Origin: a bacterium | GTDB taxonomy: Bacteria > Patescibacteriota > Microgenomatia > Levybacterales > UBA12049 | DNA: 64,000 nt | Assembly: GCA_021824155.1 (NCBI GenBank) | Contig: JAKALN010000001.1 | Location: 15 to 64,014 of the forward strand | Reading direction: 5' to 3' | Part shown: piece after piece, positions 1 through 64,000 of the stretch | How the letters are laid out: the number at the start of each line of letters is the position of its first letter | Numbering within the stretch: the first letter of the stretch is position 1 | Notes under the pieces: model-generated | Database searches by the model: none | The model's input: the letters and a program-made list of their open reading frames with translations, nothing else | Told to the model about the DNA's origin: nothing | Made by a program: the position numbers and the translations under genes

Positions 1-116
1 TTTACCCACATATAAGACTTGAAACAGGTTTTGAATTAACAAAACTTGAGAGCAACAGAGACGAGTGGGAGTGAAACGGGCAATCCTACCTGCTGTAACC
101 TCCGAAAGATGCGATT

Positions 117-190
117 ATCCCGATTTAATCGGGATTGTAACCTGCTTTACGGGAGCATCAAAGTTTGAGGGCATCCCGATTATATCGGGA
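117..190. repeat. Two related hairpin-forming repeats (ATCCCGATTTAATCGGGAT at 117-135; TCCCGATtatATCGGGA at 174-190) downstream of the AI-2E gene
   Basis: Perfect 7-bp stems read directly from the sequence; the two copies share the core CCCGAT..ATCGGGA about 55 bp apart. Confidence 0.4.
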
Positions 191-287
191 CTATGTGACC
201 AAACATCACGATAGAGATAGATTGCAACTTATAATCCTGCAAGGGATTGAAACAGAATCTGGCTTATTGTCTTCCAAAGAACTTTTT

Positions 288-1322
288 TTATTCCTCTTTT
301 TTTATTCCGTTTACTTTATCGAGAGAAAACTCAAGAAGTATTTTTAAAATACCCGCAATAGGCACTGCAAGAATTAATCCCAAAATTCCTGCTGTATGTT
401 CTCCGGCAACAACCGCGAATAGGATTACCAAAGGATGAAGTTTAGTAATTTTTCCCATAAAATAGGGGTTAACCACATAATCCTGAAGCTGTCTTACGAC
501 TGTGTAGGCTATAATTACTGCAATTGCCATTTGAAAAGATCCCAGTCCAAAATTTGAAGAACCCCCTACAAAAGCTACAAGAGCGGCAACAGAAGCTGCT
601 ACAATCGGACCTATGATAGGAACTATTTCAGCTAATCCTGAAAAAAGAGCCAGTATCAACGAAAACTTTACTCCTAAAATAGACAATGCTATAAACAATG
701 CTGCCGAAACAAGCAAAACCAGGAAAACTTGTCCTCTAAGATAACTGCCCAAGGTAACATTTATTTTTCTGAGTAAAATTTCAACATCAAATTTATATTC
801 GTTGGGAATAAAGTTAAGAAATTTATCTCTCATAGCTCTTCCTTCCTTAAGAAAATAAAATGCGGAAAAAAGGAAAATAATAAAACTCAAAATTCTGGAA
901 AATGCCTTTGGAAAAAAAGAAAAAATAGTAGGCGGAGAAAATACTTTATAACTTTCAAAAGAATACAAAGCCTCGTTAACTGTAGGCCTTATCCAATCGG
1001 GTAATACATTTATTTGCCGTTTTGCTTCATGATTTAATTGAGTCGCATATTGAGTAAGTTCCGAAGATTCATCAACAATCCTTTTTGTTAATGTTATCCC
1101 CCCTGCAATAACTACGGCAATAATAAGTACATAAATAATAATTATCGATACCGTACGGGGCAGTTTGATTTTATTAGAAAAAAAGTTAACAACCGGATTA
1201 AAAAGATAGGCAAATATTGCGGCAAGGATGAAAGGAGCTAATATGGCCCTCTCTATATATAAAAACCAAACGAGTGCAATACCTAAAGCTATAAAAAATG
1301 CCGTTCTAAGTCTAATCGTCAT
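288..1322 (-). CDS. AI-2E family transporter (PerM/UPF0118-like permease)
   Basis: 344-aa multi-TM protein with the typical AI-2E architecture and a C-terminal conserved block (GLAEIVPIIGP...PLVILFAVVAG). Confidence 0.75.
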   Translation of the reverse strand: MTIRLRTAFFIALGIALVWFLYIERAILAPFILAAIFAYLFNPVVNFFSNKIKLPRTVSIIIIYVLIIAVVIAGGITLTKRIVDESSELTQYATQLNHEAKRQINVLPDWIRPTVNEALYSFESYKVFSPPTIFSFFPKAFSRILSFIIFLFSAFYFLKEGRAMRDKFLNFIPNEYKFDVEILLRKINVTLGSYLRGQVFLVLLVSAALFIALSILGVKFSLILALFSGLAEIVPIIGPIVAASVAALVAFVGGSSNFGLGSFQMAIAVIIAYTVVRQLQDYVVNPYFMGKITKLHPLVILFAVVAGEHTAGILGLILAVPIAGILKILLEFSLDKVNGIKKEE

Positions 1323-1360
1323 AAGAACTTCCTATATTATAGCAAAATACAGCCCTAAAA

Positions 1361-1633
1361 CTAACGGACTGCCTTTTTAAGAGTCTTACCGGGGGTAAAA
1401 CCCGGAGCTTTTCTTGCTTCGATTGTAATTTTTTCTCCTGTTTTTGGATTTCTTCCCGGCCTTGTTGCTCTTTTCCTGACACTGAAAGTTCCAAATCCGG
1501 TAATTACAACTTTTTCGCCTCTTTTGAGCGAGTCCCTAATTCCATTAAGGAAAGCGGAAACAGAATCTCTGGCTGCTTTGTTTGTAAGATTTGATTTTTT
1601 TGCAACTAATTCTATTAAATCTTTTTTTGTCAT
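1361..1633 (-). CDS. hup: DNA-binding protein HU
   Basis: HU/IHF fold signature (GFGTFSVRKRAxRxGRNPKTGE). Start set at the ATG at 1633, which has AGGAGG 8 nt upstream; the ORF-track start at 1642 is a GTG that overlaps this RBS. Confidence 0.85.
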   Translation of the reverse strand: MTKKDLIELVAKKSNLTNKAARDSVSAFLNGIRDSLKRGEKVVITGFGTFSVRKRATRPGRNPKTGEKITIEARKAPGFTPGKTLKKAVR

Positions 1634-1909
1634 GCTATTCACCTCCTTTTATATTATTTTATGATTAGCTTAACAATACAATGTAATCGAATCATTTGTC
1701 AATACCCAAGAACTCCCGAATTCTTTATTTAAAACGTATTTTGCCATTTCGCTGATGAATATACTTGAAAACTTGAGTGAACGAATCAAGGGGAACCCGT
1801 AATGTACGGAGGGGGTGTTATCACCCGATGAGTGAACGAAAGTTTGAACGTATGAAGTGAGACTTGGCAAGAGCTTTTGGTTCTTTTTGCGGGAAAAAGA
1901 ATAAAAAAT

Positions 1910-3172
1910 TTATGAGGAAAATTCCGAAGCTACTGCCCTAAATTCCCTGATTGCTGTTACTTTTATCTCTCCCGGAACTGCCTGGGATTTACTTAGCTCA
2001 TCCCTTATCTTTGCCGCAACTATAGTAGTTTGAGAATCATCAAGCTTTCCCGGATTTATTATAACCCTAAGCTCTCTTCCAGCCTCAAAAGCATATGCGT
2101 CTTCTACTCCATCATATTTTTTGGCAATTTCTTCCATATCCCTTAGCCTTTTACCGTATTCCTCAACGTCTTCGTATCTTGCTCCGGGTCTTGCTCCGGA
2201 AATAGAATCGGCAATATGAACAATAATAGATTCTATAGAAGAAAAAGGTATATCTTCATGATGTTCGGCGACGCAATTTACAATAGGGTCGGGAATATTG
2301 AATTTCTTCAAAAGCTCCACGCCTAATTTAACGTGGCTTCCTTCACCCTCGACAACTTTTCCGATATCATGAAAAAGGCATCCAAGCCTTACGACGTTTA
2401 CGTTTGCTCCCAGCTCTTCTGCAATATGCATTCCTATTTTCGCGTCTTCCAAAGTATGAACAATTAAATTCTGCCCATAAGAGGTCCTGAATTTGAATCT
2501 CCCCAAAACAGACAAGAGCTCGGGAGGTAAGTTAAACACTCCTACCTCATGGGCCAGTTTTTCGCCCTCTTCAAGCATTATTTTCTCTACTTCTTTTCTT
2601 GTCTGGATTACAATCTCTTCAATTCTAAACGGCTGGATACGTGTATCTTTTATTAAAAGCTCCAACGACCTTTTTGCCACTTCTCTTCTTACCTGGTCAA
2701 AAGATGAAAGTCTTATTACTCCTTCTTCATCCAGGTCAACGTCCACTCCTGTTGCCTGTTCAAAAGCTCTAATATTTCTTCCCTCTTTTCCTATTATTCT
2801 TCCCTTTAAATCTTCATCCGGAATTTTTACTTCAGAAACCGTATATTCTGCGATATAGTTAAGAGCACCATGCCTCATGCTGTCAACAAGAATTTCCCGC
2901 GCTTTTTTATCCGCGGTCAATTTTGCTTCCTCTTCCTTTTCTTTTATAAGTTTTGCAACTGTAGCTGATTCTTTATCTTCTATTTCTTTAAGAAGCTCTT
3001 TTTTTGCTTCTTCCGAGGTCATTCCCGAGGTCTTGGAAAGTTTTTCTCTATATTCTTCTTTAAGCTTAGATATCTCTTTTTCCTGCTTTTCGAGTTCTTC
3101 TTTTTGCCTGTCGATAGATTCCTGTTTTTCAAGGAGTTTTTTCTCGAGTGTTACTAAATCTTGATCTGACAT
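1910..3172 (-). CDS. rny: Ribonuclease Y (KH + HD domains), no N-terminal TM anchor
   Basis: KH motif IIGKEGRNIR and HD motif LFHDIGK present. N-terminal coiled coil. Only 420 aa. Confidence 0.8.
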   Translation of the reverse strand: MSDQDLVTLEKKLLEKQESIDRQKEELEKQEKEISKLKEEYREKLSKTSGMTSEEAKKELLKEIEDKESATVAKLIKEKEEEAKLTADKKAREILVDSMRHGALNYIAEYTVSEVKIPDEDLKGRIIGKEGRNIRAFEQATGVDVDLDEEGVIRLSSFDQVRREVAKRSLELLIKDTRIQPFRIEEIVIQTRKEVEKIMLEEGEKLAHEVGVFNLPPELLSVLGRFKFRTSYGQNLIVHTLEDAKIGMHIAEELGANVNVVRLGCLFHDIGKVVEGEGSHVKLGVELLKKFNIPDPIVNCVAEHHEDIPFSSIESIIVHIADSISGARPGARYEDVEEYGKRLRDMEEIAKKYDGVEDAYAFEAGRELRVIINPGKLDDSQTTIVAAKIRDELSKSQAVPGEIKVTAIREFRAVASEFSS

Positions 3173-3304
3173 AATTTACGAGGACACATGAAAGCAGACT
3201 TATATTTTAAGCCTTTTTAAAAGTTTCTGAAGAAAAGTATTTAGCTTTTTCATAAAAACCGGTGTCCTATTCACATTTAATTATACTATCTGGACAGTGC
3301 CGCG

Positions 3305-3817
3305 TCAATCCCGACTTCGCAAAGATTCCGTCGAGGCGAGGACTTTTTTTACGGTTTCGTAATCAAATCCCTTAGAAACTAAATATCTTCCGAGTTTTTG
3401 AAAAATTTCCTGTTTCGTAAGACCTTTATATCTTGATATACGTTTCTCTGCTATTCTTACCGCCGCTTTTAAATCATTTTCTTCCTGAGCTTGGGGTTCC
3501 GGTTCAAAACTTTCAATAATCTCCCGAGAAATACCTTTTTGCCTTAACTCATATTTTATTATTCTCCATGGCTTTGGCTTTATTGAGTTTCTAGTTTCAA
3601 TCCAGATTTTTGCAAATTCCTCATCGTTTAGAAATTTATACTCTTTAAGCTTATCAATTATTTTTTTTGAGACCATGTCACTGACGTTTTTTTTAAAAAG
3701 ATAGTCTCTTATTTCTTTTTCGCTTCTTACTCTAAAAGAGAGAAACCGAAGAACTCTGTTGAGGTTTTTTTCAAAATCGTCACTGGGAATCGGTGATATC
3801 TTTTTCTTCATTTTCAA
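3305..3817 (-). CDS. recX: RecA regulator RecX
   Basis: Three-repeat helical protein immediately downstream of recA, with a 38-nt overlap. Confidence 0.7.
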
Positions 3818-4880
3818 CTCCTACTTCAACGGGCATCCCGGAAGTCTTGCTTTTTTTCATTATCTCGTCAACTATTTTTCTGGCAGTATCCGGTTTTTCC
3901 CGCAAAAATATTGCCGCCGCCTGTTTTCCCTGTCCCAGCATTAAATCACCGTACCTAAAAAATGCCCCTGATTTTTGAATAATTCCCATCTCAACTCCTA
4001 CATCCATAATACCGCCTTCCCTTGAAATTCCCGTATCTGCCATAACATCAAATTCGGCAATCCTAAAAGGAGACGAGACTTTATTTTTTACAATTTTTAC
4101 CCTATGCCTTGAACCTATTGCCTTATCCCCGTCCTTAATTGTTTCAATTTTCCTTATATCAATTCTGACAGTTGAATAAAATTTAAGGGCAAGTCCTCCT
4201 GTTGTTGTTTCGGGATTTCCAAACATTACTCCGATTTTCTGCCTTAACTGGTTGGTAAAAATTACAACAGTTTTGGATTTGGATATAACGCCGGTTAATT
4301 TTCTTAAAGCCTGGGACATAAGTCTTGCCTGAAGGCCCATCATAGAATCTCCCATTTCTCCTTCGATTTCTGCCCTTGGCACCAAAGCGGCAACAGAATC
4401 TATTACCAAAACATCGACTCCGCCGCTTCTTATTAAACTTTCTGCTATTTCTAAAGCCTGTTCGCCGGTATCGGGTTGGGAAATAAGAAGTTCGTCCAGT
4501 TTTACCCCTATTCTTTCCGCCCAAAGCGGATCAAGAGCATGCTCTGCGTCTATAAACGCTGCTACACCCCCATGTTTTTGCGCCTGTGCAATAATCGAAA
4601 GACAAACTGTTGTTTTTCCCGAAGCTTCAGGGCCGAAGATCTCTATGATTCTTCCCCTTGGCACTCCGCCTACTCCAAGAGCCAGGTCTAGAGGAAGACA
4701 GCCTGTTGAAATAACCGAAATATCTAATTTTGTTCCTGCTTCACCAAAGCGCATAATGGAACCTCGGCCGTACTGCTTTTCTATTTGTTCCATTGCCAGC
4801 TTTACCGCTTCCAGTTTTTGGGCACCCTCCGAAGGTTCGTTAGAAGTTTTTGGAGTATGAGAATTTCCTGCCCTTGCCAT
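3780..4880 (-). CDS. recA: Recombinase RecA
   Basis: Walker [10 protein letters not shown] plus RecA L1/L2 regions. 366 aa. Confidence 0.95.
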
Positions 4881-5081
4881 ATTAAAACCATTCTAGTAAT
4901 TTTTAAGAATCAATGCAATAGGTCAAACTGTATAAGATTCCTCGTAAAATTCACTCTCAGATGATATAATACTAAACACGGTTTCAGGGTAAGATAAAAC
5001 AAAATCGCTGACTCAGGAGTTCCGATTTTGTTAACCTTAAAAGGAAATCGTTGGGAAAAACCGTGAGGTTTGTCCCACTTG

Positions 5082-5152
5082 CGGGGTGTAGTTTATCGGT
5101 AGAATGCGCGCATGGGGTGCGTGTGGACTGAGTTCAATTCTCAGCACCCCGA
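5082..5152 (+). tRNA. tRNA-Pro (anticodon GGG), 71 nt, CCA not encoded
   Basis: Manual fold gives acceptor CGGGGTG/CACCCCG, D-loop with GG, anticodon stem CGCGC/GCGTG, loop ATGGGGT (U33, G37), and T-arm CTGAG-TTCAATT-CTCAG. Discriminator is A. Confidence 0.55.
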
Positions 5153-5158
5153 CATAAT

Positions 5159-6223
5159 ATGTACGATTTAAGAGAGTTCAAACAGGTATTTGACCCGATA
5201 CTTAAAAGCTTCATAGAACAAAGGCTTAAAAAGTTTTCCTCAAATTCTTCCGACCCGTTTATAAAAGACTTTCTTTCATATTCTGAAAAGTTAACAATGG
5301 CCGGGGGCAAAAGAATAAGGCCTTATATAGCATATGTTATGTACTCTGCAAATGGGGGAAAAGACGTAGAAAACGCTCTTAAACTTTTTGTGTCCTTGGA
5401 AATCTTCCACAATTTTGCGCTTATTCACGACGATATAATGGACAAACAATATAAAAGGCACGGTGTTGATACTATCCCCGCTTATGTTCTTAAAAAACTA
5501 AATGAAGCCGGAAGGATAGGAGATTTGGAAAATGTCGCCAACGCTCAAGGAATACTTACGGGAGACTTATTTTTTTCATGGGCCCTTGAACTATTTTTAG
5601 GAAATTCTAATTTTCCCCATAAAAATATAACCAAAGCCCAGGATTATTTTTATAAAATGGTTGACGAAGTATGTTTGGGTCAAATACTTGATATAGATGT
5701 AACCACAAGGGAAAACGTAAGCGAAGACTTTATTATTGAAAAAACAAGGTTAAAAACTTCAAGGTACACTTTTGTGCGGCCCATGCAAATAGGGGCCCAT
5801 CTGGCAGACCCCGAAAATAACATGGATGATTTTTGCGAAGATTTAGGGACAAAGCTTGGCATTGCCTTCCAAATGCAGGATGATTTACTCGATATTATAG
5901 GAAACCCTAAAATCCTTGAAAAAAATATTTTGCGTGACATTGCCGACAGACAGCACACTTTTTTTACAAATTACGTTTTTCAAAACGGAACAGAAGAACA
6001 AAAAAATAAACTCTTAAGCTATTTCGGAAAAGAATTAAATACCCAAGAAGGAAATGAAGTAATTAAAATTTTTAATGATTCGGGTTCAATTAACGAAGGA
6101 AAGAGAGAAATATTAGACAACTTAAACCGGGCAAAAGAAATCATTAAAAAATCAACCCTTGGAAAAGAACACAAAAAAATTTGTCTGTCTTTGGTTTCGG
6201 TAATGGAGCAAAGGCAGCATTAG
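5159..6223 (+). CDS. trans-Polyprenyl diphosphate synthase (isoprenyl diphosphate synthase family)
   Basis: Two aspartate-rich motifs: LIHDDIMD (FARM) and FQMQDDLLD (SARM). Confidence 0.8.
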   Translation: MYDLREFKQVFDPILKSFIEQRLKKFSSNSSDPFIKDFLSYSEKLTMAGGKRIRPYIAYVMYSANGGKDVENALKLFVSLEIFHNFALIHDDIMDKQYKRHGVDTIPAYVLKKLNEAGRIGDLENVANAQGILTGDLFFSWALELFLGNSNFPHKNITKAQDYFYKMVDEVCLGQILDIDVTTRENVSEDFIIEKTRLKTSRYTFVRPMQIGAHLADPENNMDDFCEDLGTKLGIAFQMQDDLLDIIGNPKILEKNILRDIADRQHTFFTNYVFQNGTEEQKNKLLSYFGKELNTQEGNEVIKIFNDSGSINEGKREILDNLNRAKEIIKKSTLGKEHKKICLSLVSVMEQRQH

Positions 6224-6240
6224 CCTTCAGCCTCGTTTTT

Positions 6241-6249
6241 TGGTATAAT
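6241..6249 (+). promoter_or_regulatory. Extended -10 promoter element TGgTATAAT upstream of ispH
   Basis: The same TGgTATAAT nonamer recurs upstream of three other plus-strand gene starts in this window (44474, 53077, 54205). Confidence 0.4.
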
Positions 6250-6260
6250 TTGAGTTCCTT

Positions 6261-7331
6261 ATGAGCCGTCTGGCAGAAAGATTCCAACAAAGACCCCTTG
6301 CGCCCGAAAAGCTATCGCCTTTCCCTGTTGAAGAATTGGTTGTTGCAGGAGATCTGGGTCCTTGCGGAGGAGTAAGAATGGCAATTAGTGTTACAAAAGA
6401 CATACTGGACTATGTCGGAGGGCGTGAGAAGGTATATGCAAATAACCAGCCTGTTCATAATAGACTGGTAACCGAAACTTTTGCGGGACAAGGCTTGGTA
6501 ATTGAACCCGATATTAATAATATTCCTGCAAATTCTATTTGGATTTTATCGGCGCACGGAACAGACCCGCATATTGTTGAAAAAGCTAAAGAAAAAGGAA
6601 TACATGTTGTAAACGTTGAATGTCCGCTTGTAACAAAAGTAAGAAGAGAAGCTCAAAGAGCCGAAGAACGCGGAGAACATTTAATCTACAGAGGAGCTCA
6701 AAATCATCCGGAACCGAAAGCTATCTTAGGCGGCTTAAACGATATTAACCATGCTACTTTTATAACCGATACAACAGACCCTAATTCCCTTACCCTGCCA
6801 AAAAATGTTCCCATTAGAGTTCTTAATCAAACAACTCTTTCGATAAGAGGAGTAGCAGAAGAAATAGATAGTTTAAGGAGCTTAAATCCCGATATTGACC
6901 TTCCTAATCCTATGGGAATATGCTATGCAACCGACAATAGACAGGATTCTTTATATGGTATGTTCTCCGACTTGGAAAACCCAATAGATTTTTTAATAGT
7001 AGTAGGCTCCCAAAACAGTCATAATTCCCAAGAACTAAGAAATATTGGAGTAAACTTTTTAGGACCCCAAAATGCGGTTTTAATAGACACTCCTTTGGAT
7101 ATTGATGCCGGTTGGTTTAAGGGAGCTAAAAGGGTGGGATTAACTTCGGGAGCGTCCGTACTTGATGAGTATACGGTAAATGTTTTAGAATGGTTTAGAG
7201 CAAAAGGAACAAAGCTTACGTTTTTAGTGGGGAGAGAAAATGACCAAAGATATGATGGACTGACTTTTGCTGCTCCGAAAACCGAGATTGAAAAGGTAAA
7301 AAGGTATATCGATTTAAAATACGCCGTATGA
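6261..7331 (+). CDS. ispH: 4-hydroxy-3-methylbut-2-enyl diphosphate reductase (IspH/LytB)
   Basis: IspH blocks GPCGGVRMAI, PVHNRLV, LSAHG, CPLVTKV, NQTTLS, ICYATDNRQ, VVGSQNSHNS and GLTSGAS. Confidence 0.85.
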   Translation: MSRLAERFQQRPLAPEKLSPFPVEELVVAGDLGPCGGVRMAISVTKDILDYVGGREKVYANNQPVHNRLVTETFAGQGLVIEPDINNIPANSIWILSAHGTDPHIVEKAKEKGIHVVNVECPLVTKVRREAQRAEERGEHLIYRGAQNHPEPKAILGGLNDINHATFITDTTDPNSLTLPKNVPIRVLNQTTLSIRGVAEEIDSLRSLNPDIDLPNPMGICYATDNRQDSLYGMFSDLENPIDFLIVVGSQNSHNSQELRNIGVNFLGPQNAVLIDTPLDIDAGWFKGAKRVGLTSGASVLDEYTVNVLEWFRAKGTKLTFLVGRENDQRYDGLTFAAPKTEIEKVKRYIDLKYAV

Positions 7332-7870
7332 ACAATTACTATAAACAAAAACAAATAATTGCAAGGGTGGATAAAAAGGGAAATGTCATTGGTAAAATTG
7401 AAAAATGGGATGCACACAAAAAAGGAGTTTTACACAAAGCCTTAACCGTTGCCTTAATTTACAAAGATAAACTTATCCTTCAGCATAGGAAACATCCGGC
7501 TTTTGACGGAGTATTTGATTTTACATCTTCTTCGCACCAGCTATTTATAAACGGGAAGCTCCAGACTACTATTGATGCTACTTACGACACTCTAAAAAGA
7601 GAATGGAACCTTACAAAAAAAGATTTGGCTTATCGGCCTAAGAATGAAGGGTCAATTTATTATAAAGCAAAAGACCCCAACAGCATTTACACCGAACACG
7701 AAATATGCGAGATTCTAATAACCGAAGTGAAAAAACTACCTGTTCCAAATTACGATTTTGCCTACGGGTATTCTCTTGTAACTAAAGAACAACTATTGAA
7801 TAAGAAATCAAAAGTTTACCAAAACCTTGCTCCTTGGGTTAAAAAAATGATTGAAAAAAAGATGGTGTAG
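7328..7870 (+). CDS. idi: Isopentenyl-diphosphate delta-isomerase type 1-like (Nudix-fold)
   Basis: Collinear with E. coli IDI (EKWDAHKKGVLHKAL, KHPAFDGVFD, TEHEICE). The position of the catalytic Cys appears to be Ser (TSSSHQ). Confidence 0.5.
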   Translation: MNNYYKQKQIIARVDKKGNVIGKIEKWDAHKKGVLHKALTVALIYKDKLILQHRKHPAFDGVFDFTSSSHQLFINGKLQTTIDATYDTLKREWNLTKKDLAYRPKNEGSIYYKAKDPNSIYTEHEICEILITEVKKLPVPNYDFAYGYSLVTKEQLLNKKSKVYQNLAPWVKKMIEKKMV

Positions 7871-7873
7871 TGT

Positions 7874-8338
7874 TTACCTTTTTGGTGATTGTCTCTTTCG
7901 CCTTGCTTTTCCGCCCATTCCGACTTTCCTTCTTTCTCTTACTCTTGCATCCCTTGTAAGAAAACCTCTTTTCTTAAGAATTTGCCTGTTTTTTAAATCC
8001 ATTAAAGAAAGCGCTCTTGAAATAGCATGAATTGCCGCATCGAGCTGTCCGCTTTTGCCTCCTCCAATAATTCTGAAAGTTAGAGTAAACTTATCTAAAT
8101 TATTTGTAAGCTTAAAGGGTTCCAAATATTTAGCTGTCGCAGTTTCCCCGCTGAAATATTCTTCTATTTTTTTATTATTTACATACATTTCACCCTTTTT
8201 AACTTCTTGTCCTGCAACCGATAAACCGCTTTTTAAAGTTTGATAAAGCCTCAGTCTTGCAACCGATTCCTTATGTTTGCCTACGGCAAAAATATAATCT
8301 TTTTTAGGATTTTGTCTTTCGTCTGCTACTTCAGCCAT
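7874..8338 (-). CDS. rpsI: 30S ribosomal protein S9
   Basis: C-terminal GGGKSGQ...RRKVGxxKARRxxQxxKR. Confidence 0.9.
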   Translation of the reverse strand: MAEVADERQNPKKDYIFAVGKHKESVARLRLYQTLKSGLSVAGQEVKKGEMYVNNKKIEEYFSGETATAKYLEPFKLTNNLDKFTLTFRIIGGGKSGQLDAAIHAISRALSLMDLKNRQILKKRGFLTRDARVRERRKVGMGGKARRKRQSPKR

Positions 8339-8773
8339 TTAGTTTTGGTCCCCTTTCTCAAATTTATTCTCAAACTTATGAACTTCTGTGCCAAAAACAA
8401 AAAGTCTTTTAAGCATTGCGTCTCTTAGTCTGTTTTGCGGTAGCATTCCTTTGACCGCTTCTTTTATTATCTCTTCGGGTTTTCTCTTTCTCAAATCAAT
8501 TAATCTCTCTGCCTTAAATCCTCCAGGATATCCAGAATGCCTATAATAATTTTTTAATAATTCTTTTTTTCCCGTTACTTTAACTTCTTTTGCATTTATT
8601 ACAACAACGTTATCCCCGCAATCCATGTTTTTTACAAAATAGGGCTTTGATTTTCCCATAAGAAGGTTTGCAATCTTCGTTGCTTCCCTTCCCAGAATTT
8701 TCTCCTTGACGTCTATTAAATGCCATTCTCTCTTAACATCCGAGACCTTCGTTGCCTTTGTCTGTTTATTCAT
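8339..8773 (-). CDS. rplM: 50S ribosomal protein L13
   Basis: L13 family sequence; conserved rplM-rpsI pair. Confidence 0.9.
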   Translation of the reverse strand: MNKQTKATKVSDVKREWHLIDVKEKILGREATKIANLLMGKSKPYFVKNMDCGDNVVVINAKEVKVTGKKELLKNYYRHSGYPGGFKAERLIDLRKRKPEEIIKEAVKGMLPQNRLRDAMLKRLFVFGTEVHKFENKFEKGDQN

Positions 8774-9249
8774 TTTTTCTTAGTCTCCTTTTTGGTTTTT
8801 TGTACAGGAGCTTTTCTTACCGGCTTTTTTGCTTTTATATCCGGATTAACCTTTGCCGGCTTTGTCTTTTTTGGTTCCTGGGCCAAAACAGCTTTTGGAG
8901 CCTCAGACCATTCAATTAAAACCATTGTTGAATCGTCACCGAACCTTTTGCCAAGCCTTACTGTTTTTGTATATCCTCCCTGTCTTTTATCAAATCGTGT
9001 TGCTACATCTTTAATCATTTTATCTAAAGCCAGCGGGGATAGTTTCGATGACAATAGCCTTCTGGCTAAAACATCATCTTTTTTTGCTCTCGTAACCAAT
9101 TTATCTACCTCCGCTTTTATAGCCTTTGCCTTTGCTTCTGTTGTTTCTATTTTTTCGTTTAGAACAAGCGAGGACATAAGCCCTTTAAAAAGCGCTTTTC
9201 TTTCATCTACGTCTCTTTTTAATTGTCTGCCAAAAACATTTTTTCTCAT
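8770..9249 (-). CDS. rplQ: 50S ribosomal protein L17 with Lys-rich C-terminal tail
   Basis: L17 core (GGYTKTVRLGKRFGD); follows rpoA. Confidence 0.85.
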   Translation of the reverse strand: MRKNVFGRQLKRDVDERKALFKGLMSSLVLNEKIETTEAKAKAIKAEVDKLVTRAKKDDVLARRLLSSKLSPLALDKMIKDVATRFDKRQGGYTKTVRLGKRFGDDSTMVLIEWSEAPKAVLAQEPKKTKPAKVNPDIKAKKPVRKAPVQKTKKETKKK

Positions 9250-9361
9250 AAATTTAAAAAAATCCTAATTAAAAATCCCAAATTCCAAATAAATTCAAAA
9301 TTCGAATTTTGGAAATTAGAAAATTATTTAGGATTTAAGCTTTAGAATTCGGAATTTATTC

Positions 9362-10279
9362 TTATACCGTTAAAGATATACCTTTTTCTTTAAGTTTTTC
9401 TTCTATAACCGTAATTGATTTACCGCCCATGTTTCTCATTGAAATCAAATCTTTTCTGGGTGTTTCCAATAATTGTCCCAACGTTTCTATTCCGCCGTTT
9501 CTTAAACTATTGTAAATCCTTGTGGGTAAATCCAATTCGTCTATTGTAAGCCTTAATATTGCTTCCGGTACCGATGAATGAATTGCCGGAGCTTCTGTAG
9601 ATGGTGATGCCTTCGGCTCGTAAACCTGGAAGAAATAAGCGCTCAAAATCCTTGCGGCTTCGTCAAGTGCTTCTCTAGGCGTAACTACTCCGTTTGTCCA
9701 TACGTTAAGCGTTAACTTGTCCAGATTGGTTTGTCTTCCTACGCGTGTCGCGGAAACTTCATAATTTACTCTTCGTATAGGTGTAAATACGGCATCTGTC
9801 GGCAAAACTCCGAGTGTTGATATTTTCCTTTCTTCCGCCAATGAATAACCCATTCCTTTTTCAACAGTTAATTCTACATCCAGTTTTTTATCGGTTAAAA
9901 ATCCAAGATAATGGTCTTTATTTACTACTTCAACGTTTTCCGGAAGTTCCAAATCTTTTGCGGTAATTTCCTTGGGTCCTTTTACGGATAATTTTACTGT
10001 TGCTTCTGTGCTTGAATCAAGAAGTCTGAGGTTAAGGCCTTTTATGTTAAGAAGAAAATCAACTACATTTTCCTTAAGCCCGGGGACGGTAGAAAACTTG
10101 TGCTTTACCCCCGAGATTTTAACGGACGTTACAGCAGCTCCCGGAATAGAAACAAGAAGAACTCTTCTTAATGCATTTCCAAGAGTGTGTCCGTATCCCG
10201 GTTCTAATGGCTCTATGATAAATTCTGCAAAGGTATCTGTACCTTTTTGTTCTTTAATTTTAAAAGTCGGTTCGACCAT
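9362..10279 (-). CDS. rpoA: DNA-directed RNA polymerase subunit alpha
   Basis: N-terminal dimerisation domain and alpha-CTD; sits in its canonical operon position. Confidence 0.9.
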   Translation of the reverse strand: MVEPTFKIKEQKGTDTFAEFIIEPLEPGYGHTLGNALRRVLLVSIPGAAVTSVKISGVKHKFSTVPGLKENVVDFLLNIKGLNLRLLDSSTEATVKLSVKGPKEITAKDLELPENVEVVNKDHYLGFLTDKKLDVELTVEKGMGYSLAEERKISTLGVLPTDAVFTPIRRVNYEVSATRVGRQTNLDKLTLNVWTNGVVTPREALDEAARILSAYFFQVYEPKASPSTEAPAIHSSVPEAILRLTIDELDLPTRIYNSLRNGGIETLGQLLETPRKDLISMRNMGGKSITVIEEKLKEKGISLTV

Positions 10280-10296
10280 AGTTTTCTATTTTATCA

Positions 10297-10902
10297 CTAT
10301 CTGGAATAATATTCAATAATCAACTGCAGGTTAAAGGGAACCTCTAAATCTTCCTTTTTTGGCATTCTTAAAAGCTTACCCGAAACTCCTTCTCTTTTTA
10401 TAAAAGGAAGTATCTGCAAATCTTTATCACCTAAAAGTTCTGCCACCGAAGGGTTCTTTTGAACTTTCGGCGAGATAGAAACTACGTCATCCACTTTAAC
10501 CTGATAAGAAGGGATATTAACTGTTTTTCCGTTAACCAATATATGACCGTGATTAACAAACTGTCTGGCCATATTTCTTGATTTAGCAAAGCCAAGCCTG
10601 TAAACAACGTTATCAAGCCTTGTTTCAAGAAGGGCTACTATCATTTCTCCTGTTTCTCCTTTTCTCTTTTGTACGGATTGCACTAGCTTTTTAAATTGTT
10701 TTTCTAAAAGTCCGTACGATGTTTTTGCCTTCTGTTTTTCCCTAAGCTGTGTTCCGTATTCGGAAAGCCTTCTCTTTCTTTTCCTTCCATGGATTCCCGG
10801 AGGAACATTAAGACGTCTTTGCAAACTCTTGGAAGTTTTGTCTAAAACGTTTACTCCCTCTTTTCTTGCTAATCTATGTTTTGGTCCTGTATAACGTGCC
10901 AT
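10297..10902 (-). CDS. rpsD: 30S ribosomal protein S4
   Basis: MARYTGPKHRLARKEG start; S4 domain. Confidence 0.9.
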   Translation of the reverse strand: MARYTGPKHRLARKEGVNVLDKTSKSLQRRLNVPPGIHGRKRKRRLSEYGTQLREKQKAKTSYGLLEKQFKKLVQSVQKRKGETGEMIVALLETRLDNVVYRLGFAKSRNMARQFVNHGHILVNGKTVNIPSYQVKVDDVVSISPKVQKNPSVAELLGDKDLQILPFIKREGVSGKLLRMPKKEDLEVPFNLQLIIEYYSR

Positions 10903-10907
10903 ATTTT

Positions 10908-11312
10908 TTAAACCCTTCTTTTCTTTTGTGCCCTAGGCCCATTGTGCGGCATAGGAGTTACATCGGCTATCATTGATATTGATAATCCCGCAGATTTTAT
11001 TGCCCTCAAAGCAGCGTCTCTTCCGGATCCGGGACCTTTTACGTAAACCTCAACTGTTTTTATTCCGGCGTCTACGGCTTTTTTGGCAACCGACTCTACT
11101 GCCGTTGTTGCCGCAAAAGGGGTTGATTTTCTTGTTCCCTTAAATCCGCTTGCTCCGGCAGAACTCCATGCGACAGTGTCTCCCTTATCGTTTGTTATTG
11201 TAACAAGTGTGTTGTTAAAAGTTGCCGAAACAAAAACTTTTCCGTTTGCGGAAACCTTTAATGTTGATTTCTTTTTAGCTGTTTTCGTCTGTTTCTTATC
11301 TTCTTTAGCCAT
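10908..11312 (-). CDS. rpsK: 30S ribosomal protein S11
   Basis: S11 C-terminal block [18 protein letters not shown]. Confidence 0.9.
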
Positions 11313-11314
11313 TT

Positions 11315-11734
11315 TTATTTAGCTCCTTTTTCCGAAGCTGCCGGTGCTCCAATGCCCATTTTTGCCGCAACTTCTTTCTTAATAGCTCCAATTGTTACTC
11401 TTTTTCCTCTTTTTGTCCTTGCGTTGGATTTTGTCCTTTGGCCTCTTACGGGTAAATTTTTACCGTGTCTTACTCCCCTATAAGCTCCAATTTCTTTCAA
11501 TCTTTTTATATTATCGGCAACCTCCGCCCTTAAATCTCCTTCGGTTTTATAGCCTTCAAGAACTTTTTGAATCTTTTTCTGCTCTTCCTCGGTAAGAGAT
11601 TTTACTCTTGTAGAAGCATCCACTTCGGATTTTTTAAGAATCTCCACGGCGTTTTTCCTTCCTATGCCATATAAATATGAAAGGGCTATGTCCACTCTTT
11701 TTTCATCCGGTATGTTTACTCCTGAAAATCTCAT
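11315..11734 (-). CDS. rpsM: 30S ribosomal protein S13
   Basis: [25 protein letters not shown]. Start placed at the internal Met (11734) by homology; the ORF track begins 16 codons earlier. Confidence 0.85.
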
Positions 11735-11738
11735 ATAA

Positions 11739-11852
11739 TTATCCTTGTCTTTGTTTGTGTCTGGGGTTTTCGCACACGACACGTAAAACGCCTCTGCGTT
11801 TAATTATTTTGCATTTTGCACATCTTGGTTTAACACTTGCTTGTACCTTCAT
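11739..11852 (-). CDS. rpmJ: 50S ribosomal protein L36 (37 aa), missed by the ORF track
   Basis: Hand translation gives [37 protein letters not shown]. Canonical position between infA and rpsM. Confidence 0.85.
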
Positions 11853-11854
11853 TA

Positions 11855-12073
11855 TTATTTACTTCTGTAAACTATTCTTCCCTTTGTTTTGTCATAAGGA
11901 GTCATTTCGACTCTAACTTTATCTCCGGGCAAGATTTTTATAAAGTTCATCCTCATTTTACCCGACAAATGACAAAGAATTATATCTCCGTTTGTTAACT
12001 CAACTCTAAAAAGAGTATTGGGTAAAGATTCCCTTACAACTCCTTCGGCTTCAAAACTTCCTTGATGAGCCAT
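11855..12073 (-). CDS. infA: Translation initiation factor IF-1
   Basis: S1-like OB fold; 72 aa with [13 protein letters not shown]. Confidence 0.9.
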
Positions 12074-12158
12074 AAAATAAAATCCTAATCCTGCGGCTGA
12101 GCCTGCGGATTTAGAATTTTGTATATCTGATTATAGCAAACGAACCTAAAAAGAGCAA

Positions 12159-12929
12159 CTATTTTGTCAAAACAAGCGGACCGTCTTTGGTTATTGCAAC
12201 TGTCCTTTCAAAAACTCCGGAAATACTCCCGTCTTCAGTTTTTATAGTCCAACCATCATTATTTGCGTACACAACATCACTCGCCCCCATGTTGTAAATA
12301 ACCTCAATTGCTATAACCATCCCTTCTTTAAGAAGGGGGGTATTTTCAATTTTACCCTCTAAATATCCGGGAATCTCCGGTTCCTCGTGTAAATTACGGC
12401 CTACTCCATGGCCTACAAGGCTCCTTACAACCGAATAACCGCCTTGTTTTTCAACTATATCTTGTATTGTTTTTGATATATCCCCCACATGGTTTCCATA
12501 CTTTGCCATTTTTATTCCTTCGCCAAGAGCCATTTTTCCTGTTTCTAAAAATTTATCTACTTCGTCTCTTTTTAATTTTGAATTTTCTCCCCTAACTCTT
12601 ATTGTTTCTGACATGTCCGAATGAAATCCTTTATAAAAAACTCCGCAGTCAATTCCTATAACATCTCCCTCTTTTAATTTATAATCCGAGGGTATTCCAT
12701 GAACAACAACTTCGTTGGTTGAAATACAGGTTGCATTATGATACCCGGGGACTTTTTTAAATCCGGGCTCACCGCCTTGTTTTACAATCAAATCGTTGGC
12801 AAGTTTATCAATCTCTTTTTCCGATATTCCCGGCCTTATATGTTTTAAAACCTCAAAAAGAGTTTCGGCCAAAATATGGCCGGATTTTTGCATTATTTCT
12901 ACTTCTTCTTTATTTTTAATTTTTATCAT
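12159..12929 (-). CDS. map: Methionine aminopeptidase type I
   Basis: MAP pita-bread fold sequence blocks. Confidence 0.85.
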   Translation of the reverse strand: MIKIKNKEEVEIMQKSGHILAETLFEVLKHIRPGISEKEIDKLANDLIVKQGGEPGFKKVPGYHNATCISTNEVVVHGIPSDYKLKEGDVIGIDCGVFYKGFHSDMSETIRVRGENSKLKRDEVDKFLETGKMALGEGIKMAKYGNHVGDISKTIQDIVEKQGGYSVVRSLVGHGVGRNLHEEPEIPGYLEGKIENTPLLKEGMVIAIEVIYNMGASDVVYANNDGWTIKTEDGSISGVFERTVAITKDGPLVLTK

Positions 12930-13602
12930 TTTTTATCCTTCTTATTATCTTTTCTATTGTCTCTTTCTCCGACATTTCGGAGTTATCTAAGACAATATAT
13001 CCTAAGCCTTGCGGATCTTTAGCAAGAGGGTCTATTTCCCTGTTTGAATCCTGCTCGTCTCTTGATATTACATCCCGTAAAACATCATCAAATTCCTTTT
13101 TATCTCCCCTGTCTTCAATTTGCAAAAGCCTCCTTCTGGCTCTTATTCTTGCCTGTGCAGTCAAAAAAAATTTAAATTCGGCGTTTGGAAAAACTTTTGT
13201 TCCGGTATCTCTTCCTTCGGCAACAACTATTTTTCCCTCATTAACCAAATCCCTTGCAATATCCTGCTGAATATTCACCATTTTTTCCCTTACTTCTTTT
13301 ATTAATCCGACATCGGAAGCTCCCATTGCCGTATCCTCTTTTTTTATCCTTTCTGTAACGTCTTTGGAATTTAAAAATATTCCATCCCCATTGAAATGCA
13401 TTTTAAAAAAGGGAAGAATTTTTATTATTTGTTTTTTATCTTTTGTGCTTATCCCTTTTTCTATACACAAAAGCGCAAGGCATCTGTACATTGCGCCCGT
13501 GTATAAATAAAATCCGTTTAATTTTTTGGCAAGAAGCGGGGCGACTGTTCCTTTACCTGCGGCTACCGGTCCGTCTATTGCAATAATAAATCCTTTTGAC
13601 AT
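12916..13602 (-). CDS. cmk: Cytidylate kinase
   Basis: IAIDGPVAAGKGTV P-loop and CMP kinase family sequence. Confidence 0.85.
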   Translation of the reverse strand: MSKGFIIAIDGPVAAGKGTVAPLLAKKLNGFYLYTGAMYRCLALLCIEKGISTKDKKQIIKILPFFKMHFNGDGIFLNSKDVTERIKKEDTAMGASDVGLIKEVREKMVNIQQDIARDLVNEGKIVVAEGRDTGTKVFPNAEFKFFLTAQARIRARRRLLQIEDRGDKKEFDDVLRDVISRDEQDSNREIDPLAKDPQGLGYIVLDNSEMSEKETIEKIIRRIKNDKN

Positions 13603-13615
13603 TAAAAATAATTTT

Positions 13616-14152
13616 TTATTTAGAAAGTTTTTCTAATATTTCTTTTGAAATTTCCTCTATAGACTTTTCTCCGTCTATTTCAATAAGTATCCCTTTTTTC
13701 CTAAAATATTCCAAAACAGGCTCGGTGAATTCATGGAAAAGGCTTATCCTTTTCCTAATTGCCTTTAAAGTATCATCTTCTCTGTTGTCGTCCCTTCCCG
13801 AGAGCCTCCACAAAGCTTCTTTATCGGAAACTTTAAGATAAATGACTTTACTTATTCCGTTTTCAAATTTTTCTACCTGTTGGGTTGTTCTTGGAAAACC
13901 ATCCATAATATAGCCGTTTTTGTATTCGGGTCTGTGCAGGTATTCACTTACAATTTCTAAAGCCTTATCATCGGGAATAAGATAACCGGCATTAATTGTT
14001 TCTTTTATATATCTTCCAAGAGGGGTTTTTTCTTTTGCCATTTCCCTAAAAATATGACCTGTGGAAAGATAAGGGATAGACAATTCTTTAGAAAGAATAT
14101 TTCCCTGCGTTGATTTTCCCGCTCCCTGAATTCCGATAAGGATTAATTTCAT
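13616..14152 (-). CDS. adk: Adenylate kinase (short-lid form)
   Basis: GIQGAGKSTQ P-loop; sits after secY as in the spc operon. Confidence 0.85.
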   Translation of the reverse strand: MKLILIGIQGAGKSTQGNILSKELSIPYLSTGHIFREMAKEKTPLGRYIKETINAGYLIPDDKALEIVSEYLHRPEYKNGYIMDGFPRTTQQVEKFENGISKVIYLKVSDKEALWRLSGRDDNREDDTLKAIRKRISLFHEFTEPVLEYFRKKGILIEIDGEKSIEEISKEILEKLSK

Positions 14153-14156
14153 AGCT

Positions 14157-15446
14157 CTATTTCTTTGCGAAACCTTCGTAATTTCTCATTACAAGCTGTG
14201 CCTCAATTGCTTTTATTGTTTCCAAAATTACCGAAACAACTATTAAAATTCCCGTGCCTCCCAATAAAAGATTCTGTACATTTGTAGCTGCCCTGGCAAT
14301 TGTAGGGAAAATGGCTATAACGCCTAAGAATAATGCTCCTGCCAATGTAATTCTTGTTAAAATGTAATTTAAATATTTAGCCGTTGGGGCCCCCGGCCTT
14401 ATTCCGGGAATAAATCCTCCGTATTTTTGGATTTCTTCGGATATTTTCTTGGGATTAAATACAACCGCCGTATAAAAATATGTAAAACCTACAACCAAAA
14501 TAAAATACAATGCATTATAAAAAAACCCGTTTGGATTAAGCCAAACAGTTATAAGCGTTGCAATGTCATGCAAAACGGGAATTTTTGAAACCGCAAAATA
14601 ATTTGCTATTAATGAAGGAAGTAAAACAAGAGAAACGGCAAAAATAATAGGTATTACCCCAGCTTGGTTTAATCTAAGCGGTAAATGGGTTGATTGGCCT
14701 CCATACATTTTGTTTCCCCTTACTTGTTTGGCATAATAAACCGTTATTTGCCTTGTGGCTTCATTAATTATTACTATCGAGGCAATAACTACAAGACCCA
14801 TAACCGCAAAAACGCCCAAATTAAAGAAATTCTGGGCATTTACCGTAGACGCTGTCTGTCCAAACATTACGGGAAGTCTCGATATAATTCCTGCAAAAAT
14901 AAGAAGAGAAATTCCGTTTCCTACTCCTTTATCCGTAATCATTTCGCCCATCCACACCAAAAGCATTGTACCGGCAGTCGTAACTACCAAAAATGAGACC
15001 AAGTCCAGGGGATTTAAAACGGAAATAATCCCTTGATTTCGCAAAAGCGCATACATTCCGACTCCCTGAAGCATTGCAAGCGGCACGGTTAGCATTCTCG
15101 TGTACTGGTTTATTTTCTGTCTTCCCTGTTCTCCTTCTTTTTGAAGTTCTTCGATTTTTGGGAACACCATTCCCAAAAGCTGGAATATTATCGAGGCGTT
15201 AATGTAAGGATTTAATCCCAAAGCCATAACGGAAAAATTAGCAAGGGTCCCCCCGGAAAAAATATCCAAAAGACCTAAAAATTGATTCTGTGCAAAAAGT
15301 GCTTTTAATTGAAGAAGATTAACTCCTGAAACGGGGATATGGGCGAATACTCTTGATACGGCAAATATTAAAGCAGTAAACAAAAGTTTTCTTCTTATAT
15401 CGGGTGAATTTACGCTGTTTTTAAAAATGGCCAGAATTTTATCCAT
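14157..15446 (-). CDS. secY: Preprotein translocase subunit SecY
   Basis: 10-TM protein, 429 aa, in its canonical spc-operon position. Confidence 0.9.
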
Positions 15447-15450
15447 TTAG

Positions 15451-15891
15451 TTAAATTTCTATTTTTCCGCCAGCTTTTTTTATTTTTTCTCCTGCCTTTT
15501 TTGATATAGGCAGTTTTATGGTTAACGGCATTTTTATCTCTCCGTCTCCCAAAATTTTTACCCCGTATATACCAGCTTCTTTTTCATCTACTATTTTTTT
15601 CGATATTAGTGCTTTCAAATCTATTGCATCATCTTTTTTAAATAGATTCAATGCCTTTATGTTAACGACAATAGGTTTTTTCTTGAAAACTTTATTCTTA
15701 CCTTTACCCCTTCTAAAAGGAAGTCTTTTTATAAGAGGTAGAGCTCCGCCTTCAAAATGAAGGGGTATTTTTCCTCTGGATTTTTGGCCCTTGGTCCCTC
15801 TTCCCGAGGTTTTTACACGGCCTGAACCATGGCCCTGACCCAGCCTTTTCTTCTCTTTTTTTGTAGTCTTTGAAAGATTACTTAGATTCAT
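15451..15891 (-). CDS. rplO: 50S ribosomal protein L15
   Basis: Gly/Lys-rich N-terminus and L15 core. Confidence 0.85.
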   Translation of the reverse strand: MNLSNLSKTTKKEKKRLGQGHGSGRVKTSGRGTKGQKSRGKIPLHFEGGALPLIKRLPFRRGKGKNKVFKKKPIVVNIKALNLFKKDDAIDLKALISKKIVDEKEAGIYGVKILGDGEIKMPLTIKLPISKKAGEKIKKAGGKIEI

Positions 15892-16393
15892 TTTTAACTC
15901 CCCTCAATTGTTTTTCCCTTTTATATCTGTCGGACAATCTCTTTAAAGCCTCTATTGTAGCGTAAACATTGCTTGCCTGGTTTTTTGTTCCCAAAACTTT
16001 TGAAGAGATGTTTTGTATTCCCGCAAGAGATACTACGCTTCTTACTGCTCCTCCCGCAATAACTCCGCTTCCCGGAGGTGCAGGTTTAAGAATAATTTTT
16101 GCGGCACCTAATTTAATATTAAACTCAAAAGGTATAGTGCCATTTTTGATAGGAACCTCAATCGCATGTTTTTTTGCAAGAGACACTCCTTTTTTAATCG
16201 CCGAAGAAACATCCGGAGCTTTACCAAGACCTACTCCGACTTTTCCTTTCCTGTCTCCAACAACTGTTAATACGGAAAATCCTATTTTATTTCCGCCCTT
16301 TGTCTTTTTCGAAACCCTGTTAACCTGGACTATCTCTTCTTCAAATCCGTCCTGGTTTCTCTGATATTCCATTTGTTTAATGTTTCTATCCAT
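15878..16393 (-). CDS. rpsE: 30S ribosomal protein S5
   Basis: S5 dsRBD and C-terminal domain. Overlaps rplO directly, with no rpmD between them. Confidence 0.9.
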   Translation of the reverse strand: MDRNIKQMEYQRNQDGFEEEIVQVNRVSKKTKGGNKIGFSVLTVVGDRKGKVGVGLGKAPDVSSAIKKGVSLAKKHAIEVPIKNGTIPFEFNIKLGAAKIILKPAPPGSGVIAGGAVRSVVSLAGIQNISSKVLGTKNQASNVYATIEALKRLSDRYKREKQLRGVKNESK

Positions 16394-16741
16394 TTAGAAT
16401 TCAAGTCCTCCTTCCCTGGCTCCCTCTGCCAAAGCTTTTACTCTACCATGATAAATATAACTTCCTCTGTCAAAAACAACTTTTTTTATTTTTTTATCCA
16501 AAACTTTTTTGGCAATAAAAATTCCAAGTAATTTTGCCTTATCGGTTTTATTTGTTTTTTCCTTTACTTTTAAGTCTTTTTCAGACACTCCCAATATTGT
16601 TTCTCCTTTTTCGTCATTTATAATTTGGGCGAAAATATATTTATTTGATTTAAATACCGAAAGCCTCGGTTTTTCTTTGGTCCCGATAATCTTAGCCCTT
16701 ACCCTTAACTGTCTTCTTTGTTTTTGTGTTTTATTTCTCAT
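16394..16741 (-). CDS. rplR: 50S ribosomal protein L18
   Basis: L18 family sequence; conserved position. Confidence 0.85.
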
Positions 16742-16743
16742 AA

Positions 16744-17295
16744 TTATTTAGCTCCTACTGCCTTTGCAGCTTTTCCTGTTTTTCTTCTTATTCTTTCTCC
16801 CTGATACTTTATTCCTTTACCTTTATAAGGCTCAGGCGGTCTTATAGCTCTGATTTTTGCTGCAGTATTTCCGACCAAAGCTTTATCTATTCCTATAACG
16901 GTAATTATGTTTTCTTCGACGGCAAAAGTTATCCCTTCTTCGCCTTTTATAATAACAGGGTGGGAAAATCCCAGGGAAAGAGTCAAAGTGTTTCCCGATG
17001 CCTGCCCCCTGTATCCTACTCCGGAAAGCTCAAGTTTTTTCTCAAACCCCGAAGAAACACCCGTTACCATATTTGACACCATGGATCTTGTTAATCCAAA
17101 AAGCGCATTTGTTTTTACATCATTTTTTATTTTTTGGGATATTACCAGTTTTCCTTCCTCTTCTTTAACCTCTATTCCCTGGGGAATAGGAAAAAAAAGG
17201 GAACCCTTAGGACCATTAACCAAAACTTTATCGTTTGTAATAGATGCCGTAACTCCCTCTTTTAATAAAACCGGTTTTTTAGCAATTTTAGACAT
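16744..17295 (-). CDS. rplF: 50S ribosomal protein L6
   Basis: Two L6 alpha/beta domains. Confidence 0.9.
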
Positions 17296-17307
17296 AACTG
17301 TTTCTAT

Positions 17308-17700
17308 TTACCAGATGGTAAATAATATTTCTCCCCCTACTCCTTTTTTTCTGGCTTCCTGTCCGGTCATAACACCCATACTTGTTGATATTATAACCGT
17401 CTTTTTACCTTTTCTTTCTATATTTCCCACATGTTTTACGGATTCATAAACTCTTAAAGAGGGTTTTGAAATAATTACAACGTCCGTTAAAACAGGGATC
17501 CTTTTTTCGTATCTGACAACAGCTTTTAAACTTTTTTTGCCCTTGGCGCTTTCTTCTTTTATACTTTCCAAAAATCCCTCTTTAACCAAAACCTTTCCAA
17601 TTTCTTTATTTATGTTTGAAAAAGGAAGCACAACTTCTTTTCTTCGTGCCATAGTCGCATTTTTAATTCTTATAATAAAATCGGAAACTTTATGATTCAT
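17308..17700 (-). CDS. rpsH: 30S ribosomal protein S8
   Basis: S8 family sequence; conserved position. Confidence 0.9.
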   Translation of the reverse strand: MNHKVSDFIIRIKNATMARRKEVVLPFSNINKEIGKVLVKEGFLESIKEESAKGKKSLKAVVRYEKRIPVLTDVVIISKPSLRVYESVKHVGNIERKGKKTVIISTSMGVMTGQEARKKGVGGEILFTIW

Positions 17701-17706
17701 ATAAAT

Positions 17707-17892
17707 CTACCAGGTGGACTTATGTACCCCCGGTAATTCTCCTTTCTGCGCCAATTCTCTAAAGCAAAGTCTGCAAATCCCGAATTTTCTCATATAAGCC
17801 CTGGATCTTCCGCAGATCTTACACCTGTTTTTTTCTCTTACTTTAAACTTTTGTTTTTGCTGAGATCTTACAACGTTAGATGTTTTTGCCAT
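17707..17892 (-). CDS. rpsN: 30S ribosomal protein S14 type Z (zinc-binding, 61 aa)
   Basis: [23 protein letters not shown] has four Cys. Confidence 0.85.
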
Positions 17893-17893
17893 A

Positions 17894-18433
17894 TTATTTT
17901 ATAAAAGGCATGCCTAATGCCTCTAAAAGCGCCTCCCCTTCCTTGTCGTTTTTTGCCGTTGTAACAATACTTAATTCCAAACCCTGTACTTTATCCATTT
18001 TCCCCGGGTCTATTTCCGGAAAAACACTGCTTTCGGCAAATCCCAAGGTATAATTTCCGTGTCCGTCAAAACTGTTTCTTTTTACTCCATGGAAATCCCT
18101 AAGCCTTGGAAAAACAATAGAAACAAGTTTATCATAAAAATCGTACATTCTCTCTCCTCTTAAAGTTGCCACAAGTCCTATTTCGTCTCCTTCTCTTAAC
18201 TTAAATGTAGAAATAGACTTTTTAGCCTTCATGACTTTTGCTTTTTGACCCGAAATAAGAGCAAGAGTTTCCGCGGCTTTCTCCATATTCTTTTTGTCTG
18301 CCAAAGCATCTTTTACTCCCATGTTAAGCACTATTTTTGAAAGCTTAGGTACGGACATCGGGTTTTTTATCCCCAAATCAGTCTGTAATTTTTTAGCTAA
18401 TTCTTTTTTGAATTTTTCTTCTAATCTACTCAT
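17894..18433 (-). CDS. rplE: 50S ribosomal protein L5
   Basis: Start placed at [12 protein letters not shown], immediately after the rplX stop. Confidence 0.9.
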
Positions 18434-18735
18434 ATTTCCGCCTTGCATTTGCTGCAAATCCTGACCTTACTGTTCTTTTCAATCTTATATCCAACCCTTG
18501 TTGTCAAATGGCATTTAGGACAAACCAATGCAACGTTTGTAACTATTAACGGCTTAGTCAGAGTTACAATTTCCGACGGCTCGCTTTCCGACCTTTTTTT
18601 AAGATGCCTCTTAAATTGGTTTATGTTGTTTATCAAAACTTTATTTACTTTTGGAAAAACTTTTTCTATTTTTCCTGTTTTTCCTTTATCTTTACCTCTT
18701 ACAACCTTTACCTCGTCTCCTTTTTTGAATTTCAT
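18430..18735 (-). CDS. rplX: 50S ribosomal protein L24 with C-terminal CxxC...CxxC
   Basis: KOW motif GDEVKVVRGKDKGKTG. The C-terminus has CPKC...CSKC. Confidence 0.85.
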   Translation of the reverse strand: MKFKKGDEVKVVRGKDKGKTGKIEKVFPKVNKVLINNINQFKRHLKKRSESEPSEIVTLTKPLIVTNVALVCPKCHLTTRVGYKIEKNSKVRICSKCKAEI

Positions 18736-18736
18736 A

Positions 18737-19111
18737 TTATACAACCTCCACTGCCATACTGGCTATCTTTGCAAAACCCCTGTCCCTTACCTCTCTTGCT
18801 ACGGGACCGAAAATCCTGGTTCCTCTTGGGTTCTTATCTTTAATATTATCTATTAAAACTCCTGCGTTGTCGGAAAATCTTACATAAGAGCCGTCCGCTC
18901 TTCTGAATTCCTTCCTGGACCTTATTAAAACAACCTTTACTATTTCACTGTCTTTAACCTGTCCGGTCGGATTCGCTTCTCTTACGACGCAATTCAAAAC
19001 GTCACCGATATATCCGTATTTTCTTTTTGATCCGCCAAAAATATGGATAACCATTAAAGATTTTGCCCCCGAATTATCTGCAACTTTTAATATACTTCTA
19101 TGCTGTATCAT
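18737..19111 (-). CDS. rplN: 50S ribosomal protein L14
   Basis: [17 protein letters not shown] start. Confidence 0.9.
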
Positions 19112-19341
19112 TTTATTTTCTCCGTTACTTTAAAGTTTTTGTCCTTTGATATAGGTTTTACTTCCTGTATTCTTACTCTGTCACCTAACGAAAGAGTTAT
19201 TCCCGCCAAGTCTGCTTTAAATTTTTTAGTTCTTTTTAGCCTCTTTTTATAAAGAGGATGTGAAATATACCTTAAAACTTCAACTACTGCCGTGTTTTGC
19301 ATTTTTAATGAAACTACTGTTCCTTCAAATATTTTTTTCAT
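19108..19341 (-). CDS. rpsQ: 30S ribosomal protein S17
   Basis: S17 OB-fold sequence. Confidence 0.85.
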
Positions 19342-19342
19342 A

Positions 19343-19546
19343 TTATTTTACAAACTCCTTTTCTTTCATTACCGTTAAAATCTGGGCAATTTCTTTTCTT
19401 TTTATAAATATTTTCCTGGGATTTTTCAATTTATTTTGTGCTTTTTCAAGCCTATCGTTAAACAATTCCTCTTTTGCATTCTTTAAAAGAGTCTTTAATT
19501 CTGCCAAACTTTTTGTATGTAAATCCTTTTTTTCTTTTGTTTTCAT
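19343..19546 (-). CDS. rpmC: 50S ribosomal protein L29
   Basis: 67-aa helical protein in its canonical position. Confidence 0.8.
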   Translation of the reverse strand: MKTKEKKDLHTKSLAELKTLLKNAKEELFNDRLEKAQNKLKNPRKIFIKRKEIAQILTVMKEKEFVK

Positions 19547-19547
19547 A

Positions 19548-19955
19548 TTATGGTTTAACCATTATCCTTGTTTTTACATGTAACTTATGCGACGCCAGTC
19601 TTAAAGCGGAAAAAGCAACGTCCTGAGTAACTCCTCCCATTTCAAAAAGCATTCTTCCCGGCTTGACCGGTGCTACGAATTCAAAAACATCTCCTTTTCC
19701 GCTTCCCATTCTGGTTTCGGCCGGTTTTTTTGTTATCGGCTTATCCGGAAAAATTCTTATCCATACCCTTCCTCCTCTTTGGGTATAGTGGGTAATGGCT
19801 CTTCTGGCAGCCTCTATTTCCCTGCTTGAAATCCATCCTGTATCTTCGCTTAATAAACCGAATTCCCCAAAGGAAATTTTTGTGCCTCTATAAGCGTTTC
19901 CTTTTAATCTTCCTCTTTGCTGTTTTCTGTATTTTGCTCTTCTTGGAACTAACAT
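19548..19955 (-). CDS. rplP: 50S ribosomal protein L16
   Basis: [15 protein letters not shown] start. Confidence 0.9.
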
Positions 19956-19957
19956 AA

Positions 19958-20599
19958 TTATTCTTCCCTATTTATCCAAACTTTTACCCCTATATATCCT
20001 TTCTTTGTTAAAGCAGGAACGCTTGCATAGCTAATATGTTCTCTAATTGTTGAAAGAGGAACTTTCCCTTTTTGAAGTTTTTCCCTTCTTCCAATTTCCG
20101 CCCCTCCGATTCTTCCCGATAAAACTATTCTTACTCCTTTTGCTCCCGAACCCATAACTTTTTCAACTGTCTGATTAAGGACCCTTTTTGCAGGAAGCCT
20201 TTTTATAAGCTGGTCCGATACGTTTCGTGCAACCAAAGTAGCATCCAAATTCGGATCTTTTATCGGCTCTACCCTTATATCTAATTTTTGCGCATTCTTG
20301 CCGTTTTTCTTAAACGCAAGTTTTTGATATAAAAATTCCTTAAGTTCTTCAAGCCCCGAACCTGCTCTTCCGATAACCATACCTGGCCTTGAAACATTAG
20401 CAGTTATTTTAATGCTGTTAATTGACCTTTCAATAACAATTTCGGAAATTCCCGCGTTTCTAAGCCTTTCGTTTAATATCTTTCTTAGCTTATGGTCTTC
20501 AAGCAGGGTTTCGCTGTAACGCTTATCGTCAAACCAGCGGCTGCTCCAGTTATAAACCGGGCCTAATCTTATTACTCTTGGATTAACTTTTTGTCCCAT
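19958..20599 (-). CDS. rpsC: 30S ribosomal protein S3
   Basis: [13 protein letters not shown] start and KH domain. Confidence 0.9.
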
Positions 20600-20661
20600 A
20601 TCCTGAAATTTTCTAAATCCTAATGTCTAATTGATTTTATGTCAATTAGGTTAATTAGTAA

Positions 20662-21006
20662 TTAGCTTTTGTCTCCTCTCTCTTCCAAAACTATCCTTAT
20701 ATTGCTTCCTCTTTTTTTGTAAGGATGCACTCTGCCCCTTGTTGAAGGATGAAATCTTTTAAAGGAAATTCCTTCGTTAACATCGATGCTTTTTATGAAC
20801 AAATTTTCCCTTTTTGCATGTGCATTATTTAAAGCATTTGCAATTGCACTGGTAAGGGTTTTCTCCAAAACATAAGAGCCTCTTTTATTTATAACCGTCA
20901 ACGCTCTTAATGCGTCTTCAACCGAAAGCATTCTTATCGAATCTGCTACCAGTCTTACTTTTCTCGGACTTACTCTAACCGATGTGCTTTTAGCTATAAT
21001 TTCCAT
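20662..21006 (-). CDS. rplV: 50S ribosomal protein L22
   Basis: L22 family sequence. Confidence 0.85.
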   Translation of the reverse strand: MEIIAKSTSVRVSPRKVRLVADSIRMLSVEDALRALTVINKRGSYVLEKTLTSAIANALNNAHAKRENLFIKSIDVNEGISFKRFHPSTRGRVHPYKKRGSNIRIVLEERGDKS

Positions 21007-21075
21007 AATATTTGTAAATAGTTAATCGTTTATTGTTCATGGCCTACTATTAACCATGAACCATAAGCCATACGC

Positions 21076-21360
21076 TTAAGTCTTACTAATCTCCCTTGCT
21101 ACAACCCTTCCGTGTGTCCTGAATGTCCTGGTAGGAGAAAACTCTCCAAGCCTATGACCGACCATTCCTTCCAATACGAAAATGTTTGTAAATACTCTTC
21201 CGTTATGTACCGCAAACGCATGGCCTACAAATTCCGGAGGAATCTGGCAAGCTCTTGACCATGTTTTAATAGGAGACTTATCTCCACTGTTTTTTTGCTG
21301 CATTACTTTCCTGAGAATCCTTTGATCTACGTATGGTCCTTTTTTAGAACTTCTTGCCAT
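21076..21360 (-). CDS. rpsS: 30S ribosomal protein S19
   Basis: [12 protein letters not shown] start. Confidence 0.9.
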
Positions 21361-21362
21361 AA

Positions 21363-22115
21363 TTAGTTATGCTTTCCGCTTTTCCTCCTTTGTAATATAT
21401 ATTTATTCGAATATTTCTTTTTGTTTCTTGTTTTACCTACAGCCGGTCTTCCCGCATAGGTTTTGGGTAAAGACATCCCTATTCCGCTTCTTCCTTCTCC
21501 TCCTCCATGAGGATGGCTTCTCGGATTTTGCGCAACTCCTCTTACGGTTGGTCTAATCCCAAGATGTCTTTTTGCGCCTGCTTTTCTAAAATTTCTGTTT
21601 TTTAAATCAGCATTTCCCAAAACGCCTATTGTCGCAAGGCCTGCTGCCCTTATTTTCCTGACTTCTCCCGAAGGCATTTTCAAATGGACAAAATCGCCTT
21701 CTTTTGCCTGGATTATTGCGCTTGTTCCGCTTCCCCTTGCAATTTGCCCGCCTTTTCCGGGAGTAAGCTCAATATTATGAACAAATGTACCGATAGGCAA
21801 AAGCGAAAGAGGCAAAGCGTTTCCTGTTTTTGCATCTGAATCTTTTCCCGAAGAAACAGTATCGTTTAACTTTAGACCTTCCGGAGCCAAGATATATCTT
21901 TTCTCTCCATCCGCATAATGAATAAGTGCTATATCAACGCTTCTGTTTGGGTCGTATTCCAGGGAAACTACTTTTCCTTCGACTCCCATTTTATCACGTT
22001 TGAAGTCAATAACTCTTAGGAATCTTTTATGCTGTCCTCCTTGGTGCCTTACGCTTACCTGTCCGCTTTGGTCTCTTCCCGAATTTTTCTTTTTTATAAA
22101 TTTGAGTTTTTTCAT
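21363..22115 (-). CDS. rplB: 50S ribosomal protein L2 (N-terminally short, 250 aa)
   Basis: Conserved blocks [17 protein letters not shown] and [10 protein letters not shown]. Confidence 0.9.
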
Positions 22116-22119
22116 ATTT

Positions 22120-22404
22120 TTATGCCCCTATATCAAATAAAGCAATTTTTTGGCCCGTTTTTAAGGTTACTATCGCTTTTTTTAAAGCTGATTTTTTTAC
22201 CTCCACCCTTCTTGTCCCTGTTCTTTGGGTTCTGCCTTTAGTAGTCACAGTCGAAACACCGATTACGTTTACCTTAAATTTTCTTTCTATTTCTTTTTTA
22301 ATAGAATTTTTATCGGCATTTTTTAATACTTTAAAAGTAAATTTGCTTTTTGCCGCATCTGCCATTGATTTTTCCGAAATTAAGGGAGCAATTATATAAT
22401 CCAT
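22120..22404 (-). CDS. rplW: 50S ribosomal protein L23
   Basis: L23 family sequence; canonical position. Confidence 0.8.
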   Translation of the reverse strand: MDYIIAPLISEKSMADAAKSKFTFKVLKNADKNSIKKEIERKFKVNVIGVSTVTTKGRTQRTGTRRVEVKKSALKKAIVTLKTGQKIALFDIGA

Positions 22405-22405
22405 A

Positions 22406-23176
22406 TTATTTTACTTTTTCTTTTAAGAAGCTTTTTTCAATAGCTTCTATTGCTCCTTTCATTAAAATTATTCCTTTATTATCTAAAACCTGATATGTAT
22501 TTAATAAATTTGCGTCCAGAATATTTAATCCCTTAATATTTCTTCCCGCCTTTTTAACATTTTCCGCTTTGGGATCCGACGTTACCAGAAGAAGTTTTTT
22601 CTTTTTTCCTTCCAATGAAAGGTTTTTTAAAACATCCGACATTAATTTTGTTTTAGGCTCGATTTTTTCAAGACCGGTTAAAATTTTAATCTCTCCGCTT
22701 TGTACTTTTGCGGTTAAGGCGCTAAAAAGTGCAGCTCTTTTCATTTTTTGGGGAAGGCTTAAAGAGAAATCTCTGGGCCTTGGTCCAAACGCTACTCCTC
22801 CTCCTACATAAATAGGAGCAGACATTGCGCCGTGCCTTGCTCTTCCCGTACCTTTTTGCCTGTATACTTTTTTTGTTGTTTTATTTACCTCTCCCCTTGA
22901 TTTTGTTTTTACTGTTCCTTTCCTTCTATTTGAAAGAAAAACTCTTACTGCCTGCGCCATTAAATGGTTATTTACTTTAGCACCGAAAATTTCTTTGGGA
23001 AGAGTAAGGCTTTCAACTACTTTTCCTTTTGTATCGTAAACGCTCTGTTTAAGTCCGGTTTCTTTCGGTAATTCTCTAACTTCTCCTTTTACTTTTTTAG
23101 GAGCTGCCTTTTTTACAGCAGTTTTTGCTGTTTTTGCCGCAGGTTTTGCCGTTTTTGCTGAACTTTTACTTGGCAT
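22406..23176 (-). CDS. rplD: 50S ribosomal protein L4 with Lys/Ala-rich N-terminal extension
   Basis: L4 core (QKGTGRARHG). Confidence 0.85.
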   Translation of the reverse strand: MPSKSSAKTAKPAAKTAKTAVKKAAPKKVKGEVRELPKETGLKQSVYDTKGKVVESLTLPKEIFGAKVNNHLMAQAVRVFLSNRRKGTVKTKSRGEVNKTTKKVYRQKGTGRARHGAMSAPIYVGGGVAFGPRPRDFSLSLPQKMKRAALFSALTAKVQSGEIKILTGLEKIEPKTKLMSDVLKNLSLEGKKKKLLLVTSDPKAENVKKAGRNIKGLNILDANLLNTYQVLDNKGIILMKGAIEAIEKSFLKEKVK

Positions 23177-24122
23177 CTTCGTTTACCTCCTCTTTTTCTT
23201 TATTCTCTTCTCGTACAGGTTCTTCGCTTGAAACGGTAGGAGTCTGTCCGTTATCGGATGAACTGACAGCCGACTCTGTATTTTCCGCTATTTCTTCCGA
23301 TACTGTTTGTTGGCTGTCACTTAGCGAAGCAGGCTCTTCGGCTTGGGCTTTTTCTTCATTGCTCTGAGCGTCATCCGAAACGGATGGACGACTACCGTCT
23401 TCTTCTAAAACAGGTTCTGCTGCCTGAACTTCTTTCTGTGGCTCTGCTTGCTTCTCTTCTTCTACTTCTTTATACAAAGGGACAAATTTTTTGTTTTCTC
23501 CGACCTTTTTTATCATAACCAGTCCGTTTATGTGTCCGGGAATTAATCCTTTAATCAAAATTACTCCGTCATTTGTAACCTCTATCACTTCCAAATTTCT
23601 TACAGTAGAGGTCACGTGTCCCATTTTTCCGCCCATTTTCTTTCCTTTATAAACTCTTCCGGGGGTTGTTGTTTGTCCGATTGAACCCGGAGCTCTTTCC
23701 CTGTCGGATTGTCCGTGGGTTCTTGGTCCTCCTCTAAAATGCCATTTTTTAACAACTCCTGCCCATCCTTTTCCTTTGGAAACGCCGGAAACATCAACAA
23801 TATCTCCGGGTTTAAATACTTCGCTTACTTCTATTTTTGTTCCCGGAGTAAAATCCGAAACCTCCTCAACCCTTATTTCCCTAAAAAAGCGAGCTGTTTT
23901 TTCTAAGCCCGCTTTTTTTCCGTGTCCTTCAAGTGCTTTCGTTGTTTTTTTCTTGCTTCCAAATGCAATCTGAACGGAATTGTAGCCTTCCTTGTCTTGT
24001 GATTTTACCTGAGATATAAAGTTATCCGATGCAGCCACGGCAGATACAGGAATTCTTGTTCCGTCTTCTAAGAACCCCTGTGACTGATAACTTTTTTTAC
24101 CGATAAGTCCTTGTAAATTCAT
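23166..24122 (-). CDS. rplC: 50S ribosomal protein L3 with ~115-aa acidic Ser/Glu-rich C-terminal extension
   Basis: L3 core MNLQGLIGKK...GKGWAGVVKKWHF, then a low-complexity acidic tail. Start placed at the homology-supported Met (24122); the ORF track begins 15 codons earlier. Confidence 0.85.
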   Translation of the reverse strand: MNLQGLIGKKSYQSQGFLEDGTRIPVSAVAASDNFISQVKSQDKEGYNSVQIAFGSKKKTTKALEGHGKKAGLEKTARFFREIRVEEVSDFTPGTKIEVSEVFKPGDIVDVSGVSKGKGWAGVVKKWHFRGGPRTHGQSDRERAPGSIGQTTTPGRVYKGKKMGGKMGHVTSTVRNLEVIEVTNDGVILIKGLIPGHINGLVMIKKVGENKKFVPLYKEVEEEKQAEPQKEVQAAEPVLEEDGSRPSVSDDAQSNEEKAQAEEPASLSDSQQTVSEEIAENTESAVSSSDNGQTPTVSSEEPVREENKEKEEVNEDAK

Positions 24123-24295
24123 ATTCTCAAAAAAACACAAAAAAGCGACCACAACCAGCCGCTTCATTAGGCGAAAAAGTAAATTAAATGCGCCCGGTTA
24201 TGTAGCTACAATCACCCCTTGTGTGTTGAACATTTAAGTTAAGCCTAATTATATAATGCAACGAGCCTAAATGCAAGTACAATTAGAGGGGATTC

Positions 24296-24907
24296 TTAAA
24301 GAGCGCGCTTAATTTTTTTAATTTTTGAAATAAGAGCTTCACGTCCGACAGGTAGCCTGTCTATTCCACGGAAACAACTTTCGGCTGTTCTCTGATAATT
24401 TCTTCTTAAGAAAAGCACCAAATCCCGGGGCTCAAGTTTAGACTCATATACCGCTTCTCCTGCTGTTAAATTTATTTCATCAAGCGCTTTATCCCGTAAT
24501 TTATCGGGAAATTCTCCGTTAGGCAATAAATAGCTAAAATATTCTCTTACTTTCCGTGTTCTGGTTCCCCCTTCTATAAAATGGTTTACAAAACCCTTTA
24601 AAACCTCAACCGCCGTAAGAGGTTCACCGCCAGAAATATTAATAAAACCATATTCACGGCTCCACTCAAGCGGCCTTAAATTCTTGGAAGAATCGGAAGA
24701 AACAGAAAAAGATTCAATTGCCAAAAATTGGGGATTAGACGCCATTTGTCTTAATTTTTCATCTACTCTTAAAATTATTGCCAAATCACCTCTTTGGCCA
24801 ATATCTAAATCCTTTAAAACACCCATTAAGGATTCGTTTTTCGGTTGTAATTTTTCTTTGCCTGCACTCATAATGGGGAGTATAGCTCCAAAAGTACAAA
24901 TTTTCAA
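24296..24907 (-). CDS. Hypothetical protein (203 aa) inserted between rpsJ and rplC
   Basis: Long ORF in the operon orientation. Contains INISGGEPL but no Cys cluster. No family recognised. Confidence 0.5.
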   Translation of the reverse strand: MKICTFGAILPIMSAGKEKLQPKNESLMGVLKDLDIGQRGDLAIILRVDEKLRQMASNPQFLAIESFSVSSDSSKNLRPLEWSREYGFINISGGEPLTAVEVLKGFVNHFIEGGTRTRKVREYFSYLLPNGEFPDKLRDKALDEINLTAGEAVYESKLEPRDLVLFLRRNYQRTAESCFRGIDRLPVGREALISKIKKIKRAL

Positions 24908-24910
24908 CTA

Positions 24911-25065
24911 TGGGACGGACGAAACGAAGTGAAGGAGTCCGCTTGCGAGCGTAGCGAGACAAGGGAGGATCGGACGAAACGAAGTGAAGGAGTCCGCTTG
25001 CGAGCGTAGCGAGACAAGGGAGGATCGGACGAAACGAAGTGAAGGAGTCCGCTTGCCTGACAAGC
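24911..25065. repeat. GC-rich 55-bp tandem direct repeat, 2 full copies plus a partial third (unit GGACGAAACGAAGTGAAGGAGTCCGCTTGCGAGCGTAGCGAGACAAGGGAGGATC)
   Basis: Identical units start at 24916, 24971 and 25026. The third copy diverges after 30 nt. Confidence 0.9.
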
Positions 25066-25072
25066 GAGGTCT

Positions 25073-25381
25073 TTACATACGGATCTCAATATTTACTCCA
25101 GCTGGCAACTCTAGGTGTGTCAGTGAATCTATTGTTTTTTCTGTTGGGGAAACTATATCTATCAGTCTTTTATGGACTTTTATTTCAAAATGGTCTCTGG
25201 CGTTTTTATCTATAAATGGGGATTTGTTTACTGCGAATACGCTTCTTTTTGTAGGAAGAGGTATCGGACCTACGACTTTAGCTCCGGTCCTTATGGCCGT
25301 ATCTAAAATTTGCTGACACGTAGAGTCAATTACTCTTGCGTCATAGCTTTTTAATCGTACTCTTATTCTTCCTTTTGGCAT
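25073..25381 (-). CDS. rpsJ: 30S ribosomal protein S10
   Basis: MPKGRIRVRLKSYD start; 102 aa. Confidence 0.9.
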   Translation of the reverse strand: MPKGRIRVRLKSYDARVIDSTCQQILDTAIRTGAKVVGPIPLPTKRSVFAVNKSPFIDKNARDHFEIKVHKRLIDIVSPTEKTIDSLTHLELPAGVNIEIRM

Positions 25382-25470
25382 ATTTTAAAGTCCTGTCCGC
25401 CTTAAGCGCTCTTTAAAGCGTGAACGAATAGTTCTGGAAAGCTTTAAAGTAAGCTTTGGCTGATCCTTTA

Positions 25471-25495
25471 CAAAAAAAATGACCTTGCGGTCATT
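25471..25495 (-). terminator. Rho-independent terminator/attenuator downstream of tuf
   Basis: Hairpin AATGACC-TTGC-GGTCATT followed by an 8-T run on the minus strand. Confidence 0.5.
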
Positions 25496-25517
25496 GATTC
25501 TAACACTTATCAAAAGA

Positions 25518-26699
25518 TTAAGCAATAATCTTTGAGATTACTCCTGCTCCGACTGTCTTTCCGCCTTCTCTAACAGCAAATCTAAGTCCTTCTTCCATTG
25601 CAACAGGTACAATAAGCTTAACATTCATTTTTGCATTGTCTCCGGGCATGACCATTTCTACTCCGGATGGAAGTGTTGCTTCTCCTGTTACGTCTGTTGT
25701 CCTTATGTAAAACTGCGGCCTGTAACCCGTAAAGAATGGTGTATGCCTTCCGCCTTCTTCTTTTGCAAGAATATAAACTTCGGCTTCAAATTGAGTATGA
25801 GGTGTTATCGATCCGGGCTTTGCAACAACCTGTCCTCTTTCTACGTCTGCTTTTTCTACACCTCTAAGAAGTAATCCTACATTATCTCCTGCAATACCTT
25901 CGTCAAGCTGTTTTCTAAACATTTCAACTCCGGTTACAACCGATTGTCTTGTAGGTTTGATTCCTACTATTTCAACTGCTTCGTTTACCTTAACCTTACC
26001 TCTTTCAATTCTTCCTGTTACGACTGTTCCTCTTCCTTTAATTGAGAAAACGTCTTCAACAGGCATAAGGAACGGTTTTTCCGTATCTCTTACGGGTGTT
26101 GGGATATAATTATCAACCGCATCCATTAAAGCCAATATCTGTTTTTCCGCTTCTGCGTCGCCTTCCAAAGCTTTAAGAGCAGAGCCTCTTATAATTGGCA
26201 CATCATTTCCCGGATATTGGTATTTTGTAAGAAGTTCTCTTACTTCCATTTCTACCAAGTCCAAAAGTTCCGCATCCTGAACCATGTCGCATTTGTTAAG
26301 AAAAACAACGATTGATGGAACCTGTACTTGGTGGGCGAGTAAAATGTGTTCTCTTGTCTGTGGCATGGGGCCGTCGGGGGCTGAGACTACGAGGATTGCA
26401 CCGTCCATTTGGGCGGCTCCCGTAATCATATTCTTAATGTAATCTGCGTGTCCCGGAGCATCTATGTGGGCATAGTGTCTTTTGTCTGTTTCGTATTCTA
26501 CGTGGGTAATGTTAATGGTGACGCCTCTTGCTTTTTCTTCGGGGGCATTGTCAATATCTTCGTATTTCATTGCTTTTGCCTGTCCCTTTTTAGATAAAAC
26601 AGTAGCAATAGCCGCCGTTAAGGTGGTCTTACCGTGGTCAACATGACCGATTGTTCCTATATTTACATGTGGTTTTGTTCTTTCAAATTTATCTGCCAT
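25518..26699 (-). CDS. tuf: Elongation factor Tu
   Basis: [15 protein letters not shown]-equivalent blocks and the full EF-Tu length (393 aa). Confidence 0.95.
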
Positions 26700-26791
26700 A
26701 TTAAGTCAAAAAAAATAACCCGTTCAAGGTTAAACTTAATATACAATATTTTTTTACCTCCGTCAATAGGTAAAATTAACTAAACTTCGGG

Positions 26792-27373
26792 TTAAAGTTT
26801 TTCCTCTTCGGGGATTTCGCCCGCAGGGGCGCTATAAAAAGAATGTTCCAGCCTACTGTTAGCATCTGCTCTTTCTATCAAGTCATAAACGTGAATTGCT
26901 CCGGAAATTACACTTCTTCTTCCGGTTCTATAACGGGATACAACGTCTAAAAACCTAAAAACAGGAGAGCCTTCGGCTCTTATCAATTCAAATTTTCCGT
27001 CAATTATTTCCTGATATTTTTTCCCTTCATCAACCGCATCAAGATAATCATGATTGTATGCCGAAATTAATTCTTCGGAAACAGGAGGAAGACTTTGTCC
27101 ATAAACCTCTGCCCGGGTCCTTAACAATCTGTACATAAGAAGTGCCCCCTCCGTAAAATCATGCTCATAACGGGAATGCATTCTGGACCTTTTTTCTATA
27201 AACGAAATAAGAGGCCTGTTTCCGTCCAAAAACATTTTTTCTCTTTCGTCACGAAAAAATTTTTCCGGGGCTCTGTCAATTTCTACCTGAACCTGTTCCA
27301 AAGTTTTTTGGACAGTTTTACTGTCTATGGGAAAGATTTCTGCTGTTGACCCCTGATTTTCCTGCTCCGGCAT
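26792..27373 (-). CDS. Hypothetical protein (193 aa)
   Basis: Long ORF; no family recognised. Confidence 0.45.
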   Translation of the reverse strand: MPEQENQGSTAEIFPIDSKTVQKTLEQVQVEIDRAPEKFFRDEREKMFLDGNRPLISFIEKRSRMHSRYEHDFTEGALLMYRLLRTRAEVYGQSLPPVSEELISAYNHDYLDAVDEGKKYQEIIDGKFELIRAEGSPVFRFLDVVSRYRTGRRSVISGAIHVYDLIERADANSRLEHSFYSAPAGEIPEEEKL

Positions 27374-27396
27374 AATGAAAAGATTATAACACTTAT

Positions 27397-28011
27397 TTAA
27401 AATACCAATTTTATTCCTTTTGTTTCTTTCAGAAAAAAATTCATACCGTCCGACTCGATTTTTGCATAAGCCAGATTGTCAATTTTTAGATAACCTTTGT
27501 AAGGATAAAATCCCAGCTTAATTAAACTATGTCTAATAACTCCGCCGTGGGAAACTATTAAAATTTTTTTCCCCGGGTTTTCGACAATAATTCCTTTTAA
27601 ATAGATTAAAAATCTCGACGCTATTTCTCCGTCACTTTCCATTCCAGGATGATGCCTATATGAATATTTTTCTTTTTCCTCAAGTTTATCCATAATTCTG
27701 TCTATTTCTTCTAAAATATCATGCTGATGCCCTTCATACGGACCATAATTTCTTTCGCGTAAAGCCATTGATGTTTCAACTTCAAGTTTATGTTCCAAAG
27801 AAATGATTTCCGCTGTCTGTTTTGCGCGAAGTAAATCTGAAGAATAGACTTTATCGAATTTTATTTGCCTTAGTTCTTTTGCCAATTCCTGCGCCTGATT
27901 TTTTCCTTCCGTATTTAACGGGATATCCGTGTGCCCTTGAATTTTCCCTTCAATATTCCAATCGGTCAGGCCATGCCTTACCAAATAAATCGTGCAGAAA
28001 TTATTTTTCAT
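27397..28011 (-). CDS. Histidine phosphatase family protein (phosphoglycerate mutase-like)
   Basis: N-terminal LVRHGLTDWN (RHG catalytic motif). Confidence 0.7.
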   Translation of the reverse strand: MKNNFCTIYLVRHGLTDWNIEGKIQGHTDIPLNTEGKNQAQELAKELRQIKFDKVYSSDLLRAKQTAEIISLEHKLEVETSMALRERNYGPYEGHQHDILEEIDRIMDKLEEKEKYSYRHHPGMESDGEIASRFLIYLKGIIVENPGKKILIVSHGGVIRHSLIKLGFYPYKGYLKIDNLAYAKIESDGMNFFLKETKGIKLVF

Positions 28012-28541
28012 CTTAATTTTTCTATATCTTCCAAAATTTCTTTTATTTCTTTACTTGTGATTAACGTTCTGCTATTTTCAAAAAATTCCTCAAGATTTAT
28101 TTTATGTGCAACTTCATATTCGTAGGCCTGCATTGCCATTTCAAGTTTATCTATTTCTTTAACCAATTTCGCTTCTTTACTCTCATCTTTCTCAAACTCA
28201 TCAAATAAGCCAACATATTCATCTCCCTCTACCAAAGAAAAAATCATTTTTACGGCTTCACGTTCTTTCTCTGATTTGCTTAAAAAATTACTCAATTTTT
28301 TCTTTCCGTGCATAATAATAATGTCACCGATTTCTCCTTCTCCAATGTCATGTATTAATGACATCTTTACCGATTTATTTACATCTGCTCCAACTTTAGG
28401 TGCTAAAACCATTGCCATCACCGCAGTTCTAAAAGAATGCTCTGCCACACTTTCCGGATTTGGAACATTGTGATTTACCCATCCGGTCCTCTTTATGTTT
28501 TTTAATTTACCAATAACTTTAAAAAAATCAATCAATTTCAT
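28008..28541 (-). CDS. HD-domain phosphohydrolase (YfbR-like 5'-deoxynucleotidase family)
   Basis: AEHSFRTAVMA ... LIHDIGEGEIGD metal-binding His/Asp pattern. Confidence 0.65.
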   Translation of the reverse strand: MKLIDFFKVIGKLKNIKRTGWVNHNVPNPESVAEHSFRTAVMAMVLAPKVGADVNKSVKMSLIHDIGEGEIGDIIIMHGKKKLSNFLSKSEKEREAVKMIFSLVEGDEYVGLFDEFEKDESKEAKLVKEIDKLEMAMQAYEYEVAHKINLEEFFENSRTLITSKEIKEILEDIEKLR

Positions 28542-29083
28542 ACATTTTTATACATTAAAATTGCGTCTTCAAAAGTATTATCCCTTGTTATTCCGTTTGG
28601 CAAAAGTCCGTATTCTTTAAAACCAAAACCCTCGTATATTCTTTTTGCTATCGAATTTTTTGAATAAACTTCAAGAGTCACAATTTTTAACTGCGGCATT
28701 TCTTTTTTTGCTTCGTCAATAACTTTTTCCATTAAAAGTTTCCCTAAGCCTTCGTTTCTGTATTCTTTTGCAACGGAAATCCCGAAAACTCCTACGTGTT
28801 TTTCGGTTTTGTCCATCATATTTATACCCGAAATAGCAATTAATTCCTCTCCCCAAAAAGCCAAAAGAGTAACGGATTTTTTCTCTTCAATTCTTTTAAG
28901 CTGTGCATTCAAATAGTTTTCTTCGTCTTCAAATAGAATCTCTTCCCCCTGAAACCTTACAAAAGTTTTTTCTTTGGAAAGTCCGTTAATATACCTCCAC
29001 ATTTCATTTTGGTCGCCGATTCTAGGATACCTGATAATAATTTCTTTGCCCGTTTTAGTTTTGCCCCGAAAAACATATTTCAT
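28538..29083 (-). CDS. GNAT family N-acetyltransferase
   Basis: Acetyl-CoA binding region RNEGLGKLLMEKVIDEAK. Confidence 0.7.
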   Translation of the reverse strand: MKYVFRGKTKTGKEIIIRYPRIGDQNEMWRYINGLSKEKTFVRFQGEEILFEDEENYLNAQLKRIEEKKSVTLLAFWGEELIAISGINMMDKTEKHVGVFGISVAKEYRNEGLGKLLMEKVIDEAKKEMPQLKIVTLEVYSKNSIAKRIYEGFGFKEYGLLPNGITRDNTFEDAILMYKNV

Positions 29084-29114
29084 ATGTTTGGATTATAACA
29101 AATGAATAAAAACG

Positions 29115-29492
29115 TTAAAGCGTTTTTTTATACGAGAGGAGGAATCCGGTACTAATTGTAATCATAGGATAGACAAGATAATTTAATCCTATCTCTTTAA
29201 TATAATCGGGAAGACTCATTTTTATCGGCCCCCAGATAAAAAAGAAATAATCGAAGAAAAGGCTCATTGCTATAAAAACCAGTCCTAAGAAAATTCCCTC
29301 CCTAAGGTTGCCGTCTATTTTTCTAAAATACAAAGCAGTTGCGGCAACAACGGCAATAGTTGAAAATACAGTCATCAGGGATTGAAAAAACAATGGATCC
29401 GATTTTTTAAGCGGAAAAATTGCGACGGAAGCTATAAATGGAATTATCCAGAGTAAAAATCCGTATAATATCGCGGTTTTTATTGCTTTCAT
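29115..29492 (-). CDS. Small integral membrane protein (4 predicted TM)
   Basis: Hydrophobic segments throughout. Confidence 0.45.
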   Translation of the reverse strand: MKAIKTAILYGFLLWIIPFIASVAIFPLKKSDPLFFQSLMTVFSTIAVVAATALYFRKIDGNLREGIFLGLVFIAMSLFFDYFFFIWGPIKMSLPDYIKEIGLNYLVYPMITISTGFLLSYKKTL

Positions 29493-29513
29493 ATTTTTAT
29501 TATACTAATTAAA

Positions 29514-30197
29514 TCAAATAAAGTCTTCCGCTCTTTCCTTAGGGCTCCAGCCGAAAGGATTTGATACATCATGAACTCTGTCCCGGTTATCCGATACTCC
29601 ATATATTGCCACAAAATTTCCGGGAACTTTTTCCGCTTCCAAAACTTTCCTAACCAAAGAAATACAATCATTATGAGAAAGCCATGCTGCTCTTTCTTCT
29701 TTTGGATATTTTTCTACGGAAGGGGGTATATTTGCAGGATTTATTCCCCCAAAACGTATAGCAACTACTTCCAACCCCCCTTTTGCAAAATACCTGCCCA
29801 AGGTTTCTATAAAAATTTTATCCGCGCCGTATGGGCTGTCGGGAACCGGAGTATGTCCGGTGGAAAGAAATGGAGCTTCTCCGTAAAAAGAATCAGCGTG
29901 AATTGAACTGGCAATAATTACTCTTTTTACTTTTGCTTCCCTTGCCCCTTTATATACATTAAGGGCCATCTGTGCATTACTAGGGTCAATAATCTCATTT
30001 CTTAAATGTTCATTATTTGACCAAGCAAGGTGAACTACGGCGGTATTTCCTTCCAGCGCTTTTAATAATTCCTGATAATTTGTGGCATCTGTTTGAGGTA
30101 AATCGATCCCCTTTATTTCAAAATCTCCGGATAAACCATTCCTAAGAATGGTACCTATTGTGCCATTCGAACCCGTAATCGCAATTCTTTCTTTCAC
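29514..30197 (-). CDS. NAD(P)-dependent oxidoreductase/epimerase family (short SDR-like, 227 aa)
   Basis: ITGSNGTIGT Rossmann motif and YGADK (YxxxK). Confidence 0.6.
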   Translation of the reverse strand: MKERIAITGSNGTIGTILRNGLSGDFEIKGIDLPQTDATNYQELLKALEGNTAVVHLAWSNNEHLRNEIIDPSNAQMALNVYKGAREAKVKRVIIASSIHADSFYGEAPFLSTGHTPVPDSPYGADKIFIETLGRYFAKGGLEVVAIRFGGINPANIPPSVEKYPKEERAAWLSHNDCISLVRKVLEAEKVPGNFVAIYGVSDNRDRVHDVSNPFGWSPKERAEDFI

Positions 30198-30259
30198 GAT
30201 TGGATTATATCACTTTGCCGTCTTGACAAAGTTATCAGTATATTTAAAAATAAAATCAG

Positions 30260-30739
30260 ATGGCTATTGCAGAAGCCCCAGGAAACTTCTTTCCCGGTTA
30301 CCGGGATATATCTGCTCTCTCTCAAGAACAATTAGCAAGAATCGAACAAGGCAATAGGGCTCATAGGCTGGGAAGAAAGTCTGAAATAAAAGCAGCATCT
30401 GCTCTTGAAGGATTGAAAGTAAATGGAGAAAGGGTCATTGAAAGCGTAACAAGAAATGAATGGGGAGGAGAAGAAGATGCAATGGGTCACGATTTAACTC
30501 TGGAAACAGTTATTGGACCTGTTTGGGTTCAGGTTAAATCAAGCGAGGAAGGAATGGAAGATTTTATGGCTCAAGAAGGAGAAAGATTATCAAAACTTGG
30601 TATTAAAATGTCTGTAAGAGAATCTTTTGCCAGAAGAAGACTCGTACTTTTAAATGGAAATAGAAGCAGAGATGATATTGCAAGAAATTTTCTGTTACAA
30701 TTCAAAAAAATACAAAGAGTTGTTGCCCAAGTAGCTTAG
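30260..30739 (+). CDS. Hypothetical protein (159 aa), GC-elevated
   Basis: Long ORF convergent with the next gene; no family recognised. Confidence 0.4.
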   Translation: MAIAEAPGNFFPGYRDISALSQEQLARIEQGNRAHRLGRKSEIKAASALEGLKVNGERVIESVTRNEWGGEEDAMGHDLTLETVIGPVWVQVKSSEEGMEDFMAQEGERLSKLGIKMSVRESFARRRLVLLNGNRSRDDIARNFLLQFKKIQRVVAQVA

Positions 30740-31047
30740 GATTTAGGATTTCTAATAGGACGCCAAGCTTGTCTTTTCTCCGATTTAAATATAATTGTTT
30801 CGGGAGCTCTAAAAATAATCTGATATATTTTAGGAACATGAACGCGCGCTTCTCTTCCTATTCGAAGATGTCCCCTTGTTCCGTCTTTATGCTCTATTAG
30901 TTGAGCTCTGAAATCATTATATCTATCGATATCTCTATTTGTTGATCCGCCGCTTAACGCGCGTGAGGTAATTTCCGGCAGCTCTCTAATAATTACATCT
31001 AAAGCCTCCTGAGGATCTTGAGTTACTATTTCTATCGGTGAACGCAT
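30736..31047 (-). CDS. Hypothetical protein (103 aa)
   Basis: ORF immediately downstream of fusA; no family recognised. Confidence 0.4.
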   Translation of the reverse strand: MRSPIEIVTQDPQEALDVIIRELPEITSRALSGGSTNRDIDRYNDFRAQLIEHKDGTRGHLRIGREARVHVPKIYQIIFRAPETIIFKSEKRQAWRPIRNPKS

Positions 31048-31053
31048 TGTTTT

Positions 31054-33159
31054 TTATTCTACTCTTCCCGTAAATGTGGATTTTGCAAGCATCCCCTCGA
31101 CAATATTTCGTGGAACTTCCTCATAATGAGAAGGTTCCATATAATAAGAGGCACGCCCCTGGGACATAGACCGCAACGTTGTTGCGTATCCGGAAAGCTC
31201 TGCCAAAGGAACCATTGCCAAAATAACTGTTGCTTTTCCTCTTTCCTCGGTTCCCATAATCTGTGCCCTTTTTGCGGACAAATCTCCTATTACGTCTCCC
31301 ATAAATTCACTTGGAGTTGTTACTTCAACTTTCATAATAGGCTCCAAAAGCGCCATATCCGCTTTTTTAGAAGCTGCCTGCAAAGCCTGAGATGCGGCAA
31401 TTTTAAAAGCAACTTCCGAAGAATCAACCTCGTGAAAAGAACCGTCATAAACCGTCACTTCCATATCCACCACCGGGTAACCCAAAAGTATTCCGTTTTC
31501 CAGTGTTTCCTTTACTCCCTTTTCAATCGCTTTAATAAACTCTGCCGGAATTGCTCCTCCCTTAATTGCGTCCACAAATTCGTATCCTTCACCTCTTGGC
31601 TTAGGTTTAATCCTTAACCAGCAGTGTCCGTACTGGCCTCTTCCTCCGGACTGCCTTATATATTTTCCTTCCCCTTCGGCTTCCTGTTTGATTGTTTCTT
31701 TATATGCTACCTGGGGCGCTCCTACATTTGCCAAAACACTGAATTCCCTTTTCATCCTGTCAACCATAATTTCAAGCTGTAATTCTCCCATTCCCGAAAT
31801 TATTGTCTGTCCGGTCTCGTGGTTTGTTTTTATTCTAAATGTAGGGTCTTCTTCGGAAAGCCTTTTTAAGGCAAATCCGAGCTTTTCCTGGTCAGCTTTT
31901 GTTTTAGGTTCAATGGCAAGCGAAATAACCGGCTCCGGAAAAGTAATCTGCTCTAAAATAACCGGGGCTTTTTCTTCACAAAGAGTATCTCCTGTTCCTG
32001 TTTCTTTAAGGCCAACCAATGCAACTATTTCTCCGGCATAAGCTTCTTTAATTTCTTCCCTGTGGTTTGCGTGCATTAAAAGAATACGTCCGACTCTTTC
32101 GGTTTGGTTTTTTGAACTGTTATAAATATAAGAACCTGCCACAACTTTTCCGGAATAAACTCTGAAATAAGTTAACTTTCCTACATGAGGGTCAATTTGT
32201 ATTTTAAAAGCCAGTCCTGCCGTGGGCTCTGTTGCTTCCGGTTTTCTTTTTTCTGTTTCCCCCGTTTTTGGGTTATGCCCTTCGACTTCTCCTACATCTA
32301 AAGGAGAAGGAAGATAATCTACAACCGCGTCAAGTAAAGGCTGTACGCCTTTATTCCTTAAAGACGAGCCTGCAAAAATAGGGACAAGTTTATAAGCAAT
32401 AACCGCTCTTCTTAAGGCCGCTTTTAATTCGTCGTTTGAAATTTCTTCGTTATTTAAATATTTTTCTATTAAGATATCATCTGTTTCCGCTATTTTTTCA
32501 ACCAGTTTATGCCTGTATTCTTTTACCTGCTCTTTCATCTCTTCGGGAATTTCGTCTTTTACTTCAAATTTTGCCCCCAACTCTTCCCCTCCCCAAATAT
32601 AAGACTTCATATCCAAGAGATGAACTATCCCTTTAAATGTTGATTCAGCGCCTATTGGCAAAACCATTATCAAAGGGTTTGCCCCCAAGCGGTCCTCGAT
32701 ACTTTTTACGGTTGCTAAGAAATCCGCCCCTAATTTATCCATTTTATTTACAAAACAAAGCCTCGGTACTTTATATTTATCCGCCTGCCTCCAGACAGTT
32801 TCGGACTGCGACTGTACTCCTTCTTCCGCGTCCAAAACAGTAATTCCTCCGTCTAAAACCCTAAGGGACCTTTCTACTTCTGCCGTAAAATCAACGTGTC
32901 CGGGAGTATCTATAATATTTATCCTGTAATCGTGCCAGAATGCGGTTGTAGCGGCCGAGACAATTGTTATTCCTCTTTCTCTTTCCTGTTCCATCCAGTC
33001 CATCTGGGTATTCCCTTCGTCAATGTCTCCTATTTTGTAGGTTTTTCCCGTATAAAAAAGAATACGCTCGGTAGTAGTTGTTTTACCCGCGTCAATATGG
33101 GCAATGATACCAATATTTCTTACTTTGTCTAATGTTTTAAGCCTGTCTTCTTGTGCCAT
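31054..33159 (-). CDS. fusA: Elongation factor G
   Basis: [15 protein letters not shown] start and the full 5-domain length (701 aa). Confidence 0.95.
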
Positions 33160-33222
33160 ATAATAACCTTAAAAAAACTCTCCCTCCTGGAAGAGCCATA
33201 AAATTATAGCATAAATACCACT

Positions 33223-33705
33223 CTATTGGCTAGTGTTTTCAGCGGTTAAGCGGGATAGAAGTTTTTCTGCTTCCGTTACAGCTAATTTATCGTCTTCGCC
33301 TTTGTCCAGGGTAGTGATTGTATCCTCAGGACCCAAATATGGGTCGATTCTTGTTCTTTCAAAAGTTACATATGCTTCTGTTGGTAAAGGAGCAAGTTGT
33401 ATGTCTAAGGATTCTTCTATTGTGTTTCCCGGAGCCTCCGGAGTATCGGCCCTTACTTTTAAAAATCCGTCTTCTCCTTGAGAATAGGAAAAATCATATT
33501 CTGTTTCTCCTCTTGTAGCCCTAAAAGAGATTCCAGACTCGTCTTCAAGTGCGAATTTTCTTTCGCGCATAGCCTCTAAAGCTTTTAAATACGACCCCTT
33601 AAGTTCTTTTGCTCGAGCCTTCAATTGCTCTCCCACTGTTAACCACTCGGTTGGCTTTTGCGCTTCATTAGGTGATTGTCCTTCCCCTTTTGGCTCGTTG
33701 TCCAT
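33223..33705 (-). CDS. Hypothetical acidic protein (160 aa) between rpsG and fusA
   Basis: ORF in operon orientation; no family recognised. Confidence 0.45.
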   Translation of the reverse strand: MDNEPKGEGQSPNEAQKPTEWLTVGEQLKARAKELKGSYLKALEAMRERKFALEDESGISFRATRGETEYDFSYSQGEDGFLKVRADTPEAPGNTIEESLDIQLAPLPTEAYVTFERTRIDPYLGPEDTITTLDKGEDDKLAVTEAEKLLSRLTAENTSQ

Positions 33706-33762
33706 AAAAATATTATATGCCTATATTTTTAAAAGTCAAAATGTGATGAAGGTTTCTGAAGA

Positions 33763-34236
33763 TTAAAATCTAAAATGGGAGAAGGCCCTGTTTGCCTCGG
33801 CCATCCTAAGAACGGTGTCTCTTTTCTTAACAGCTGCGCCGGCGTTTTCTGAAGCATCTAAAAATTCTGCTGCCAATTTTTCGGAAAAAGTTTTGTAGTC
33901 TTTGTTGGACCTTGCGCGGGCTGCTTCCACAATCCACCTTATTGCCAAAGAAGTTCTTCTGTCTCCCCTTACTTCCGTAGGAACCTGATAATTTGCTCCT
34001 CCGACTCTTCTTGATTTAACTTCGGTCTTAGGGCCTACGTTTGAAATTGCTGTTTCAAAAACTTCAAGGGCGTTTTTTTCTTTGCTTTCCAATATTTTAA
34101 AAGAATCGTAAAAAACTTTTTCCGCAACCGATTTTTTGCCGTCTTTCATTATATCGTTAATAAATTTGGCAACAAGTAGGTTTCCGTAAAGCTTGTCGTT
34201 TTCAATCTGTCTTTTTTGTACTTTTTTATGACGCAT
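33763..34236 (-). CDS. rpsG: 30S ribosomal protein S7
   Basis: S7 core; start placed at MRHKKVQKRQ, 1 nt after the rpsL stop. Confidence 0.85.
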   Translation of the reverse strand: MRHKKVQKRQIENDKLYGNLLVAKFINDIMKDGKKSVAEKVFYDSFKILESKEKNALEVFETAISNVGPKTEVKSRRVGGANYQVPTEVRGDRRTSLAIRWIVEAARARSNKDYKTFSEKLAAEFLDASENAGAAVKKRDTVLRMAEANRAFSHFRF

Positions 34237-34237
34237 A

Positions 34238-34723
34238 TTAGGCTGCTCCTCCTTCTGCGGGTGCCGCCGGTGCTGCTGGCGCAGGCGTTCCTGCCGCAAC
34301 TCTTGGACCGGCTCCTCCGCCTTTCTTTGTTCCGTATTTGCTTCTTGATCTTTTTCTTCCTTCTACTCCCTGCAAGTCAAATTTTCCCCTTACAATGTGA
34401 TATTTAACTCCGGGCAAATCCTTAACCCTTCCGCCCCTGACTAAAACTATTCCGTGTTCGGAAAGCGAATGTCCTATTCCCTGGATATACGCGGTAACTT
34501 CGGTTCTGTTTGAGAGCTTTACTCTTGCAACTTTTCTCAAAGCCGAATTAGGTTTTTTAGGAGTCATCGTTTTAACCAATGTAACAACCCCTCTTTTTTG
34601 AGGAGATGCAACAGAGGTATAAACTCTGTCTTTTGCATTAAAAAGACGCCTAAGGCCTGTTGACCTTACTTTTTTAGTCTTTCTTTTTCTTCCTTTTTTA
34701 GCAAGTTGTGATAATGTCGGCAT
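34238..34723 (-). CDS. rpsL: 30S ribosomal protein S12 with Ala/Pro/Gly-rich C-terminal extension
   Basis: S12 core [16 protein letters not shown] ... HIVRG, then a 27-aa low-complexity tail ([27 protein letters not shown]). Confidence 0.9.
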
Positions 34724-34804
34724 ATATTTTTTAAAATCCTAAATTTAAAATCCTAAATCCTAAAAGTTTAGAGTTTAGATATTGGTGTTTAGTGCTTCGC
34801 ACTA

Positions 34805-37800
34805 TTATACCTCAACGGCTTCGTTGGCTACAACCGGAATAAGCCTTCCGATAATAACGTTTTCCTTAAGGCCTACAAGCTTATCCTCTGCTCCCTCCAA
34901 AGCTGCTTCTGTTAATACTTTTGTTGTCTCCTGGAACGAAGATGCCGAAAGCCATGAATCCGAGAACAGCGAAGACTTTGTAATACCAAGGATTATCTGC
35001 CTTGCGGTTGCAGGCTCTCCTCCCTGGGACAATACTTCGGCGTTTATTTCCTCAAACCTCGTCCTGGTTATGAAATCTCCGGGAATAAGGGCTGTGTCTC
35101 CGACAGTTTCTACTATTACTTTGTCGGACATTTTTCGCAAAATTACTTCAAAATGTTTATCGTTTATACCGATTCCCTGGGATTCATAAACTTTTTGGGC
35201 TTCGTTTATTATGTATCTTTGCGCACCGAGCAAATCTTTTACTTTTAATATTTCCTTAGGATCAAGATATCCTTGGGCAAGCTGGGCTCCAACTCCTATT
35301 TCGTCTCCTTCGGAAACCATCAAAGTCGAAGCAAGGGGAACAAAATATTCTCTTTCTTCGTTTGGTTTTACCCTTGAGTTTTTAACCCTTATTACATATC
35401 CGTCTTCTGTTGTTTCTATGCTTACTTTTCCTGCTACATCGGAAATAGGAGAAAGGTTTTTGGGAGTTCTCATTTCGAAAAGTTCCTCAACCCTTGGCAA
35501 ACCTTGCGTAACGTCGCTCATTACAACCCCTCCGAAATGTCTGACCCTCATTGTAAGCTGTGTTCCCGGCTCTCCGATTGACTGGGCTGCAACTACTCCT
35601 ACGGGTACTCCAAGTTCTACATTTTTCCTGTTGGAAAAATCCCAGCCGTAGCATCTTACGCAAATTCCGTATTCAAGCTTACAGGTAATCGGGCTTCTTA
35701 CAACAACTTCCTCAATTTCGCTGTCTAGAATTGCTTTTACTTTTGCTTCGGTAATTTCTTCTCCCGCTTTTACAATTTCTTTTTTATTTTTCTTGGAAAC
35801 TATATGCGTTGCCGCAAATCTTCCCAAAAGCCTGTCTCCGAATGCGGCCGTTCTGTCGAGTTCGTTTGCGGATATTAATATTCCGTCCTTTGTACCGCAG
35901 TCATCCGACCTTATTATTACGTCGTGGGAAACATCAACAAGCCTTCTTGTTAAATAACCGGCATTTGCGGTTTTCAAAGCAGAGTCGGTAAGTCCTTTTC
36001 TCGAACCTCTTGCACTTGCAACGTACTCAAAGATTGAAAGTCCCTGTCTGAAGTTTGATTTAATAGGAAGTTCAACAATCTTTCCCAAAGGATCAAGAAT
36101 AAGTCCTCTCATGGCGGAAAGCTGTTTTAACTGTTCTTTTCCTGCTCTTGCTCCCTCGGAATCGATAATAACCCTAATCATGTTTTCTTTGTTAAGGTTA
36201 TTCCATGTAAGATTTGCGAGCTCATCTGTTGTTTTTAGCCATATTTCGTTTGAGAGCCTTTTTCTTTCGTCAATTGTAATAAGACCTTCCTGATAATCTT
36301 TTTCTACTCCCGAAACTTTACCTTCGGCTTCATTTATTAATTTTCCTTTTTGGGGCACCATTGTGTTGTCAAAAACCGAAACCGAAATTCCCGAAATTGT
36401 GGAACCGAAGAAACCTAAGGATTTTATATTATCTATTAAATCCGCTACCTCATCGGACGTGCAGAGAGAAATTGCTTTTGTAACAAGCTTTTTTATTCCC
36501 GATGCCTTAACGGGTTCGTTTATAAAGCCCAGAGCTTCGGGAAGCCTTTCGTTAAACATAAGCCTTCCAAGCGTTGTTTCAACAAGTTTTCCTTCAACCC
36601 TTACATTTATCGGTTCCCTTAAAGTTATTCTCCCGAAGGAATTAGACAAAAGCGCTTCGTGATAATCGGCAAAAGTCGGCAATTCTTCTTTTCTGGAAGT
36701 CTCATCAAGAGACGTTATATAAAATACTCCGACTGCCATTTCTTTGTTGGGAAGAGTAATCGGGCTTCCGTCTGCCGGCTTTAAAAGATTATTTCTTGGC
36801 ATCATAAGCTGTATTGCCTCTTCCTGGGCTTTTTGCGAAAGAGGAATATGTACTGCCATCTGGTCTCCGTCAAAGTCCGCGTTATATCCGGCGCAGACAC
36901 AAGGATGCAAAGAAATTGCAGAACCTTCGGTTAATACCGGATAAAAAGCCTGAATACCAAGTTTGTGCAAAGTGGGTGCGCGGTTTAGCAAAACAGGATG
37001 GTTTTTTGTGATTTCTTCCAAAATATCGAATACTTCAGGAGGCCTTTTTTCTATAAATCTTTTTGCAGACTTTATATTTGGGGCAAAACCTCTTAAAATT
37101 ACTTCCCGCAAAACAAAAGGTTTAAACATTTCCAATGCCATTTCCTTGGGAAGTCCGCACTGGGAAATGTTAAGCTGGGGCCCTACAACAATTACGCTTC
37201 GGCCGCTATAATCAACCCTTTTTCCTAAAAGGTTTTGCCTGAATCTTCCCTGTTTTCCTCTTAACATATCGGACAACGACCTTAAAGGCGATGCTACAAA
37301 CTGACCGCTTCGTTGCGATGCGTCAATTAAAGAATCAACGGATTCCTGGAGCATTCTTTTTTCGTTTCGCAAAATTATTTCGGGAGCCCCCAAGGAAATT
37401 AAATGCCTCAAACGGTTATTTCTATTAATTACTCTTCTGTACAAATCGTTTAAGTCAGATGTAGCAAATCTTCCTCCCGCAAGCTGTACCATAGGCCTTA
37501 AATCCGGAGGGATAACGGGCAAAACCGTAAATACCATGTTGGCCGGGGATACTCCCGCTTCTCTCATGGCCTCTATTAGCCTTAATCTTTTAATAACCTT
37601 TAAGTATTTCTGTCCCTTTGACTTTTCCGCTTCCGCTCTTAAAGATATAATAAGACCCGCCAAATCGATTTTATTTACAAGCTCCATTAGTCCTTCCGCG
37701 CCTGTTTTTATTGTGAAGAAAACGGGAATATCGTATTCCAGAATTTTGTAGTATTCGTCTTCGGATAAAACGCTTCCGACTTTAAGGCTTTTCAAAAGCC

Positions 37801-38521
37801 TTGAAAGCGCGTCGGAAATTTCTTCGAGTTTTTTGTTTTCCGCTTCAAATCTTTCTTTAAGCCTTGCCAGCCTTTGCCTTTTCTGGAGCTCCAGCTCTTC
37901 TGCTATTAAGGTTTTTTGTTCGCCTTTAACCTTAACGTCTTTTGAATCTTTTTTCTTTTCCGCCATTTCTTTCTCGACCTTTTTTTCTTCTTCGTCCATT
38001 TCCCTTTTCTGCTCGGCTTTTCTATCGTCTATTGTTTTGTTAAGGGTGGAAAGGGCCTCTTTTTTCTTGTCTTCGTCTATTCCGACAACCAAATATGAAG
38101 CGTAGTAAATAACAGATTCCAAATTTTTCTGGGACATATCCAGAATTAAAGACAAAGGAGAAGACGAACCTTTAAAAAACCAAACGTGCGCAACGGGAGC
38201 CGCAATTGTAATATGGCCCATTCTTTCTCTTCTAACCCTTGAAAGTGTTACTTCGACTCCGCATTTATCACAGATAATCCCCCTGTTTCTGATTCTTTTG
38301 TATTTTCCGCAGTAACATTCCCAGTCTTTTGTGGGTCCGAAAATTCTTTCGTCAAAAAGTCCGTCTTTTTCAGGCCTTAATGTCCTATAATTGATTGTCT
38401 CCGGTTTTGTAACCTCTCCGTACGACCAGGAAAGAATATCTTCTTTGCTTGCCAATAATATTTTTAAGGCTTTAAAATCCAAAACTGTAATATCTTTCAT
38501 TTTTTTATTATCGTTATTCAT
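34805..38521 (-). CDS. rpoC: DNA-directed RNA polymerase subunit beta'
   Basis: NADFDGDQM catalytic motif and zinc-binding CxxC; 1238 aa. Confidence 0.95.
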
Positions 38522-41500
38522 TTTTTTCTCCTTCTTCCGCTATTTCTTCGGCATCTTCTACGGCTTTTTCATCGGAGGGAGTTTCTTCTCCGCTTAAACT
38601 TAACCCTTCTTCCCCTCCGGATACTCCTTCGGTTTGGCCTCCAAGCTCTTCCTGGAGTTCTTTTGCTTCTCCTTCTGCTTTTTCCTCGGCTTTTTCCTCG
38701 GCGGGTGTTTCATTCACCGGAATATCAAGCGGTTTATCCGAAATTGTAGCCCCCATAGGAACAACGTTAAGCCCCAGTGCCTGAAGTTCTTTTATCAAAA
38801 CTTTAAACGATTCCGGAACTTTGGGTGTTGGAATATCTGTCCCCTTAACAATGGCTTCAAAAGCTTTTGCTCTTCCGACAACGTCGTCCGATTTAATTGT
38901 AAGCATTTCCTGCAAAGTGTACCTTGCCCTGTGTGATTCTAAGGCCCAGACCTCCATCTCCCCCAACCTTTGTCCTCCCATTTGCGCTTTTCCTCCCAAA
39001 GGCTGCTGAGTAACCAAAGAATATGGACCTGTCGAACGCGCATGGGTTTTGTCTTCGACCATGTGGATAAGCTTCATTACGTATTCTATCCCTACAACCG
39101 CGGGATTTTCATAGGGTTCTCCTGTTCTTCCGTCGTAAAGAATTGCTTTTCCGTTTACGGGAAGACCTGCTCTTTTAAGCTCGTCAACAATCCTGTTTTC
39201 TTCAACTTCCTCAAAAACCGGCACTCCGACTTTTGAGCTTAAGCTCGATTGCGCCCAGCCCAAATGCGCTTCCAAGAGCTGTCCCAAATTCATACGGGCG
39301 AGTACCGAAATAGGCGAAATTATAATGTCAACCGCTGTTCCGTCTGCCAAATGGGGCATATCGACTTCGGGCAAAATTCTTGATATGACTCCTTTATTTC
39401 CGTGTCTTCCGGCAAGCTTGTCTCCGATTACAACGTGCCTAAACTGCGCTACTTCAACGAGTATTTTTCTTATTGTTCCGGGCTCCAATTCGTCGCCTTT
39501 TTTCCTGTCTAATATCTGAACACTTATAACTGTTCCTCTTTCTCCATGGGGCATTCTTAAAGATGTATCCCTTACTTCTCTTGCCTGTTCTCCGAATATT
39601 GCTCTTAAAAGTCTTTCTTCCGCTGTTAATTCGGTTTCGCCTTTTGGAGCTATTTTTCCGACAATTATGTCTCCGGGCCCTACCAAACTTCCGACAACGA
39701 CTATTCCGTCTTCGTCCAAATTAGCCAAATCTTCCTCGGAAACGTTTGGAATATCCCTGGTTGTTTCTTCGGGCCCTAATTTTGTCTCTACAACCGCTGC
39801 TTCGTATTTTTCAATGTGGATGGAAGACAAAATATCTTCTTTAACAAGCCTTTCCGAAATTACAATTCCGTCTTCGTATCCTAATCCGTCAAAAGATGTG
39901 TAAGCAATTGTAAGGTTTTGTCCCAAAGCCAGTTCTCCGTTGTCGGAAGCGGGTCCGTCAACAAGCAAATCTCCTTTTTTGACTTTTGCGCCTGTCTTAA
40001 CTACCGTTGTCTGCGTATAAGAAGTTGCCTGGGATGTCCTTTTAAATGAATCTACGTAATATGTTGCTTCTTCCTTTGGGCTTTTTCCTTTGATTGTAAC
40101 TTTGTTTGCATCGGCAAAAGTGATTGTCCCGTCATAGGGTGCAGTTATAACTCTTCCCATAACCGCGGAAATTGCTTTTTCCATGCCTGTTCCTACAACA
40201 GGACTTGCGGGTTTTACCAAGGGAACAGCCTGACACTGCATATGGGTACCCATTAAAGCCCTGTTTGCTTCATCATGGCTTATAAAAGGAATTAAAGATG
40301 CGGCAGAACCTACAACCTGCCTTGGGGCAACGTCAACATATTCAACGTTTTCCCTTTCGGTTTCTATAAATTCGCCCTTGTATCTTGCGGCGACTCTGTC
40401 TTCTTCTATTGTATCTTTATCCGTTAATGCTCCCGAATGGGTTATATAATGCTCTCTTTCGTCGTCTGCGGCCATAAAAACCATTTCGTTTGTCGCTTTG
40501 GAAACAATGTTATTGCCGTGTTTTTCGTGGACAACTTTCCTGTACGGGCTTTCCAAAAATCCGAATTCGTTAACTTTTGAATATAAAGCCATATATGTAA
40601 CCAAACCGATATTCGGTCCCTCGGGGCTTCTGATGGGACAAATTCTTCCGTACTGGGAAGAATTGATATCGCGGATAGAAAAAGCCGCTCTTTCTCTTGA
40701 AATTCCGCCCGTTCCCATAACTGTTAAACGGTTTAAGTTGTCTATTTCGGATAACGGGTTTGTCTGGTCTAAAATTGTGGAAAGCTGGGAGGTCCTGAAG
40801 AATTCGTTAATTGCTGCCATAATAGGCCTTGCGTTAATAAGTCCTGCAATGGAAACCGGAACGTCCGGCTGGATTAATGTCATTCTTTCTTTTATGCTTC
40901 GCTCTAACCTTAATACTCCGATTCTAAATGCCGTTGCGGCAACCAATTCTCCTACGCACCTAACACGTCTGTTTGCCAGCGAATCTATATCGTCAACTCC
41001 GTCTTTCCCCTGAGCCAAACCTATTAAAAAGCTCATTGCCCCGATAATATCGTTAACGGTTAATATCTTTGTATCTTTATCCGCCGGTTCAAATCCGGGT
41101 GTTCCCGCAAGTTTTTTATTTATCTTATATCTTCCCACTTCTCCCAAATCGTATCTTCTGTTGTTAAAAAACATTCCGTTAAAGTTTTCCCTTACTTTTT
41201 CCAAAACAACCGGTTCTCCGGGATGCATTTTTTTGAATATTTCTATTAAAGCGTCTGTCGAGTCTCCGGTTTCGTCTTTTTGAAGTGTGTTTTCTATAAA
41301 TGAGGTTTTTCCGTCCGCTTCCAAGTCTTTGAATTTTTCTTTTATGTCTTCGTTTGAAGAAATTCCCAGAGCTCTTAAAAAGGTTGATGCCAAAAACTTT
41401 CTTCTTCTGTCTATTTTTACCATTATTGTTTCGTGCCTTGTTGTTGTAAATTCAAGCCAGCTTCCGTGGACGGGCCTGATTTCGGAGGTAAATAAGTTTT

Positions 41501-41981
41501 TACCCGTAACGTTGTCCTGAAGAGCCGTAAAGAAAACTCCCGGGCTTCTTACCAGCTGGTTTACAACTGCTCTTTCTATTCCGTTTACAATAAAGGTCCC
41601 TCTTTCCGTCATCTGGGGAATATCTCCCAAGAATACTTCCTGGTCTATTGTTGAATTTGTTTTTTTATTTATTAAAGTTGCGTTTACGTAAAGGGGGGCG
41701 TCGTAGGTTAAACCTTTGGAAAGAGCAATGTCGGGGGTATTGCTTATCTTTCCAAGCCTGTAATCTTTAAGGACAAGACTCCAGTTTTTTTCCGTAAAAT
41801 CATCGATAGGGGAAATTTCCTGAAGGACCTGGGAAATACCTTTTTCCAAAAACCACTGATATGACTGTTTTTGAATAGCAAGTAAATCAAGTTGCGGTAA
41901 AAGAGAATGGGTTTTACCCCAGTTCTTTCTTGTTACGGTAATGTTATCCTTATTGTCTTTCTTGTCGGTATTTTTAGGCAT
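38514..41981 (-). CDS. rpoB: DNA-directed RNA polymerase subunit beta, acidic C-terminal tail
   Basis: Conserved beta blocks; 1155 aa; 8-nt overlap with rpoC. Confidence 0.95.
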
Positions 41982-42082
41982 TAGTAATTAGAATTCAAGT
42001 AGGATTTATCGTAGGGCACACAACACCAAAAAAAAGGCGCAAGAGTCTTATCCTTGTAAATCCTTTATATATAAAGTGTTGT

Positions 42083-42112
42083 TTTTATACCATACATAAT
42101 TATGGGGTGTCA
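42083..42112 (-). promoter_or_regulatory. Candidate sigma70-like promoter for rpoB-rpoC (TTGACA-N18-TATAAA with TGn)
   Basis: Read on the minus strand: TTGACAccccataattatgtaTGgTATAAA, about 100 nt upstream of the rpoB ATG. Confidence 0.3.
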
Positions 42113-42127
42113 AGGGGGAATTTTATT

Positions 42128-42240
42128 TGAGGATGGACACTGGAAACTGGAAGTTCGACCTTGAAGCTGGAAAATAGAAATTGGAAATCTAACTTCCATC
42201 ATCGAACTTCAAATTCTAACTTCTATCATCTATTGTCTAC
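42128..42240. repeat. Palindromic TGGAA/TTCCA pentamer-repeat element, intact copy A
   Basis: The left arm has four GGAA/TGGAA repeats and the right arm has three ACTTC repeats, ending in TGTCTAC. Related copies lie at 54225, 52573/53011 and 45562. Confidence 0.6.
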
Positions 42241-42256
42241 CATCAACTAATGAACT

Positions 42257-43000
42257 TTATAAACTGGTGAATTCCAGCATTAGCGGTGAATGGTCGGAAA
42301 CAACATCCGGCAAAACTTTAAAATCCAAAACTTTAACGCCGTTAGATACCAATATATAATCCGCAAACAAATCCCCCATATCATACCTGTCGTAAAGTTT
42401 TGTCCTTGTAGAAGTTACTTTATATTCTTTAACAAGATTTCTTAAATTTTCTTCCAATATCAACAGGCTTTTCGTATCCGGCAACAAATTAAAATCCCCA
42501 GCCAGAATTTTTGCGCCTTTTTGTTTGTCTAAAAATTCTTTTACTTTTTTAGACTGTTCAAGCCTTTCCGGCGTATCGCCTTTTCCCTCTCTTATCCAAA
42601 GGCCGTGCATATGGGAAACAATAATGTCTTTTCCGTTTAGTTTAAACTTTATAAACTGAAGATTTCTTCCCTGGGTTGAGGGATCATTGTCTATCATTGC
42701 GTCCTGAAAGCGGTAAATGAAAAAATCCCCCTCCTCTTCTATATTTATAGTATTTTTAACAAATATAGAAAGACCCATGTTTTCCTGTCTTTTAAAAAAT
42801 CCTTTATGTCGGGGCAATAAATTTTCTATTATCGAATAAACATTTGGGACAGCATCCTGAAAAGTAACAGGATTTTTTCTTCCGTTAAATACTTCCTGGA
42901 AGCAAAAGACATCGGTGTCTTTATTTTCCGATATAAATTTTTTTAAAGGTTCTAAAATTTGTCCGCCCCAAATGTTTAAGGTTATTAATTTCACAAACAA
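42257..43000 (-). CDS. Endonuclease/exonuclease/phosphatase (EEP) family protein
   Basis: LNIWGG near the N-terminus and SDHSPL near the C-terminus. Confidence 0.7.
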   Translation of the reverse strand: MFVKLITLNIWGGQILEPLKKFISENKDTDVFCFQEVFNGRKNPVTFQDAVPNVYSIIENLLPRHKGFFKRQENMGLSIFVKNTINIEEEGDFFIYRFQDAMIDNDPSTQGRNLQFIKFKLNGKDIIVSHMHGLWIREGKGDTPERLEQSKKVKEFLDKQKGAKILAGDFNLLPDTKSLLILEENLRNLVKEYKVTSTRTKLYDRYDMGDLFADYILVSNGVKVLDFKVLPDVVSDHSPLMLEFTSL

Positions 43001-43044
43001 AATTATATCACGGAAAAAATTCTTAAAAGATCTATAATTAAAAT

Positions 43045-43620
43045 ATGGATATTCTTACAGTTTTAATTCTGCTTGCCCTTTTTATTTACATTATTAATGT
43101 AATTCCGTTTCTTATGCCTCCGACCTGGACTATTCTTGCCTTTTTTTACATAAATTACCATCCGCCTTTTATCCCGGTAATTGTCTTAGGAGCGGGGGCA
43201 GCAACTCTGGGAAGAATTACGCTTTATTATCTTTCCAAAAGATATTTCAGAAGGTTCTTCTCCCAAAAATCCCTTAAGAATTATGACGTTTTGGGAAAAT
43301 TTGTTACAAAAAATGAAAAGTTTTCCATTCCGATTTTTATTACCTATGCTTTTTTCCCTATTTCTTCAAACTATGTTTATATTGCGGCGGGACTTGCAAA
43401 AATAAACATAAAAATTCTTGCGTCTTCGTTTTTTGTGGGAAGGCTTATAAGTTATTCTTTTTGGGTTGCCGCTTCACATTATGCTGTTAGCAGAGTTGAA
43501 GATATTTTTACAAGCCATATAAATAATATCGGAGTAATAGCGGTAGAGCTGATAGGATTTATTATTGTTATTTTAATAGGAAAAATAAACTGGGGGAAAA
43601 TTTTAAAAATCCCGGCCTGA
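43045..43620 (+). CDS. DedA/VTT-family membrane protein
   Basis: PFLMPPTWTILAFFY ... LGAGAATLGRITLYYLSK. Confidence 0.65.
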   Translation: MDILTVLILLALFIYIINVIPFLMPPTWTILAFFYINYHPPFIPVIVLGAGAATLGRITLYYLSKRYFRRFFSQKSLKNYDVLGKFVTKNEKFSIPIFITYAFFPISSNYVYIAAGLAKINIKILASSFFVGRLISYSFWVAASHYAVSRVEDIFTSHINNIGVIAVELIGFIIVILIGKINWGKILKIPA

Positions 43621-43643
43621 AAAACAGGATTAAAAAGGTAAAG

Positions 43644-43970
43644 TTAAAGTTTTCCTGTTAATAAAGCCCTAAGGGGAGAAAGAACAACTGGAGTTTTTCG
43701 GGCTTCCCTTTGTTCTAAAACGGTGTCCGGTTTTAAGGATACTGCCGGCTCGCTGTCAAAACTGCTTATTTGGGCTTCCAAAGAAGCTATCATTCTTCTG
43801 TCTTCAATTGTAAGTCCTCCAAAAGCCGCCTGCTGTTTTAAATCTTCCAATCTTGCCATAGCGGCGTCACGTGATGCTGTTGGAGCTAGCGGTGTATGGG
43901 TTATATTTGCGTCGGGGGCGGGCACAGATTTTCCCTGCGCTTCAAGCGTACGTCTTAAAAATTCTCCCAT
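43644..43970 (-). CDS. Hypothetical protein (108 aa), GC-elevated
   Basis: ORF; no family recognised. Confidence 0.4.
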   Translation of the reverse strand: MGEFLRRTLEAQGKSVPAPDANITHTPLAPTASRDAAMARLEDLKQQAAFGGLTIEDRRMIASLEAQISSFDSEPAVSLKPDTVLEQREARKTPVVLSPLRALLTGKL

Positions 43971-44002
43971 GTCTTAGAATTTAATACTATATCAATCTTT
44001 TG

Positions 44003-44368
44003 TCAAGAAGCTTTTGCTCTACTATTTAAAAAATCCGTACTCACCTTAATTACCGCCTGCGCTCTTTGTGCAGTCACTTTATCGCGGTCCGATTTTTTCT
44101 CTTTTGCCAAAACATAATCCGAAACTTCCGTTGCCAAATCTTTTATAAGCCCAATCCTTTCAAGACCGGGCAAGCCGGAAACGGAAGCAAAAGAAACAGC
44201 ACCGGCCAAAACTCCTCTTTTTGCATACCATTTTGCCTCCGAAATAACGTCAAAACCGTCTTTTGCAAAAGTTTTTGCAATAAACATCCATTCCGTGCCT
44301 TCGGCTATTGCAACCAAATTTCCCATAACGGTTTCGGGAGTTTCATGCCTTGTGCCTTTCTCTGTCAT
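44003..44368 (-). CDS. Hypothetical protein (121 aa), GC-elevated
   Basis: ORF 32 nt upstream of the previous gene; no family recognised. Confidence 0.4.
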   Translation of the reverse strand: MTEKGTRHETPETVMGNLVAIAEGTEWMFIAKTFAKDGFDVISEAKWYAKRGVLAGAVSFASVSGLPGLERIGLIKDLATEVSDYVLAKEKKSDRDKVTAQRAQAVIKVSTDFLNSRAKAS

Positions 44369-44473
44369 AACAAGGAGGAATTATAGCACTAATTAAATTA
44401 AAGATTAAAGATTTATGGTTTATGAAGAAAAAACCAAGAAGTCAAAGCGAGGCTTTTTATAGTTCTATAATTA

Positions 44474-44482
44474 TGGTATAAT
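44474..44482 (+). promoter_or_regulatory. Extended -10 element TGgTATAAT 6 nt upstream of the small ORF ATG (possible leaderless transcript)
   Basis: Exact match to the nonamer found upstream of ispH, the Fic operon and alaS. Confidence 0.35.
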
Positions 44483-44488
44483 TTTGCC

Positions 44489-44614
44489 ATGAATAAGAAA
44501 AGCATAAAGTTCCTAAAAGAAAATAAATCTAGTAAAAAAAGAGAGATTAAACAATATACTAAAGAAGCTGTTTCTTTGTACGAAAAAACTCTTCGTAAAT
44601 TGGCCTATACCTAA
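44489..44614 (+). CDS. Small ORF (41 aa) abutting the Doc toxin start, candidate antitoxin
   Basis: Hand translation gives MNKKSIKFLKENKSSKKREIKQYTKEAVSLYEKTLRKLAYT. Its stop TAA is immediately followed by the Doc ATG. Confidence 0.3.
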   Translation: MNKKSIKFLKENKSSKKREIKQYTKEAVSLYEKTLRKLAYT

Positions 44615-45043
44615 ATGGCAAGGGATATTTATTATTTAAACCTCGAAGACATAAAAGAGCTTTGTTTTAATCTTGTAACTGAATTATTACAATTCCAGGA
44701 ACCAATTCCCGAATTTGAAACAAGATTCCCTGCCAAACTTGAATCTGTTCTGGAAACTCCAAGACAAACTTTTGGAGAGGATGAACTCTATCCAACTTTA
44801 TTTGATAAAGCTGCTTGTTATTTTTATTTTATTATCAAAAATCATCCTTTCCTAAATGGTAATAAAAGAATGGCAATTGTAACGACTTATGTTTTCTTAA
44901 AGGTGAACGGCTACATATTTTCAGCCCCATGGAAAATTATGTATTCTTTTGCAATTGAAATGGCAAATTCTTCAGAAGACCATAAAAAAGAATTTAAAAA
45001 AGTATTAACATTCATAAAGAAATACTCTAAAAAGAGTAAATAA
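44615..45043 (+). CDS. doc: Doc (death-on-curing) family toxin, Fic/Doc fold
   Basis: Signature HPFLNGNKR (Doc-type HxFx(D/N)GNKR). Confidence 0.7.
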   Translation: MARDIYYLNLEDIKELCFNLVTELLQFQEPIPEFETRFPAKLESVLETPRQTFGEDELYPTLFDKAACYFYFIIKNHPFLNGNKRMAIVTTYVFLKVNGYIFSAPWKIMYSFAIEMANSSEDHKKEFKKVLTFIKKYSKKSK

Positions 45044-45057
45044 AACCCTGTAGTAAG

Positions 45058-45077
45058 CAGATATACTAGTATATCTG
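45058..45077. repeat. Perfect 20-bp palindrome CAGATATACTAGTATATCTG
   Basis: Read directly; lies 15 nt after the doc stop. Confidence 0.6.
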
Positions 45078-45131
45078 CAATGTATCATGCACTAACCTAT
45101 GATACAGTAACCAGTAAACCAAGAAGTCGAA

Positions 45132-45554
45132 TTAGCTTCCGGAAAAAACTCTTCTTGGGGAAGGGCCCGGAAGATGAAAAATAATTTCATGGACTCTGAT
45201 ACTTTTGCCATCTTCCGAAGGTCCGGAAACTAAAACCGTGGCAGCATCTTGCGGTATTAATTGCGTTTTTCCTCCCGGAACAAATTCTCTTTTTCCCGAT
45301 GAATTATTAAAATATCCAACATTACTATCTTTGGGAAGAGCCCTATAAATGGCAGTTCCGTCTTCTTTAACAAGCAAATTATGCCTGTGAGTATTTCTTG
45401 TCCAGGAGGCAGGAGTTAAATCGTATTCTCCTTCGGGAAGAGGTACGACCCTTTCCATATTCCTTATTATAGTTTCTATTGCCCACTTCTGCGGGTCCCG
45501 CTTTGTAAATTCAAAAGGAATACCGCCTTCAAAATGTAACCGTTCGATAGTCAT
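45132..45554 (-). CDS. Hypothetical protein (140 aa)
   Basis: ORF; no family recognised. Confidence 0.4.
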   Translation of the reverse strand: MTIERLHFEGGIPFEFTKRDPQKWAIETIIRNMERVVPLPEGEYDLTPASWTRNTHRHNLLVKEDGTAIYRALPKDSNVGYFNNSSGKREFVPGGKTQLIPQDAATVLVSGPSEDGKSIRVHEIIFHLPGPSPRRVFSGS

Positions 45555-45561
45555 TTCAGTC

Positions 45562-45593
45562 CGATAGTATAGAAGTTAGAGTTTAAGAAGTCA
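45562..45593. repeat. Fragment D of the pentamer-repeat element, inverted orientation
   Basis: GTATAGAAGTTAGAGTTTAAGAAGTC resembles the reverse complement of the right arm of copies A and C. Confidence 0.35.
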
Positions 45594-45619
45594 AATTAAA
45601 ATTTGCAATTATATTTTAA

Positions 45620-45654
45620 ATATTACAATAATAAAAGCAGGGGTAAACCCCTGC
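45620..45654 (-). terminator. Rho-independent terminator (GCAGGGG-TAAA-CCCCTGC followed by a T-run on the minus strand)
   Basis: 7-bp GC stem plus TTTTATTATT, directly after the stop of the 59-aa ORF. Confidence 0.55.
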
Positions 45655-45662
45655 CAGACGAC

Positions 45663-45842
45663 TTATTTTTTACGCTCATGAGGCGTTCGCTCAACGAGAG
45701 TAAATTGTTGTCGTACTCCTACCGGATTCGGTGGGACTTTTTTACCTTCAACGAAGGTAAATTCGTCACTCCCTCCAGAGGGTCTATAAATACCTGAAAC
45801 AGGTACTTCTTCACCCGTATGGACTACTACTTTTTTAGTCAT
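45663..45842 (-). CDS. Small protein (59 aa), not in the ORF track
   Basis: Hand translation gives MTKKVVVHTGEEVPVSGIYRPSGGSDEFTFVEGKKVPPNPVGVRQQFTLVERTPHERKK. GAAAGGAGG RBS 6 nt upstream; terminator downstream. Confidence 0.45.
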   Translation of the reverse strand: MTKKVVVHTGEEVPVSGIYRPSGGSDEFTFVEGKKVPPNPVGVRQQFTLVERTPHERKK

Positions 45843-45985
45843 ATCAACCTCCTTTCTCGCTTTAAAGCGTGAGTTTAGAGAATTAAATCTCTTTTGAGCG
45901 CTAGCAATTGAAAAGAGGTTAGCAAGAGGTTTATCCCCTGTAGTAATATTTTACCGTAAGGATTCGGGGGTTTGCAAGGGATATT

Positions 45986-48514
45986 TTAAGAATTTTCTAC
46001 AATTTTTATTTCTTCTGGAGTTAAATCGTAAAGCTTGTAAACTTCTCCATCAATTTTTTTATCAGTTTTATCTATTTCTTCTTTTATTGAATTCCATTTA
46101 TTTGATCCTTCGGGAAAACTGAATAGTTCCTTATTCAACTTCAACATTTTACTGACAGGGTCCTCAAAAATCTTAATTTTTTGTTTTTCGTTAGGATAAA
46201 TTATTGGAATTTCCCTTAACTGTTCTATTCTAATTTTTGGGAAAATTTTAGTGTCTGGGGAAATGTAGGTTTTAAAATAAAATCTATAAAGCTTAGAGTT
46301 TAAAATTGCTAATACAAATAATAAAGAAGAATTATTTGTTGTTTTAAGATTATACAAACTTCTTGTGGTTATAACTCCTTCCTCCTCATAAGAAGCAATT
46401 ATTGAATCTCCTGTTTCTCTTACAATTATTTTTGGAGGAGAAAAAATATTATTTGTTTTTTGATATTTATCAAAGGTTTCGCTGTTGATATAACCAGAGG
46501 ATTTTATAACATATCTACCTATATCTCTTCCTGAAAAGCACTTAATTTTTCCTTCACTTTTTATTTTATCTTGTCCGATCTCAAGACCCCTTCGAATAAT
46601 ACTTAAAGCCCCCAATTTTACCATTTGATGCCTACGAAAAATATCTATTTTACTTTCAAAAAAATCTTTATTAGATTCATTTTGTTGTTTAGTTAAATTT
46701 AAAATACAAGTTGGCATATTTACGTTAGCAAAAACTCTATCGCCCATTTCTTTTAAAGTCACTTCTTTTGAATTTTCATTAATATATTTTCTTAGAGGTT
46801 GATACTCTAAACCTTTTAAGAATAAACTAGGAATAATGAACCCTAAATTCCCAAATGTTTTTAAATTATTAATAGACATTTCGATAAAAATCGAAAACAG
46901 ATCAAAATAACCTGAAGCTAAAATATATTTGTTTTTGAAAAAATTTACGTCCTCTTTCTTTAAAGAATACATATTTACGTAAGGCGGATTTCCTATTACC
47001 ACATCGAAGCCTCCTTGTTGAAAAATTTTTGGAAATTGTTCTTTAAAGTTAAAAGGTTTTTTCTTTCTGAAGTCTTTACCGAAATATTTTTCTAATTCTT
47101 TATCTGTTCCTGAAATTAAAGAATTCCCGTTTTTTATATTACTATTCAATGAAGGCAATTCTCCTTTTTCTCTCAATGTGTTTATCAATAGATTTAGTTT
47201 TGCAATTTCAACAGCTTGTTCATCTAAATCAACTCCAAAAATATTATCTAAGAGAATTTGTTTTCTTAAATTTTCATCGTCCTCATAATTAAATTCTATG
47301 TATTTTTCAACAATTACCTCCAAGGCTTTTACTAAAAAAGAACCTGAGCCGCATGCTGGATCTAATACTTTAATTTTTTTTAAATCATTAACGCTAACGC
47401 ATTTATCTAAAACTGGTTTTAGGGCATTTCTTACAATGTAATCAACTATAAAAGCAGGCGTATAATAAATACCTTGTTCTTTCCTTTTTCCCGCAGCTTT
47501 ATCTAAGCTTAAACCTTTTTGCGATTGAGATAATTTATATCCTAAATAATTCTCATATACACTACCTAGAATATCAGCCGGAATGACTTTAAAGTCATAT
47601 TCATTATAGCCCTCAGTTCCATATAAAATTTTTATGACCTTCTTTGTAGAATCTCCATAGTCTACCCAATTTTCAAAAGGATGTGGGGAAAAAAGATTAG
47701 AGTTATATACTTTATCAAGCTCTCTAAATTTTGAAATCATAAAAGCATAAAGGGGCTTTTTTCTATCACTATTTTCCCAAGATCTTAAAAGTGGAATTAG
47801 CGTTGAAGGTTCAATACCTCTATCCTCCGCAACTCTAATAAAAATTAATCTATCTAAAAGTCTTTGAACTCCTTCATCTAATAATTCCTTATCTATTCCC
47901 TCATTCATGACATTTAAATCATTTGTTAATATTTCTCTGCATTTATTAAAATCTTTGTACAATGAATCCGTAATCGGAGATTTTATAATTTTTTTGCCAA
48001 CTCTTTCTGCTTCTTTATCTAGAAGGTTATTTAAAAAAGAATCCTTCGACAAAAGCCAGAGTTGTTCGAATCTCTCTAAATATTCATCATAATTAATACT
48101 AAAAAATAATTTATCTCCTAAGTACTTTGACGCTGCTTTTGCATTAAAAACCTTCAGTCCCTCAAAATCAGTTAAAATTGCCCATGTAACATCTCTATTC
48201 CAAGAGTATCTAATTGCTTGCCTTGCATATTCTTCCTGATTTAAATCGGCTTTTAATGGCTTTGCTTCAATATAAAGCTTAGCTCTCCCATTTATATAAA
48301 GCCCAAAATCAACTCGACCTGATGATAAAATACTTTCTTCAGCTGAAACCTCCTCCTTATTTGAGAAATCCCAACCCAATACTTCAAATAGTGGTTTTAT
48401 AAAAGCATTTTTTGTTTCTTCTTCTGTGTAGCTCTTGATTTTCCCAGAGGTTTTCACTTGCTCGTATTTAGCAATTAATTTCTTAACTTCTTCTTTAGCT
48501 TGTTCCTTATTCAT
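45986..48514 (-). CDS. Type IIG restriction-modification enzyme (MmeI-like: N-terminal PD-ExK nuclease, gamma-class N6-adenine MTase, C-terminal TRD)
   Basis: D-x13-EAK near the N-terminus. MTase motif I VLDPACGSGSFL and motif IV VIGNPPYV. 842 aa. Confidence 0.75.
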   Translation of the reverse strand: MNKEQAKEEVKKLIAKYEQVKTSGKIKSYTEEETKNAFIKPLFEVLGWDFSNKEEVSAEESILSSGRVDFGLYINGRAKLYIEAKPLKADLNQEEYARQAIRYSWNRDVTWAILTDFEGLKVFNAKAASKYLGDKLFFSINYDEYLERFEQLWLLSKDSFLNNLLDKEAERVGKKIIKSPITDSLYKDFNKCREILTNDLNVMNEGIDKELLDEGVQRLLDRLIFIRVAEDRGIEPSTLIPLLRSWENSDRKKPLYAFMISKFRELDKVYNSNLFSPHPFENWVDYGDSTKKVIKILYGTEGYNEYDFKVIPADILGSVYENYLGYKLSQSQKGLSLDKAAGKRKEQGIYYTPAFIVDYIVRNALKPVLDKCVSVNDLKKIKVLDPACGSGSFLVKALEVIVEKYIEFNYEDDENLRKQILLDNIFGVDLDEQAVEIAKLNLLINTLREKGELPSLNSNIKNGNSLISGTDKELEKYFGKDFRKKKPFNFKEQFPKIFQQGGFDVVIGNPPYVNMYSLKKEDVNFFKNKYILASGYFDLFSIFIEMSINNLKTFGNLGFIIPSLFLKGLEYQPLRKYINENSKEVTLKEMGDRVFANVNMPTCILNLTKQQNESNKDFFESKIDIFRRHQMVKLGALSIIRRGLEIGQDKIKSEGKIKCFSGRDIGRYVIKSSGYINSETFDKYQKTNNIFSPPKIIVRETGDSIIASYEEEGVITTRSLYNLKTTNNSSLLFVLAILNSKLYRFYFKTYISPDTKIFPKIRIEQLREIPIIYPNEKQKIKIFEDPVSKMLKLNKELFSFPEGSNKWNSIKEEIDKTDKKIDGEVYKLYDLTPEEIKIVENS

Positions 48515-48620
48515 TTAAAGCCTATAGGTGGATAATAGCACTTTATGGTTCGACTTTCTAGCTCAACATCGTCCTTTTTACCTACATCCTATTTTTTTCT
48601 ATGCCACTTTCCATTAATCT

Positions 48621-48896
48621 TTATACCTTTACTCCTTTTTCCAATTCTTTTATTTTTCGTTCCATTTTTTTCATCCGTTTTTCCGCAATTTGCATTTCTT
48701 TATAAAGAAAAATAATAAAAGCACCAGACAAAGTTAAGAAAAATATTTGAAAAGAAAAATTACCTCTAACAAAAAGGTCGTAAATTATATTTCCGGTAAT
48801 ACCGAATAATAAACCAAAAAACAAGGCAAGAATAAATAAGCCCGTGTTTCTTTCCTTTTCTCTTATTTCTTTAAGTTCAGATTTTAAGGCTTTCAT
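48621..48896 (-). CDS. Small membrane protein (1-2 TM plus C-terminal coiled coil), last gene of the Ubl-E2-JAB-E1 operon
   Basis: Hydrophobic core then Lys/Glu-rich helix. 1-nt gap from the E1 gene. Confidence 0.4.
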   Translation of the reverse strand: MKALKSELKEIREKERNTGLFILALFFGLLFGITGNIIYDLFVRGNFSFQIFFLTLSGAFIIFLYKEMQIAEKRMKKMERKIKELEKGVKV

Positions 48897-48897
48897 A

Positions 48898-49758
48898 TTA
48901 TCTTAGGATTTTATCAATTCCATTTTTGGGGTAACGTTCAATATCTGCTTTATCTCCATTTCCTAATACAGTTTTGCAATAGTAACAATCCTGAATTGGA
49001 TCTATATTTTTGGTTAAAATACTTAAATCTCCTCTATAGGTGAGGTATTTATTTACTTTTCTAATACTAGTAACTGCTGATATGAATTCTGAAACAGCTA
49101 TTGAAGCTATAGTACCATTTAATGAAACTACAGCTGGACCCGTATTTTTTATTACTTCTTTTGGAATTCCATATATGTTATCCTCTGCTGAGCGGTCCGC
49201 AGGGGTTGATAAATCTCTTCTAATTTCCTCTGAAGATAACAAGCCTCTACAGAATAAGCAACCAGGCTCAGAGTTTGAAAAAACTACTCTTCCGCCCCAA
49301 TCATCCTTTGAGATTTGAGAGGCTAGATCAAAATAATTTATTTTATAAGCTTTTGAAAATTCAGTTAAAACTAATCTAGCTCCGTCCTTATCTACGCATC
49401 CAAAAATGTAATTTACACGTTTTAATGCTTTTATACTAATTTCCGAAATAAAGCTGTCTCCAACACTATAGACAGACATATCTTCTGATATAAATTTTAG
49501 GTTTCTTTCTGCAATATTAACCTTTAAGTTATTTATGTCTTTTTCATTAGCACCTATCAACCTATTTAGATTTGTTTTGCTTACTATATCAGCATCAATT
49601 AAAACAAAATCCTTAACCCCCAAATACGCTAATTGTTGAGCAACATGAGATCCAATTCCGCCTAAGCCAACAATAGCTACTCTTGTTTTTTCAATTTCCA
49701 TCTGACCTTTTATGCCAACCCATAATATATTTCTGTTATATTTATTGTTCTCATCCAT
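48898..49758 (-). CDS. E1-like ubiquitin-activating enzyme (ThiF/MoeB fold)
   Basis: VAIVGLGGIGSHVAQQL Rossmann/ATP motif; paired CxxC (CLFCRG ... CYYCK). Confidence 0.75.
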   Translation of the reverse strand: MDENNKYNRNILWVGIKGQMEIEKTRVAIVGLGGIGSHVAQQLAYLGVKDFVLIDADIVSKTNLNRLIGANEKDINNLKVNIAERNLKFISEDMSVYSVGDSFISEISIKALKRVNYIFGCVDKDGARLVLTEFSKAYKINYFDLASQISKDDWGGRVVFSNSEPGCLFCRGLLSSEEIRRDLSTPADRSAEDNIYGIPKEVIKNTGPAVVSLNGTIASIAVSEFISAVTSIRKVNKYLTYRGDLSILTKNIDPIQDCYYCKTVLGNGDKADIERYPKNGIDKILR

Positions 49759-50257
49759 ATTTTTTTTGAAAGGAAATATTTGTAGGTTTTAAAAATTTTT
49801 TGTTTACGATGATTGAATTTAACCTAACCGAAGTATTGCCATCTTTCAACCACACTTTGGCGTCAAAATCGCTTCGTCCAAAAACAAGTGCAATATAAGG
49901 TTTTTTTTCTAATCTCCAGAAAATATAAGGTACAAATTCTGCCAGCTCAGACAAATCAAATTCAGAGAACGTAGTATTGGAAAAAGAAAACGGATGTGAA
50001 TGAATTTCACAAAGGGAAAAATTTTTCAAAAAAGCTTTTTTTATTATTTTGGAAATTATTTCATCCTTTGTTTCTAAATAATACCTATCCTCATTGTCAT
50101 CAATATATATAAAATCTCCGACCTCAAAAATTAAAGACGTAGTGTTTTCTGAGTAAGTCAAGAACAAAAAAATATTTTGTTCAAATCTACTCTCATCCAA
50201 AAATTTTTTGATTTTTAAGAAGTCTTTTTTTTTAAATTTGAGAAATATACTTTTCAT
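49751..50257 (-). CDS. JAB/MPN (JAMM-like) metallopeptidase
   Basis: EIHSHPFSFSNTTFSEFD gives HxH...SxxD. Confidence 0.6.
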   Translation of the reverse strand: MKSIFLKFKKKDFLKIKKFLDESRFEQNIFLFLTYSENTTSLIFEVGDFIYIDDNEDRYYLETKDEIISKIIKKAFLKNFSLCEIHSHPFSFSNTTFSEFDLSELAEFVPYIFWRLEKKPYIALVFGRSDFDAKVWLKDGNTSVRLNSIIVNKKFLKPTNISFQKKYG

Positions 50258-50646
50258 GATTCCTCCTTAAATCTTTCTTTAAAACTTCTAACGAAGTTTA
50301 GTAGATTGCTTCCTGAATTTATATCTGAAGTTGGTTTCCAAGAGTTATCTTGAACCCAGGAAAATTTCCCCCATTCGTTTCCAAAAGGTGTAGATACCGG
50401 CTCGGTATAACTTCCTGGGATGGACTGTTCATTTGCTTTTATTCTTATTCCCCTTGGAACATAAAAAGCATAAGGAGGCTCTCCGGGATATCCAATCGGA
50501 ATTTGGAAACATATATTCACAATATCCCTATTCCAAGCATTACTAGAAATTTTAAAATTGTTAATAAAAATCCAGCCATCTTTATACTCGAGATCGCCAA
50601 ATTCTTTTTTTAGAATTTCTAATTCTTTTTTAATTCTTTCATTCAT
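50254..50646 (-). CDS. Putative E2-like (UBC-fold) protein
   Basis: Assigned from operon context (between the Ubl and JAB genes) and YPGEPPYAFYVP; no clear HPN motif. Confidence 0.4.
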   Translation of the reverse strand: MNERIKKELEILKKEFGDLEYKDGWIFINNFKISSNAWNRDIVNICFQIPIGYPGEPPYAFYVPRGIRIKANEQSIPGSYTEPVSTPFGNEWGKFSWVQDNSWKPTSDINSGSNLLNFVRSFKERFKEES

Positions 50647-50882
50647 CCTCTTTTATATTGAACTTTTTTTCCATACCTATGACCGGGTTTAAGAGTAACA
50701 ATGTCATCTTCCGCAAGAGTTTTCTCATTTCCCTGAGGATCTATTTCAATTACTGGTTGTTCGGAGGGTAATCCTCCCAAACTTCTTATTTCTGGGACAG
50801 TAATAGTTTCCTTATCCCAAGGATACTCAGTTCCCTCAATTTCAATAAAATATTTTGGCCCGTTTCCCATTTTTCTTTTCAC
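50643..50882 (-). CDS. Putative ubiquitin-like (beta-grasp) protein, 79 aa, ends in Gly
   Basis: First gene of the operon; AGGAGGTG RBS 8 nt upstream; C-terminal ...YKRG. Confidence 0.35.
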   Translation of the reverse strand: MKRKMGNGPKYFIEIEGTEYPWDKETITVPEIRSLGGLPSEQPVIEIDPQGNEKTLAEDDIVTLKPGHRYGKKVQYKRG

Positions 50883-50979
50883 CTCCTTTTTACTACTTGA
50901 ATTTTTGTAAAAAGTGTTGTATTATTTTTACAACAATAGAATTAAAAAGTCAAGCAATAAGATCTGATATAATCATGCT

Positions 50980-51333
50980 ATGAAAACTTTTGGCAAACTA
51001 CTCAGAGAAAAAAGAATTGCACTTGGCTTCACTCTCCGTACATTTTGTGGAAGATTTGGGTACGACCCAGCTTATATTAGTAGGCTGGAAAGAAATTTAA
51101 TGCCTGCTCCTGAAAGCAAGGAAAAAATTGAGGCATTGGCTAATGCTCTATCCATAGAAAAAAATAGCCCAGATTGGGTTGAATTTTTTGACCTAGCTTA
51201 CTTGTCGAAAGGAAAAATCCCTGAAGATATTGGCAAAAATGATCATCTCCCACTCTTATTTCGAACTATCAGAGGAAAGAGGCTTTCTAAACAACAACTT
51301 GAAAAGCTAGTAAAGCTTCTAAATGAATCATGA
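50980..51333 (+). CDS. XRE-family HTH transcriptional regulator
   Basis: HTH (LRTFCGRFGYDPAYISRLERN); divergent from the Ubl operon. Confidence 0.7.
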   Translation: MKTFGKLLREKRIALGFTLRTFCGRFGYDPAYISRLERNLMPAPESKEKIEALANALSIEKNSPDWVEFFDLAYLSKGKIPEDIGKNDHLPLLFRTIRGKRLSKQQLEKLVKLLNES

Positions 51334-51923
51334 GCTTTACTACAAAACCTATCTCTTATAGAAAGATAGGAGAATTAGCAGAGGATTTTCTATCAAAATA
51401 TCATCCTTCTTTTTCTCTCTCTGTACCCATCGAAGAAATTGCAGAATCTAAACTTGATATTCAAATTGTTCCCGTTGTTGGAATAAAAAAGGATTATGAC
51501 ATGGATGCATCTCTCTGCTCTAATTTCAATACAATTTTCATTGACTATAACTTTTATATGAATCGTGAAAATAGAAGTAGATTTACAATTGCTCATGAGA
51601 TTGGCCATCTTATCTTACATAAAGATTTGTTCGAGTCTCTTAAAATCTTTAATATAGAGGATTTATTTAAAATTTCAGAGTCAATAAGTGATAACGAGTA
51701 TAGATGGATGGAATATCAAGCTTATTCTTTTGCAGGCCATGTATTAGTTCCAAAAAAACTACTAATTGACGAAATAAAGAAAAAGTTGGGTAGAGTACCA
51801 AGCGAAGAAAATCCTGAGTCTCTTTATCCTGTAATTCAAGATCTTTCTGACATCTTTAAGGTCTCTGAGGATGTCATACTTAGACGACTTCAAAAAGAAA
51901 AAATGGTAAAGAGCAATCATTAA
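51330..51923 (+). CDS. ImmA/IrrE family metallopeptidase
   Basis: HEIGHLILH (HExxH), with a 4-nt overlap with the HTH gene. Confidence 0.75.
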   Translation: MSFTTKPISYRKIGELAEDFLSKYHPSFSLSVPIEEIAESKLDIQIVPVVGIKKDYDMDASLCSNFNTIFIDYNFYMNRENRSRFTIAHEIGHLILHKDLFESLKIFNIEDLFKISESISDNEYRWMEYQAYSFAGHVLVPKKLLIDEIKKKLGRVPSEENPESLYPVIQDLSDIFKVSEDVILRRLQKEKMVKSNH

Positions 51924-51924
51924 C

Positions 51925-52548
51925 CTAATGATTGAGTTCTATTCCCGAAGCATCATTGATGGAAAGAGTTTCACTGCAACTGTTGAAACTTCCCGTAACC
52001 AAAACCGAAGTATTATTAAAAGGAACGAGGTTTATGTTTTCGTTAAATGGAATATTTAAAGTCGTTCCGTCGGTCTTTACCAAAATTGTCCTGTTGATAA
52101 TTTTCGATGAACTATGAACCATAAGAATTGTGTCGATGAGCGAAAGCGGACCATTATATATTTCCCTGTAATTTAAAACTTTTATTGTTCCTATGTGGGT
52201 TTGCACACCTTTATCGCAGATTACCCGGTTTCCTCCAAAAAGTCCGAAAACCGAAAGGACTAAAATAACCCCTGCAATTCCCAAACTGCCTTTAAGTGTA
52301 AAAGAAAAAGCTTTTTGGTTTTTTATTTCCTCCAAAAGCTCTATTACACGTCTTAGCGGATTTCCGATTCTAATATCAAGGAGGTCTTCCTGATCTTTGT
52401 AATTGCCGGTGTGGCTGGCAAGGAAAGTAGACAGTGGATCGTGGAGGTTAGAAAGACCGGGAACTTTAATAAAGTGACCTTTCTCGTCGCGGGGACGAGA
52501 AGATGCAACTTCTCCTTTGAGTTTATCTTTGGCTTGAGCACTAGCCAT
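51925..52548 (-). CDS. Hypothetical single-TM protein (207 aa)
   Basis: ORF with one hydrophobic helix (GIAGVILVLSVFGLFG). Confidence 0.4.
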   Translation of the reverse strand: MASAQAKDKLKGEVASSRPRDEKGHFIKVPGLSNLHDPLSTFLASHTGNYKDQEDLLDIRIGNPLRRVIELLEEIKNQKAFSFTLKGSLGIAGVILVLSVFGLFGGNRVICDKGVQTHIGTIKVLNYREIYNGPLSLIDTILMVHSSSKIINRTILVKTDGTTLNIPFNENINLVPFNNTSVLVTGSFNSCSETLSINDASGIELNH

Positions 52549-52572
52549 ACCTTAAATATAACATAAACTTTT

Positions 52573-52636
52573 GATGGTGGACAATGGAAACTGGAAGCTA
52601 GAACTTGAAGCTTGATGATAGAAGGTAGATAATAAG
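52573..52636. repeat. Left half (B) of the pentamer-repeat element
   Basis: GATGGTGGACAATGGAAACTGGAAGCTAGAACTTGAAGCTTGATGATAGAAGG matches the left arm of copies A and C. Confidence 0.5.
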
Positions 52637-52641
52637 TTAAA

Positions 52642-53004
52642 GTGATTAAAACCTTTCGTGATTTAGAGGTTTACAACGAATCCTACTCCTTAATGATTCT
52701 TGCTCACAAATTAGCAAAAACTCTTCCCGTCTATGAACGTAATGATTTGGCTTCTCAAATAAGAAGAGCTTCAAAATCTTGTCCTGCTAATATTGCAGAG
52801 GGTTGGGCTAAAAGGAGATTTGAAAAAGAATTTAAACACCATTTGGATAGCGCAATCGGTTCAGCAAACGAAATGGAAGTACATATAGAAACCGCAAGAG
52901 ACTTGGGATATTTACAAGAAAATTTTTCAAACGATATTCTGGTTCGATACCAAAAACTAGGCGGGAAATTAAGAAATCTGCAAAGAAACTGGAAAACATA
53001 CTAA
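52642..53004 (+). CDS. Four-helix-bundle protein (23S rRNA intervening-sequence protein family), GTG start
   Basis: 120 aa with the typical family length and helical pattern. Confidence 0.65.
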   Translation: MIKTFRDLEVYNESYSLMILAHKLAKTLPVYERNDLASQIRRASKSCPANIAEGWAKRRFEKEFKHHLDSAIGSANEMEVHIETARDLGYLQENFSNDILVRYQKLGGKLRNLQRNWKTY

Positions 53005-53010
53005 TCAAAT

Positions 53011-53057
53011 GTCTATCCTCTAACCTCGAAATCCAACTTCTATCTTCCACCGTCTAC
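53011..53057. repeat. Right half (B') of the pentamer-repeat element
   Basis: CTAACCTCGAAATCCAACTTCTATCTTCCACCGTCTAC matches the right arm of copies A and C. Confidence 0.45.
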
Positions 53058-53076
53058 ATTCAAATTATGCTCCGCA

Positions 53077-53085
53077 TGGTATAAT
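53077..53085 (+). promoter_or_regulatory. Extended -10 element TGgTATAAT upstream of the 53092 gene
   Basis: Exact nonamer 7 nt before the ATG. Confidence 0.4.
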
Positions 53086-53091
53086 TAGCGC

Positions 53092-53412
53092 ATGGCAGAA
53101 GGACTGGAAGCCCATATTACACCGGATGAGGCTTTTTGGAAAAAACCTCCAATACCTGAAAAAGAAAAGCCTTTAAATTTAAAAGAAAAGGCTTTTTATC
53201 TTGCATTGGACTCCTTTCCCGAAGCAACCCAAAACCTTATAGCCTCTTTATCCACAAGTTTTTTAGAAGCAGACGTTTATAACGAATTTAAAAACAGCAA
53301 AGGAAGCATCAGTTCTTTAAGAAAGAGGTTAAAAGGCCAAGGTTTAATGCAGGAGCAAGTAGAGCTTGTTCTTGATTTTTTCAAGCTGCCTTACGAAAGT
53401 CCAAAAAGATGA
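53092..53412 (+). CDS. Hypothetical protein (106 aa), partner of Fic
   Basis: 4-nt overlap with the downstream Fic gene. Confidence 0.45.
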   Translation: MAEGLEAHITPDEAFWKKPPIPEKEKPLNLKEKAFYLALDSFPEATQNLIASLSTSFLEADVYNEFKNSKGSISSLRKRLKGQGLMQEQVELVLDFFKLPYESPKR

Positions 53413-54134
53413 GTCCAGATAAGCCATCCCACCAGCTGCAAGAATTAGGAAACGAATTTAAATGCCAGAAATTGGTTAATCAATGGCTTGGCGACCATAT
53501 CCCAAGCAGCCAAATTATTCCCCATCTGCATAAACAGCTTATGGACGGAAGTGACGACTACGCAAAAAAAGGGATATTACCAGTACCGCCCGGAGTTTAC
53601 AGGAATATAGACGTTGCAACCGACGGGGAACCTGCAAATTACTACGCATTTGGCCTTGACGTTGCCCCCGCTATGGGAAAATATACCAAAGACCTTGATA
53701 ATTTACTCCGAAACTTACCAAGAAACCCTATTGGAAATATTGATTCTATAGTAGAAAACGCCGCAAGATATTATTACGCTTTTGAAAGAATACATCCTTT
53801 CCTGGACGGAAACGGAAGAATTGGAAGAATGATTTTAAAAAGGATATTAAGGGGCGCCGGCCTAAAAGATTTGGTTTTTAGGTCCGATTTGGGCAAAGGA
53901 AGAAACGCTCATCTGGACGCAATAAAAGCGGTAAACAGATCGGGAAACATTGCATACATAGAAATTTATCTGTTAGACCAGATCGGCTTAAGGTATATGG
54001 GAGAAAGGGACGAAAATTTTTCCCTCGAAATCCAAAGAGCCCGCCGGAAAAAAACCGATAACATACAAAACCAGAAATACCCTTATCCCGTAACTGATAT
54101 TTGGGAAGGGTTTAAAGGTTTAGACATCGCATAA
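53409..54134 (+). CDS. fic: Fic family protein (AMPylase-type)
   Basis: Canonical HPFLDGNGRIGR. Confidence 0.8.
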   Translation: MSPDKPSHQLQELGNEFKCQKLVNQWLGDHIPSSQIIPHLHKQLMDGSDDYAKKGILPVPPGVYRNIDVATDGEPANYYAFGLDVAPAMGKYTKDLDNLLRNLPRNPIGNIDSIVENAARYYYAFERIHPFLDGNGRIGRMILKRILRGAGLKDLVFRSDLGKGRNAHLDAIKAVNRSGNIAYIEIYLLDQIGLRYMGERDENFSLEIQRARRKKTDNIQNQKYPYPVTDIWEGFKGLDIA

Positions 54135-54204
54135 ATTATATACAAGAAATTTGATGATAGACCAAACTTCTAACTTCAAATAAATCAAATCGGGCTTTGG
54201 AATC

Positions 54205-54213
54205 TGGTATAAT
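54205..54213 (+). promoter_or_regulatory. Extended -10 element TGgTATAAT upstream of alaS
   Basis: Exact nonamer; element C lies between it and the alaS ATG. Confidence 0.4.
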
Positions 54214-54224
54214 GAGTATTAATT

Positions 54225-54335
54225 GAGGATGGACAGTGGAAGCTAGAAACTGGACCTTGATGTTAGAAGATGGAGGCTTGAATCTGACTTCTAACTTCCA
54301 ACTTCTATATCTAACTTCAAGCATCTACTGTCTAC
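54225..54335. repeat. Palindromic TGGAA/TTCCA pentamer-repeat element, intact copy C
   Basis: GAGGATGGACAGTGGAAGCTAGAAACTGGACC...CTTCTAACTTCCAACTTCTATATCTAACTTCAAGCATCTACTGTCTAC. Confidence 0.6.
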
Positions 54336-54351
54336 TCTCAAAATATTTTCG

Positions 54352-56124
54352 ATGAATATAAAAGAGATTATTGATGTTTATATAAGTTTTTTTGAAAAAC
54401 GCGGGCATAAGAGAATTGCAAATTCTCCGCTTGTCCCGGAAAACGACCCTACTACCCTTTTTACATCATCGGGTATGCAGCCTTTAATCCCATATCTTTT
54501 GGGAGAAAAACACCCCCAAGGAGACAGGCTTGTTGACGTACAAAATTGTTTTAGGGCAGTTGATATAGACGAAGTTGGTGATAATCGTCACACAACTTTT
54601 TTCAGGATGCTTGGAAATTGGAGTCTGGGAAGTTATTTTAAAAAAGAGGAAATCCCAATGCTTTGGGAATTTTTAACTAAAGAACTAAACCTTCCCAAAG
54701 AAAAACTTTATATAACAGTATTTGCCGGAGACGGAGGGGTTGGAAAAGATAACGAAGCTTTTGAAATTTGGAAAACGCTTGTTCCCGAAAATAAAATTTT
54801 CTTTGCGGGAGTTGATAAAAATTGGTGGTCTAGAAGCGGAGTGCCGGATAATATGCCCGTAGGCGAACCTGGCGGGCCCGATACCGAAGTTTATTACAGA
54901 TTTGACGATTTAAAACATAACTCTGAGTGCAAAGATAACCCCGTTGAATGCGAATGCGGAAAGTTTTTGGAAATCGCAAACTCTGTTTTTATGCAGTATC
55001 TAAAAACAGAAGAAGGATTTAAGGAATTACCCCAGAAAAACGTAGATTTTGGAGGAGGAGTCGAAAGACTTTTGGCAGCAGTTGAAGACAAACCGGATAT
55101 CTTCCAAACCTCCCTGCTCTATCCCGTTATAAAAACTATTGAAAAACAAACGGGAGCTTCTTATGGAATTAAGAATTATGAATTAAGAATTATGACCGAC
55201 CATTTGGTTGCGGGAGTTTTTATTTCAAGCGCAAACGTTAAGCCTTCAAACAAAGAAAGAGGATATATTTTAAGAAGGTTGCTTAGAAGAAGCTTTGATA
55301 ACTTATACAAACTTAAAACTGAAAACTTAGAACCTATAATTGAAACAATAGTCCAGCAATATAAAGATACGGATCCGTATTTGATAAATAATTTTGAGGA
55401 AATTAAATTTACAATTTTGGAGGAAGAAAAAAATTATAAAGGAACACTTTCGCGGGCAAAAACTTTTATCGACAAAAAATATCCCGGAAAAGAAGCGGAA
55501 GGCGTTAAAGAAATTTCCGCCGAAGATGCTTTCCTTTTGTATTCAACCCACGGACTTTCCCCAACCCAAATAAGAAGTTTGGGGTACGTTTTTAAGGAAG
55601 AAGATTTTGCGGTTTTAATGGAAGAGCACCAAAAATTATCAAGACTTGGTGCTTCACAAAAATTCAGGGGAGGGCTTGCGGATACAAATGAGCGGACAAT
55701 AATGGGACATACGGCAACCCACCTTTTACATAAAGCCTTAAGGGATATGTTTGGAGACCAACTTCACCAGACAGGAAGCAATATTACAACAGAGAGGCTA
55801 AGGTTTGATTTTAATTTTGACAGAAAATTAACCGGGGAAGAAATAGAAAAATTGGAAGATGTTGTTAACGGAAAAATAAAGGAAAACCTTCCGGTGCATT
55901 TTGAAATAATGCCGTTAAAAAGGGCAAAAGAACTGGGGGCAATAGGCCTTTTTGACGAAAAGTACGAAAATGACGTAAAAGTTTATTTTGTAGGCGATTA
56001 TTCAAAAGAGTTTTGCGGAGGCCCGCATGTAGATTTTACATCGAAGCTAAAAAGGTTTAAGATAATAAAACAGGAAAATATAGGTAACCGCCAAAGAAGA
56101 ATTTATGCGGTGGTCGGCGAATAA
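54352..56124 (+). CDS. alaS: Alanine--tRNA ligase, compact form (catalytic plus editing motifs, no C-Ala domain)
   Basis: FTSSGMQP, RHTTFFRMLGNWSLGSYFK, HTATHLLH and CGGPHV. Confidence 0.8.
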   Translation: MNIKEIIDVYISFFEKRGHKRIANSPLVPENDPTTLFTSSGMQPLIPYLLGEKHPQGDRLVDVQNCFRAVDIDEVGDNRHTTFFRMLGNWSLGSYFKKEEIPMLWEFLTKELNLPKEKLYITVFAGDGGVGKDNEAFEIWKTLVPENKIFFAGVDKNWWSRSGVPDNMPVGEPGGPDTEVYYRFDDLKHNSECKDNPVECECGKFLEIANSVFMQYLKTEEGFKELPQKNVDFGGGVERLLAAVEDKPDIFQTSLLYPVIKTIEKQTGASYGIKNYELRIMTDHLVAGVFISSANVKPSNKERGYILRRLLRRSFDNLYKLKTENLEPIIETIVQQYKDTDPYLINNFEEIKFTILEEEKNYKGTLSRAKTFIDKKYPGKEAEGVKEISAEDAFLLYSTHGLSPTQIRSLGYVFKEEDFAVLMEEHQKLSRLGASQKFRGGLADTNERTIMGHTATHLLHKALRDMFGDQLHQTGSNITTERLRFDFNFDRKLTGEEIEKLEDVVNGKIKENLPVHFEIMPLKRAKELGAIGLFDEKYENDVKVYFVGDYSKEFCGGPHVDFTSKLKRFKIIKQENIGNRQRRIYAVVGE

Positions 56125-56127
56125 ACT

Positions 56128-58512
56128 ATGAACTTACCCAAACTTTCTTTTTTAGATAAAAAAGAAAAACCCGAATATTACCTTGCGCTAGTACTTCGAA
56201 ACGAAAAAGCTGTCGCGGTTATTCTAGAAGAACTGGAAAGAAAACTCAGAGTAATTTCAACAGGCGAAGAATCTTTTCCGGACTCCGTTGAAAACGCCAC
56301 AACCGAGGAATTTTTGAATACCTTAGATAAAGCAATTTCCCAAGCCGAAGAAACGCTTCCCAATAACGTTGAACCCCAAAAAACAATTTTCGGGCTTAAA
56401 GCATCGTGGGTCGAAGAAAATAAAATTAAAAAAGAATATTTGGACAAACTTAAAAAAGCAGGAAGCGAGTTAGTCCTTACACCTATTGGATTTCTTGTTT
56501 TAAACGAGGCTGTTGTCAGCCTTATACAAAAAGAGGAAGGGGCCCCTATTACCGCAGTCCTTGCAGAAATCGGAACAAAATATATGAGCGTTTCCCTTGT
56601 AAAAGCGGGGAAAATTATCGAAACAAAAAGTTCGGAAATACACGAATCCCCTTCTTATACAATTGACACTTTATTAAAACATTTCGAATCACCGGAAATC
56701 CTTCCTTCAAGAATTATTGTTTATGCGGCAGAGGAAGAAACAGTTCAGGAATTAACAGGCCACCAATGGAGCAAAAGCCTTCCGTTTTTGCACCTTCCCC
56801 AAGTTGTAAACCTTGACTCGAATTTTGACGCAAACGCAATGCTTCTTGGGACGGGAGCCCAAATGGGGCTTGGAATAATAACAGGCTACAAAAAAAAGGA
56901 AGAAGGCGAGGTTACAAGACTTGAACCCGCACTTGTAAATGAAATTGCCGACACCGAGGAAAAAGAAGAAACAGCCGAAGAAATTATTACCGAACAAACC
57001 GAAGAGCCAAAACTTGAAGAAGAAAATATTCAGGATTTAAACGATACCGTTTCGCCCGAATTTTTCGGATTTTTGGAAAACGAGGATATAGCAAAAATAC
57101 CCCGGCCGGAGGAGGCAGAAATTGAGCCTGAAATTAAAACTGCAAACCATGAACTGTCTTCGGATTCTATAGAAGGTTTTGACAGGGAGGAATCCCGGGC
57201 AGAAGAAATAGAAGAAATTCCCCAAAATTTAATGCTTAAAGAAGAAAAAAAACAGGTTTCCGGAAGATTTTTGGCCGTCCTGCCTCTTGCAAAACAAACT
57301 TTTGAAAAACTTTTAAAAGCTTTTAAAAAAATTCCGGTTAAAAATCTAAATATTCCTTTTCTAAAAAATACTGCGGGAGGAAAAGGAATTCTTTTGGCAA
57401 TACCCGGAGGGCTTATTGTCCTTGTAATTTTACTTTTCTTTTTCTTTTACCTTTTTGCCTCCCATGCAATAGTTACCTTAAACGTTAAGCCGGATATCTC
57501 CGAAAAAGACCAAACCGTAACTTTTTCGGCCAACTCTCCTACCGATGTTAAAAACAATGTTCTTGCCGCGCAATTTGTAACGGTTTCCGAAGACGGAACC
57601 GATACAACTCAAACAACGGGACAAAAACAAACCGGAAATATAGCAAAAGGCACGGTTACGGTATTTAACAACGCCCAAGAACCGGTAACTCTTTCCCAGG
57701 GGACAAAAATAACGTCCTCAAACGGCCTTGATTTTACTTTGGACAGCGGCGTTTCTGTTGCCTCGGCGTCGGGAGACCCTTTTTCGGGTACCAAGCCGGC
57801 AACCGCAAATGTAAACGTTACGGCATCTACTTTCGGGACAAACTATAATCTTCCATCGGGTACCGTATTTTCCATAGGAAGTAACCCGACGATTGCGGCA
57901 AAAAACGACAATCCTTTTTCGGGAGGGACAACCAAAAATATTACCGTAGTTTCCAAAGACGACACTGCCAAACTTTTAACAGACCTTCCAAAAAAACTTG
58001 AAGATAAAGCAAAAAACGACTTAAACGGCAAGGTATCGGCAGACTTTGCTCTTTTACCGGGATTTGTTTCCGAAACGGTCGATAAACAAAGTTTTGATAA
58101 AAATGCGGGAGACCAGGCCGATAATGTTACCTTAACCGGAACAGTTACATACCAGGCAATTTCCTACAGTAAAAACGACATTGTTAATTTAGCCCTTAAC
58201 CTTTTTAATTCAAACGATATAACAATAAACAAAGACAATTTAAACGTTAACGTCAAAAATATAAAATCCAAAGACCAAAGCAATGTTAGCGCCGATCTTA
58301 ATATCCAGGCTTTCCTGCTTCCAAAAATCGACCAAGGCTCTTTGGCAAAACAAATAGCGGGACAACCGTCCGGAAAAGCCCAAAGCCTTCTTGGCAGCAT
58401 TTCCCATGTTTCAAGCGTTAATATTACGGTTAACCCCCATATTCCGCTTCTTCCCAAGTTACTGCCTAAAAATTCCAAGAATATTAGCTTTGAAATAAAA
58501 CTTAATGGGTAA
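56128..58512 (+). CDS. Large membrane-anchored protein (794 aa)
   Basis: Cytoplasmic N-domain, acidic linker, one TM helix (GILLAIPGGLIVLVILLFFFFYLF), then a Thr/Ser/Asn-rich extracellular region. Confidence 0.5.
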   Translation: MNLPKLSFLDKKEKPEYYLALVLRNEKAVAVILEELERKLRVISTGEESFPDSVENATTEEFLNTLDKAISQAEETLPNNVEPQKTIFGLKASWVEENKIKKEYLDKLKKAGSELVLTPIGFLVLNEAVVSLIQKEEGAPITAVLAEIGTKYMSVSLVKAGKIIETKSSEIHESPSYTIDTLLKHFESPEILPSRIIVYAAEEETVQELTGHQWSKSLPFLHLPQVVNLDSNFDANAMLLGTGAQMGLGIITGYKKKEEGEVTRLEPALVNEIADTEEKEETAEEIITEQTEEPKLEEENIQDLNDTVSPEFFGFLENEDIAKIPRPEEAEIEPEIKTANHELSSDSIEGFDREESRAEEIEEIPQNLMLKEEKKQVSGRFLAVLPLAKQTFEKLLKAFKKIPVKNLNIPFLKNTAGGKGILLAIPGGLIVLVILLFFFFYLFASHAIVTLNVKPDISEKDQTVTFSANSPTDVKNNVLAAQFVTVSEDGTDTTQTTGQKQTGNIAKGTVTVFNNAQEPVTLSQGTKITSSNGLDFTLDSGVSVASASGDPFSGTKPATANVNVTASTFGTNYNLPSGTVFSIGSNPTIAAKNDNPFSGGTTKNITVVSKDDTAKLLTDLPKKLEDKAKNDLNGKVSADFALLPGFVSETVDKQSFDKNAGDQADNVTLTGTVTYQAISYSKNDIVNLALNLFNSNDITINKDNLNVNVKNIKSKDQSNVSADLNIQAFLLPKIDQGSLAKQIAGQPSGKAQSLLGSISHVSSVNITVNPHIPLLPKLLPKNSKNISFEIKLNG

Positions 58513-59233
58513 ATATTATTACAAAAAGGCTTCGGGTAAAAAACTTAAAAGAATTGCCAGAGGTTTTAGTCTTTTTATCGTTTTACTGGGTTTGGGAATT
58601 GCGCTTTATGTATTTTTTCCTCTTTTGTCGTGGCAGATTTATTTTGCGCCCGCCTTCGCAGCCCAGGATATTGCGGTCCCGATTCCAAAAGCTACACTTG
58701 TAAACGGGGACACCATTAGGAGTTTAATTTCCGAAGCTTCCCAGGGGCTAAGCGGAGTTGACTACAATAACGCCGAAAACTGGTTTCCCGGATATAAATA
58801 CCAGAAAGGAACCCCCACTGTTGACAGTTATACAATGGCAATCCCCAAGCTTAACATACAAAATGCCGTTGTTTCCGCGTCCGATGACGACCTTTCCAAA
58901 CATCTTGTAAATTTGGGGGGCACAACTATCCCTCCGCAAAAAGGAAACGCCGTGGTTTTCGGCCATTCAACGCTTCCCCAGCTTTTTGACCCGAACAATT
59001 ACAAGACTATTTTTGCCCGGGCGTACGAGCTTAAAGTAGGAGATAATATATTTGTAACCGTTTCGGGAACAACTTATAAATATACAATATTTAGCATTAC
59101 CGTTGTTGACCCTAACGATACTTCGGTTTTGGAGCAGGATTACAGCGATAACGTCTTAACGCTTATTACCTGTACCCCTCCGGGTACAATCTGGAAAAGG
59201 CTTATTATACGCTCGAGGCTTACTCAAATATAA
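58505..59233 (+). CDS. Sortase family transpeptidase
   Basis: N-terminal TM; catalytic His (VVFGHSTL), TLxTC motif LTLITCTP, conserved Arg (RLIIRSRL). Confidence 0.7.
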   Translation: MGKYYYKKASGKKLKRIARGFSLFIVLLGLGIALYVFFPLLSWQIYFAPAFAAQDIAVPIPKATLVNGDTIRSLISEASQGLSGVDYNNAENWFPGYKYQKGTPTVDSYTMAIPKLNIQNAVVSASDDDLSKHLVNLGGTTIPPQKGNAVVFGHSTLPQLFDPNNYKTIFARAYELKVGDNIFVTVSGTTYKYTIFSITVVDPNDTSVLEQDYSDNVLTLITCTPPGTIWKRLIIRSRLTQI

Positions 59234-59234
59234 T

Positions 59235-59378
59235 ATGGAAGAAAAAAACGCAATAAAACAATTTATAACAAATCTCTGGCCTTCGGTTTATAGAATAATA
59301 AATATTTTATTTTATTCCGTAATTTCCCTTCTTAAAAAATTTTTTTACCTTGCAATAAAACAAATTAAAGAAGCCTAA
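59235..59378 (+). CDS. Small ORF (47 aa) whose first 18 nt duplicate the start region of the downstream gene
   Basis: taatATGGAAGAAAAAAA occurs at 59231 and 59376. The peptide MEEKNAIKQFITNLWPSVYRIINILFYSVISLLKKFFYLAIKQIKEA is hydrophobic. Confidence 0.25.
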   Translation: MEEKNAIKQFITNLWPSVYRIINILFYSVISLLKKFFYLAIKQIKEA

Positions 59379-59379
59379 T

Positions 59380-60654
59380 ATGGAAGAAAAAAATCTCGCC
59401 CTAAACGCCATAAGAAAAAAACTTGTCGGAAAAAGACTTACATATAAAGAAATATACGCGATAATGGACCAGATTTCGGAAGAGAAACTCGGGGACGTTT
59501 TAACCACATATTTTGCCGCGTCGGGTTACTCCAAGGGTTTTACAAACCAGGAACTTTTTTATCTTACAAAAGCAATGGTGGAAACAGGGGAAAGGCTCCA
59601 TTTTAAAGGAATAGTCGCTGATAAACATTCAATAGGAGGGGTCCCCGGAACCAGGACAACGCCTATTGTTGTTTCCATTGTAGCAACAGCCGGTTTTAAA
59701 ATTCCCAAAAGCAGCAGCAGGGCAATAACAACACCCGACGGAACAGCGGACGATATGGAGATATTGGCCCCCGTTAATTTGTCTAAAGACCAGATTTATA
59801 AAGTTGTGGAAAAAACAAACGGGTGCGTTGTATGGGGAGGAAGTTTTAACATTGCGCCGGCGGACGACATTATGATACAGGTTGAAAAACCTCTTCTTTT
59901 TGAAAGCTACGATAAAATATTAGTCTCCATAATGGCCAAAAAGATTGCGTTTGGGTCAAACCACGTTGTAATTGACCTGCCTTACGGGGAAATGGTAAAA
60001 GTACATTCGATAAAAGACGCCGAAGTTTTAAAGGAAAAATTTATGTTCCTTGCCCGGGAATTTAAAGTAAAAATCAAAGTTTTAATACACAAAACAGACG
60101 AGCCGGCCGGAAGAGGCATAGGCCCTGTTTTGGAAATGAGGGAGTCTTTAAGGGTATTGCAGCAAAAAGAAGACAGGCCGCTTGATTTGGAAATCAGAAG
60201 CATAAACCTGGCGGGAACTCTTTTGGATATATGCATTAAAGATTCCCCCAAAAAATTACAGGAAGAAATTAAAAAAAATTATGGGAATTCCTTCGGCCTT
60301 GCAACCCATATTTTAAAAAGCGGAAAAGCATTTGATAAGTTCAAAGACATTGTAAAAGCCCAGGGAGGAGATCCCGATTTAGACAGCGAAAAATTAAAAC
60401 CGGGAAAATATTCCTACGAAGTAAAGGCCGATAAAAAAGGAGAAATAAAAAATCTAAACAGCAAAAATATAACAATAATCGCAAGAATTTTAGGCGCTCC
60501 CGGACAAAAAGGCGCGGGAATATATTTAAACAGGAAATTAAAAGACAAAGTGGAAAAAGGAGACGTGCTATATACACTTTTTAGCGAAAATGTGTATAAT
60601 TTAAAGGAAGGAAAGGATTCTTTAAAAAACTTTCCCGCAATGCTATACCAATGA
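59380..60654 (+). CDS. AMP phosphorylase / thymidine phosphorylase family protein
   Basis: KHSIGGVPGTRTT (phosphate-binding KHSxGGV motif); 424 aa. Confidence 0.75.
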   Translation: MEEKNLALNAIRKKLVGKRLTYKEIYAIMDQISEEKLGDVLTTYFAASGYSKGFTNQELFYLTKAMVETGERLHFKGIVADKHSIGGVPGTRTTPIVVSIVATAGFKIPKSSSRAITTPDGTADDMEILAPVNLSKDQIYKVVEKTNGCVVWGGSFNIAPADDIMIQVEKPLLFESYDKILVSIMAKKIAFGSNHVVIDLPYGEMVKVHSIKDAEVLKEKFMFLAREFKVKIKVLIHKTDEPAGRGIGPVLEMRESLRVLQQKEDRPLDLEIRSINLAGTLLDICIKDSPKKLQEEIKKNYGNSFGLATHILKSGKAFDKFKDIVKAQGGDPDLDSEKLKPGKYSYEVKADKKGEIKNLNSKNITIIARILGAPGQKGAGIYLNRKLKDKVEKGDVLYTLFSENVYNLKEGKDSLKNFPAMLYQ

Positions 60655-61607
60655 AAAAATTAAGCGTTGTACTTATTCTATTATTTATTATTCTGGCGGG
60701 GCTTTTTTTATGGTGGAACAGGGGTCTGTCCGCGGCAAACCCCGGCGATAAAACACCGGTAATATTTGCTGTAAATAAAGGAGAAGGAGTAAGAGAAATC
60801 GCAAACCGTTTAAAATCCGAAGGGTTAATAAAAGACCCGATTGTATTTTTCCTTTATACAAGAATAAACGGTTTGGATAAACAAATTCAGGCCGGAGATT
60901 TCCGGATTAACCCCTCTATGTCCGCATCCGAACTTGCGTCAAATTTAACGCACGGAACTTTAGATATTTGGGTAACGGTACCCGAAGGGTTAAGGGCCGA
61001 AGAAATTGCGGATATTTTAAAAAGTAAATTGCCAAACTACAATGATTCATGGAGGCAGTCTCTTGACCAAAACGAAGGATACCTTTTCCCGGACACTTAT
61101 TTAATACCAAGAGACGCCGATGTAAATACGGTTATTACCCTTATGAGGAATAATTTCCAGAAAAAATACGACAGCGTAAAAAATACAAAAACAACCAATT
61201 TAACCGATGCCCAAACAATAATTCTTGCATCGATAATAGAAAAAGAAACAAAGTTCCCGCAGGACCGGCCATTAGTTGCATCTGTATTTGTAAACAGACT
61301 AAATATCGGAATGGCTTTAGGCTCCGACCCGACCGTAATGTACGCCTTAGGTTACCAGGCAGATACCAAAACATGGTGGAAAAAAGATTTAACCGTTGAC
61401 GACTTAAACATAGATTCTTTGTACAACACAAGAAAAAATGCAGGGCTTCCTCCCGGTCCGATAGCAAACCCGGGGCTTTCCGCAATTGAGGCGGCACTTA
61501 ATCCGGCAAAAACGGATTACTTATATTTCTTTGCGGATAAACAGGGACATTTGCATTTTGCAACAACTCTTGAGGGACACAACGCTAATATTAAGAAATA
61601 CGAGTAA
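60651..61607 (+). CDS. mltG: Endolytic murein transglycosylase MltG (YceG-like)
   Basis: N-terminal TM plus YceG-domain blocks (EGYLFPDTY, NTRKNAGLPPGPIANPG). Confidence 0.8.
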   Translation: MKKLSVVLILLFIILAGLFLWWNRGLSAANPGDKTPVIFAVNKGEGVREIANRLKSEGLIKDPIVFFLYTRINGLDKQIQAGDFRINPSMSASELASNLTHGTLDIWVTVPEGLRAEEIADILKSKLPNYNDSWRQSLDQNEGYLFPDTYLIPRDADVNTVITLMRNNFQKKYDSVKNTKTTNLTDAQTIILASIIEKETKFPQDRPLVASVFVNRLNIGMALGSDPTVMYALGYQADTKTWWKKDLTVDDLNIDSLYNTRKNAGLPPGPIANPGLSAIEAALNPAKTDYLYFFADKQGHLHFATTLEGHNANIKKYE

Positions 61608-61744
61608 CCTTTATTAAAGCAAGATTGTGCGGGGAGCTTACAAAATTTTCGCAGTGCGGATTAGCGGGATTAATTTTATGAACAGCTTTGAGTTTAGCGC
61701 GCACGCAAACAAGAAAATTTTCGCAAGCGACCTCAGCACACTAT

Positions 61745-62071
61745 TTAACTTCTTTTAATTTTCTTGAAGAACCTTTTCTTTGGGGAAACTTTGTCTTCTG
61801 TTTTTGGCTGGCCGTTTGAGGTTTCTTTTTTTTCTTCTACTGTTTCGGGGATTTCTTCGCCCTCTTCTTCCATTTCTTCTTCCACTTCGTCAAGAGCTTC
61901 TTCCGGATTTTCCAAACCCATTTCATCAAGATAACTTGTTAAGCCTTCGAGTCCCTCTTCCGACATTGTTTTAAGGATTTTTTTACCCGTTTTTGTCCCT
62001 AAAAGAAAAACAAGCCCTCCTCCTATAATAAGGCCCAAAAAAAATCCGTTCGAAAATCTGCTTTCGCTCAT
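61745..62071 (-). CDS. Small membrane protein with acidic N-terminal region (108 aa)
   Basis: C-terminal TM (FFLGLIIGGGLVFLLG). Confidence 0.4.
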   Translation of the reverse strand: MSESRFSNGFFLGLIIGGGLVFLLGTKTGKKILKTMSEEGLEGLTSYLDEMGLENPEEALDEVEEEMEEEGEEIPETVEEKKETSNGQPKTEDKVSPKKRFFKKIKRS

Positions 62072-62077
62072 ATTATT

Positions 62078-62344
62078 TTATTTTTTGCCTTTTTTATTTC
62101 CGTTTCCGAATAATTTTGCAATAGTAGCACCTGTTTTTAAACCCATTGTCAACGAAGAAAGGTTGGAAATAGGCTTGGAAACGCTTTCGGTAATAACACT
62201 TGTATCATCCAATACTTTATTTACTTTTGTAAGAGTTATTCTTAGTTCCCTTAATATGAAGAATACCTGAATTCCTAAAACAACAAGGAGTATAGTCAAA
62301 ACTATAATTACTAAAAAAAGCGCTGTCTGGGCAGGGTCTATCAT
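62078..62344 (-). CDS. Small membrane protein (88 aa)
   Basis: N-terminal TM (LFLVIIVLTILLVVLGIQVFFIL). Confidence 0.4.
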   Translation of the reverse strand: MIDPAQTALFLVIIVLTILLVVLGIQVFFILRELRITLTKVNKVLDDTSVITESVSKPISNLSSLTMGLKTGATIAKLFGNGNKKGKK

Positions 62345-62408
62345 AGTATAAATAAGTTATCTTAATTACCCTATTCTGTCAAGGGGCGAACTGCGTAGGG
62401 TTCACCCA

Positions 62409-63050
62409 TTATGAACCGGGTTTTACTTCGATATCGCGTTTTATTACCGTTTGTTTGCCAAACTGGTTTACGGCCCTTATGATAAGCGTAGTTTTGCCCG
62501 GAAAAACGTTAATTACTTTTGAAAACACGCCGTTGTTGTCAACCGTAACCTGATAGTTTGAAACAAAAACGGTCGCGTTTGAATCTGTTTTTCCCACAAC
62601 CGTAACTACCGAAGAAGAAATAACCGCATTTTCCAAAGGCGAAGATACAAAAAGGGACGGATTAACCAAAGCTCCCCTATACTGGAATAAAATATATCCT
62701 AAAAAAACCACAAACACAAAAATAGCCAAGAAAAATGTTTGTCTTAGCCTGAATCTTGAAAGCGGAAATTCTTTGGTTTTGGAAAACCCCGGAGGCAGGA
62801 CTTTCATTGACTTTTCTTCGTCAAATTCTCTTCTAAAAAGTGCCAGGGTTTCTGCTTCGGGCATTTGCAAAAATCTTGCATAATTTCTTACAAACCCCTG
62901 GGCGTAAGTAACTGAGGGAAGTTTGTCGTATTCCCCGTTTTCTATAGCCTCTAAAAAAGAAACTTTTATTTTTGTATTTTTTGATACGTCCTCTAAAGTC
63001 AGGCCTTTTTCAAGCCGCATCTCCTGGAATTTCTGTCCTACTTTTATCAT
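62409..63050 (-). CDS. rodZ: RodZ-like protein (N-terminal XRE-HTH, TM, C-terminal domain)
   Basis: HTH (LTLEDVSKNTKIKVSFLEAIENG), then a TM helix (FLAIFVFVVFLGYILF). Confidence 0.6.
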   Translation of the reverse strand: MIKVGQKFQEMRLEKGLTLEDVSKNTKIKVSFLEAIENGEYDKLPSVTYAQGFVRNYARFLQMPEAETLALFRREFDEEKSMKVLPPGFSKTKEFPLSRFRLRQTFFLAIFVFVVFLGYILFQYRGALVNPSLFVSSPLENAVISSSVVTVVGKTDSNATVFVSNYQVTVDNNGVFSKVINVFPGKTTLIIRAVNQFGKQTVIKRDIEVKPGS

Positions 63051-63075
63051 AAAAATGAGGCTTTTTTCGGATAAA

Positions 63076-64000
63076 TTAAGAGTTTTGCTCTAAACTGCTG
63101 ATAAGTTCTTCGGCGTTTCTTACCAAAACGTCCCTTGGTTTCGAGCCCTCCGCATGACTTACGACTTGAGCCTCTTCAAGCTGGTCCAAAATGCGGGCGG
63201 CCCTTGAATAACCTATCGATAAACGTCTTTGCAAAAGTGAAGCCGAAGCCCTGTCATACTGGCAGACTATTCTTATCGCTTCGGTAAACAAATCGTCCCT
63301 TCCGTCACTGCCTGTTGAAGGCGCATTGCCTTTTTTAAGTACCAGAGGGGCGGACGTTACTTCGTCTGTGTATTGGATTTCCGGAGCTTTGGATTTAAGA
63401 TAATCAACAAGTCTCTTTACTTCTTTTTCCGAAATAAAAGCCCCCTGAATTCTGGTCGGCTTCGCCTGGTCGGGAGGAATATAAAGCATATCTCCTCTTC
63501 CCAAAAGTTTTTCCGCTCCCGGCCCGTCGATTATAACCCGGGAATCAATCATTGAAGAAACGTTAAACGCAATTCTTGTTGGAATGTTTGCTTTAATAAG
63601 ACCGGTTATAACGTCAACCGAGGGCCTTTGCGTGGAAACAACAAGATGAATTCCGGTTGCCCTTGCCATTTGCGCCAAACGGGCAATTGCGTCTTCGACT
63701 TCAACCGGAGCAAATGCCATTAAATCTGCCAATTCGTCTATAAATATGACTATATAAGGAAGGGTTTGGAAACCTGCCAGCTCGTTATATCCTTCGATAT
63801 TTCTTACTCCGTTTTCCGCAAAAATTTTATACCTTTGGTCCATCTGGTCCATTGCCCATTTTAAGGAAGCAAGAATTTTTTCGACCTCTACAATAACGGG
63901 AGTCATTAGATGCGGTATTCCGTTGTAACCGGTTAGCTCTACCCGCTTAGGATCTATTAAAATAAGCTTTAATTCATCCGGGGAGGCCCTAAACAAAAGC
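63076..64000 (-). CDS. ftsK: DNA translocase FtsK/SpoIIIE, C-terminal part (ATPase plus gamma winged helix); N-terminus lies beyond the window
   Basis: C-terminal gamma domain LLQRRLSIGYSRAARILDQLEEAQVV; the ORF runs off the window end. Confidence 0.8.
   Translation of the reverse strand, partial: LLFRASPDELKLILIDPKRVELTGYNGIPHLMTPVIVEVEKILASLKWAMDQMDQRYKIFAENGVRNIEGYNELAGFQTLPYIVIFIDELADLMAFAPVEVEDAIARLAQMARATGIHLVVSTQRPSVDVITGLIKANIPTRIAFNVSSMIDSRVIIDGPGAEKLLGRGDMLYIPPDQAKPTRIQGAFISEKEVKRLVDYLKSKAPEIQYTDEVTSAPLVLKKGNAPSTGSDGRDDLFTEAIRIVCQYDRASASLLQRRLSIGYSRAARILDQLEEAQVVSHAEGSKPRDVLVRNAEELISSLEQNS

Follow-up and report, generated by a model that had tools for sequence, protein, structure and literature searches.

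The ribosomal protein genes and the interval between them

The DNA comes from a bacterium of the CPR, near Candidatus Microgenomates. In the window, i.e., the whole 64-kb stretch of DNA that was analysed, the ribosomal protein genes rpsJ and rplC stand apart, and the question is whether the DNA between them is a foreign insertion within a single S10 transcript, as stated in the original prediction, or the junction between two transcription units. All genes of the region are on the minus strand. The two flanking genes are as follows.

25073-25381, minus strand: rpsJ (ribosomal protein S10, 102 aa), an open reading frame 90-99% identical in relatives
23166-24122, minus strand: rplC (ribosomal protein L3, 318 aa), with the conserved start MNLQGLIGKK at the ATG at 24122

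The Pfam domain Ribosomal_S10 is recorded for the identical rpsJ gene of the relatives L001-L003, and the rplC product has a long acidic C-terminal tail. The 333-aa reading of rplC by gene callers begins within a terminator hairpin (described below); the conserved start gives 318 aa. From the position of rpsJ and of the rplC ATG, the gap between the two genes is thus 950 bp, in keeping with the approximately 900 bp first estimated.

An extra gene that resists annotation had been proposed to lie in this gap. It is indeed present, and it is missing from L016, L020, L024 and L026, where only 168-193 bp separate rpsJ from rplC and these consist of a promoter and a leader only. Other lineages have other genes upstream of the rplC promoter, identified with Pfam as Fic (1.7e-19), Pep_deformylase (1.4e-38) and Replic_Relax (4.3e-11). 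The L3 proteins are 87-93% identical among L014, which has the extra gene, L020, which has nothing at this position, and L022, which has a peptide deformylase gene (def) upstream. A comparison of synteny, suggested at the outset, gave a divided answer: some relatives lack the gene between rpsJ and rplC, but all carriers have it at the same position.

The 55-bp tandem repeat

24916-25056, no strand assigned: perfect tandem repeat of 55 bp in 2.6 copies (TRF, 100% matches), between the rpsJ stop codon and the promoter of the extra gene

About 2.5 perfect copies of a 55-bp unit had been described here, and TRF finds the same period with 2.6 copies. The repeat consists of a 31-nt core, GCAAGCGGACTCCTTCACTTCGTTTCGTCCG in the operon orientation, which is present three times and is joined by a 24-nt linker present twice. 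The G+C content of the array is 52-57% in 100-nt windows, compared with approximately 31-45% on either side, and the repeat is therefore more GC-rich than its surroundings, as had been noted. Further copies of the unit were sought in the 64-kb window, but the three occurrences of the 31-nt core in the array are the only ones there; shuffled sequences are expected to contain none. The array is not a CRISPR, as the copies are head to tail with a period of 55 and are without unique spacers. An origin of the repeat spacer by deletion of a def, Fic or relaxase gene was likewise rejected, since tblastn gave no credible signal in the spacer of the window.

Copy number differs among relatives. In L001-L003, whose copy of the extra gene is 99% identical, the interval is exactly 55 bp shorter, which corresponds to 1.6 copies, although these are short-read assemblies, which can collapse tandem repeats. 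A more distant relative (L004, 76%) displays a single diverged 31-nt core that is approximately 85% identical, and in L005, L013 and L014 the repeat is absent. Thus copy numbers of 2.6, 1.6, 1 and 0 are found among relatives that all keep the extra gene and both of the promoters described below. Perfect tandem copies that differ in number between close strains, here in short-read assemblies, are the mark of a VNTR.

The partial dyad symmetry attributed to the repeat is real to the extent that short stems of 4-5 bp exist, but the RNA in the operon orientation folds no better than shuffled sequences (z = -0.39; 73 of 200 shuffles are equally stable), and L004 does not preserve the 5-bp CGGAC/GUCCG stem. 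Rfam gave no match for the repeat or the interval at E <= 10, and none at the gathering score across the window. A regulatory element, one of the roles offered for the repeat, is not indicated by a sequence that varies in copy number, has no RNA structure and draws a blank in Rfam.

The repeat is similar to intergenic VNTRs or minisatellites in its perfect head-to-tail copies, its strain-variable number, its absence from more distant relatives and its want of conserved structure. There is no difference of substance from a typical member of this class; it should be noted, however, that the G+C content of the unit is unusually high for this genome and that the 31-nt core is older than the duplication. 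We conclude that a GC-rich spacer segment already present in the rpsJ 3′ region was recently duplicated in tandem to give the 55-bp repeat, and that the repeat has the behavior of a VNTR; we found no function for it.

No terminator-like site is found between rpsJ and the extra gene, and the array is thus probably transcribed as the 3′ region of rpsJ. This is one point in favor of the original view, whereby foreign gene and repeat would lie within a single S10 transcript and the GC-rich array would be a regulatory RNA or a protein-binding array; the perfection, base composition and uniqueness of the array in the window are others, as is the presence of the core in L004. Against it are the folding and Rfam results, the broken stem, the fall in copy number to zero with gene and promoters retained, and the absence of mobile-element hallmarks (see below). 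We consider this explanation highly improbable. The original prediction had also named, beforehand, the pattern that would count against it, namely a gene shared at the same site and a VNTR-like repeat, and this is essentially what is seen.

The orphan gene

24296-24871, minus strand: orphan gene of 191 aa, a predicted alpha/beta cytoplasmic protein (from homologues, dN/dS and AlphaFold2)
24879-24907, minus strand: predicted orphan-gene promoter, TTGAAA-17 bp-TATACT (10 of 12 matches in the scan; conserved)

The open reading frame as read mechanically has 203 aa and begins with a TTG at 24907. An ORF in the operon orientation is therefore present as described, but its length is not that of the gene. 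Homologues are all 180-193 aa and start where the ATG at 24871 falls, and the conserved -35 and -10 elements lie within the 203-aa reading; the gene is thus 191 aa, from 24296 to 24871. The promoter, TTGAAA/TTGACA-17-TATACT/TATAAT with a variable spacer, is kept in L004, L005, L007, L013 and L014. In all, the gene is carried by only about six lineages, in each between rpsJ and rplC and behind a near-consensus promoter. Since the -10 element ends 7 nt before the ATG, the mRNA would be leaderless or nearly so. No terminator is found 3′ of the gene, and transcription from its promoter probably continues into the rplC leader.

The protein family is extremely narrow: it comprises four clusters (50% identity) in a set of 1.84 billion representatives. 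That the ORF belongs to no recognizable family, as first stated, was confirmed: Pfam, NCBIfam, PHROGs and PADLOC gave nothing significant, a search of the family profile against PDB sequences had a best E of 0.024, which is spurious, and a fold search with Foldseek, which covered PDB (best E 0.95) and BFVD, gave no fold match. The INISGGEPL motif pointed out earlier is present, and across the family only G-E-P-L-T is conserved. The protein has a single Cys, as do its relatives, with the exception of P0006, which has none; the reported lack of a radical-SAM Cys cluster is therefore correct. A radical SAM or 4Fe-4S protein (CxxxCxxC) was rejected, as the best that Fer4_12 reached, in a single member, was 12.1 bits (E = 0.25), short of the gathering threshold of 22. 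A decayed peptide deformylase, which would have the same size and occupy the same slot, was also rejected (hhalign probability 0.24%; the EGCLS and HExxH motifs are absent).

The dN/dS of 0.23 relative to L004 indicates purifying selection. An AlphaFold2 model from four sequences had a pLDDT of 41.7; with three more divergent members added, the pLDDT rose to 87.2, with a pTM of 0.85. The isoelectric point is 5.3-6.5 in five of the six members. We regard the orphan as a genuine cytoplasmic protein, folded and of roughly neutral pI. It resembles the ORFans of CPR genomes, which are likewise small, fast-evolving, without annotation and from narrow families, but differs from them in being unusually well supported (pLDDT 87, dN/dS 0.23) and fixed between rpsJ and the rplC promoter.

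A foreign origin of the ORF had been proposed. The G+C content is that of the locality, the borders display no inverted or direct repeats, and the order of divergence among lineages roughly follows that of L3, although the gene evolves much faster than L3. A foreign origin is not supported. An IS element, MITE or other mobile insertion was rejected because flanking repeats are absent, the repeat core is unique in the window, and collections of phages, plasmids and viral contigs contain no match to the orphan. A related explanation is that the ORF is a recently acquired cargo of the mobile or defence type, like Fic and Replic_Relax in the slot elsewhere. The slot clearly accepts such genes, and the narrowness and fast evolution of the family would suit this origin, but the empty searches of PADLOC, PHROGs and the phage, plasmid and viral-contig collections, the absence of terminal repeats and target duplications, the native G+C and the agreement with the L3 divergence order make it very unlikely.

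A further explanation ties the orphan to translation, for example as a ribosome-associated or assembly factor kept by rpsJ and rplC for co-expression. Peptide deformylase is a ribosome-associated enzyme, and it occupies the slot in other lineages. The position of the orphan is identical in six lineages even as its identity drops to 30%, and the gene has a strong promoter of its own with probable read-through into the rplC leader; this constant placement beside ribosomal genes could reflect a functional link. However, the isoelectric points are unlike those of ribosomal proteins, the gene is lost in L020, a close relative with 89% identity in L3 to the orphan-bearing L014, the slot also hosts Fic and Replic_Relax, which have no ribosome link, and the rplC leader is intact where the ORF is missing. 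The explanation is thus regarded as unlikely. Our best guess is that the orphan is a dispensable accessory protein, possibly translation-associated.

The predicted promoter and leader of rplC

24248-24276, minus strand: predicted promoter of the rplC unit, TTGCAT (24276-24271), 17 bp, TATAAT (24253-24248), from conservation
24198-24233, minus strand: upstream ORF (uORF) of 11 codons (MFNTQGVIVAT) and a stop codon, with conserved start, frame and stop
24150-24202, minus strand: predicted antiterminator, 5′ arm CAUAACCGGGCGC (24202-24190) pairing with GCGGCUGGUUGUG (24162-24150)
24129-24165, minus strand: predicted intrinsic terminator (attenuator), a 10-pair hairpin (24165-24142) followed by TTTTTTGTGTTTTTTT

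The predicted rplC promoter starts 20 nt past the orphan stop codon. Of 19 lineages, 17 retain TTGCAT and 18 retain TATAAT, with a near-universal 17-bp spacing and a variable spacer sequence. The exceptions are L023 (TTGCAA), L016 and L026 (CTGCAT at 17-bp spacing) and L018 (TATTTAAT). Both this element and the predicted orphan-gene promoter, the latter in six lineages, have the form of a sigma-70-type promoter. The two promoters and the terminator are predictions from sequence, and the transcription start sites are placed accordingly.

The -35 element of rplC scores below the threshold of a generic promoter scan.

The original prediction held that the interval lies inside the operon and must be co-transcribed with it. 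This was not upheld, as two conserved promoter-like elements and, next to rplC, a terminator are found. With promoters of their own for the ORF and for rplC, rplC would head a separate unit, and the ORF would lie at the junction between units.

The rplC promoter and leader are better conserved than the adjacent coding DNA, and matches to the leader pattern in metagenomes are all directly upstream of an L3 gene (13 of 13). The leader is approximately 125 nt long and contains a uORF of 11-12 codons, the predicted antiterminator and the predicted intrinsic terminator. Rfam has no family that matches it, and the covariance model R1 revealed no second copy in the window, where the only other match had an E of 0.99. 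A literature search for uORF attenuators before rplC or for ribosomal leaders in CPR found nothing relevant.

In all 12 sequence variants the ATG of the uORF is invariant, an in-frame stop is at the same site after 11-12 codons, and the only indel is of 3 nt; the ATG is 12-16 nt past the -10 element. Leader-peptide attenuators likewise have a short ORF whose start, frame and stop are conserved. The uORF includes a Shine-Dalgarno (SD)-like block, GGGGTGAT (24218-24211), which is GGAGGTG in relatives, and its C-terminal consensus is (E/G)V(I/F)(V/L)(A/T)(T/P). There is no excess of third-position change (9, 6 and 6 variable columns at the three positions), and coding is thus plausible but not proven. 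Conservation of the best-preserved part is at the level of nucleotides, so that binding of RNA or protein could account for it without translation. We infer that the uORF is translated. No run of regulatory codons is visible in it.

Predicted alternative pairing in the leader

The terminator has a GC-containing hairpin and a U tract, as expected of an intrinsic terminator, and the T6GTGT7 tract that follows the hairpin ends 6 nt before the rplC ATG. In an alignment of 17 sequences, pairing is maintained in 94% of the cells of its stem, and changes in the stem are one-sided only. RNAalifold on the leader recovers the terminator only.

The 5′ arm of the antiterminator includes the stop codon of the uORF, and this arm pairs with a segment that makes up the 5′ half and the loop in the terminator. 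When the 3′ arm of the terminator is omitted, the antiterminator is the MFE structure in 12 of 13 lineages; L008 has no good antiterminator. The energy of the cognate duplex is -10 to -20 kcal/mol, and in 11 of 12 lineages at least 97% of shuffles are less stable; cognate arms differ from non-cognate arms with a permutation p of 0.006. Column-wise covariation is not significant; the helix register is shifted by 1 nt between clades, which realignment did not resolve. With the uORF and 13 nt beyond it masked, the terminator becomes the MFE structure in six of six lineages, while the free leader RNA already folds into the terminator in two of the six.

These observations should be weighed against a classical attenuator in which L4 or L3 stabilizes the terminator, the role that L4 has in the Escherichia coli S10 leader, and the apparent uORF is a by-product of a protein-binding RNA. 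Such a site would account for the conservation of GGAGGUG..ACAUAA at the nucleotide level without synonymous-site excess, and most lineages are predicted to form a hairpin with AGGAG exposed in the loop; the architecture, a leader of approximately 125 nt whose terminator shortly precedes the first gene, also matches that of the E. coli S10 leader (PMC3616713). However, the leader has no Rfam family, and a pure protein-binding site does not need the invariant ATG, the in-frame stop, the restriction of indels to 3 nt or the fixed distance of the ATG from the -10, constraints which therefore argue against it. The location of the stop codon exactly in the predicted antiterminator arm also does not favor it. 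We regard a protein-stabilized terminator as rather unlikely.

Proposed explanation

The reading that we prefer has two transcription units, an attenuator leader before rplC, a slot that accepts cargo, a vertically inherited orphan gene and a VNTR-like repeat; jointly, these are given a probability of about 0.62. Between the rpsJ stop codon and the rplC promoter, the DNA would tolerate cargo; depending on the lineage, this stretch is empty or contains Fic, peptide deformylase or Replic_Relax. The orphan gene would have entered or arisen a single time, in the ancestor of a small clade. Since then it would have passed down vertically, with loss in at least one close relative, and it would be expressed from its own strong, nearly leaderless promoter.

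In this clade, rplC-rplD-rplW-rplB and the genes that follow would be transcribed from their own promoter through the attenuator leader. In naked leader RNA the antiterminator would form, and RNA polymerase would continue. If a ribosome occupied the uORF or its stop codon, perhaps kept there by the SD-like GGAGGUG, it would cover the antiterminator arm, and the terminator would then form. Ribosome availability would thereby exert negative feedback on transcription of the main ribosomal-protein operon, a direction of regulation that we infer. We put the rplC leader forward as a candidate for a new ribosomal leader, which possibly senses ribosome occupancy. A wider version, in which the attenuator senses ribosomes and the orphan is a lineage-specific translation-associated factor expressed into the same leader, is considered rather unlikely.

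Comparison with known leaders

The S10 leader of E. coli, which acts by L4-dependent termination and translational inhibition and is reportedly restricted to Gammaproteobacteria (PMC3616713), is similar in being the 5′ leader of a large operon with rplC and rplD, in having an intrinsic terminator some tens of nucleotides upstream of the first cistron, and in a presumed feedback control of ribosomal-protein synthesis (PMC3616713). It differs in its location before rpsJ, whereas the leader described here is after rpsJ and directly before rplC, and has a conserved uORF and an SD-like block. A leader of the E. coli S10 type, with homologous HD/HE hairpins, was rejected, given the position downstream of rpsJ and the lack of a match to an Rfam covariance model.

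Attenuators of the trp/his, pyrBI and ermC types share with the rplC leader a short ORF near the 5′ end. They also have mutually exclusive antiterminator and terminator helices between which the position of the ribosome chooses, as is predicted for the rplC leader. The differences are that the rplC uORF has no regulatory codon run, and that its C-terminal half and the SD-like sequence are the conserved parts. In addition, a ribosome at the stop codon is predicted to favor termination, which would report ribosome availability and not that of one amino acid, and the genes downstream encode ribosomal proteins.

Significance

To our knowledge, how the S10/spc cluster is balanced outside Gammaproteobacteria is largely unknown. 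The rplC leader is a more interesting feature than the orphan gene or the repeat. The repeat is useful only as a strain marker, and the orphan protein offers a well-supported subject for structure-function studies. For annotation, it should be noted that gene callers treat the rpsJ-rplC interval as a single operon and misplace the start of rplC. The arrangement of promoter, uORF, antiterminator and terminator before rplC offers a concrete and testable candidate for control in an uncultured CPR clade, and one that may work by sensing ribosomes and not free ribosomal protein. If this is true, free ribosome capacity, and not a single free ribosomal protein, would set the synthesis of ribosomal proteins in CPR bacteria of the Microgenomates type.

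Organization of the rpsJ-rplC region

The genes of the ribosomal operon in the window all lie on the minus strand, and 950 bp separate rpsJ from rplC. The features are as follows.

25518-26699, minus strand: tuf
25495-25478, minus strand: terminator-like hairpin 3′ of tuf
25073-25381, minus strand: rpsJ
directly 5′ of the orphan-gene ATG, minus strand: predicted orphan-gene promoter, TTGAAA-17-TATACT (10/12 matches)
24276-24248, minus strand: predicted rplC promoter, TTGCAT-17-TATAAT, starting 20 nt past the ORF stop codon
24122, minus strand: ATG, conserved start of rplC
downstream of rplC, minus strand: rplD, rplW, rplB, rpsS and rplV, in that order

The split of rpsJ from rplC by an extra ORF and a 55-bp repeat, as given in the original prediction, is borne out by the gap and by Tandem Repeats Finder. 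The ORF, first read as 203 aa, is a real gene, but its length is corrected to 191 aa (24296-24871); the longer reading starts at a TTG at 24907 and is a mechanical ORF call. In the stretch 24122-24167, gene callers give rplC as 333 aa (MKRLVVVAF...) from an upstream ATG within the terminator hairpin, and do the same in the three contigs of a near-identical strain (L001, 10705; L002, 3295; L003, 1326). The conserved L3 N-terminus, MNLQGLIGKK, begins at 24122 and yields 318 aa. L3 has an acidic, Ser/Glu-rich C-terminal extension of ~100 aa (23166-23478), and L4 a Lys/Ala-rich N-terminal extension, part of which is encoded by 2.6 tandem copies of a 21-bp unit (81% matches; 23105-23158).

The tuf-rpsJ gap is 136 bp in the window and ~70 bp to ~2.4 kb in relatives (L016, L018, L021, L026). 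In the window this spacer (25382-25517) consists of the terminator-like hairpin and, after it, ~95 nt 5′ of rpsJ in which small hairpins occur. The str/S10 cluster is also broken up at 26792-33705: the fusA-tuf interval holds eight non-ribosomal genes, one of them a 193-aa ORF, and rpsG and fusA are separated by an unannotatable 160-aa gene (33223-33705) that has no Pfam match.

The orphan gene and the variable junction

The orphan protein shows nothing above threshold in Pfam, NCBIfam, PHROGs or PADLOC, the sole sub-threshold line being Fer4_12 (12 bits, E 0.25). Among 5.8 billion proteins, a word-seeded search found three relatives, each of 191 aa, at 99, 76 and 51% identity; four clusters in total came from 1.84 billion cluster representatives searched exhaustively with a profile. 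All family members that can be placed (the near-identical strain L001-L003, and L004, L005/L006, L007, L013 and L014) sit between rpsJ and rplC in identical orientation. Against the 76% relative, dN/dS is 0.23. AlphaFold2 with six diverse members models an alpha/beta protein (pLDDT 87.2, pTM 0.85); an input of four sequences gave a pLDDT of only 41.7. The single Cys argues against a radical-SAM protein, and the pI of 5.3-6.5 in most members against a ribosomal protein. Peptide deformylase, found in the same slot elsewhere, was compared and is unrelated. No flanking repeats were found at the gene borders, and no relatives among phage, plasmid and viral-contig collections.

A TTGAAA/TTGACA and TATACT/TATAAT pair with 17-bp spacing precedes the gene in every ORF-bearing lineage, with varying spacer sequence. 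A (C)C(C/T)ATAG motif directly 5′ of the -35 (24908-24915), kept in all lineages including L005, L013 and L014, could belong to an operator or to an extended form of the promoter. Between the end of the -10 and the ATG lie 7-14 nt. A similar arrangement is found in the 193-aa ORF adjoining tuf (orf193, 26792-27373; no Pfam match), which has a TATAAT 9 nt 5′ of its ATG; this suggests that near-leaderless mRNAs may be usual in the organism.

In other related contigs the slot, bounded by the rpsJ stop codon and the rplC promoter, is empty or differs in content, the cargo genes being unrelated.

L016, L020, L024 and L026: empty, 168-193 bp in all
L018 and L021: Fic/DOC protein with C-terminal HTH (about 4977-5945 in L021)
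L023: peptide deformylase
L015: Replic_Relax gene, approx. 1627-2433, opposite strand
L025: 821 bp (1886-2706) without a long ORF, faint Fic remnant

In the L025 gap, 13 aa faintly resemble the Fic C-terminus (E 0.003), and the gap may represent a decayed gene. L017 and L022 also have peptide deformylase (def), just 5′ of their leader. L3 proteins are 87-93% identical among L014 (ORF), L020 (empty) and L022 (def upstream) despite the different slot content, which indicates fast turnover. Gene turnover has a local hotspot at the junction of rpsJ with the rplC promoter, and the extra gene is a clade-specific orphan at a permissive junction; as first framed, it is real but largely ordinary.

The 55-bp repeat

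The 55-bp unit is present in 2.6 copies, 100% identical, at 24916-25056, with a G+C of 52-57% vs ~31-45% on the flanks. The array contains its 31-nt core three times and the rest of the 64-kb window not at all (zero expected); the core is also absent from viral contigs searched. L001-L003 lack exactly 55 bp, one repeat unit. In L004 the core is present once, ~85% identical, directly 5′ of the promoter (Smith-Waterman score 39 vs 14.1 +/- 2.3 for shuffles), and L007 shows marginal similarity only. L005, L013 and L014 have no repeat, and their rpsJ stop codon is 57-77 bp from the promoter. The suggested regulatory RNA or protein-binding array is unsupported, since the repeat RNA does not fold better than shuffled sequence, its one 5-bp stem is disrupted in L004, and copy number varies. 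We conclude that the repeat arose by recent tandem duplication of part of the spacer and varies like a VNTR, with the caveat that arrays of this type can be collapsed in short-read assembly.

A candidate leader upstream of rplC

The spacer between the ORF and rplC is conserved beyond the neighbouring coding DNA. The element (24117-24276, minus strand) recurs in 19 or more related contigs; its predicted TTGCAT-17-TATAAT promoter is nearly invariant over 19 lineages, with a variable spacer sequence. A degenerate leader pattern matched 13 metagenome contigs, in each case immediately 5′ of an L3 gene whose product has 44-76% identity to that of the window. No Rfam 15 match was found, at E <= 10 over the region or at the gathering score over the window.

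A putative upstream ORF (uORF) begins at an invariant ATG 12-16 nt 3′ of the -10. It is 11 or 12 codons long, with an in-frame TAA/TAG at one site in 12/12 sequence variants. It would read MFNTQGVIVAT* in the window, and MVITQEVIVAT* or MINNRTEVFLAT* in other lineages. A third-position excess was looked for in the uORF and none was seen. Its GGAGGUG block, a perfect SD-like sequence ~11 nt 5′ of the last sense codon, is conserved at the nucleotide level.

The predicted intrinsic terminator is a 10-pair hairpin followed by T6GTGT7, ending 6 nt 5′ of the rplC ATG; its stem is 94% paired over 17 sequences. In several relatives the rplC ATG adjoins the U tract, without an SD sequence. The putative antiterminator 5′ arm, CAUAACCGGGCGC, spans the final sense codon and the stop of the uORF plus the 8 nt that follow, and its partner is the terminator 5′ half plus loop. 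With the terminator 3′ arm omitted, this helix is the MFE structure in 12 of 13 lineages. The duplex has -10 to -20 kcal/mol and is better than at least 97% of shuffles in 11/12 lineages. Cognate arms outpair non-cognate ones (permutation p = 0.006), and CCGG/CUGG-type and UAGAG/CUCUA-type arms do not interchange. RNAalifold recovers the terminator and no other helix; column-wise covariation in a covariance-model alignment is not significant, as the helix register is offset by 1 nt between clades. L008 (a Microgenomates MAG, 1-111) keeps uORF and terminator and has no good antiterminator pairing; the alternative partner of the terminator 5′ arm could be a CGCGCG stretch within the uORF of L008.

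The free leader RNA is predicted to be antiterminated in 4/6 lineages. When the uORF plus 13 nt is masked, mimicking a ribosome at the stop codon, the terminator is the MFE structure in 6/6. The element is a candidate for a new ribosomal leader whose attenuator is linked to the uORF; its mechanism is inferred.

The E. coli S10 leader, 5′ of rpsJ, mediates termination that depends on L4 as well as repression of translation, and is reported to be restricted to Gammaproteobacteria (PMC3616713). Both leaders place a terminator before a large ribosomal-protein operon; however, they differ in position and sequence, and probably in effector. In layout the rplC leader resembles leader-peptide attenuators, but it lacks a regulatory codon run. 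In attenuator surveys, leader peptides form a class apart from ribosomal-protein leaders (PMC2965389), and a literature search found no description of a uORF attenuator before rplC or of its combination with a ribosomal-protein leader. The candidate rplC leader is a valuable by-product of following up the orphan gene and the repeat.

Follow-up and report, generated by a model that had tools for sequence, protein, structure and literature searches.

A 12-kb defence-rich gene island in the divergent alaS–rpoB spacer of a Candidatus Levyibacteriota bacterium: a likely site of recurrent accessory-gene turnover

Results

Genes and features of the alaS–rpoB interval

We analysed a 64,000-nucleotide stretch of DNA, called the window here, from a member of the Candidatus Levyibacteriota (CPR). 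In this window the divergent genes rpoB and alaS are separated by 12,370 bp (41982–54351). The features of the interval and its flanks are given below by coordinates and strand.

38514–41981, minus: rpoB, 1155-aa ORF; conserved left flank of the hotspot
42127–42252, plus: hairpin copy 1, flanked by the stop codon of EEP and the upstream region of rpoB; MFE −36.3 kcal/mol, z −4.9
42257–43000, minus: EEP-family nuclease/phosphatase; Pfam Exo_endo_phos, 4.9e-13
43045–43620, plus: DedA/VTT-domain membrane protein; Pfam VTT_dom, 2.9e-6, a weak assignment
43644–43970, minus: hypothetical protein, 108 aa
44003–44368, minus: hypothetical protein, 121 aa
44431–45128, plus: Doc toxin cassette, a 685-bp indel; 41-aa ORF (44489–44614), then Doc (44615–45043)
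45132–45554, minus: hypothetical protein, 140 aa (hyp140), with the recombination junction of the island alleles at its 5′ end
45600–45620, no strand: left breakpoint of alleles A and B; contig L173 matches the window at 99.9% as far as 45620 and is unrelated beyond
45663–45842, minus: 59-aa ORF (orf59); weak match to a PHROG of unknown function, 3.1e-5
45986–48514, minus: type IIG restriction–modification (RM) enzyme; PADLOC REase_MTase_IIG, 1.6e-109
48621–48896, minus: predicted membrane/coiled-coil protein, 91 aa, downstream of E1
48898–50882, minus: unfused, Bub-like Ubl-E2-JAB-E1 operon; Pfam Multi_ubiq, Prok-E2_E and ThiF; Ubl 50643–50882, E2 50254–50646, JAB 49751–50257, E1 48898–49758
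50980–51333, plus: CapH-like XRE repressor; PADLOC capH, 2e-7; Pfam HTH_3
51330–51923, plus: CapP-like M78 metallopeptidase (ImmA); PADLOC capP, 1.4e-17; Pfam Peptidase_M78; HEIGH motif
51925–52548, minus: hypothetical membrane protein, 207 aa (TM207)
52571–53069, plus: hairpin copy 2; arms 52571–52629 and 52989–53069, with the 23S_rRNA_IVP gene in the loop
52642–53004, plus: 23S-rRNA-intervening-sequence-protein (IVP) gene; Pfam 23S_rRNA_IVP, 2.2e-26
53092–54134, plus: Fic module; 106-aa ORF (53092–53412) and Fic (53409–54134), overlapping by 4 nt
54223–54347, plus: hairpin copy 3, ending 4 nt short of the start codon of alaS; MFE −46.3 kcal/mol, z −6.7
54352–56124, plus: alaS; Pfam tRNA-synt_2c, 5.8e-99; conserved right flank of the hotspot

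Every gene listed by the first-pass annotation was confirmed in its place, in the same order and at the same coordinates, by Pfam and PADLOC. The VTT_dom score of the DedA protein (28.2 bits) is under the Pfam cut-off of 33.9 bits. Searches of Pfam, PADLOC, NCBIfam and PHROGs gave no family match for the 108-aa and 121-aa hypotheticals, hyp140 or TM207. The 121-aa gene is also found in a sister lineage (lineage B) at 96.8% nucleotide identity. A G+C-rich, terminator-like hairpin (45636–45655) lies 3′ of orf59. No defence role is recognisable for EEP, DedA, the hypotheticals, the TM protein or the IVP element, about half of the genes in the island.

The two toxin modules each pair a small ORF with a Fic-family gene. 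Doc (Pfam Fic/DOC, 1.4e-15) carries the motif HPFLNGNKR, and its cassette is edged by a 13-nt direct repeat, AAACCAAGAAGTC, at 44431–44443 and 45116–45128. Three lineage-B contigs (L181, L185 and L186) have no Doc cassette and hold one repeat copy each. Fic (Pfam Fic, 2.5e-14; PADLOC SoFic, 2.6e-14) carries the motif HPFLDGNGR; in lineage B the Fic module is present at 85% nucleotide identity in inverted orientation. The IIG enzyme combines, in a single polypeptide, a nuclease, a gamma-class N6-adenine methyltransferase and a TaqI_C-like specificity domain (Pfam Eco57I, 1.5e-33, with N6_Mtase, TaqI_C and HSDR_N; motif NPPY).

Consecutive genes of the Ubl operon overlap by 4–8 nt. The best or only matches in a sequence search of the PDB were Citrobacter BubB for E2 (2.4e-5) and, for E1 and JAB, the E1 domain (4.2e-15) and the peptidase domain (7.8e-7) of BubCD. 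Ser96 of E2, Tyr196 of E1 and the JAMM motif are invariant. E1 has two CxxC motifs, and the Ubl ends in KRG. The capH/capP pair (50980–51923) is divergent from the operon. The same four-gene cassette is present in L083–L089, and in L083–L085, L088 and L089 a helix-turn-helix and metallopeptidase pair also lies beside it; the 91-aa protein is not kept beside these homologous cassettes.

Hairpin repeats, composition and mobility genes

The first-pass annotation had seen a palindromic element at both edges of the island. The two hairpins are there (copy 1, nhmmer E 1e-35), and the pattern search gave no match in 100 shuffled sequences. A role as edge markers did not hold up. The arms of copy 2, inside the island, are homologous to copies 1 and 3 and form a duplex of −44 to −58 kcal/mol, compared with −25 to −32 kcal/mol in shuffled sequences; a fourth copy lies about 11 kb beyond alaS. 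With four copies seen, the hairpin is a genome-specific dispersed repeat and not a boundary marker.

Base composition at third codon positions (GC3) is 0.20–0.27 for Doc (0.23) and for orf59 through ImmA, including the IIG gene at 0.20, compared with 0.29–0.42 in 16 core genes. Within this low-GC3 span, hyp140 is core-like at 0.31. EEP (0.34), DedA, the hypotheticals, TM207 and Fic are core-like as well, and the deviation covers part of the island only. The 108-aa and 121-aa genes had been described as GC-elevated; this is true of codon positions 1 and 2, in keeping with Ala/Gly-rich products, while GC3 is only 0.32–0.34.

These data bear on the idea that the whole 12 kb represents a single integrative mobile element (an ICE, an IME or a prophage remnant) with the edge hairpins as attL and attR. 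The hairpins at 42127 and 54223 are direct repeats in the same orientation, one per edge, and part of the interior looks foreign in GC3, which speaks for such an element. However, the edge copies are merely about 75–77% identical, further copies lie inside the island and beyond alaS, and the composition is mosaic. No integrase, recombinase, transposase or phage family was found in the island with Pfam, PADLOC, NCBIfam and PHROGs, and no tRNA, the sole tRNA of the window being at 5082–5152. Sub-blocks also vary independently, as the Doc indel and the allele switch at 45.6 kb (below) illustrate. We regard a single element as very unlikely.

Synteny at rpoB across the phylum

For comparison we fetched 80 Candidatus Levyibacteriota species by rpoB (65–87% identical to that of the window), with 10 kb upstream covered. 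All comparison sequences are metagenome assemblies. The block alaS-p794-sortase-PYNP-yceG keeps its synteny in most of these relatives. The divergent alaS–rpoB gap measures 155–440 bp in 13 species and 0.66–5.2 kb in 21. It reaches 6.3 kb in the metagenomic relative L093, where it includes a methyltransferase-like match. In a deeper clade, yceG adjoins rpoB at about 130–250 bp. The ancestral neighbour of rpoB in the phylum is alaS, across a short divergent spacer, with yceG in the deeper clade. Several of the closest relatives (L003–L007, L016 and L025) have no alaS within 10 kb of rpoB; the upstream regions of L003–L007 may be rearranged rather than expansions of the same site.

The first-pass annotation had expected rplKAJL at this position. 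Neither the window nor the 10 kb upstream of rpoB in any of the 80 species yielded an L11 or L7/L12 gene, compared with 67 loci for the S12 control. The island grew inside an intergenic gap that varies across the phylum, and rplKAJL was not displaced.

What fills the gap is almost wholly unrelated from species to species. Of the ORFs predicted in the relatives' rpoB upstream regions, nearly all are singletons (largest cluster, n=5), and a census of 142 such ORFs gave a mixture of accessory and defence families. At the same site, relatives hold mostly small metabolic or accessory enzymes. Most of these genes are not known defence genes.

Could the island instead be an ancestral, locally conserved gene set that only looks odd? 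The core-like GC3 of EEP, DedA, the hypotheticals, TM207 and Fic would fit, as would homologues of TM207 (44–45%) upstream of alaS in two relatives (L091 and L092). But the window gene order, whose conservation would have indicated ancestral context, is kept in none of the 80 relatives, which show just three isolated weak matches: XRE/ImmA at 47–49% in L003, EEP at 51% upstream of rpoB in L004 and Doc at 65% in L006. A spacer of up to 440 bp, as in the 13 species above, has no room for genes, and sister lineages differ inside the island. Ancestral context is the least probable of the readings considered here and is refuted at the level of the phylum; it could hold for a few single genes such as TM207.

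Alternative alleles in close lineages

Contig L173 joins a left flank of the window type (99.9%) to a different cassette, allele B, which starts at 45.60–45.62 kb. Allele B meets the window sequence again at the Fic module, which is inverted there. At the start of hyp140 both lineages are identical over 59 nt, and the switch in L173 falls within this stretch; hyp140 is 91.7% identical to the lineage-B gene at the nucleotide level. Allele B encodes DUF4406, DUF3892, LexA, Vsr, two Dcm methylases, HNH and NERD proteins. It either replaces allele A, the version in the window, or is added to an inverted copy of allele A. One sample, ERZ27237563, holds both alleles, and three Logan contigs (L188–L190) stop just past orf59, on the side facing the junction. 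L173 may in principle be chimeric. Island content thus differs both between species and between co-occurring close lineages.

We also considered an assembly or binning artefact that attached foreign contigs to rpoB and alaS. In its favour, all data are metagenome-assembled, the NCBI contig DAIEQC010000043.1 begins at window position 41903, inside rpoB, the ENA contig L177 ends at 41925, and several contigs break near 45.6 kb. However, the rpoB ORF is unbroken across 41903, and its N-terminus aligns with those of relatives from residue 1. The junction of rpoB and the island recurs in the independent contig L173, which covers rpoC-rpoB-EEP through hyp140 at 99.9%, and L177 and L178 run from alaS to EEP or hyp140 at 99–100%. 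Contig breaks at polymorphic junctions are expected from mixed strains. An artefact is extremely unlikely.

Discussion

We consider it likely that the interval 41982–54351 is an expanded divergent alaS–rpoB spacer and a site of recurrent accessory-gene accumulation and turnover in Candidatus Levyibacteriota. On this reading, small modules were acquired separately and together make up a mosaic. The low-GC3 run from Doc to ImmA (44.6–51.9 kb) comprises the Doc cassette, orf59, the IIG enzyme, the Ubl operon and the CapH/CapP-type pair; EEP, DedA, the hypotheticals, the TM protein and the Fic module are older or locally derived genes. The first-pass annotation had called the interval a defence island outside core-genome context. 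Its acquired and variable nature stands, whereas the defence label fits about half of the genes. With this share of non-defence genes, and with the cargo of relatives being mostly metabolic or accessory, the site is therefore a general accessory hotspot that is rich in defence genes here.

Because no mobility gene or att-like site accounts for the arrival of the modules, we can only infer the recombination mechanism. Modules may be gained, lost or replaced by homologous recombination via the conserved flanks rpoB and alaS. Within the island, hyp140 and the Fic module may serve the same recombination as small shared "anchor" genes, and insertion or deletion bounded by short repeats probably contributes, as at the Doc cassette. 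A dedicated integrase would not be involved.

Homology suggests how the modules may act. The IIG enzyme would methylate sites in its own genome and cut unmodified incoming DNA. CapH would keep the divergent Ubl operon silent, and its cleavage by CapP upon DNA damage or infection would lift the repression. E1 would then adenylate the C-terminal Gly of Ubl and hand Ubl to E2, probably via Tyr/Ser oxyester intermediates, so that Ubl can be attached to a target; the JAB peptidase would trim or remove Ubl. Doc (a putative kinase) and Fic (a putative AMP transferase) are candidate toxins that may be restrained by the small ORFs upstream of them.

Comparison with known systems

Defence islands and accessory hotspots flanked by core genes are an established general concept, and overall the site is a defence-rich accessory hotspot of this known kind. 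It shares with them variable content between fixed core flanks, clustering of RM, toxin–antitoxin and candidate defence operons, a partly deviant composition and cassettes that are polymorphic at the strain level. Unlike them, it has no integrase, tRNA or transposase, much of what it carries, in the window as in relatives, is non-defence, and the site is the divergent promoter spacer of the essential rpoB and alaS in a CPR phylum.

The 23S rRNA intervening sequences of Leptospira and Coxiella encode a PF05635 four-helix-bundle protein. In the window, too, a PF05635 ORF lies inside a long stable stem of flanking inverted repeats.

Judged from its sequence, the Ubl-E2-JAB-E1 operon is related to Type I Bub but unfused. 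Operons of Type I Bub (6E.1 / DUF6527) consist of BubAB, BubCD and BubE, and a CapH and CapP pair adjoins 31% of Bub operons (Ye et al. 2024, PMC11601596; for Bub and CapH/CapP biology, see also PMC11601603). The window operon has the same domain order with CapH and CapP adjacent, an E2 of the Pfam family Prok-E2_E that matches only Citrobacter BubB in the PDB, and an E1 and JAB whose best matches are the two domains of BubCD. Its E1 has a single adenylation domain with the invariant Tyr and no CYS domain, and its E2 has the invariant Ser. It differs in having four separate genes instead of two fusions and no DUF6527/BubE. The Ubl is one small domain that ends directly in Gly, and the E2, which contains no His, lacks the Ser-x-His pair; a nearly invariant Cys46 is also present. 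Separate Ubl-E2-JAB-E1 genes in a defence-island context resemble the Type I/II Bil (BilABCD) anti-phage systems, but the window operon has an E1 of 286 aa with a single ThiF domain and an E2 of the Prok-E2_E family.

The XRE-HTH and M78 metallopeptidase (HExxH) genes, adjoining and divergent from the operon that they would regulate, resemble CapH/CapP of CBASS and other defence operons (Lau et al. 2022, as cited in PMC11601603). The window pair is putatively assigned to these DNA-damage-responsive regulators by the PADLOC capH and capP profile matches of the genes.

The window IVP element also departs from the 23S rRNA arrangement: it is intergenic, within a genomic island, and ORF-less miniature copies of its stem are dispersed in the same genome.

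Gene Neighborhood of rpoB

The first-pass annotation had assumed that rplKAJL should lie directly upstream of rpoB, in the place taken here by the stretch up to alaS. When the window and 82 rpoB loci were searched by tblastn, neither L11 nor L7/L12 was found in any of them; the queries were approximate E. coli sequences. An S12 control on the same set of loci gave a match in 67. As L11 and L7/L12 are undetected in all loci while the control matches, the expectation does not hold in this phylum. The rplKAJL–rpoBC linkage is already broken in all sampled Levyibacteriota, and its absence is therefore no evidence of displacement.

For comparison, we used the 80 closest species by rpoB (65–87% identity), mostly labeled Candidatus Levyibacteriota, a CPR/Microgenomates phylum. 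The phylum's conserved arrangement, as tblastn shows it in these loci, begins with RodZ–p88–p108; yceG–PYNP–sortase–p794–alaS come next, on the other strand, and rpoB–rpoC last. It follows that alaS and rpoB are divergent neighbors. When the window proteins were used as tblastn queries on these relatives, rpoB was found abutted by alaS or yceG in more than 30 species. A metagenome scan based on alaS yielded only four close relatives.

Gap between alaS and rpoB in the window and in relatives
Window: 12,370 bp
13 species: 155–440 bp
21 species: 0.66–5.2 kb
Several of the closest relatives (loci L003–L007, L016 and L025): alaS beyond 10 kb from rpoB
Metagenomic relative L093 (rpoB 82%): 6.3 kb, with a methyltransferase-like match
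Deeper clade with the cluster inverted and yceG adjoining rpoB: approximately 130–250 bp, two species excepted

Gene Content of the Interval

The gene list of the earlier annotation, with its coordinates, was borne out by the ORF listing and by Pfam and PADLOC scans.

Genes from rpoB to alaS, left to right
38514–41981, minus strand: rpoB, the left flank
EEP nuclease/phosphatase
Weak VTT/DedA match
Two hypothetical genes
41-aa ORF and Doc
hyp140, a 140-aa hypothetical
orf59, a 59-aa ORF
Type IIG restriction–modification (RM) enzyme
TM91, a 91-aa membrane protein
E1, JAB, E2 and Ubl
Divergent XRE/M78 pair
TM207, a 207-aa membrane protein
23S_rRNA_IVP four-helix-bundle gene (IVP)
106-aa ORF and Fic, overlapping
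From 54352: alaS

The interval is enriched in defense genes. PADLOC returned REase_MTase_IIG, E1–E2 models, capH/capP, SoFic and PDC-S23 (Doc), and approximately half of the island ORFs have no PADLOC defense match. The type IIG enzyme is intact: model PDLC03604 covers residues 1–613 at 1.6e-109, and Pfam assigns HSDR_N, Eco57I, N6_Mtase and TaqI_C domains, with GNPPY in the sequence. It is thus predicted to combine the nuclease, N6-adenine methyltransferase and specificity domain of a type IIG enzyme in a single polypeptide. Doc/Phd modules are recognized by HxFx(D/N)(A/G)NKR together with an upstream Phd-type antitoxin; Doc carries HPFLNGNKR, and the 41-aa ORF abutting it matched no family. 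The Fic protein has the canonical HPFLDGNGR motif. Searches of eight hypothetical ORFs against NCBIfam and PHROGs were uninformative, and an exact-protein lookup of the EEP protein (TTG start) found no match. The number of sigma-70-like promoters, 46, shows no excess over the 43.4 ± 6.2 expected by chance.

The Spacer across Relatives

The refuting condition set for an acquired island, a gene order conserved across relatives, was not found. Within the same conserved flanking genes the contents differ among relatives, and nearly all ORFs called upstream of rpoB are singletons (biggest cluster, n=5). Only three of the island genes have counterparts upstream of rpoB in the 80 loci: XRE/ImmA in L003 (47–49%), EEP in L004 (51%) and Doc in L006 (65%). 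A Pfam census of 142 of the relatives' ORFs gave Zincin_1, methyltransferases, GNAT, NUDIX, GIY-YIG, cupin, rhodanese and Fic, and PADLOC on the same set gave scattered type II REases, capP, SoFic, AbiO, and Nhi-like and Cas4-like nucleases. In the closest relative, L003, the site holds GNAT, SNase, Zincin_1, a hydrolase, DUF5615, HEPN, an XRE/ImmA pair, RadC and a Schlafen-like helicase, and in L004 it holds an RND efflux pump. This mixed accessory and defense cargo marks the site as a general accessory-gene hotspot, which is rich in defense genes in this genome. The island is real and mosaic, turns over rapidly and lies at a hotspot specific to the phylum; its framing by rplKAJL was mistaken.

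In L003 (3119–5044), the XRE/ImmA (CapH/CapP-like) pair upstream of rpoB adjoins a different cargo, a 67-aa ORF and a HEPN-domain protein. The regulator pair may thus serve with one effector or another at this hotspot.

Polymorphism among Close Lineages

Several ENA and Logan assemblies match the window proteins exactly, as does the NCBI contig DAIEQC010000043.1 (MAG GCA_027348085.1), which begins at window position 41903, inside rpoB. The independent ENA contig L173 runs continuously from rpoC through rpoB and EEP to hyp140 with 99.9% identity to the window. Because it spans rpoB into the island, it verifies their junction. At least two independent assemblies break in the first approximately 80 nt of rpoB, the NCBI contig at 41903 and the ENA contig L177, which ends at 41925. 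The rpoB coding sequence is continuous across approximately 41903–41925, and the breaks at its 5′ end suggest strain heterogeneity or a repeat.

L173 diverges from the window at approximately 45,600–45,620. To the right of this point the window carries what we call allele A, and L173 carries an alternative, allele B, which is complete in contigs L180 and L181 and is found in five more contigs, including two NCBI MAGs. The order in allele B is hyp121, a 121-aa hypothetical (96.8% nt identity), hyp140 (91.7%), DUF4406, DUF3892, LexA, Vsr, two Dcm methylases, an HNH_2 endonuclease and NERD; beyond NERD, the two alleles meet again at the Fic module (85% nt), which is inverted. Neither the window nor the rpoB loci of the 80 relatives contain any of the allele-B genes. 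The allele-B LexA (for example L181, 1896–2477) is of a typical CPR type and adjoins the Vsr–Dcm–Dcm–HNH restriction system and the NERD protein; neither the 64-kb window nor the surroundings of rpoB in the 80 relatives showed a LexA gene.

L173 combines a window-type left flank with the allele-B cassette. It passes from one to the other within 59 nt at the beginning of hyp140, over which the two lineages do not differ. Since the shared stretch is shorter than the assembler k-mer of 141, a real recombinant is likelier than a chimera, and L173 is likely a recombinant of alleles A and B. Sample ERZ27237563 holds both allele A (contig L178) and the L173 form.

A second difference concerns the Doc cassette, which is a 685-bp insertion in the window between 13-nt direct repeats AAACCAAGAAGTC at 44431–44443 and 45116–45128. 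The sister lineage (L181, L185 and L186) is without the cassette, and its repeat is single-copy. Close strains thus differ by presence or absence (the Doc indel) and by alternative sequence (alleles A and B), which may be a replacement. An inversion of 45.6–54.14 kb mediated by inverted hairpin remnants was also considered and rejected: the candidate remnants flanking this segment align with a score of 21, not significantly better than shuffles (17.3 ± 2.9, maximum 28).

Composition

Third-position GC (GC3) in 16 core genes ranges from 0.29 to 0.42.

GC3 of island genes
Doc: 0.23
orf59: 0.25
Type IIG RM: 0.20
TM91: 0.23
E1: 0.21
JAB: 0.26
E2: 0.25
Ubl: 0.23
XRE: 0.27
ImmA: 0.24

In keeping with these low values, GC is 0.27–0.32 across 46–51 kb. 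EEP, DedA, three hypotheticals (including hyp140, between Doc and orf59), TM207 and Fic have core-like GC3. Two hypotheticals had been described as GC-elevated; they are so only at codon positions 1 and 2, and their GC3 is core-like. GC skew, proposed as a check of acquisition, tracks the coding strand and is uninformative on this question. The view of the interval as an acquired defense island stands on its polymorphism, variable content and defense genes; the GC3 deviation holds for part of it, and the rplKAJL premise falls away.

Hairpin Repeats and the IVP Element

A hairpin had been noted at both edges of the island. It is real at both, but it does not mark a boundary. The edge repeats (42127–42252 and 54223–54347) are only approximately 75% identical, and further copies occur elsewhere. 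In copy 2, the arms at 52571–52629 and 52989–53069 enclose the IVP gene; the two arms pair at −44 to −58 kcal/mol, compared with −25 to −32 for shuffles. Copy 4 is approximately 11 kb past alaS, with ftsK on one side and the RNase J gene on the other (L001, 20901–21024). An nhmmer search with a hairpin model was negative in the loci of the 80 relatives. With extra copies in this genome and none in those loci, the hairpin is a genome-specific dispersed repeat.

That the island is a mobile element of the integrative kind (an ICE, an IME or a prophage) is very unlikely. Pfam, NCBIfam and PHROGs detected no integrase, recombinase, transposase or phage family in it, and it has no tRNA target, the sole tRNA of the window being at 5082–5152 (Rfam). 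The imperfect edge repeats, with their further copies, also argue against such an element.

The PF05635 IVP gene (element 52571–53069) sits in the loop of an approximately 60-bp stem that is homologous to three ORF-less hairpins, and an IVP homologue in L049 is likewise bracketed by an inverted repeat. By analogy, this set resembles an autonomous element with miniature derivatives, outside rRNA genes. It shares the PF05635 ORF and the stem with the 23S rRNA intervening sequence but is intergenic here; Rfam detected no rRNA in the 64-kb window.

The EEP stop codon and the rpoB upstream region lie on either side of copy 1. Only 4 nt separate the end of copy 3 from the alaS ATG, which leaves no room for a conventional Shine–Dalgarno spacer, and the alaS leader would contain an approximately 125-nt stem. 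Copies 1 and 3 may act in RNA processing, in insulation or in translation.

The Ubl–E2–JAB–E1 Cassette

Islands of this kind are already known; most novel in this one is the unfused Bub-like cassette. Sequence searches of the PDB gave Citrobacter BubB as the only hits for E2 (2.4e-5), and BubCD as the top match for both E1 (E1 domain, 4.2e-15) and JAB (residues 11–106, 7.8e-7). Described Bub systems are of Type I, with BubAB and BubCD fusions and BubE/DUF6527, or of Type II, with an E2–E1 fusion and BubE (PMC11601596). As in Type I, E2 corresponds by homology to BubB, E1 to BubD and the peptidase to BubC; in contrast to its fusions, four separate ORFs with 4–8 nt overlaps are found here. Pfam gave no match to DUF6527/PF20137 (BubE) in any island ORF, and the precomputed Pfam annotation lists none beside the homologous cassettes L083–L089.

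Bub oxyester chemistry is recognized by a Ser-x-His pair in E2 and a tyrosine in the E1 crossover loop, with no catalytic cysteine. In the E2 family, Ser96 is invariant and Cys46 is approximately 90% conserved; the window protein has no histidine. E1 has an invariant Tyr196-Gly197, no more than 2 residues from BubCD Y370 in the alignment, and two CxxC motifs. The JAMM motif of JAB is intact, and Ubl ends in KRG. Bil systems (BilABCD) have an E1 of IAD–AAD–CYS architecture and an E2 with catalytic Cys/His; here, E1 is 286 aa long with a single ThiF domain, and E2 is a Prok-E2_E protein with no His. Because E1 has a single adenylation domain, the cassette is not Bil. From these sequence features we file it as predicted to work like Bub, in neither Type I nor Type II as described in PMC11601596.

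The E2 family comprises stand-alone Prok-E2_E proteins of approximately 130 aa in at least 23 clusters of metagenomic proteins, and it is absent from the viral contig collection. The unfused, colinear cassette is present on other metagenomic contigs, including L083–L089, at 33–60% identity. Its neighbors there are HTH and metallopeptidase pairs, an Eco57I/SNF2 gene pair, a Dam-type methylase and SbcCD-like genes. TM91, downstream of E1, was considered as a partner and rejected, as it is not conserved beside these cassettes.

CapH and CapP accompany 31% of Bub operons (PMC11601596). In the window, a pair of overlapping genes (PADLOC capH, 2e-7; capP, 1.4e-17), with a HEIGH motif, diverges from the Ubl gene across 97 bp (50883–50979). 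It has the putative make-up of CapH/CapP, an XRE-HTH protein and an M78 Zn-peptidase beside the defense operon that they would regulate.

The 6E class was reportedly defined by Burroughs et al. in 2011. A third Bub (6E) architecture may exist that would be fully unfused, without BubE, controlled by CapH/CapP and with a Ser-only E2 active site; the candidates are this CPR bacterium and at least 23 metagenomic protein clusters. We propose tentatively, with slightly more doubt than belief, that the cassette is such an undescribed architecture and, as a linked reading, that the alaS–rpoB spacer of Levyibacteriota is an integrase-free "landing pad". Co-occurring strains would there swap defense cassettes via homologous recombination at small in-island anchor genes. 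CPR/Patescibacteria have tiny genomes and are thought to carry few defense systems; here, one spacer beside the most conserved transcription gene is a fast-turnover accessory and defense locus, at which strains of the same study differ in their cassettes. The unfused operon would widen the known architectures of bacterial ubiquitin-like conjugation, and its small, separately encoded proteins are convenient for biochemistry.

Other Interrupted Loci in the Window

The str operon is also interrupted. Between tuf and fusA, approximately 4.3 kb (26792–31047) hold eight non-ribosomal genes, among them a PGM-like protein, an HD protein, a GNAT and an epimerase, and a 160-aa ORF (33223–33705) lies between rpsG and fusA. 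In relatives L003–L082 (at approximately 18–23 kb in their loci), the rpsG–fusA gap ranges from approximately 10 bp to approximately 4 kb, and the fusA–tuf gap is variable too. Given these interruptions and variable gaps, insertion into conserved operon junctions seems general in the Levyibacteriota. At the 3′ end of rpsJ, between this gene and a 203-aa ORF, a G+C-rich unit of 55 nt occurs in three tandem copies (24916–25080), two of them 100% identical and the third 71%.

Follow-up and report, generated by a model that had tools for sequence, protein, structure and literature searches.

The 64-kb window analysed here (the whole stretch of 64,000 nt) carries a palindromic element in three places, twice as an empty stem and once with an ORF lodged between its arms, and the question raised by this locus is what kind of element it is. 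The sequence-only reading had proposed that the empty stems and the one loaded stem are a single IVS-like module residing outside rRNA, and independent loci in other genomes agree with this. We consider it probable that the three copies represent an IVS-type palindromic cassette family that resides outside rRNA and is most likely selfish. The features are collected in Table 1.

Table 1. Positions of the element copies and associated features in the window
Feature	Position	Strand	Description	Evidence
Variable segment	42103..54190	.	copy A, 12-kb accessory gene set, copy B, possible remnant	
Copy A	42126..42247	+	ORF-less hairpin, ~8 heptads per arm	nhmmer E 2.7e-36; covariance model 119.5 bits
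Copy B	52570..53063	+	full-length cassette of 494 bp: left arm, PF05635 gene, right arm	
B left arm	52570..52630	+	purine-rich heptad array TTGATGGTGGACAATGGAAACTGGAAGCTAGAACTTGAAGCTTGATGATAGAAGGTAGAT	nhmmer E 1.3e-14; lag-7 z 6.0
PF05635 (23S_rRNA_IVP) / TIGR02436 gene	52642..53004	+	120-aa four-helix-bundle protein, GTG start	
B right arm	~53008..53063	+	pyrimidine-rich heptad array, end CCGTCTACATTCAA	nhmmer E 1.1e-13; lag-7 z 4.7
Possible heavily deleted copy	54146..54184	+	TTGATGATAGAC...CTTCTAACTTCAAATAAATCAA, right edge of variable segment	
Extended -10 box of alaS	54205..54213	+	TGGTATAAT, directly before copy C	
Copy C	54222..54342	+	ORF-less hairpin	nhmmer E 1.4e-35; covariance model 113.7 bits

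Homology between the copies was evaluated using nhmmer and covariance-model searches. Copies A, B and C were mutually homologous (nhmmer E 1e-36 to 1e-14), and the searches bore out both that A and C are real, related copies and that copy B is split into halves by the ORF, its two arms being recovered separately (Table 1). The right arm of B is the complement of its left arm. Homology extended over the full length of the copies, past the repeat core, and took in their conserved ends (TTGA...TCAA). The three copies in 64 kb were 72-76% identical to each other, and each was at least as close to copies from other genomes. A fourth fragment had been proposed at 45562-45593 and did not hold up, as this stretch produced no nhmmer match (E>10) and no covariance-model match (E>1). 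A promoter-like site of the neighbouring minus-strand gene overlaps these positions. The possible remnant near the alaS promoter fell below significance in both searches (nhmmer E 1.4-2.6; covariance model E 0.4-1); by eye its termini look like TTGATG...ATCAA.

The repeats in the arms, initially described as pentamer iterons, proved to be heptads. Each arm is made of about 8 tandem heptads and the two arms are inverted complements. Lag-7 identity was 0.52-0.64 (z 4-6; z 5.4-6.0 for the arms of copy A) and in all six arms none of 2000 shuffles was as periodic. The heptad cores, T[G/A]GA in the left arm and TC[T/C]A in the right arm, are invariant and recur every 7 nt while the 3-nt spacers between them are free to vary, and the terminal inverted repeats TTGAnnnT[G/A]GA ... 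TC[T/C]AnnnTCAA are kept across copies. Folding of copies A (-35.9 kcal/mol, z -5.3) and C (-46.2 kcal/mol, z -6.2) produced imperfect hairpins of about 50 bp that were not equalled in stability by any of 200 shuffles, in line with the palindromes originally proposed. A and C are ORF-less miniatures in which a short loop connects the arms. The left and right arms of B formed a sense-strand duplex of -47.2 kcal/mol (z -4.1).

The ORF inside copy B was assigned to PF05635 with 92.6 bits (Pfam cutoff 33.8) and to TIGR02436 with 88.3 bits (cutoff 24), and it matched PDB 2gsc with an E value of 4.6e-12. Homologues of the 120-aa protein number more than 950 (73-87% identity). Homologues support the GTG start, as their sequences open with MIKTFRDLEVY at the point where the window reads VIKTFRDLEVY; the NCBI annotation starts the gene at an internal ATG instead. 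The PF05635 family motif (G)xxRxxxSxxxNxxE (PMC3936711) is represented in IRRASKSCPANIAEG by RxxxSxxxNxxE, with the leading G missing. In comparisons of this protein amino-acid identity (72-84%) equalled or exceeded nucleotide identity (70-77%), and by this measure the gene is under purifying selection.

Complementary termini that can form a stem around a sense PF05635 ORF of about 120 aa are the plan of the 23S rRNA IVSs of Leptospira, Coxiella, Brucella and Azospirillum, and the 494-bp unit falls within their size of about 430-760 nt. ORF-less short forms exist among rRNA IVSs too (Salmonella type). The Azospirillum IVS (L173), which lies inside an LSU rRNA (2548.8 bits), likewise consists of a heptad arm, a PF05635 ORF and a complementary heptad arm, with CAGAGGA/CGGATGA heptads. 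In Coxiella, GACAGAT heptamers lie upstream of S23p and the IVS is cut by RNase III (PMC4990558). Unlike these IVSs, which typically sit at the tip of 23S helix 25 or 45, the element in the window lies outside any rRNA gene. Scanned with Rfam at gathering thresholds, the window yielded one tRNA only and no rRNA, a scan of 52500-54400 by E-value found nothing, and the flanking genes encode proteins; L173, placed inside LSU rRNA, served as the positive control. The element also differs in its longer and more mismatched arms and in the dispersed ORF-less copies in mRNA leaders and operon spacers. RNase III excision has been shown for rRNA IVSs and would be a prediction for the element in the window.

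A search of related CPR genomes, as the sequence-only reading had suggested, recovered more members of the family, and copies were present in many CPR genomes in both empty and loaded form. Two metagenome contigs (L127 and L121) have the same arms as B around a near-identical 120-aa ORF. Together with these, loaded arm-ORF-arm units with arms abutting the ORF were found at L147, L158, L162 and L168, and ORF-less copies at L120, L123, L124, L111, L027 and L168. The genes beside the copies were unrelated between loci and both copy orientations occurred. We also scored the complementarity of upstream and downstream flanks at 21 PF05635 loci from CPR, cyanobacteria, Bacteroidota and the genuine Azospirillum 23S IVS. 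Using a score of at least 30 (for 205 control genes the 99th percentile was 28), inverted 7-8-nt arrays flanked the gene in 14 of the 21 loci as compared to about 1% of control genes. At L175 and L188 the arrays on both flanks were direct, not inverted, and at L186 there were none. The purine-rich arm was almost always upstream of the ORF. The 7-8-nt repeat units around PF05635 genes were lineage-specific and occurred in distant phyla. In Picosynechococcus PCC 7003 an arm-ORF-arm unit lies between cas10 and cmr3, where PCC 7002 has a 12-nt spacer; the insertion replaced 28 nt and was not a clean insert, and arms and ORF were either both there or both missing.

These data bear on whether the copies could be slippage products, that is, local heptamer simple-sequence repeats that are palindromic by chance and have neither mobility nor shared origin. 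Heptameric repeats are over-represented in bacterial intergenic DNA (PMC4692102, PMC4679880) and nCTGGAA arrays were found in unrelated phyla, as slippage would predict. However, the homology reaches past the repeat core to the TTGA...TCAA termini, with E values as low as 1e-36 inside the window and of 1e-20 to 1e-24 between genomes, and the arrays are constantly tied to one protein family. On this alignment evidence the cross-genome homology largely refutes slippage, which we regard as very improbable.

Copy C allowed insertion to be assessed at an orthologous site. The earlier claim that it lies between a promoter and alaS was substantiated, as it directly follows the TGGTATAAT box; the motif TGNTATAAT occurs 14 times in the window as compared to 2.6 expected, and 0/100 shuffles reached 14. 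The order is the TGGTATAAT box, 9 nt, the 121-bp copy, 10 nt and the alaS ATG at 54352. Transcription is predicted to start at about 54220, which would place copy C at the very 5' end of the mRNA, and its proposed role as the alaS 5' leader is consistent with the promoter motif. In relatives a homologous -10 box lies 7-9 nt ahead of the alaS ATG; the leader reads TGGTATAAT-taagtta-ATG in L181 and TGATATAAT-tagctttag-ATG in L182, with conserved downstream synteny. Copy C was missing from the orthologous alaS leader of three relatives (L181, L182 and L183/L184), and a covariance-model search with filters off found no copy in their spacers. Because these leaders lack it, copy C is best read as having inserted near the start of transcription, and the proposed insertion behaviour was thereby supported. 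In L183/L184 the place of the window's variable segment is taken by a 271-nt spacer, from which rpoB and alaS diverge as direct neighbours. Taken across genomes, arms and ORF travel together, and at orthologous sites (the alaS leader and the cas10/cmr3 spacer) copies come and go.

All copies are found at a distance of 2-24 nt from a start or stop codon, and copy C is placed precisely where alaS transcription is predicted to start. Both observations are what would be expected if the copies were host cis-regulatory hairpins, that is, leader, 3'-end or operon-spacer structures tuning stability or translation (of alaS, for example) with the PF05635 gene incidental. We consider this improbable. The orthologous alaS leaders of three relatives do without the copy, neighbouring genes are unrelated across loci, copies occur in both orientations, and arms co-occur with the ORF across phyla. 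No U-tract follows the stems and a terminator scan found none. Copy A follows the stop codon of gene 42257-43000, on the minus strand, at a distance of 9 nt and lies ahead of the rpoB promoter region; by this placement it is antisense to both neighbours.

For the IVS-type cassette that we favor, a host transcript running through a copy would allow the arms to pair as an imperfect duplex of about 50 bp, and this duplex may be cut by RNase III, as experimentally shown for rRNA IVSs. Cutting would remove the insert from the host RNA and in copy B would also free the ORF message, and removal of copy C could return alaS to a near-leaderless mRNA as in the relatives. Removal of the insert by RNase III would explain how insertions so close to start and stop codons are tolerated.

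Several results count against the IVS-type reading, and the sequence tests gave RNA-level pairing no support. Mismatches in the arms of 15 loaded loci were G.U-type in 40 cases and A.C-type in 35, giving no signal of selection for sense-RNA pairing, and copy B alone had 4 G.U-type and 11 A.C-type. Fold energies were alike on both strands, and among the ORF-less copies 4 were sense and 4-5 antisense relative to the neighbouring genes. In permutation tests cognate arms had no pairing advantage over non-cognate ones (p 0.97 and 0.77), so complementarity is carried by the conserved 4-nt heptad core and not by compensatory change. The stems are also more mismatched than the proven Coxiella stem, which has a single mismatch and a single bulge in 28 bp (PMC4990558). 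The direct arrays at L175 and L188, the missing arrays at L186 and the identity of only 70-82% between copies, which gives no sign of recent movement, likewise speak against the reading.

The conserved core with free spacers, the cognate arms without covariation and the lack of strand or orientation preference would suit a DNA-level element, in which the arms are T[G/A]GA arrays acting as multi-site terminal inverted repeats recognised by a trans-acting recombinase or by the PF05635 protein itself. Copy B would then be a passenger cassette (MIC-like), A and C MITE-like miniatures, and the RNA hairpin a by-product. Presence/absence polymorphisms also fit, direct arrays at some PF05635 genes suit motif arrays better than a stem, and PF05635 is homologous to the DGR accessory protein Avd, a nucleic-acid-binding partner protein with a homologous four-helix-bundle fold (structures 2GSC and 4DWL are related; PMC10053308). 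We nevertheless rate this explanation as rather unlikely. No shared direct repeat indicating target-site duplication was found beside any of 12 copies, and no transposase or integrase was consistently near them. Copy number is low and the copies are old and diverged. The Picosynechococcus insertion swaps out 28 nt, and the nearly constant upstream position of the purine-rich arm is not predicted by pure DNA end recognition.

The element resembles MITEs and MICs in its empty and loaded forms, inverted termini and presence/absence polymorphism, and differs from them in showing no target-site duplication and, in the 64 kb, no bursts of near-identical copies and no related transposase-encoding parent. 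Of the proposed MITE/IVS-like label, the IVS-like part stood, supported by independent loci, and the classical MITE part did not. ERIC/IRU and the Correia repeats of Neisseria (CREE/NEMIS) are intergenic palindromic repeats reportedly described by Hulton in 1991 and De Gregorio in 2002-2003. Both kinds are imperfectly palindromic, measure about 100-150 bp, belong to transcribed intergenic DNA, lie in either orientation near genes and have size variants with internal insertions, and Correia hairpins are RNase III substrates. The element shares their size, imperfect palindrome and placement in either orientation close to genes, but it has no sequence relation to them, occurs in other taxa at very low copy number, shows no TA duplication, and has heptad-built arms and a protein-coding full-length form. 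An integron gene cassette, in which one imperfect palindrome (attC) follows a promoterless ORF within an array beside an integrase, was considered and rejected, as the ORF of copy B is inside the palindrome and there was no integrase and no cassette array. The DGR setting of Avd also differed: the window protein matches TIGR02436, and no reverse transcriptase (RVT) domain was among the Pfam matches of genes up to 10 kb away on either side.

Heptameric intergenic repeats have been described as cyanobacterial STRR, Nostoc GGGGA(T/C)T, Xanthomonas GGGAATC and Beggiatoa/Microcystis TAACTGA (PMC4692102, PMC4679880). Like the arms described here they are tandem 7-nt units, often just before start codons and sometimes in inverted pairs, and taxa in which they abound also have many PF05635 genes. 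In the searched text of both papers there was no mention of 23S, S23, intervening or four helix; the link between heptameric arrays and PF05635 genes is drawn here, from the 21 loci.

In the window the IVS design lies among ordinary genes, and around the PF05635 family it occurs in several bacterial phyla. A broader reading, which we offer tentatively, is that rRNA IVSs are only the smaller, rRNA-resident part of an extensive class of PF05635 cassettes with 7-8-nt arrays that has gone unrecognised. If so, these cassettes would insert, in many phyla, into rRNA helix tips and likewise into mRNA leaders and operon spacers, those of cas operons among them. Their miniatures or footprints would account for much of the surplus of heptameric intergenic repeats and heptad hairpins in bacteria (STRR and others) that is so far without explanation, and recognition of the repeat arrays would fall to the PF05635 protein, which is related to Avd.

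A search profile was built from the three copies of the element (A and C, which lack an ORF, and B, in which an ORF separates the two arms) and scanned across the window. It recovered these copies and no other window match below E 0.1. Copies A and C were confirmed as intact by direct coordinate reading and alignment, and the two halves of B each aligned to the corresponding half of both A and C. A fourth, inverted fragment proposed at 45562-45593 was detected neither by the profile nor by a covariance model. Folding A and C resulted in long imperfect hairpins (-35.9 kcal/mol, z -5.3 and -46.2 kcal/mol, z -6.2, respectively) and the arms of B formed a duplex of -47.2 kcal/mol (z -4.1). The sequence-only reading had described the arms as pentamer iterons. 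This was wrong, as the repeat period is strictly 7 nt in each of the six arms (lag-7 identity 0.52-0.64, z 4-6) and was matched by 0 of 2000 shuffles in every arm. Each arm is about 8 heptads long. Seven ORF-less copies, drawn from five sources, were aligned and showed invariant columns of T[G/A]GA per 7 nt in the left arm and TC[T/C]A per 7 nt in the right arm, with three free positions between the cores, and conserved termini (TTGA...TCAA).

Copies of the element and the associated ORF in the window
Feature	Position	Description	Support
Copy A	42126-42247	ORF-less, ~120 bp	profile E 2.7e-36
Copy B, left half	52570-52630		profile E 1.3e-14
ORF	52642-53004	between B arms	PF05635 92.6 bits, TIGR02436 88.3 bits, PDB 2gsc E 4.6e-12
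Copy B, right half	~53008-53063		profile E 1.1e-13
Possible remnant copy	54146-54184	in variable segment between two core genes	
Copy C	54222-54342	ORF-less, ~120 bp (121 bp)	profile E 1.4e-35

Other repeats were also seen in the window. Two heptad hairpins have different unit types, TTTGGAA/TTTAGGA at 9260-9350 (minus strand, -22.9 kcal/mol) and AAATCCT/TTTAGAG at 34734-34790 (weak fold), indicating that heptad palindromes of this genome belong to more than one family. At 24916-25080 a 55-nt unit (CGGACGAAACGAAGTGAAGGAGTCCGCTTGCGAGCGTAGCGAGACAAGGGAGGAT) is repeated head to tail ~2.6 times. The first two copies are identical, and the unit looks G+C-rich compared to the ~35% G+C of the hairpin copies.

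Homologues of the ORF in copy B open with MIKTFRDLEVY while the window ORF reads VIKTFRDLEVY, which supports the proposed GTG start; the annotation should begin at GTG 52642, as compared to the internal ATG of the public record. More than 950 close homologues (73-87% identity) were found in Levybacteria, Curtissbacteria, Berkelbacteria and Microgenomates. Amino-acid identity (72-84%) equalled or exceeded nucleotide identity (70-77%), which shows purifying selection on the gene, and the arms diverge in step with it. No RT domain was found among the Pfam matches of genes within 10 kb on either side, placing the ORF outside the context of a DGR/Avd role.

Pattern scans, and then searches with the profile and a covariance model, recovered further copies. 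ORF-less copies were found in a Patescibacteria MAG (L027), on two contigs of one low-GC MAG (L111 and L072), on an 863-kb metagenome contig (L120) and on contigs L123, L124 and L168. Loaded copies on contigs L127 and L121 have the same arms as B around a near-identical 120-aa ORF, which is frameshifted in L121. Empty and loaded forms were both present outside the window. At each of the loaded loci examined in context (L147, L158, L162 and L168) the start codon is directly preceded by a purine-rich heptad array and the stop codon directly followed by a complementary, pyrimidine-rich one. The copies are 70-82% identical to one another, and derivation of A and C from B within the genome was rejected because the copies in the window are not most closely related to one another. 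A broad 16-base pattern scan of genome contigs returned, among the matches listed, mostly unrelated sequence and some heptamer arrays in other phyla. None of 18 viral-contig pattern matches was a true element, there was no match among phage proteins, and Rfam gave no family match either at gathering or at E<=1.

Several related structures were observed on these and other contigs. Arrays of nCTGGAA heptamers lie just upstream of genes (glgA-like, rpsK-like) on Methylomirabilota, NC10, Anaerolineae, Victivallales and Acidobacteriota contigs, some as hairpins with 60-90-nt loops (L084 3940-4120; L095, minus strand, 682-972; L079 6970-7150; L070 7160-7210; L045, minus strand, 2065-2355). The loop of a 230-bp TGGAA-type hairpin at L072 2247-2477 holds another hairpin, rich in TTGA/TCAA, and the latter family also occurs alone in the same genomes (L120 2559-2677 and 3356-3464; L111 1138-1280 and 7241-7355). 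Loop tips may be preferred insertion points. In L162 an uncalled gap of 476 bp contains a second, degenerate PF05635-like ORF (15534-15791, hmmsearch E 2.6e-11); this ORF is flanked by CAAATTGA/GTTAATTTG-type repeats, not TGGAA heptads.

The alaS leader was compared with those of relatives. The window order is an extended -10 box (54205-54213), 9 nt, the 121-bp copy, 10 nt and the alaS ATG. Relatives keep the downstream synteny of alaS, a ~795-aa gene, sortase, PYNP and YceG without copy C. The leader in L181 (81% alaS identity) reads TGGTATAAT-taagtta-ATG and that in L182 (84%) reads TGATATAAT-tagctttag-ATG; the spacer of L183/L184 (74%) has no element. A filter-off covariance-model search detected no copy in the spacers of any of these, and the absence of C from orthologous alaS leaders bears out the insertion behaviour ascribed to the element. 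The motif TGNTATAAT occurred 14 times in the window compared to 2.6 expected; a generic sigma-70 scan was not enriched (46 sites against 42 expected) and only the extended -10 motif was informative. This enrichment and the position of the box indicate that copy C is most likely the extreme 5' end of the alaS mRNA, which would be near-leaderless in the relatives. Extended -10 boxes (TGNTATAAT) 6-9 nt before start codons were recorded at window positions 53077-53085, 54205-54213 and 43002-43010, and in relatives at L181 277-285 and L182 272-280; with boxes this close to the starts, leaderless mRNAs seem to be common in this lineage. L181 also carries, at 200-300, an inverted homologue of window gene 53092-53412 beside alaS, preceded by a ~25-nt remnant of a B-type right arm (GCTTCCGCCTCAA). 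The remnant and the inverted gene suggest a rearrangement with its breakpoint inside an arm.

In L183/L184 rpoB and alaS are adjacent and divergent, and homology to the rpoB leader ends at window 42102. Copies A and B, the 12-kb accessory set and the possible remnant therefore lie in a variable segment flanked by these two core genes. A and C have the same orientation and sit at its two edges. The genes at 42257-54134 include Exo_endo_phos, VTT-domain and two Fic genes, an Eco57I/MmeI-type restriction-methylase fusion, a ThiF, Prok-E2_E and Multi_ubiq set (ubiquitin-like conjugation) and an HTH and Peptidase_M78 pair. The window is matched by NCBI contig DAIEQC010000043.1 (GCA_027348085.1), which starts at window 41903 inside rpoB, and an identical AlaS protein is present on a 128-kb ENA contig. 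The window thus seems to be part of a longer assembly of this organism.

The generality of this architecture was assessed at 21 PF05635 loci (6 CPR, 11 cyanobacterial, Riemerella, Gemmatirosa, Azospirillum and the chance find L029, a cyanobacterial chromosome). By tblastn, PF05635 genes on plasmids were mainly cyanobacterial, with Nostoc accounting for 21 of the 42 plasmid records that had a match. Local complementarity of the upstream and downstream flanks (100 nt each) scored at least 30 at 14 of the 21 loci, whereas 205 control genes taken from these loci had a 99th percentile of 28 and only ~1% of them reached 34. On visual inspection, every locus except one is flanked by tandem arrays of 7- or 8-nt period, with lineage-specific units (GCAGAGGA in Nostoc, GGTGACA in Anabaena 90, AAGGTTT in Riemerella, GGGAAAA in Geminocystis). 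The exceptions were direct arrays on both sides (L175, L188), one-sided arrays (L180, L187) and no arrays (L186). The locus in Azospirillum, a genuine IVS within LSU rRNA (2548.8 bits), has heptad arms. Cassettes were also found in operon spacers: cas10|cmr3, cas6|cas4 (twice) and DUF499|hypothetical. In Picosynechococcus PCC 7003 (L179 1457-1884) an arm-PF05635-arm unit lies between cas10 and cmr3, while plasmid pAQ6 of PCC 7002 (L191 1023-1034) has a 12-nt spacer and no arrays, indicating that arms and ORF are one unit. The cassette takes the place of 28 nt, the final cas10 codons among them, and supplies new last codons and a new stop codon to cas10. On the basis of these 21 loci, life in such cassettes may be the rule for PF05635 genes, and the cassettes could also be one origin of heptameric intergenic repeats.

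The distance from an ORF-less copy to a gene boundary was 2-24 nt in every case. We favor a model of a selfish cassette with miniatures, in which the arms would form an RNase III substrate, cleavage would remove the insert from the host RNA, and insertions would for this reason be tolerated beside start and stop codons. The architecture is identical to that of rRNA IVSs, for which experiments have demonstrated excision by RNase III at the terminal stem (PMC4990558). Three sequence tests did not support selection at the RNA level. In one of them, cognate arms paired no better than arms from different copies (p 0.97, 0.77), which means that complementarity is carried by the conserved 4-nt core and not by compensatory change. 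This leaves real room for an interpretation at the DNA level, with the arms acting as arrays of a recognition motif. However, in almost all informative lineages it is the purine-rich arm that precedes the ORF, and this asymmetry points to a constraint on the transcript or on translation. Invariant G.U wobbles in the seven-copy alignment were dropped as proof of RNA-level selection as the strand tests gave no preference: transition mismatches on the ORF-sense strand showed no G.U excess (40 G.U-type, 35 A.C-type) and fold energies were about equal on both strands. The orientation of ORF-less copies to neighbor genes was mixed. No target-site duplications were found, and no recombinase was consistently near the copies.

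ERIC and Correia elements resemble the window family in size and location. Of the MITE/IVS-like module originally proposed, the empty-versus-loaded logic shared with MITE/MIC pairs held, but the MITE hallmarks of target-site duplication, copy bursts and a transposase parent did not. S23p-type IVSs are alike in build and, under the favored model, would be alike in working, but the window element does not have their defining rRNA residence (no rRNA match, Rfam). The finding is real, and its interpretation as an IVS-like module outside rRNA is essentially right; the window copies are best filed as an IVS-type cassette family outside rRNA. IVSs carrying S23p have been known for ~30 years and their origin and function are still called unclear; GACAGAT heptamers were reported upstream of S23p in the Coxiella IVS (PMC4990558). 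CPR rRNA insertions containing 23S_rRNA_IVP ORFs have been described in the literature. In the mainly open-access literature searched, we found no paper tying non-rRNA PF05635 genes to flanking inverted short-period arrays or ORF-less miniatures.

An arm-ORF-arm unit that lies between ordinary genes, comes and goes at orthologous sites, has ORF-less miniatures and has arms built of short-period repeats would make IVSs one niche of a broader cassette family. The alaS leader insertion and the cas10|cmr3 site in the culturable Picosynechococcus pair PCC 7003/PCC 7002 offer simple test systems for experiments. Heptamer repeats are over-represented in Nostoc and Xanthomonas (PMC4692102, PMC4679880) and PF05635 genes are present in cas loci (PMC3936711); the cassette is a candidate explanation for both the Nostoc excess and the genes within cas loci.

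Follow-up and report, generated by a model that had tools for sequence, protein, structure and literature searches.

No ubiquitination-like systems other than the Bub pathways (formerly "6E") have been reported to function in the absence of any catalytic cysteine. In Type I Bub (formerly 6E.1), for which Citrobacter sp. RHBSTW-00271 provides the example, the components are BubAB, BubCD, and BubE (Ye, Gong, Chambers and Corbett, bioRxiv 10.1101/2024.11.21.623953; PDB 9ea4, 9eae, 9eav). Type II Bub (formerly 6E.2) consists of BubA, the E2-E1 fusion BubBD, and BubE, and is usually devoid of a JAB peptidase; according to the same paper, "all Bub operons encode BubE" (bioRxiv 10.1101/2024.11.21.623953). 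Even canonical Bub operons are not known to protect against phage. CapH+CapP, in which a repressor is coupled to an M78 peptidase that ssDNA activates (Lau et al. 2022, 10.1101/2022.04.27.489752), has been reported in association with Bub at a frequency of 31%.

The window analyzed here, a stretch of DNA 64,000 nucleotides in length, carries an operon that is assigned, with a probability of about 0.72, to the Bub type in a fully split form, its BubA-, BubB-, BubC-, and BubD-like components residing on four genes. Family matches, folds, conserved residues, synteny, and regulator associations carry this assignment, and from them we infer all of the chemistry, regulation, and function discussed below. 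The initial annotation had described five tightly packed minus-strand genes next to a divergent HTH/M78 pair, within an island also carrying an RM enzyme and Doc/Fic toxins; every gene and motif was found where it had been placed, and the surrounding island, which is low in GC, does include Fic/Doc genes and an RM enzyme of type IIG. The features of the locus are as follows.

48621-48896, minus strand: 91-aa protein with two hydrophobic segments; accessory gene without a family match
48898-49758, minus strand: E1-like adenylating enzyme, BubD-like, 286 aa, with one ThiF-fold domain
49751-50257, minus strand: JAB/JAMM zinc peptidase, BubC-like, 168 aa
50254-50646, minus strand: E2-like protein, BubB-like, UBC fold, 130 aa, putative catalytic residue Ser96
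50643-50882, minus strand: Ubl open reading frame as it appears in the ORF list, 79 aa
50643-50870, minus strand: Ubl, BubA-like, a single beta-grasp domain of 75 aa from the ATG, with the C-terminus ...KRG
50871-50979, no strand: divergent promoter region with candidate operator palindromes (from the sequence and a repeat scan)
50980-51333, plus strand: XRE-type HTH repressor, CapH-like, 117 aa
51330-51923, plus strand: M78 (ImmA/IrrE-type) zinc metallopeptidase, CapP-like, 197 aa

The five minus-strand genes are joined, in order, by overlaps of 4, 4, and 8 nt and then by a 1-nt gap, with Ubl, E2, JAB, and E1 as four separate ORFs (4- to 8-nt overlaps) and no gene fusion among them. The order Ubl-E2-JAB-E1 is kept in all 47 other distinct metagenomic loci, 30 of which capture all four genes, and because it is repeated in every one of these loci it is not due to chance. 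The proposed Ubl/E2/JAB/E1 conjugation operon is thus borne out by family matches and by conserved order. A search of GTDB species genomes returned a single match, in a Saccharibacteria MAG, and no E2 relatives were found in the viral contigs that were searched. Some relatives carry fusions of the Type I kinds, namely JAB-E1 fusions resembling BubCD (loci L017 and L022) and a Ubl-E2 fusion resembling BubAB (L057); many E2 relatives, too, are Ubl-E2 fusions, with lengths of 206-367 aa. NCBIfam and PADLOC contain no specific model for the Ubl, the E2, or the JAB protein.

The Ubl matches Pfam Multi_ubiq above the Pfam cut-off (2.6e-6), its family profile identifies 9d59, a Citrobacter multi-ubiquitin protein, in the PDB (8e-9), and its AF2 model has a pLDDT of 81.5. 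Its start is most likely the ATG at 50870 (75 aa) and not the GTG at 50882 (79 aa), since the GTG falls within the Shine-Dalgarno sequence AGGAGGTG and the public gene calls give 75 aa. In the window the protein ends in ...YKRG; R78 and G79 (79-aa numbering) are invariant across 43 homologs, and the family always terminates either in RG or in RG plus a short tail, the tail being present in about 40% of homologs and one homolog being fused to E2. What had been put forward as a possible beta-grasp protein ending in glycine is therefore well founded, and, as in Bub, it is a Ubl of the multi-ubiquitin family whose C-terminal glycine is exposed or exposable.

The peptidase matches JAB profiles weakly as a single sequence (Pfam 0.14; PADLOC JAB 1.3e-3) and clearly as a family profile, its only PDB match being the peptidase domain of BubCD. 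Its motif (H86-S-H88 and S98-x-x-D101 in the window) is intact, with E26, H86-x-H88, S98, and D101 conserved over 33-42 homologs, and the identification of a JAB/MPN peptidase from HxH...SxxD accordingly holds. The other protease of canonical Bub operons, the DUF6527 serine protease BubE, is missing from this operon: DUF6527 gave no match among the operon or neighboring proteins of the window, was absent from all 10 individually checked genes downstream of related cassettes, and was not among the families matched by at least two of the 149 flanking ORFs from related loci, a threshold that a single match would escape.

The 130-aa protein matches Pfam Prok-E2_E above the cut-off (3e-8), and Multi_ubiq and Prok-E2_E, both of which occur in the window, are the two Pfam families observed here alongside 6E operons. 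The proposal that this protein is E2-like with a UBC fold is upheld; its sole cysteine, Cys46, does not occupy the active-site position expected of a UBC enzyme. Cys46 lies in a beta-strand eight residues ahead of the YPGxPP motif and is replaced by Ala in some homologs (P0012, L046), and, as judged from these alignments, it is not the catalytic residue. Ser96 is the putative catalytic residue instead, the pair Ser96-Trp97 being invariant across all standalone and fused relatives, consistent with a BubB-type E2 in which an invariant serine replaces the catalytic cysteine. Because HMMER pairs BubB W332 with W97, BubB S333 faces the variable residue 98 and not Ser96; the equivalence of Ser96 and S333 is argued from the invariance of Ser96 and from a loop of variable length after the serine rather than from a residue-level structural superposition. 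The helper residues of characterized Bub E2s (His at +2 plus Asp in Type I; Lys plus His in Type II) are likewise not found: position +2 from Ser96 varies among V, S, Q, H, and A, Tyr59 stands where D299 would be expected (a few homologs do have Asp), and the family has no invariant His.

These features bring into consideration a Bub-related cassette with a non-catalytic, UEV-like E2, in which the E1 alone would adenylate the Ubl or pass it on directly, or in which the Ubl would take part in regulated binding or assembly without covalent tagging. The absence of a catalytic cysteine and of either helper set, the inactivity formerly predicted for E2_E proteins, and the lack of BubE, the proposed deconjugase, all speak for such a cassette. 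It is nevertheless judged unlikely: Ser96-Trp97 is invariant in every standalone and fused relative, neither Bub type conjugates without the equivalent serine, and covalent processing or conjugation is what the intact JAMM motif and the strictly conserved RG at the Ubl C-terminus suggest.

The E1 matches Pfam ThiF above the cut-off (5.7e-33) over one ThiF domain and contains the GxGxxG motif (G31LGGIG) and the two CxxC pairs (C167/C170 and C258/C261) with which it had been described. Its best PDB match is Citrobacter BubCD, at 4e-15 as a single sequence and 2.2e-28 as a profile. Tyr196, which aligns with the catalytic Y370 of BubCD, is invariant in the crossover loop of the family. Its cysteines, at residues 121, 167, 170, 258, and 261, all fall outside the crossover loop (residues 171-215), where no cysteine is conserved in the family and only 1 of the 34 sequences reaching the loop has one. 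At the sequence level, then, the protein consists of one adenylation domain, predicted to be of the homodimer type, whose loop tyrosine is invariant and which lacks a catalytic cysteine, and Tyr196 of the E1 together with Ser96 of the E2 appear as the oxyester hallmarks of Bub and not the thioester hallmarks of Bil.

The initial annotation had favored a Bil-type (bacterial ISG15-like) antiviral system with the arrangement BilA-BilB-BilC-BilD. In such a system, thioester-forming E1 and E2 enzymes would conjugate the Ubl to phage structural proteins. The locus does resemble Bil in encoding Ubl, E2, JAB, and E1, in that order, on four genes of their own and in its defense-island context, and Ubls of the multi-ubiquitin type also occur in part of Type II Bil; the gene order is common to Bil and the present clade, however, and therefore does not discriminate between them. 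A Bil assignment is very improbable and was rejected on E1 architecture (a single 286-aa ThiF domain with a loop tyrosine and no crossover-loop cysteine), on the E2 (an invariant serine, and no cysteine at the canonical UBC position), and on all similarity searches, in which the four enzymes match Citrobacter Bub proteins best or exclusively. The accompanying caution that the chemistry may differ from that of Bil proved correct, given the E1 tyrosine and the E2 serine.

Less probable still, and rejected, is a sulfur-carrier or cofactor module (MoaD/ThiS with MoeB/ThiF) in which the small beta-grasp protein would be thiocarboxylated: the E1 profile does score MoeB near BubCD (9e-27 vs 2e-28), the two CxxC zinc motifs are typical of MoeB and ThiF, and ThiS is a weak second match of the Ubl profile (0.19), but NCBIfam ThiF and MoeB matches fall far below their cut-offs (e.g., 75 bits vs 275) and thus short of equivalog-level similarity, neither a rhodanese domain nor a MoaD/MoaE, ThiS/ThiG, or ThiH partner neighbors the genes in the window or in related loci, an E2 and a JAB invariably accompany the E1, the Ubl is a Multi_ubiq member, and the neighboring regulators are DNA-damage-type repressors. 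Type II CBASS Cap2/Cap3, in which the E2-E1 fusion Cap2 accompanies a CD-NTase and an effector, does not fit either, the PADLOC E1-E2 matches covering the adenylation core only (residues about 20-100) and no CD-NTase being present at the locus.

The Bub-type assignment is reinforced by comparison with Type I Bub, with which the locus shares the domain order Ubl, E2, JAB, E1, the best or only PDB relatives, a single-domain E1 with a loop tyrosine and no cysteine, an E2 serine, an intact JAMM motif, a multi-ubiquitin-family Ubl ending in glycine, and CapH+CapP-type regulators as frequent neighbors; some members of its clade are even fused exactly as BubAB and BubCD. Unlike Type I Bub, the window encodes the four domains on separate genes, its Ubl is a single beta-grasp that needs no cleavage, its E1 retains two CxxC pairs and is followed by an unrelated 91-aa membrane protein, its E2 lacks the S-x-H and Asp helpers, and neither it nor its relatives have a detected BubE/DUF6527. 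Type II Bub differs further, as the E2 and E1 of the present clade are separate, JAB is always present, and BubE is missing. The operon is thus a split, BubE-less, apparently CPR-associated variant of known Bub, as judged against the operons that the Bub paper describes.

Divergent from the operon lie adjacent genes for an XRE-type HTH protein and an M78 peptidase, which overlap by 4 nt. The former matches Pfam HTH_3 (2.5e-6, above the cut-off) and PADLOC capH (2e-7), and the latter, whose HExxH motif is H89EIGH, matches Pfam Peptidase_M78 (2.1e-12, above the cut-off) and PADLOC capP (1.4e-17), confirming the pair as CapH/CapP-like; related pairs are ImmR/ImmA and DdrO/IrrE. In contrast to CapP, the peptidase has only 197 aa, which places it nearer ImmA in size; its match to the capP profile is confined to the catalytic half (residues 12-152 on positions 4-125 of 242), and its C-terminal regulatory domain may be reduced. 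The intergenic region between the HTH and Ubl genes measures 109 bp if the Ubl starts at the ATG (50870) and 97 bp if it starts at the GTG, and contains promoter-like hexamers on both strands, a palindrome TGTTGTA-N7-TACAACA at 50915-50935, and a second palindrome TTGTAAAAA-N11-TTTTTACAA at 50905-50933. Both overlap the -10 element of the minus-strand promoter-like site, whose TTGACT begins at 50953, recalling the palindrome over the promoter of the operon controlled by CapH+CapP; they are candidate operators, a reading to be held lightly in so AT-rich a region. HTH and M78 pairs flank 9 of the 32 loci with upstream sequence (about 28%), which parallels the 31% association reported for Bub. 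Unlike the window, the four closest relatives of the cassette have a divergent LexA gene upstream; comparison of the LexA-linked intergenic regions for a shared LexA box gave no clear common motif.

The 91-aa gene begins 1 nt past the E1 stop codon and is probably co-transcribed with the E1 gene. It had been described as encoding a membrane protein outside the core, which holds, with one TM segment and a coiled coil, which does not: hydropathy indicates two hydrophobic segments (about 19-43 and 46-65) with charged tails on both sides. Pfam, PADLOC, and NCBIfam gave no match for it. Genes downstream of E1 vary between loci, and the 91-aa protein is missing from 27 of the 27 other loci with sequence downstream of E1, phmmer detecting it in no loci but those that match the window exactly; the cassette that recurs elsewhere is hence the four-gene unit and not the five-gene one that had been envisaged. 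Its homologs form only three clusters, all in unrelated small-gene operons on contigs without a Ubl, E2, JAB, or E1 gene, and in 3 of 5 contigs they lie downstream of a divergent LexA. A role as a conserved fifth component was accordingly rejected, and the protein is regarded as a passenger specific to the lineage, of a kind found repeatedly in operons beside DNA-damage-type repressors.

If the pathway runs as in Citrobacter Bub, the E1, which is probably homodimeric, would adenylate the C-terminal glycine of the 75-aa Ubl, which would then move onto the crossover-loop Tyr196 of the E1 as an oxyester, form a second oxyester with Ser96 of the E2, and be placed by the E2 on target lysines without an E3. 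Since the Ubl of the window already ends in glycine, its JAB is more likely a deconjugase, the role ascribed to BubE in canonical Bub; in relatives with a tailed or E2-fused Ubl, JAB would also expose the glycine. The divergent CapH-like HTH protein probably represses expression of the operon, and this repression would be lifted when DNA damage or phage infection activates the CapP-like M78 peptidase.

More speculatively, the clade may constitute a third Bub architecture: a minimal split Ubl-E2-JAB-E1 set, apparently enriched in ultra-small groundwater CPR bacteria and seemingly placed under LexA or CapH/CapP in an SOS-type circuit. Such a set would manage without BubE, with the JAMM peptidase as the sole processing and deconjugating enzyme and an E2 relying on a helper-less serine, and in this genome it would have recruited the 91-aa membrane protein as a target or effector. 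This wider proposal is tentative, and its being right is doubtful.

In retaining the tyrosine and serine hallmarks without BubE and, in the window, without any gene fusion, the clade indicates a possible core of the Bub pathway, and its four proteins (75, 130, 168, and 286 aa) offer a very small set for reconstitution. The consistent pairing with LexA or CapH/CapP-like regulators lends independent support to the idea that phage infection or DNA damage triggers Bub-type conjugation. Should a CPR host be confirmed, very reduced bacterial genomes would retain a ubiquitin-like conjugation system.

The minus-strand operon at 48621-50882, which encodes a ubiquitin-like protein (Ubl), an E2, a JAB peptidase, an E1, and a 91-aa membrane protein, is a genuine Bub-type ubiquitin-like conjugation operon, Bub operons being the cysteine-free, ubiquitination-like kind (BubA Ubl, BubB E2, BubC JAB, BubD E1, and the DUF6527 protein BubE). 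The initial annotation had identified the domains correctly and assigned them to Bil, the thioester antiviral kind; that family assignment was wrong, every similarity test favouring Bub and not Bil. ORF calls placed the five genes and a divergent regulatory pair where they had been reported, with the same junctions (overlaps of 4, 4, and 8 nt and then a 1-nt gap), and all of the motifs named were found in the translated proteins; the last residues of the Ubl are ...KRG, the E2 has one Cys only (position 46), the JAB carries H86-S-H88 and S98-x-x-D101, the E1 carries G31LGGIG with CxxC at 167 and 258, and the M78 peptidase carries HEIGH at residue 89. Two details have been amended: the Ubl, first given as 79 aa, probably has its start codon (ATG) at 50870 and is thus 75 aa long, since the GTG at 50882 falls within the Shine-Dalgarno sequence AGGAGGTG and public gene calls give 75 aa, and the 91-aa protein, first described with a TM segment and a coiled coil, has two hydrophobic segments between charged tails.

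Features in and around the operon (window positions)
44615-45043, plus strand: Fic/Doc-family gene flanking the island
45986-48514, minus strand: type IIG restriction-methyltransferase fusion, 842 aa (Eco57I, N6_Mtase, TaqI_C; PADLOC REase_MTase_IIG, 1.6e-109)
48621-50882, minus strand: Ubl, E2, JAB, E1, and 91-aa membrane protein genes
50905-50935, divergent promoter region: two overlapping palindromes, TTGTAAAAA-N11-TTTTTACAA and TGTTGTA-N7-TACAACA
50980-51333, plus strand: XRE HTH protein, CapH-like
51330-51923, plus strand: M78 peptidase, CapP-like
51925-52548, minus strand: 207-aa protein, one hydrophobic segment, without a family match
52642-53004, plus strand: 23S_rRNA_IVP four-helix-bundle protein (2.2e-26)
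53092-54134, plus strand: Fic/Doc-family gene (53409-54134) with an upstream ORF, flanking the island

Pfam matches above cut-off identify the Ubl as Multi_ubiq (2.6e-6), the E2 as Prok-E2_E (3e-8), and the E1 as ThiF (5.7e-33), and the beta-grasp fold of the Ubl and the UBC fold of the E2, on which the initial annotation had made its reading depend, were confirmed. Multi_ubiq together with Prok-E2_E is the domain set of the operons formerly termed "6E" and now Bub (Ye et al., bioRxiv 10.1101/2024.11.21.623953); 544 Bub operons have been catalogued. The top PDB match of the E1 is Citrobacter BubCD (4e-15 with the single sequence, 2.2e-28 with a 27-sequence profile), and the alignment sets Tyr196 opposite the catalytic Y370 of that protein; likewise, the sole PDB match of the JAB profile is the BubCD peptidase domain (2.8e-6), with the E, HSH, and S..D motifs aligned. 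A sulfur-carrier system, which would have the E1 group with MoeB/ThiF biosynthesis enzymes, is disfavoured.

The catalytic residues were followed through homologs drawn from a 5.8-billion-protein search, a metagenome scan (49 loci), and one GTDB genome. In reported Bub systems, the E1 has no Cys in its crossover loop and relies on an invariant Tyr, and the E2 relies on an invariant Ser. The crossover loop here contains (I/V)-Y-G-(V/I) in all aligned E1 homologs, the Tyr being Tyr196 in the window, and holds a Cys in one of the 34 sequences reaching it; both CxxC zinc motifs of the E1 are conserved, and the JAMM motif is intact in all JAB homologs aligned. The F-S-W motif of the E2 (Ser96) is invariant in 48 sequences and equally so in proteins of 206-367 aa that fuse Ubl and E2. 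Cys46, replaced by Ala in two homologs, lies in a strand, eight residues ahead of YPGxPP. Bil-type thioester chemistry, for which Cys46 would be the E2's sole candidate, is disfavoured. Every Ubl has ...K-R-G, at which the ORF stops or after which a few residues follow (VSHE, TSDE, RV, Y, and others), a pattern that is classic for a modifier whose Gly a peptidase exposes. HMMER pairs W97 of the E2 with W332 of Citrobacter BubB, such that BubB S333 faces the variable residue 98; because the loop after Ser96 varies in length among homologs, we infer that Ser96 is the equivalent of S333. Beside the Ser, Type I Bub E2s have a His at +2 and an Asp and Type II E2s a Lys and a His, whereas the window E2 has neither set of helper residues. 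A non-catalytic E2 is disfavoured; the missing helper residues speak for it, the invariance of F-S-W against it.

By homology with Bub, the Gly of the Ubl would most likely be adenylated by the E1 to form a Ubl~Tyr196 oxyester, with the Ubl then passing onto Ser96 of the E2 and finally onto target lysines. The JAB would act here mainly as a deconjugase, given that the Ubl is already Gly-ended and no BubE was found, and DNA damage would release expression via the HTH/M78 pair. Protection from phage has not been demonstrated even for canonical Bub. As regards BubE, DUF6527 had no match among the window proteins or in ten downstream genes checked singly, and is not among the families matched by at least two of 149 flanking ORFs at related loci. 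Since all Bub operons are stated to encode BubE (Ye et al., bioRxiv 10.1101/2024.11.21.623953), this clade lacks one defining Bub feature; it lacks the fusion feature too, Bub operons having gene fusions whereas the window has four separate genes.

At 46-52 kb the GC content is 0.28-0.33, as compared with 0.36-0.41 in the surrounding sequence, a drop suggestive of horizontal acquisition of the island. The low-GC stretch lies between rpoB/rpoC (34805-41981) and the gene for an unusually short, 590-aa alanyl-tRNA synthetase (54352-56124), and also carries the type IIG enzyme (the next gene 3' of the 91-aa one, 106 nt away and on the same strand), both Fic/Doc genes, and the 23S_rRNA_IVP protein, whose family often occurs in mobile or variable regions. 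A 106-aa ORF upstream of the second Fic/Doc gene, overlapping it by 4 nt, may encode an antitoxin or partner for it. The first Fic/Doc gene is directly followed, in public gene calls, by a 41-aa ORF (9166-9291 of the metagenomic locus L001). The 207-aa gene is convergent with the M78 gene, with 1 nt between the stop codons, and the two are co-conserved in contigs identical to the window.

Among the related loci, the 91-aa protein is confined to contigs whose sequence is identical to that of the window, and the genes 3' of the E1 vary between loci. Its homologs form three clusters (67-85% identity) and lie in small-gene operons on five contigs (L064 3542-3820, L065 2426-2707, and L066 1720-2001, as well as L062 and L063), none of which holds a Ubl, E2, JAB, or E1 gene. 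In three of the five (L064-L066), the operon is divergent from a LexA gene just upstream, and in two of these (L065 and L066) it follows genes for HNH and DUF1508 proteins, DUF1508 being fused to some Bub Ubls (Gong et al.). Given these homologs outside cassettes and the variable genes after the E1, a place in the conjugation core is ruled out, and the protein is accessory, a small membrane protein found repeatedly beside DNA-damage-type repressors. In these lineages it may be a small membrane protein induced in the SOS response; its gene is likely co-transcribed with the E1, judging from the 1-nt spacing, and that it acts as an effector or target is speculative. Downstream of the cassette, L008 has same-strand genes for 350-aa and 613-aa unknown proteins and SbcD-like and SbcC-like proteins (7764-12396), and L048 has a YdjM-family membrane protein (9839-10300), a family reported to be LexA-regulated in E. 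coli; these genes may be linked modules.

The divergent regulators match HTH_3 and Peptidase_M78 (Pfam, both above cut-offs) and, in PADLOC, CapH and CapP (capH 2e-7, capP 1.4e-17), which occur together in 31% of reported Bub operons (Ye et al., bioRxiv 10.1101/2024.11.21.623953). Nine M78 and nine HTH proteins lie in the flanks of related loci, of which 32 extend upstream by over 1.2 kb. In the four closest cassette relatives, a divergent LexA (Peptidase_S24 and LexA_DNA_bind) immediately upstream replaces the HTH/M78 pair (L012 3154-3756, from a Saccharibacteria MAG; L014 4335-4937; L026 2007-2633; L029 2356-2982), and different repressors that respond to DNA damage appear to be interchanged within the cassette family. 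At the operon's promoter-like site, the -10 is overlapped by the palindromes of 50905-50935, which are candidate operators for the HTH protein.

The order Ubl-E2-JAB-E1 recurs in all 47 other distinct loci (all four genes being captured in 30, the remainder cut by contig ends). JAB-E1 fusions at two loci (L017 and L022) have the BubCD architecture and a Ubl-E2 fusion at another (L057) that of BubAB. Searched with a profile, 1.84 billion representatives yielded 496 E2 relatives, the best 150 of which are mostly standalone (126-137 aa), with about 20 single-Ubl-E2 fusions and three proteins of 342-367 aa in which the E2 is joined to a longer Ubl region at the N-terminus. Viral contigs yielded no E2 relatives. 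The sole genome match in GTDB is the Saccharibacteria MAG, and groundwater filter fractions of 0.1-0.2 um are the source of several relatives; both are circumstantial hints that the window may be of CPR origin. Given the fusions among its relatives, the split form grades into Type I Bub. In summary, the operon is of an already known kind, Bub, and is new in that no BubE was found and in its split genes, single beta-grasp Ubl, and SOS-type regulators.
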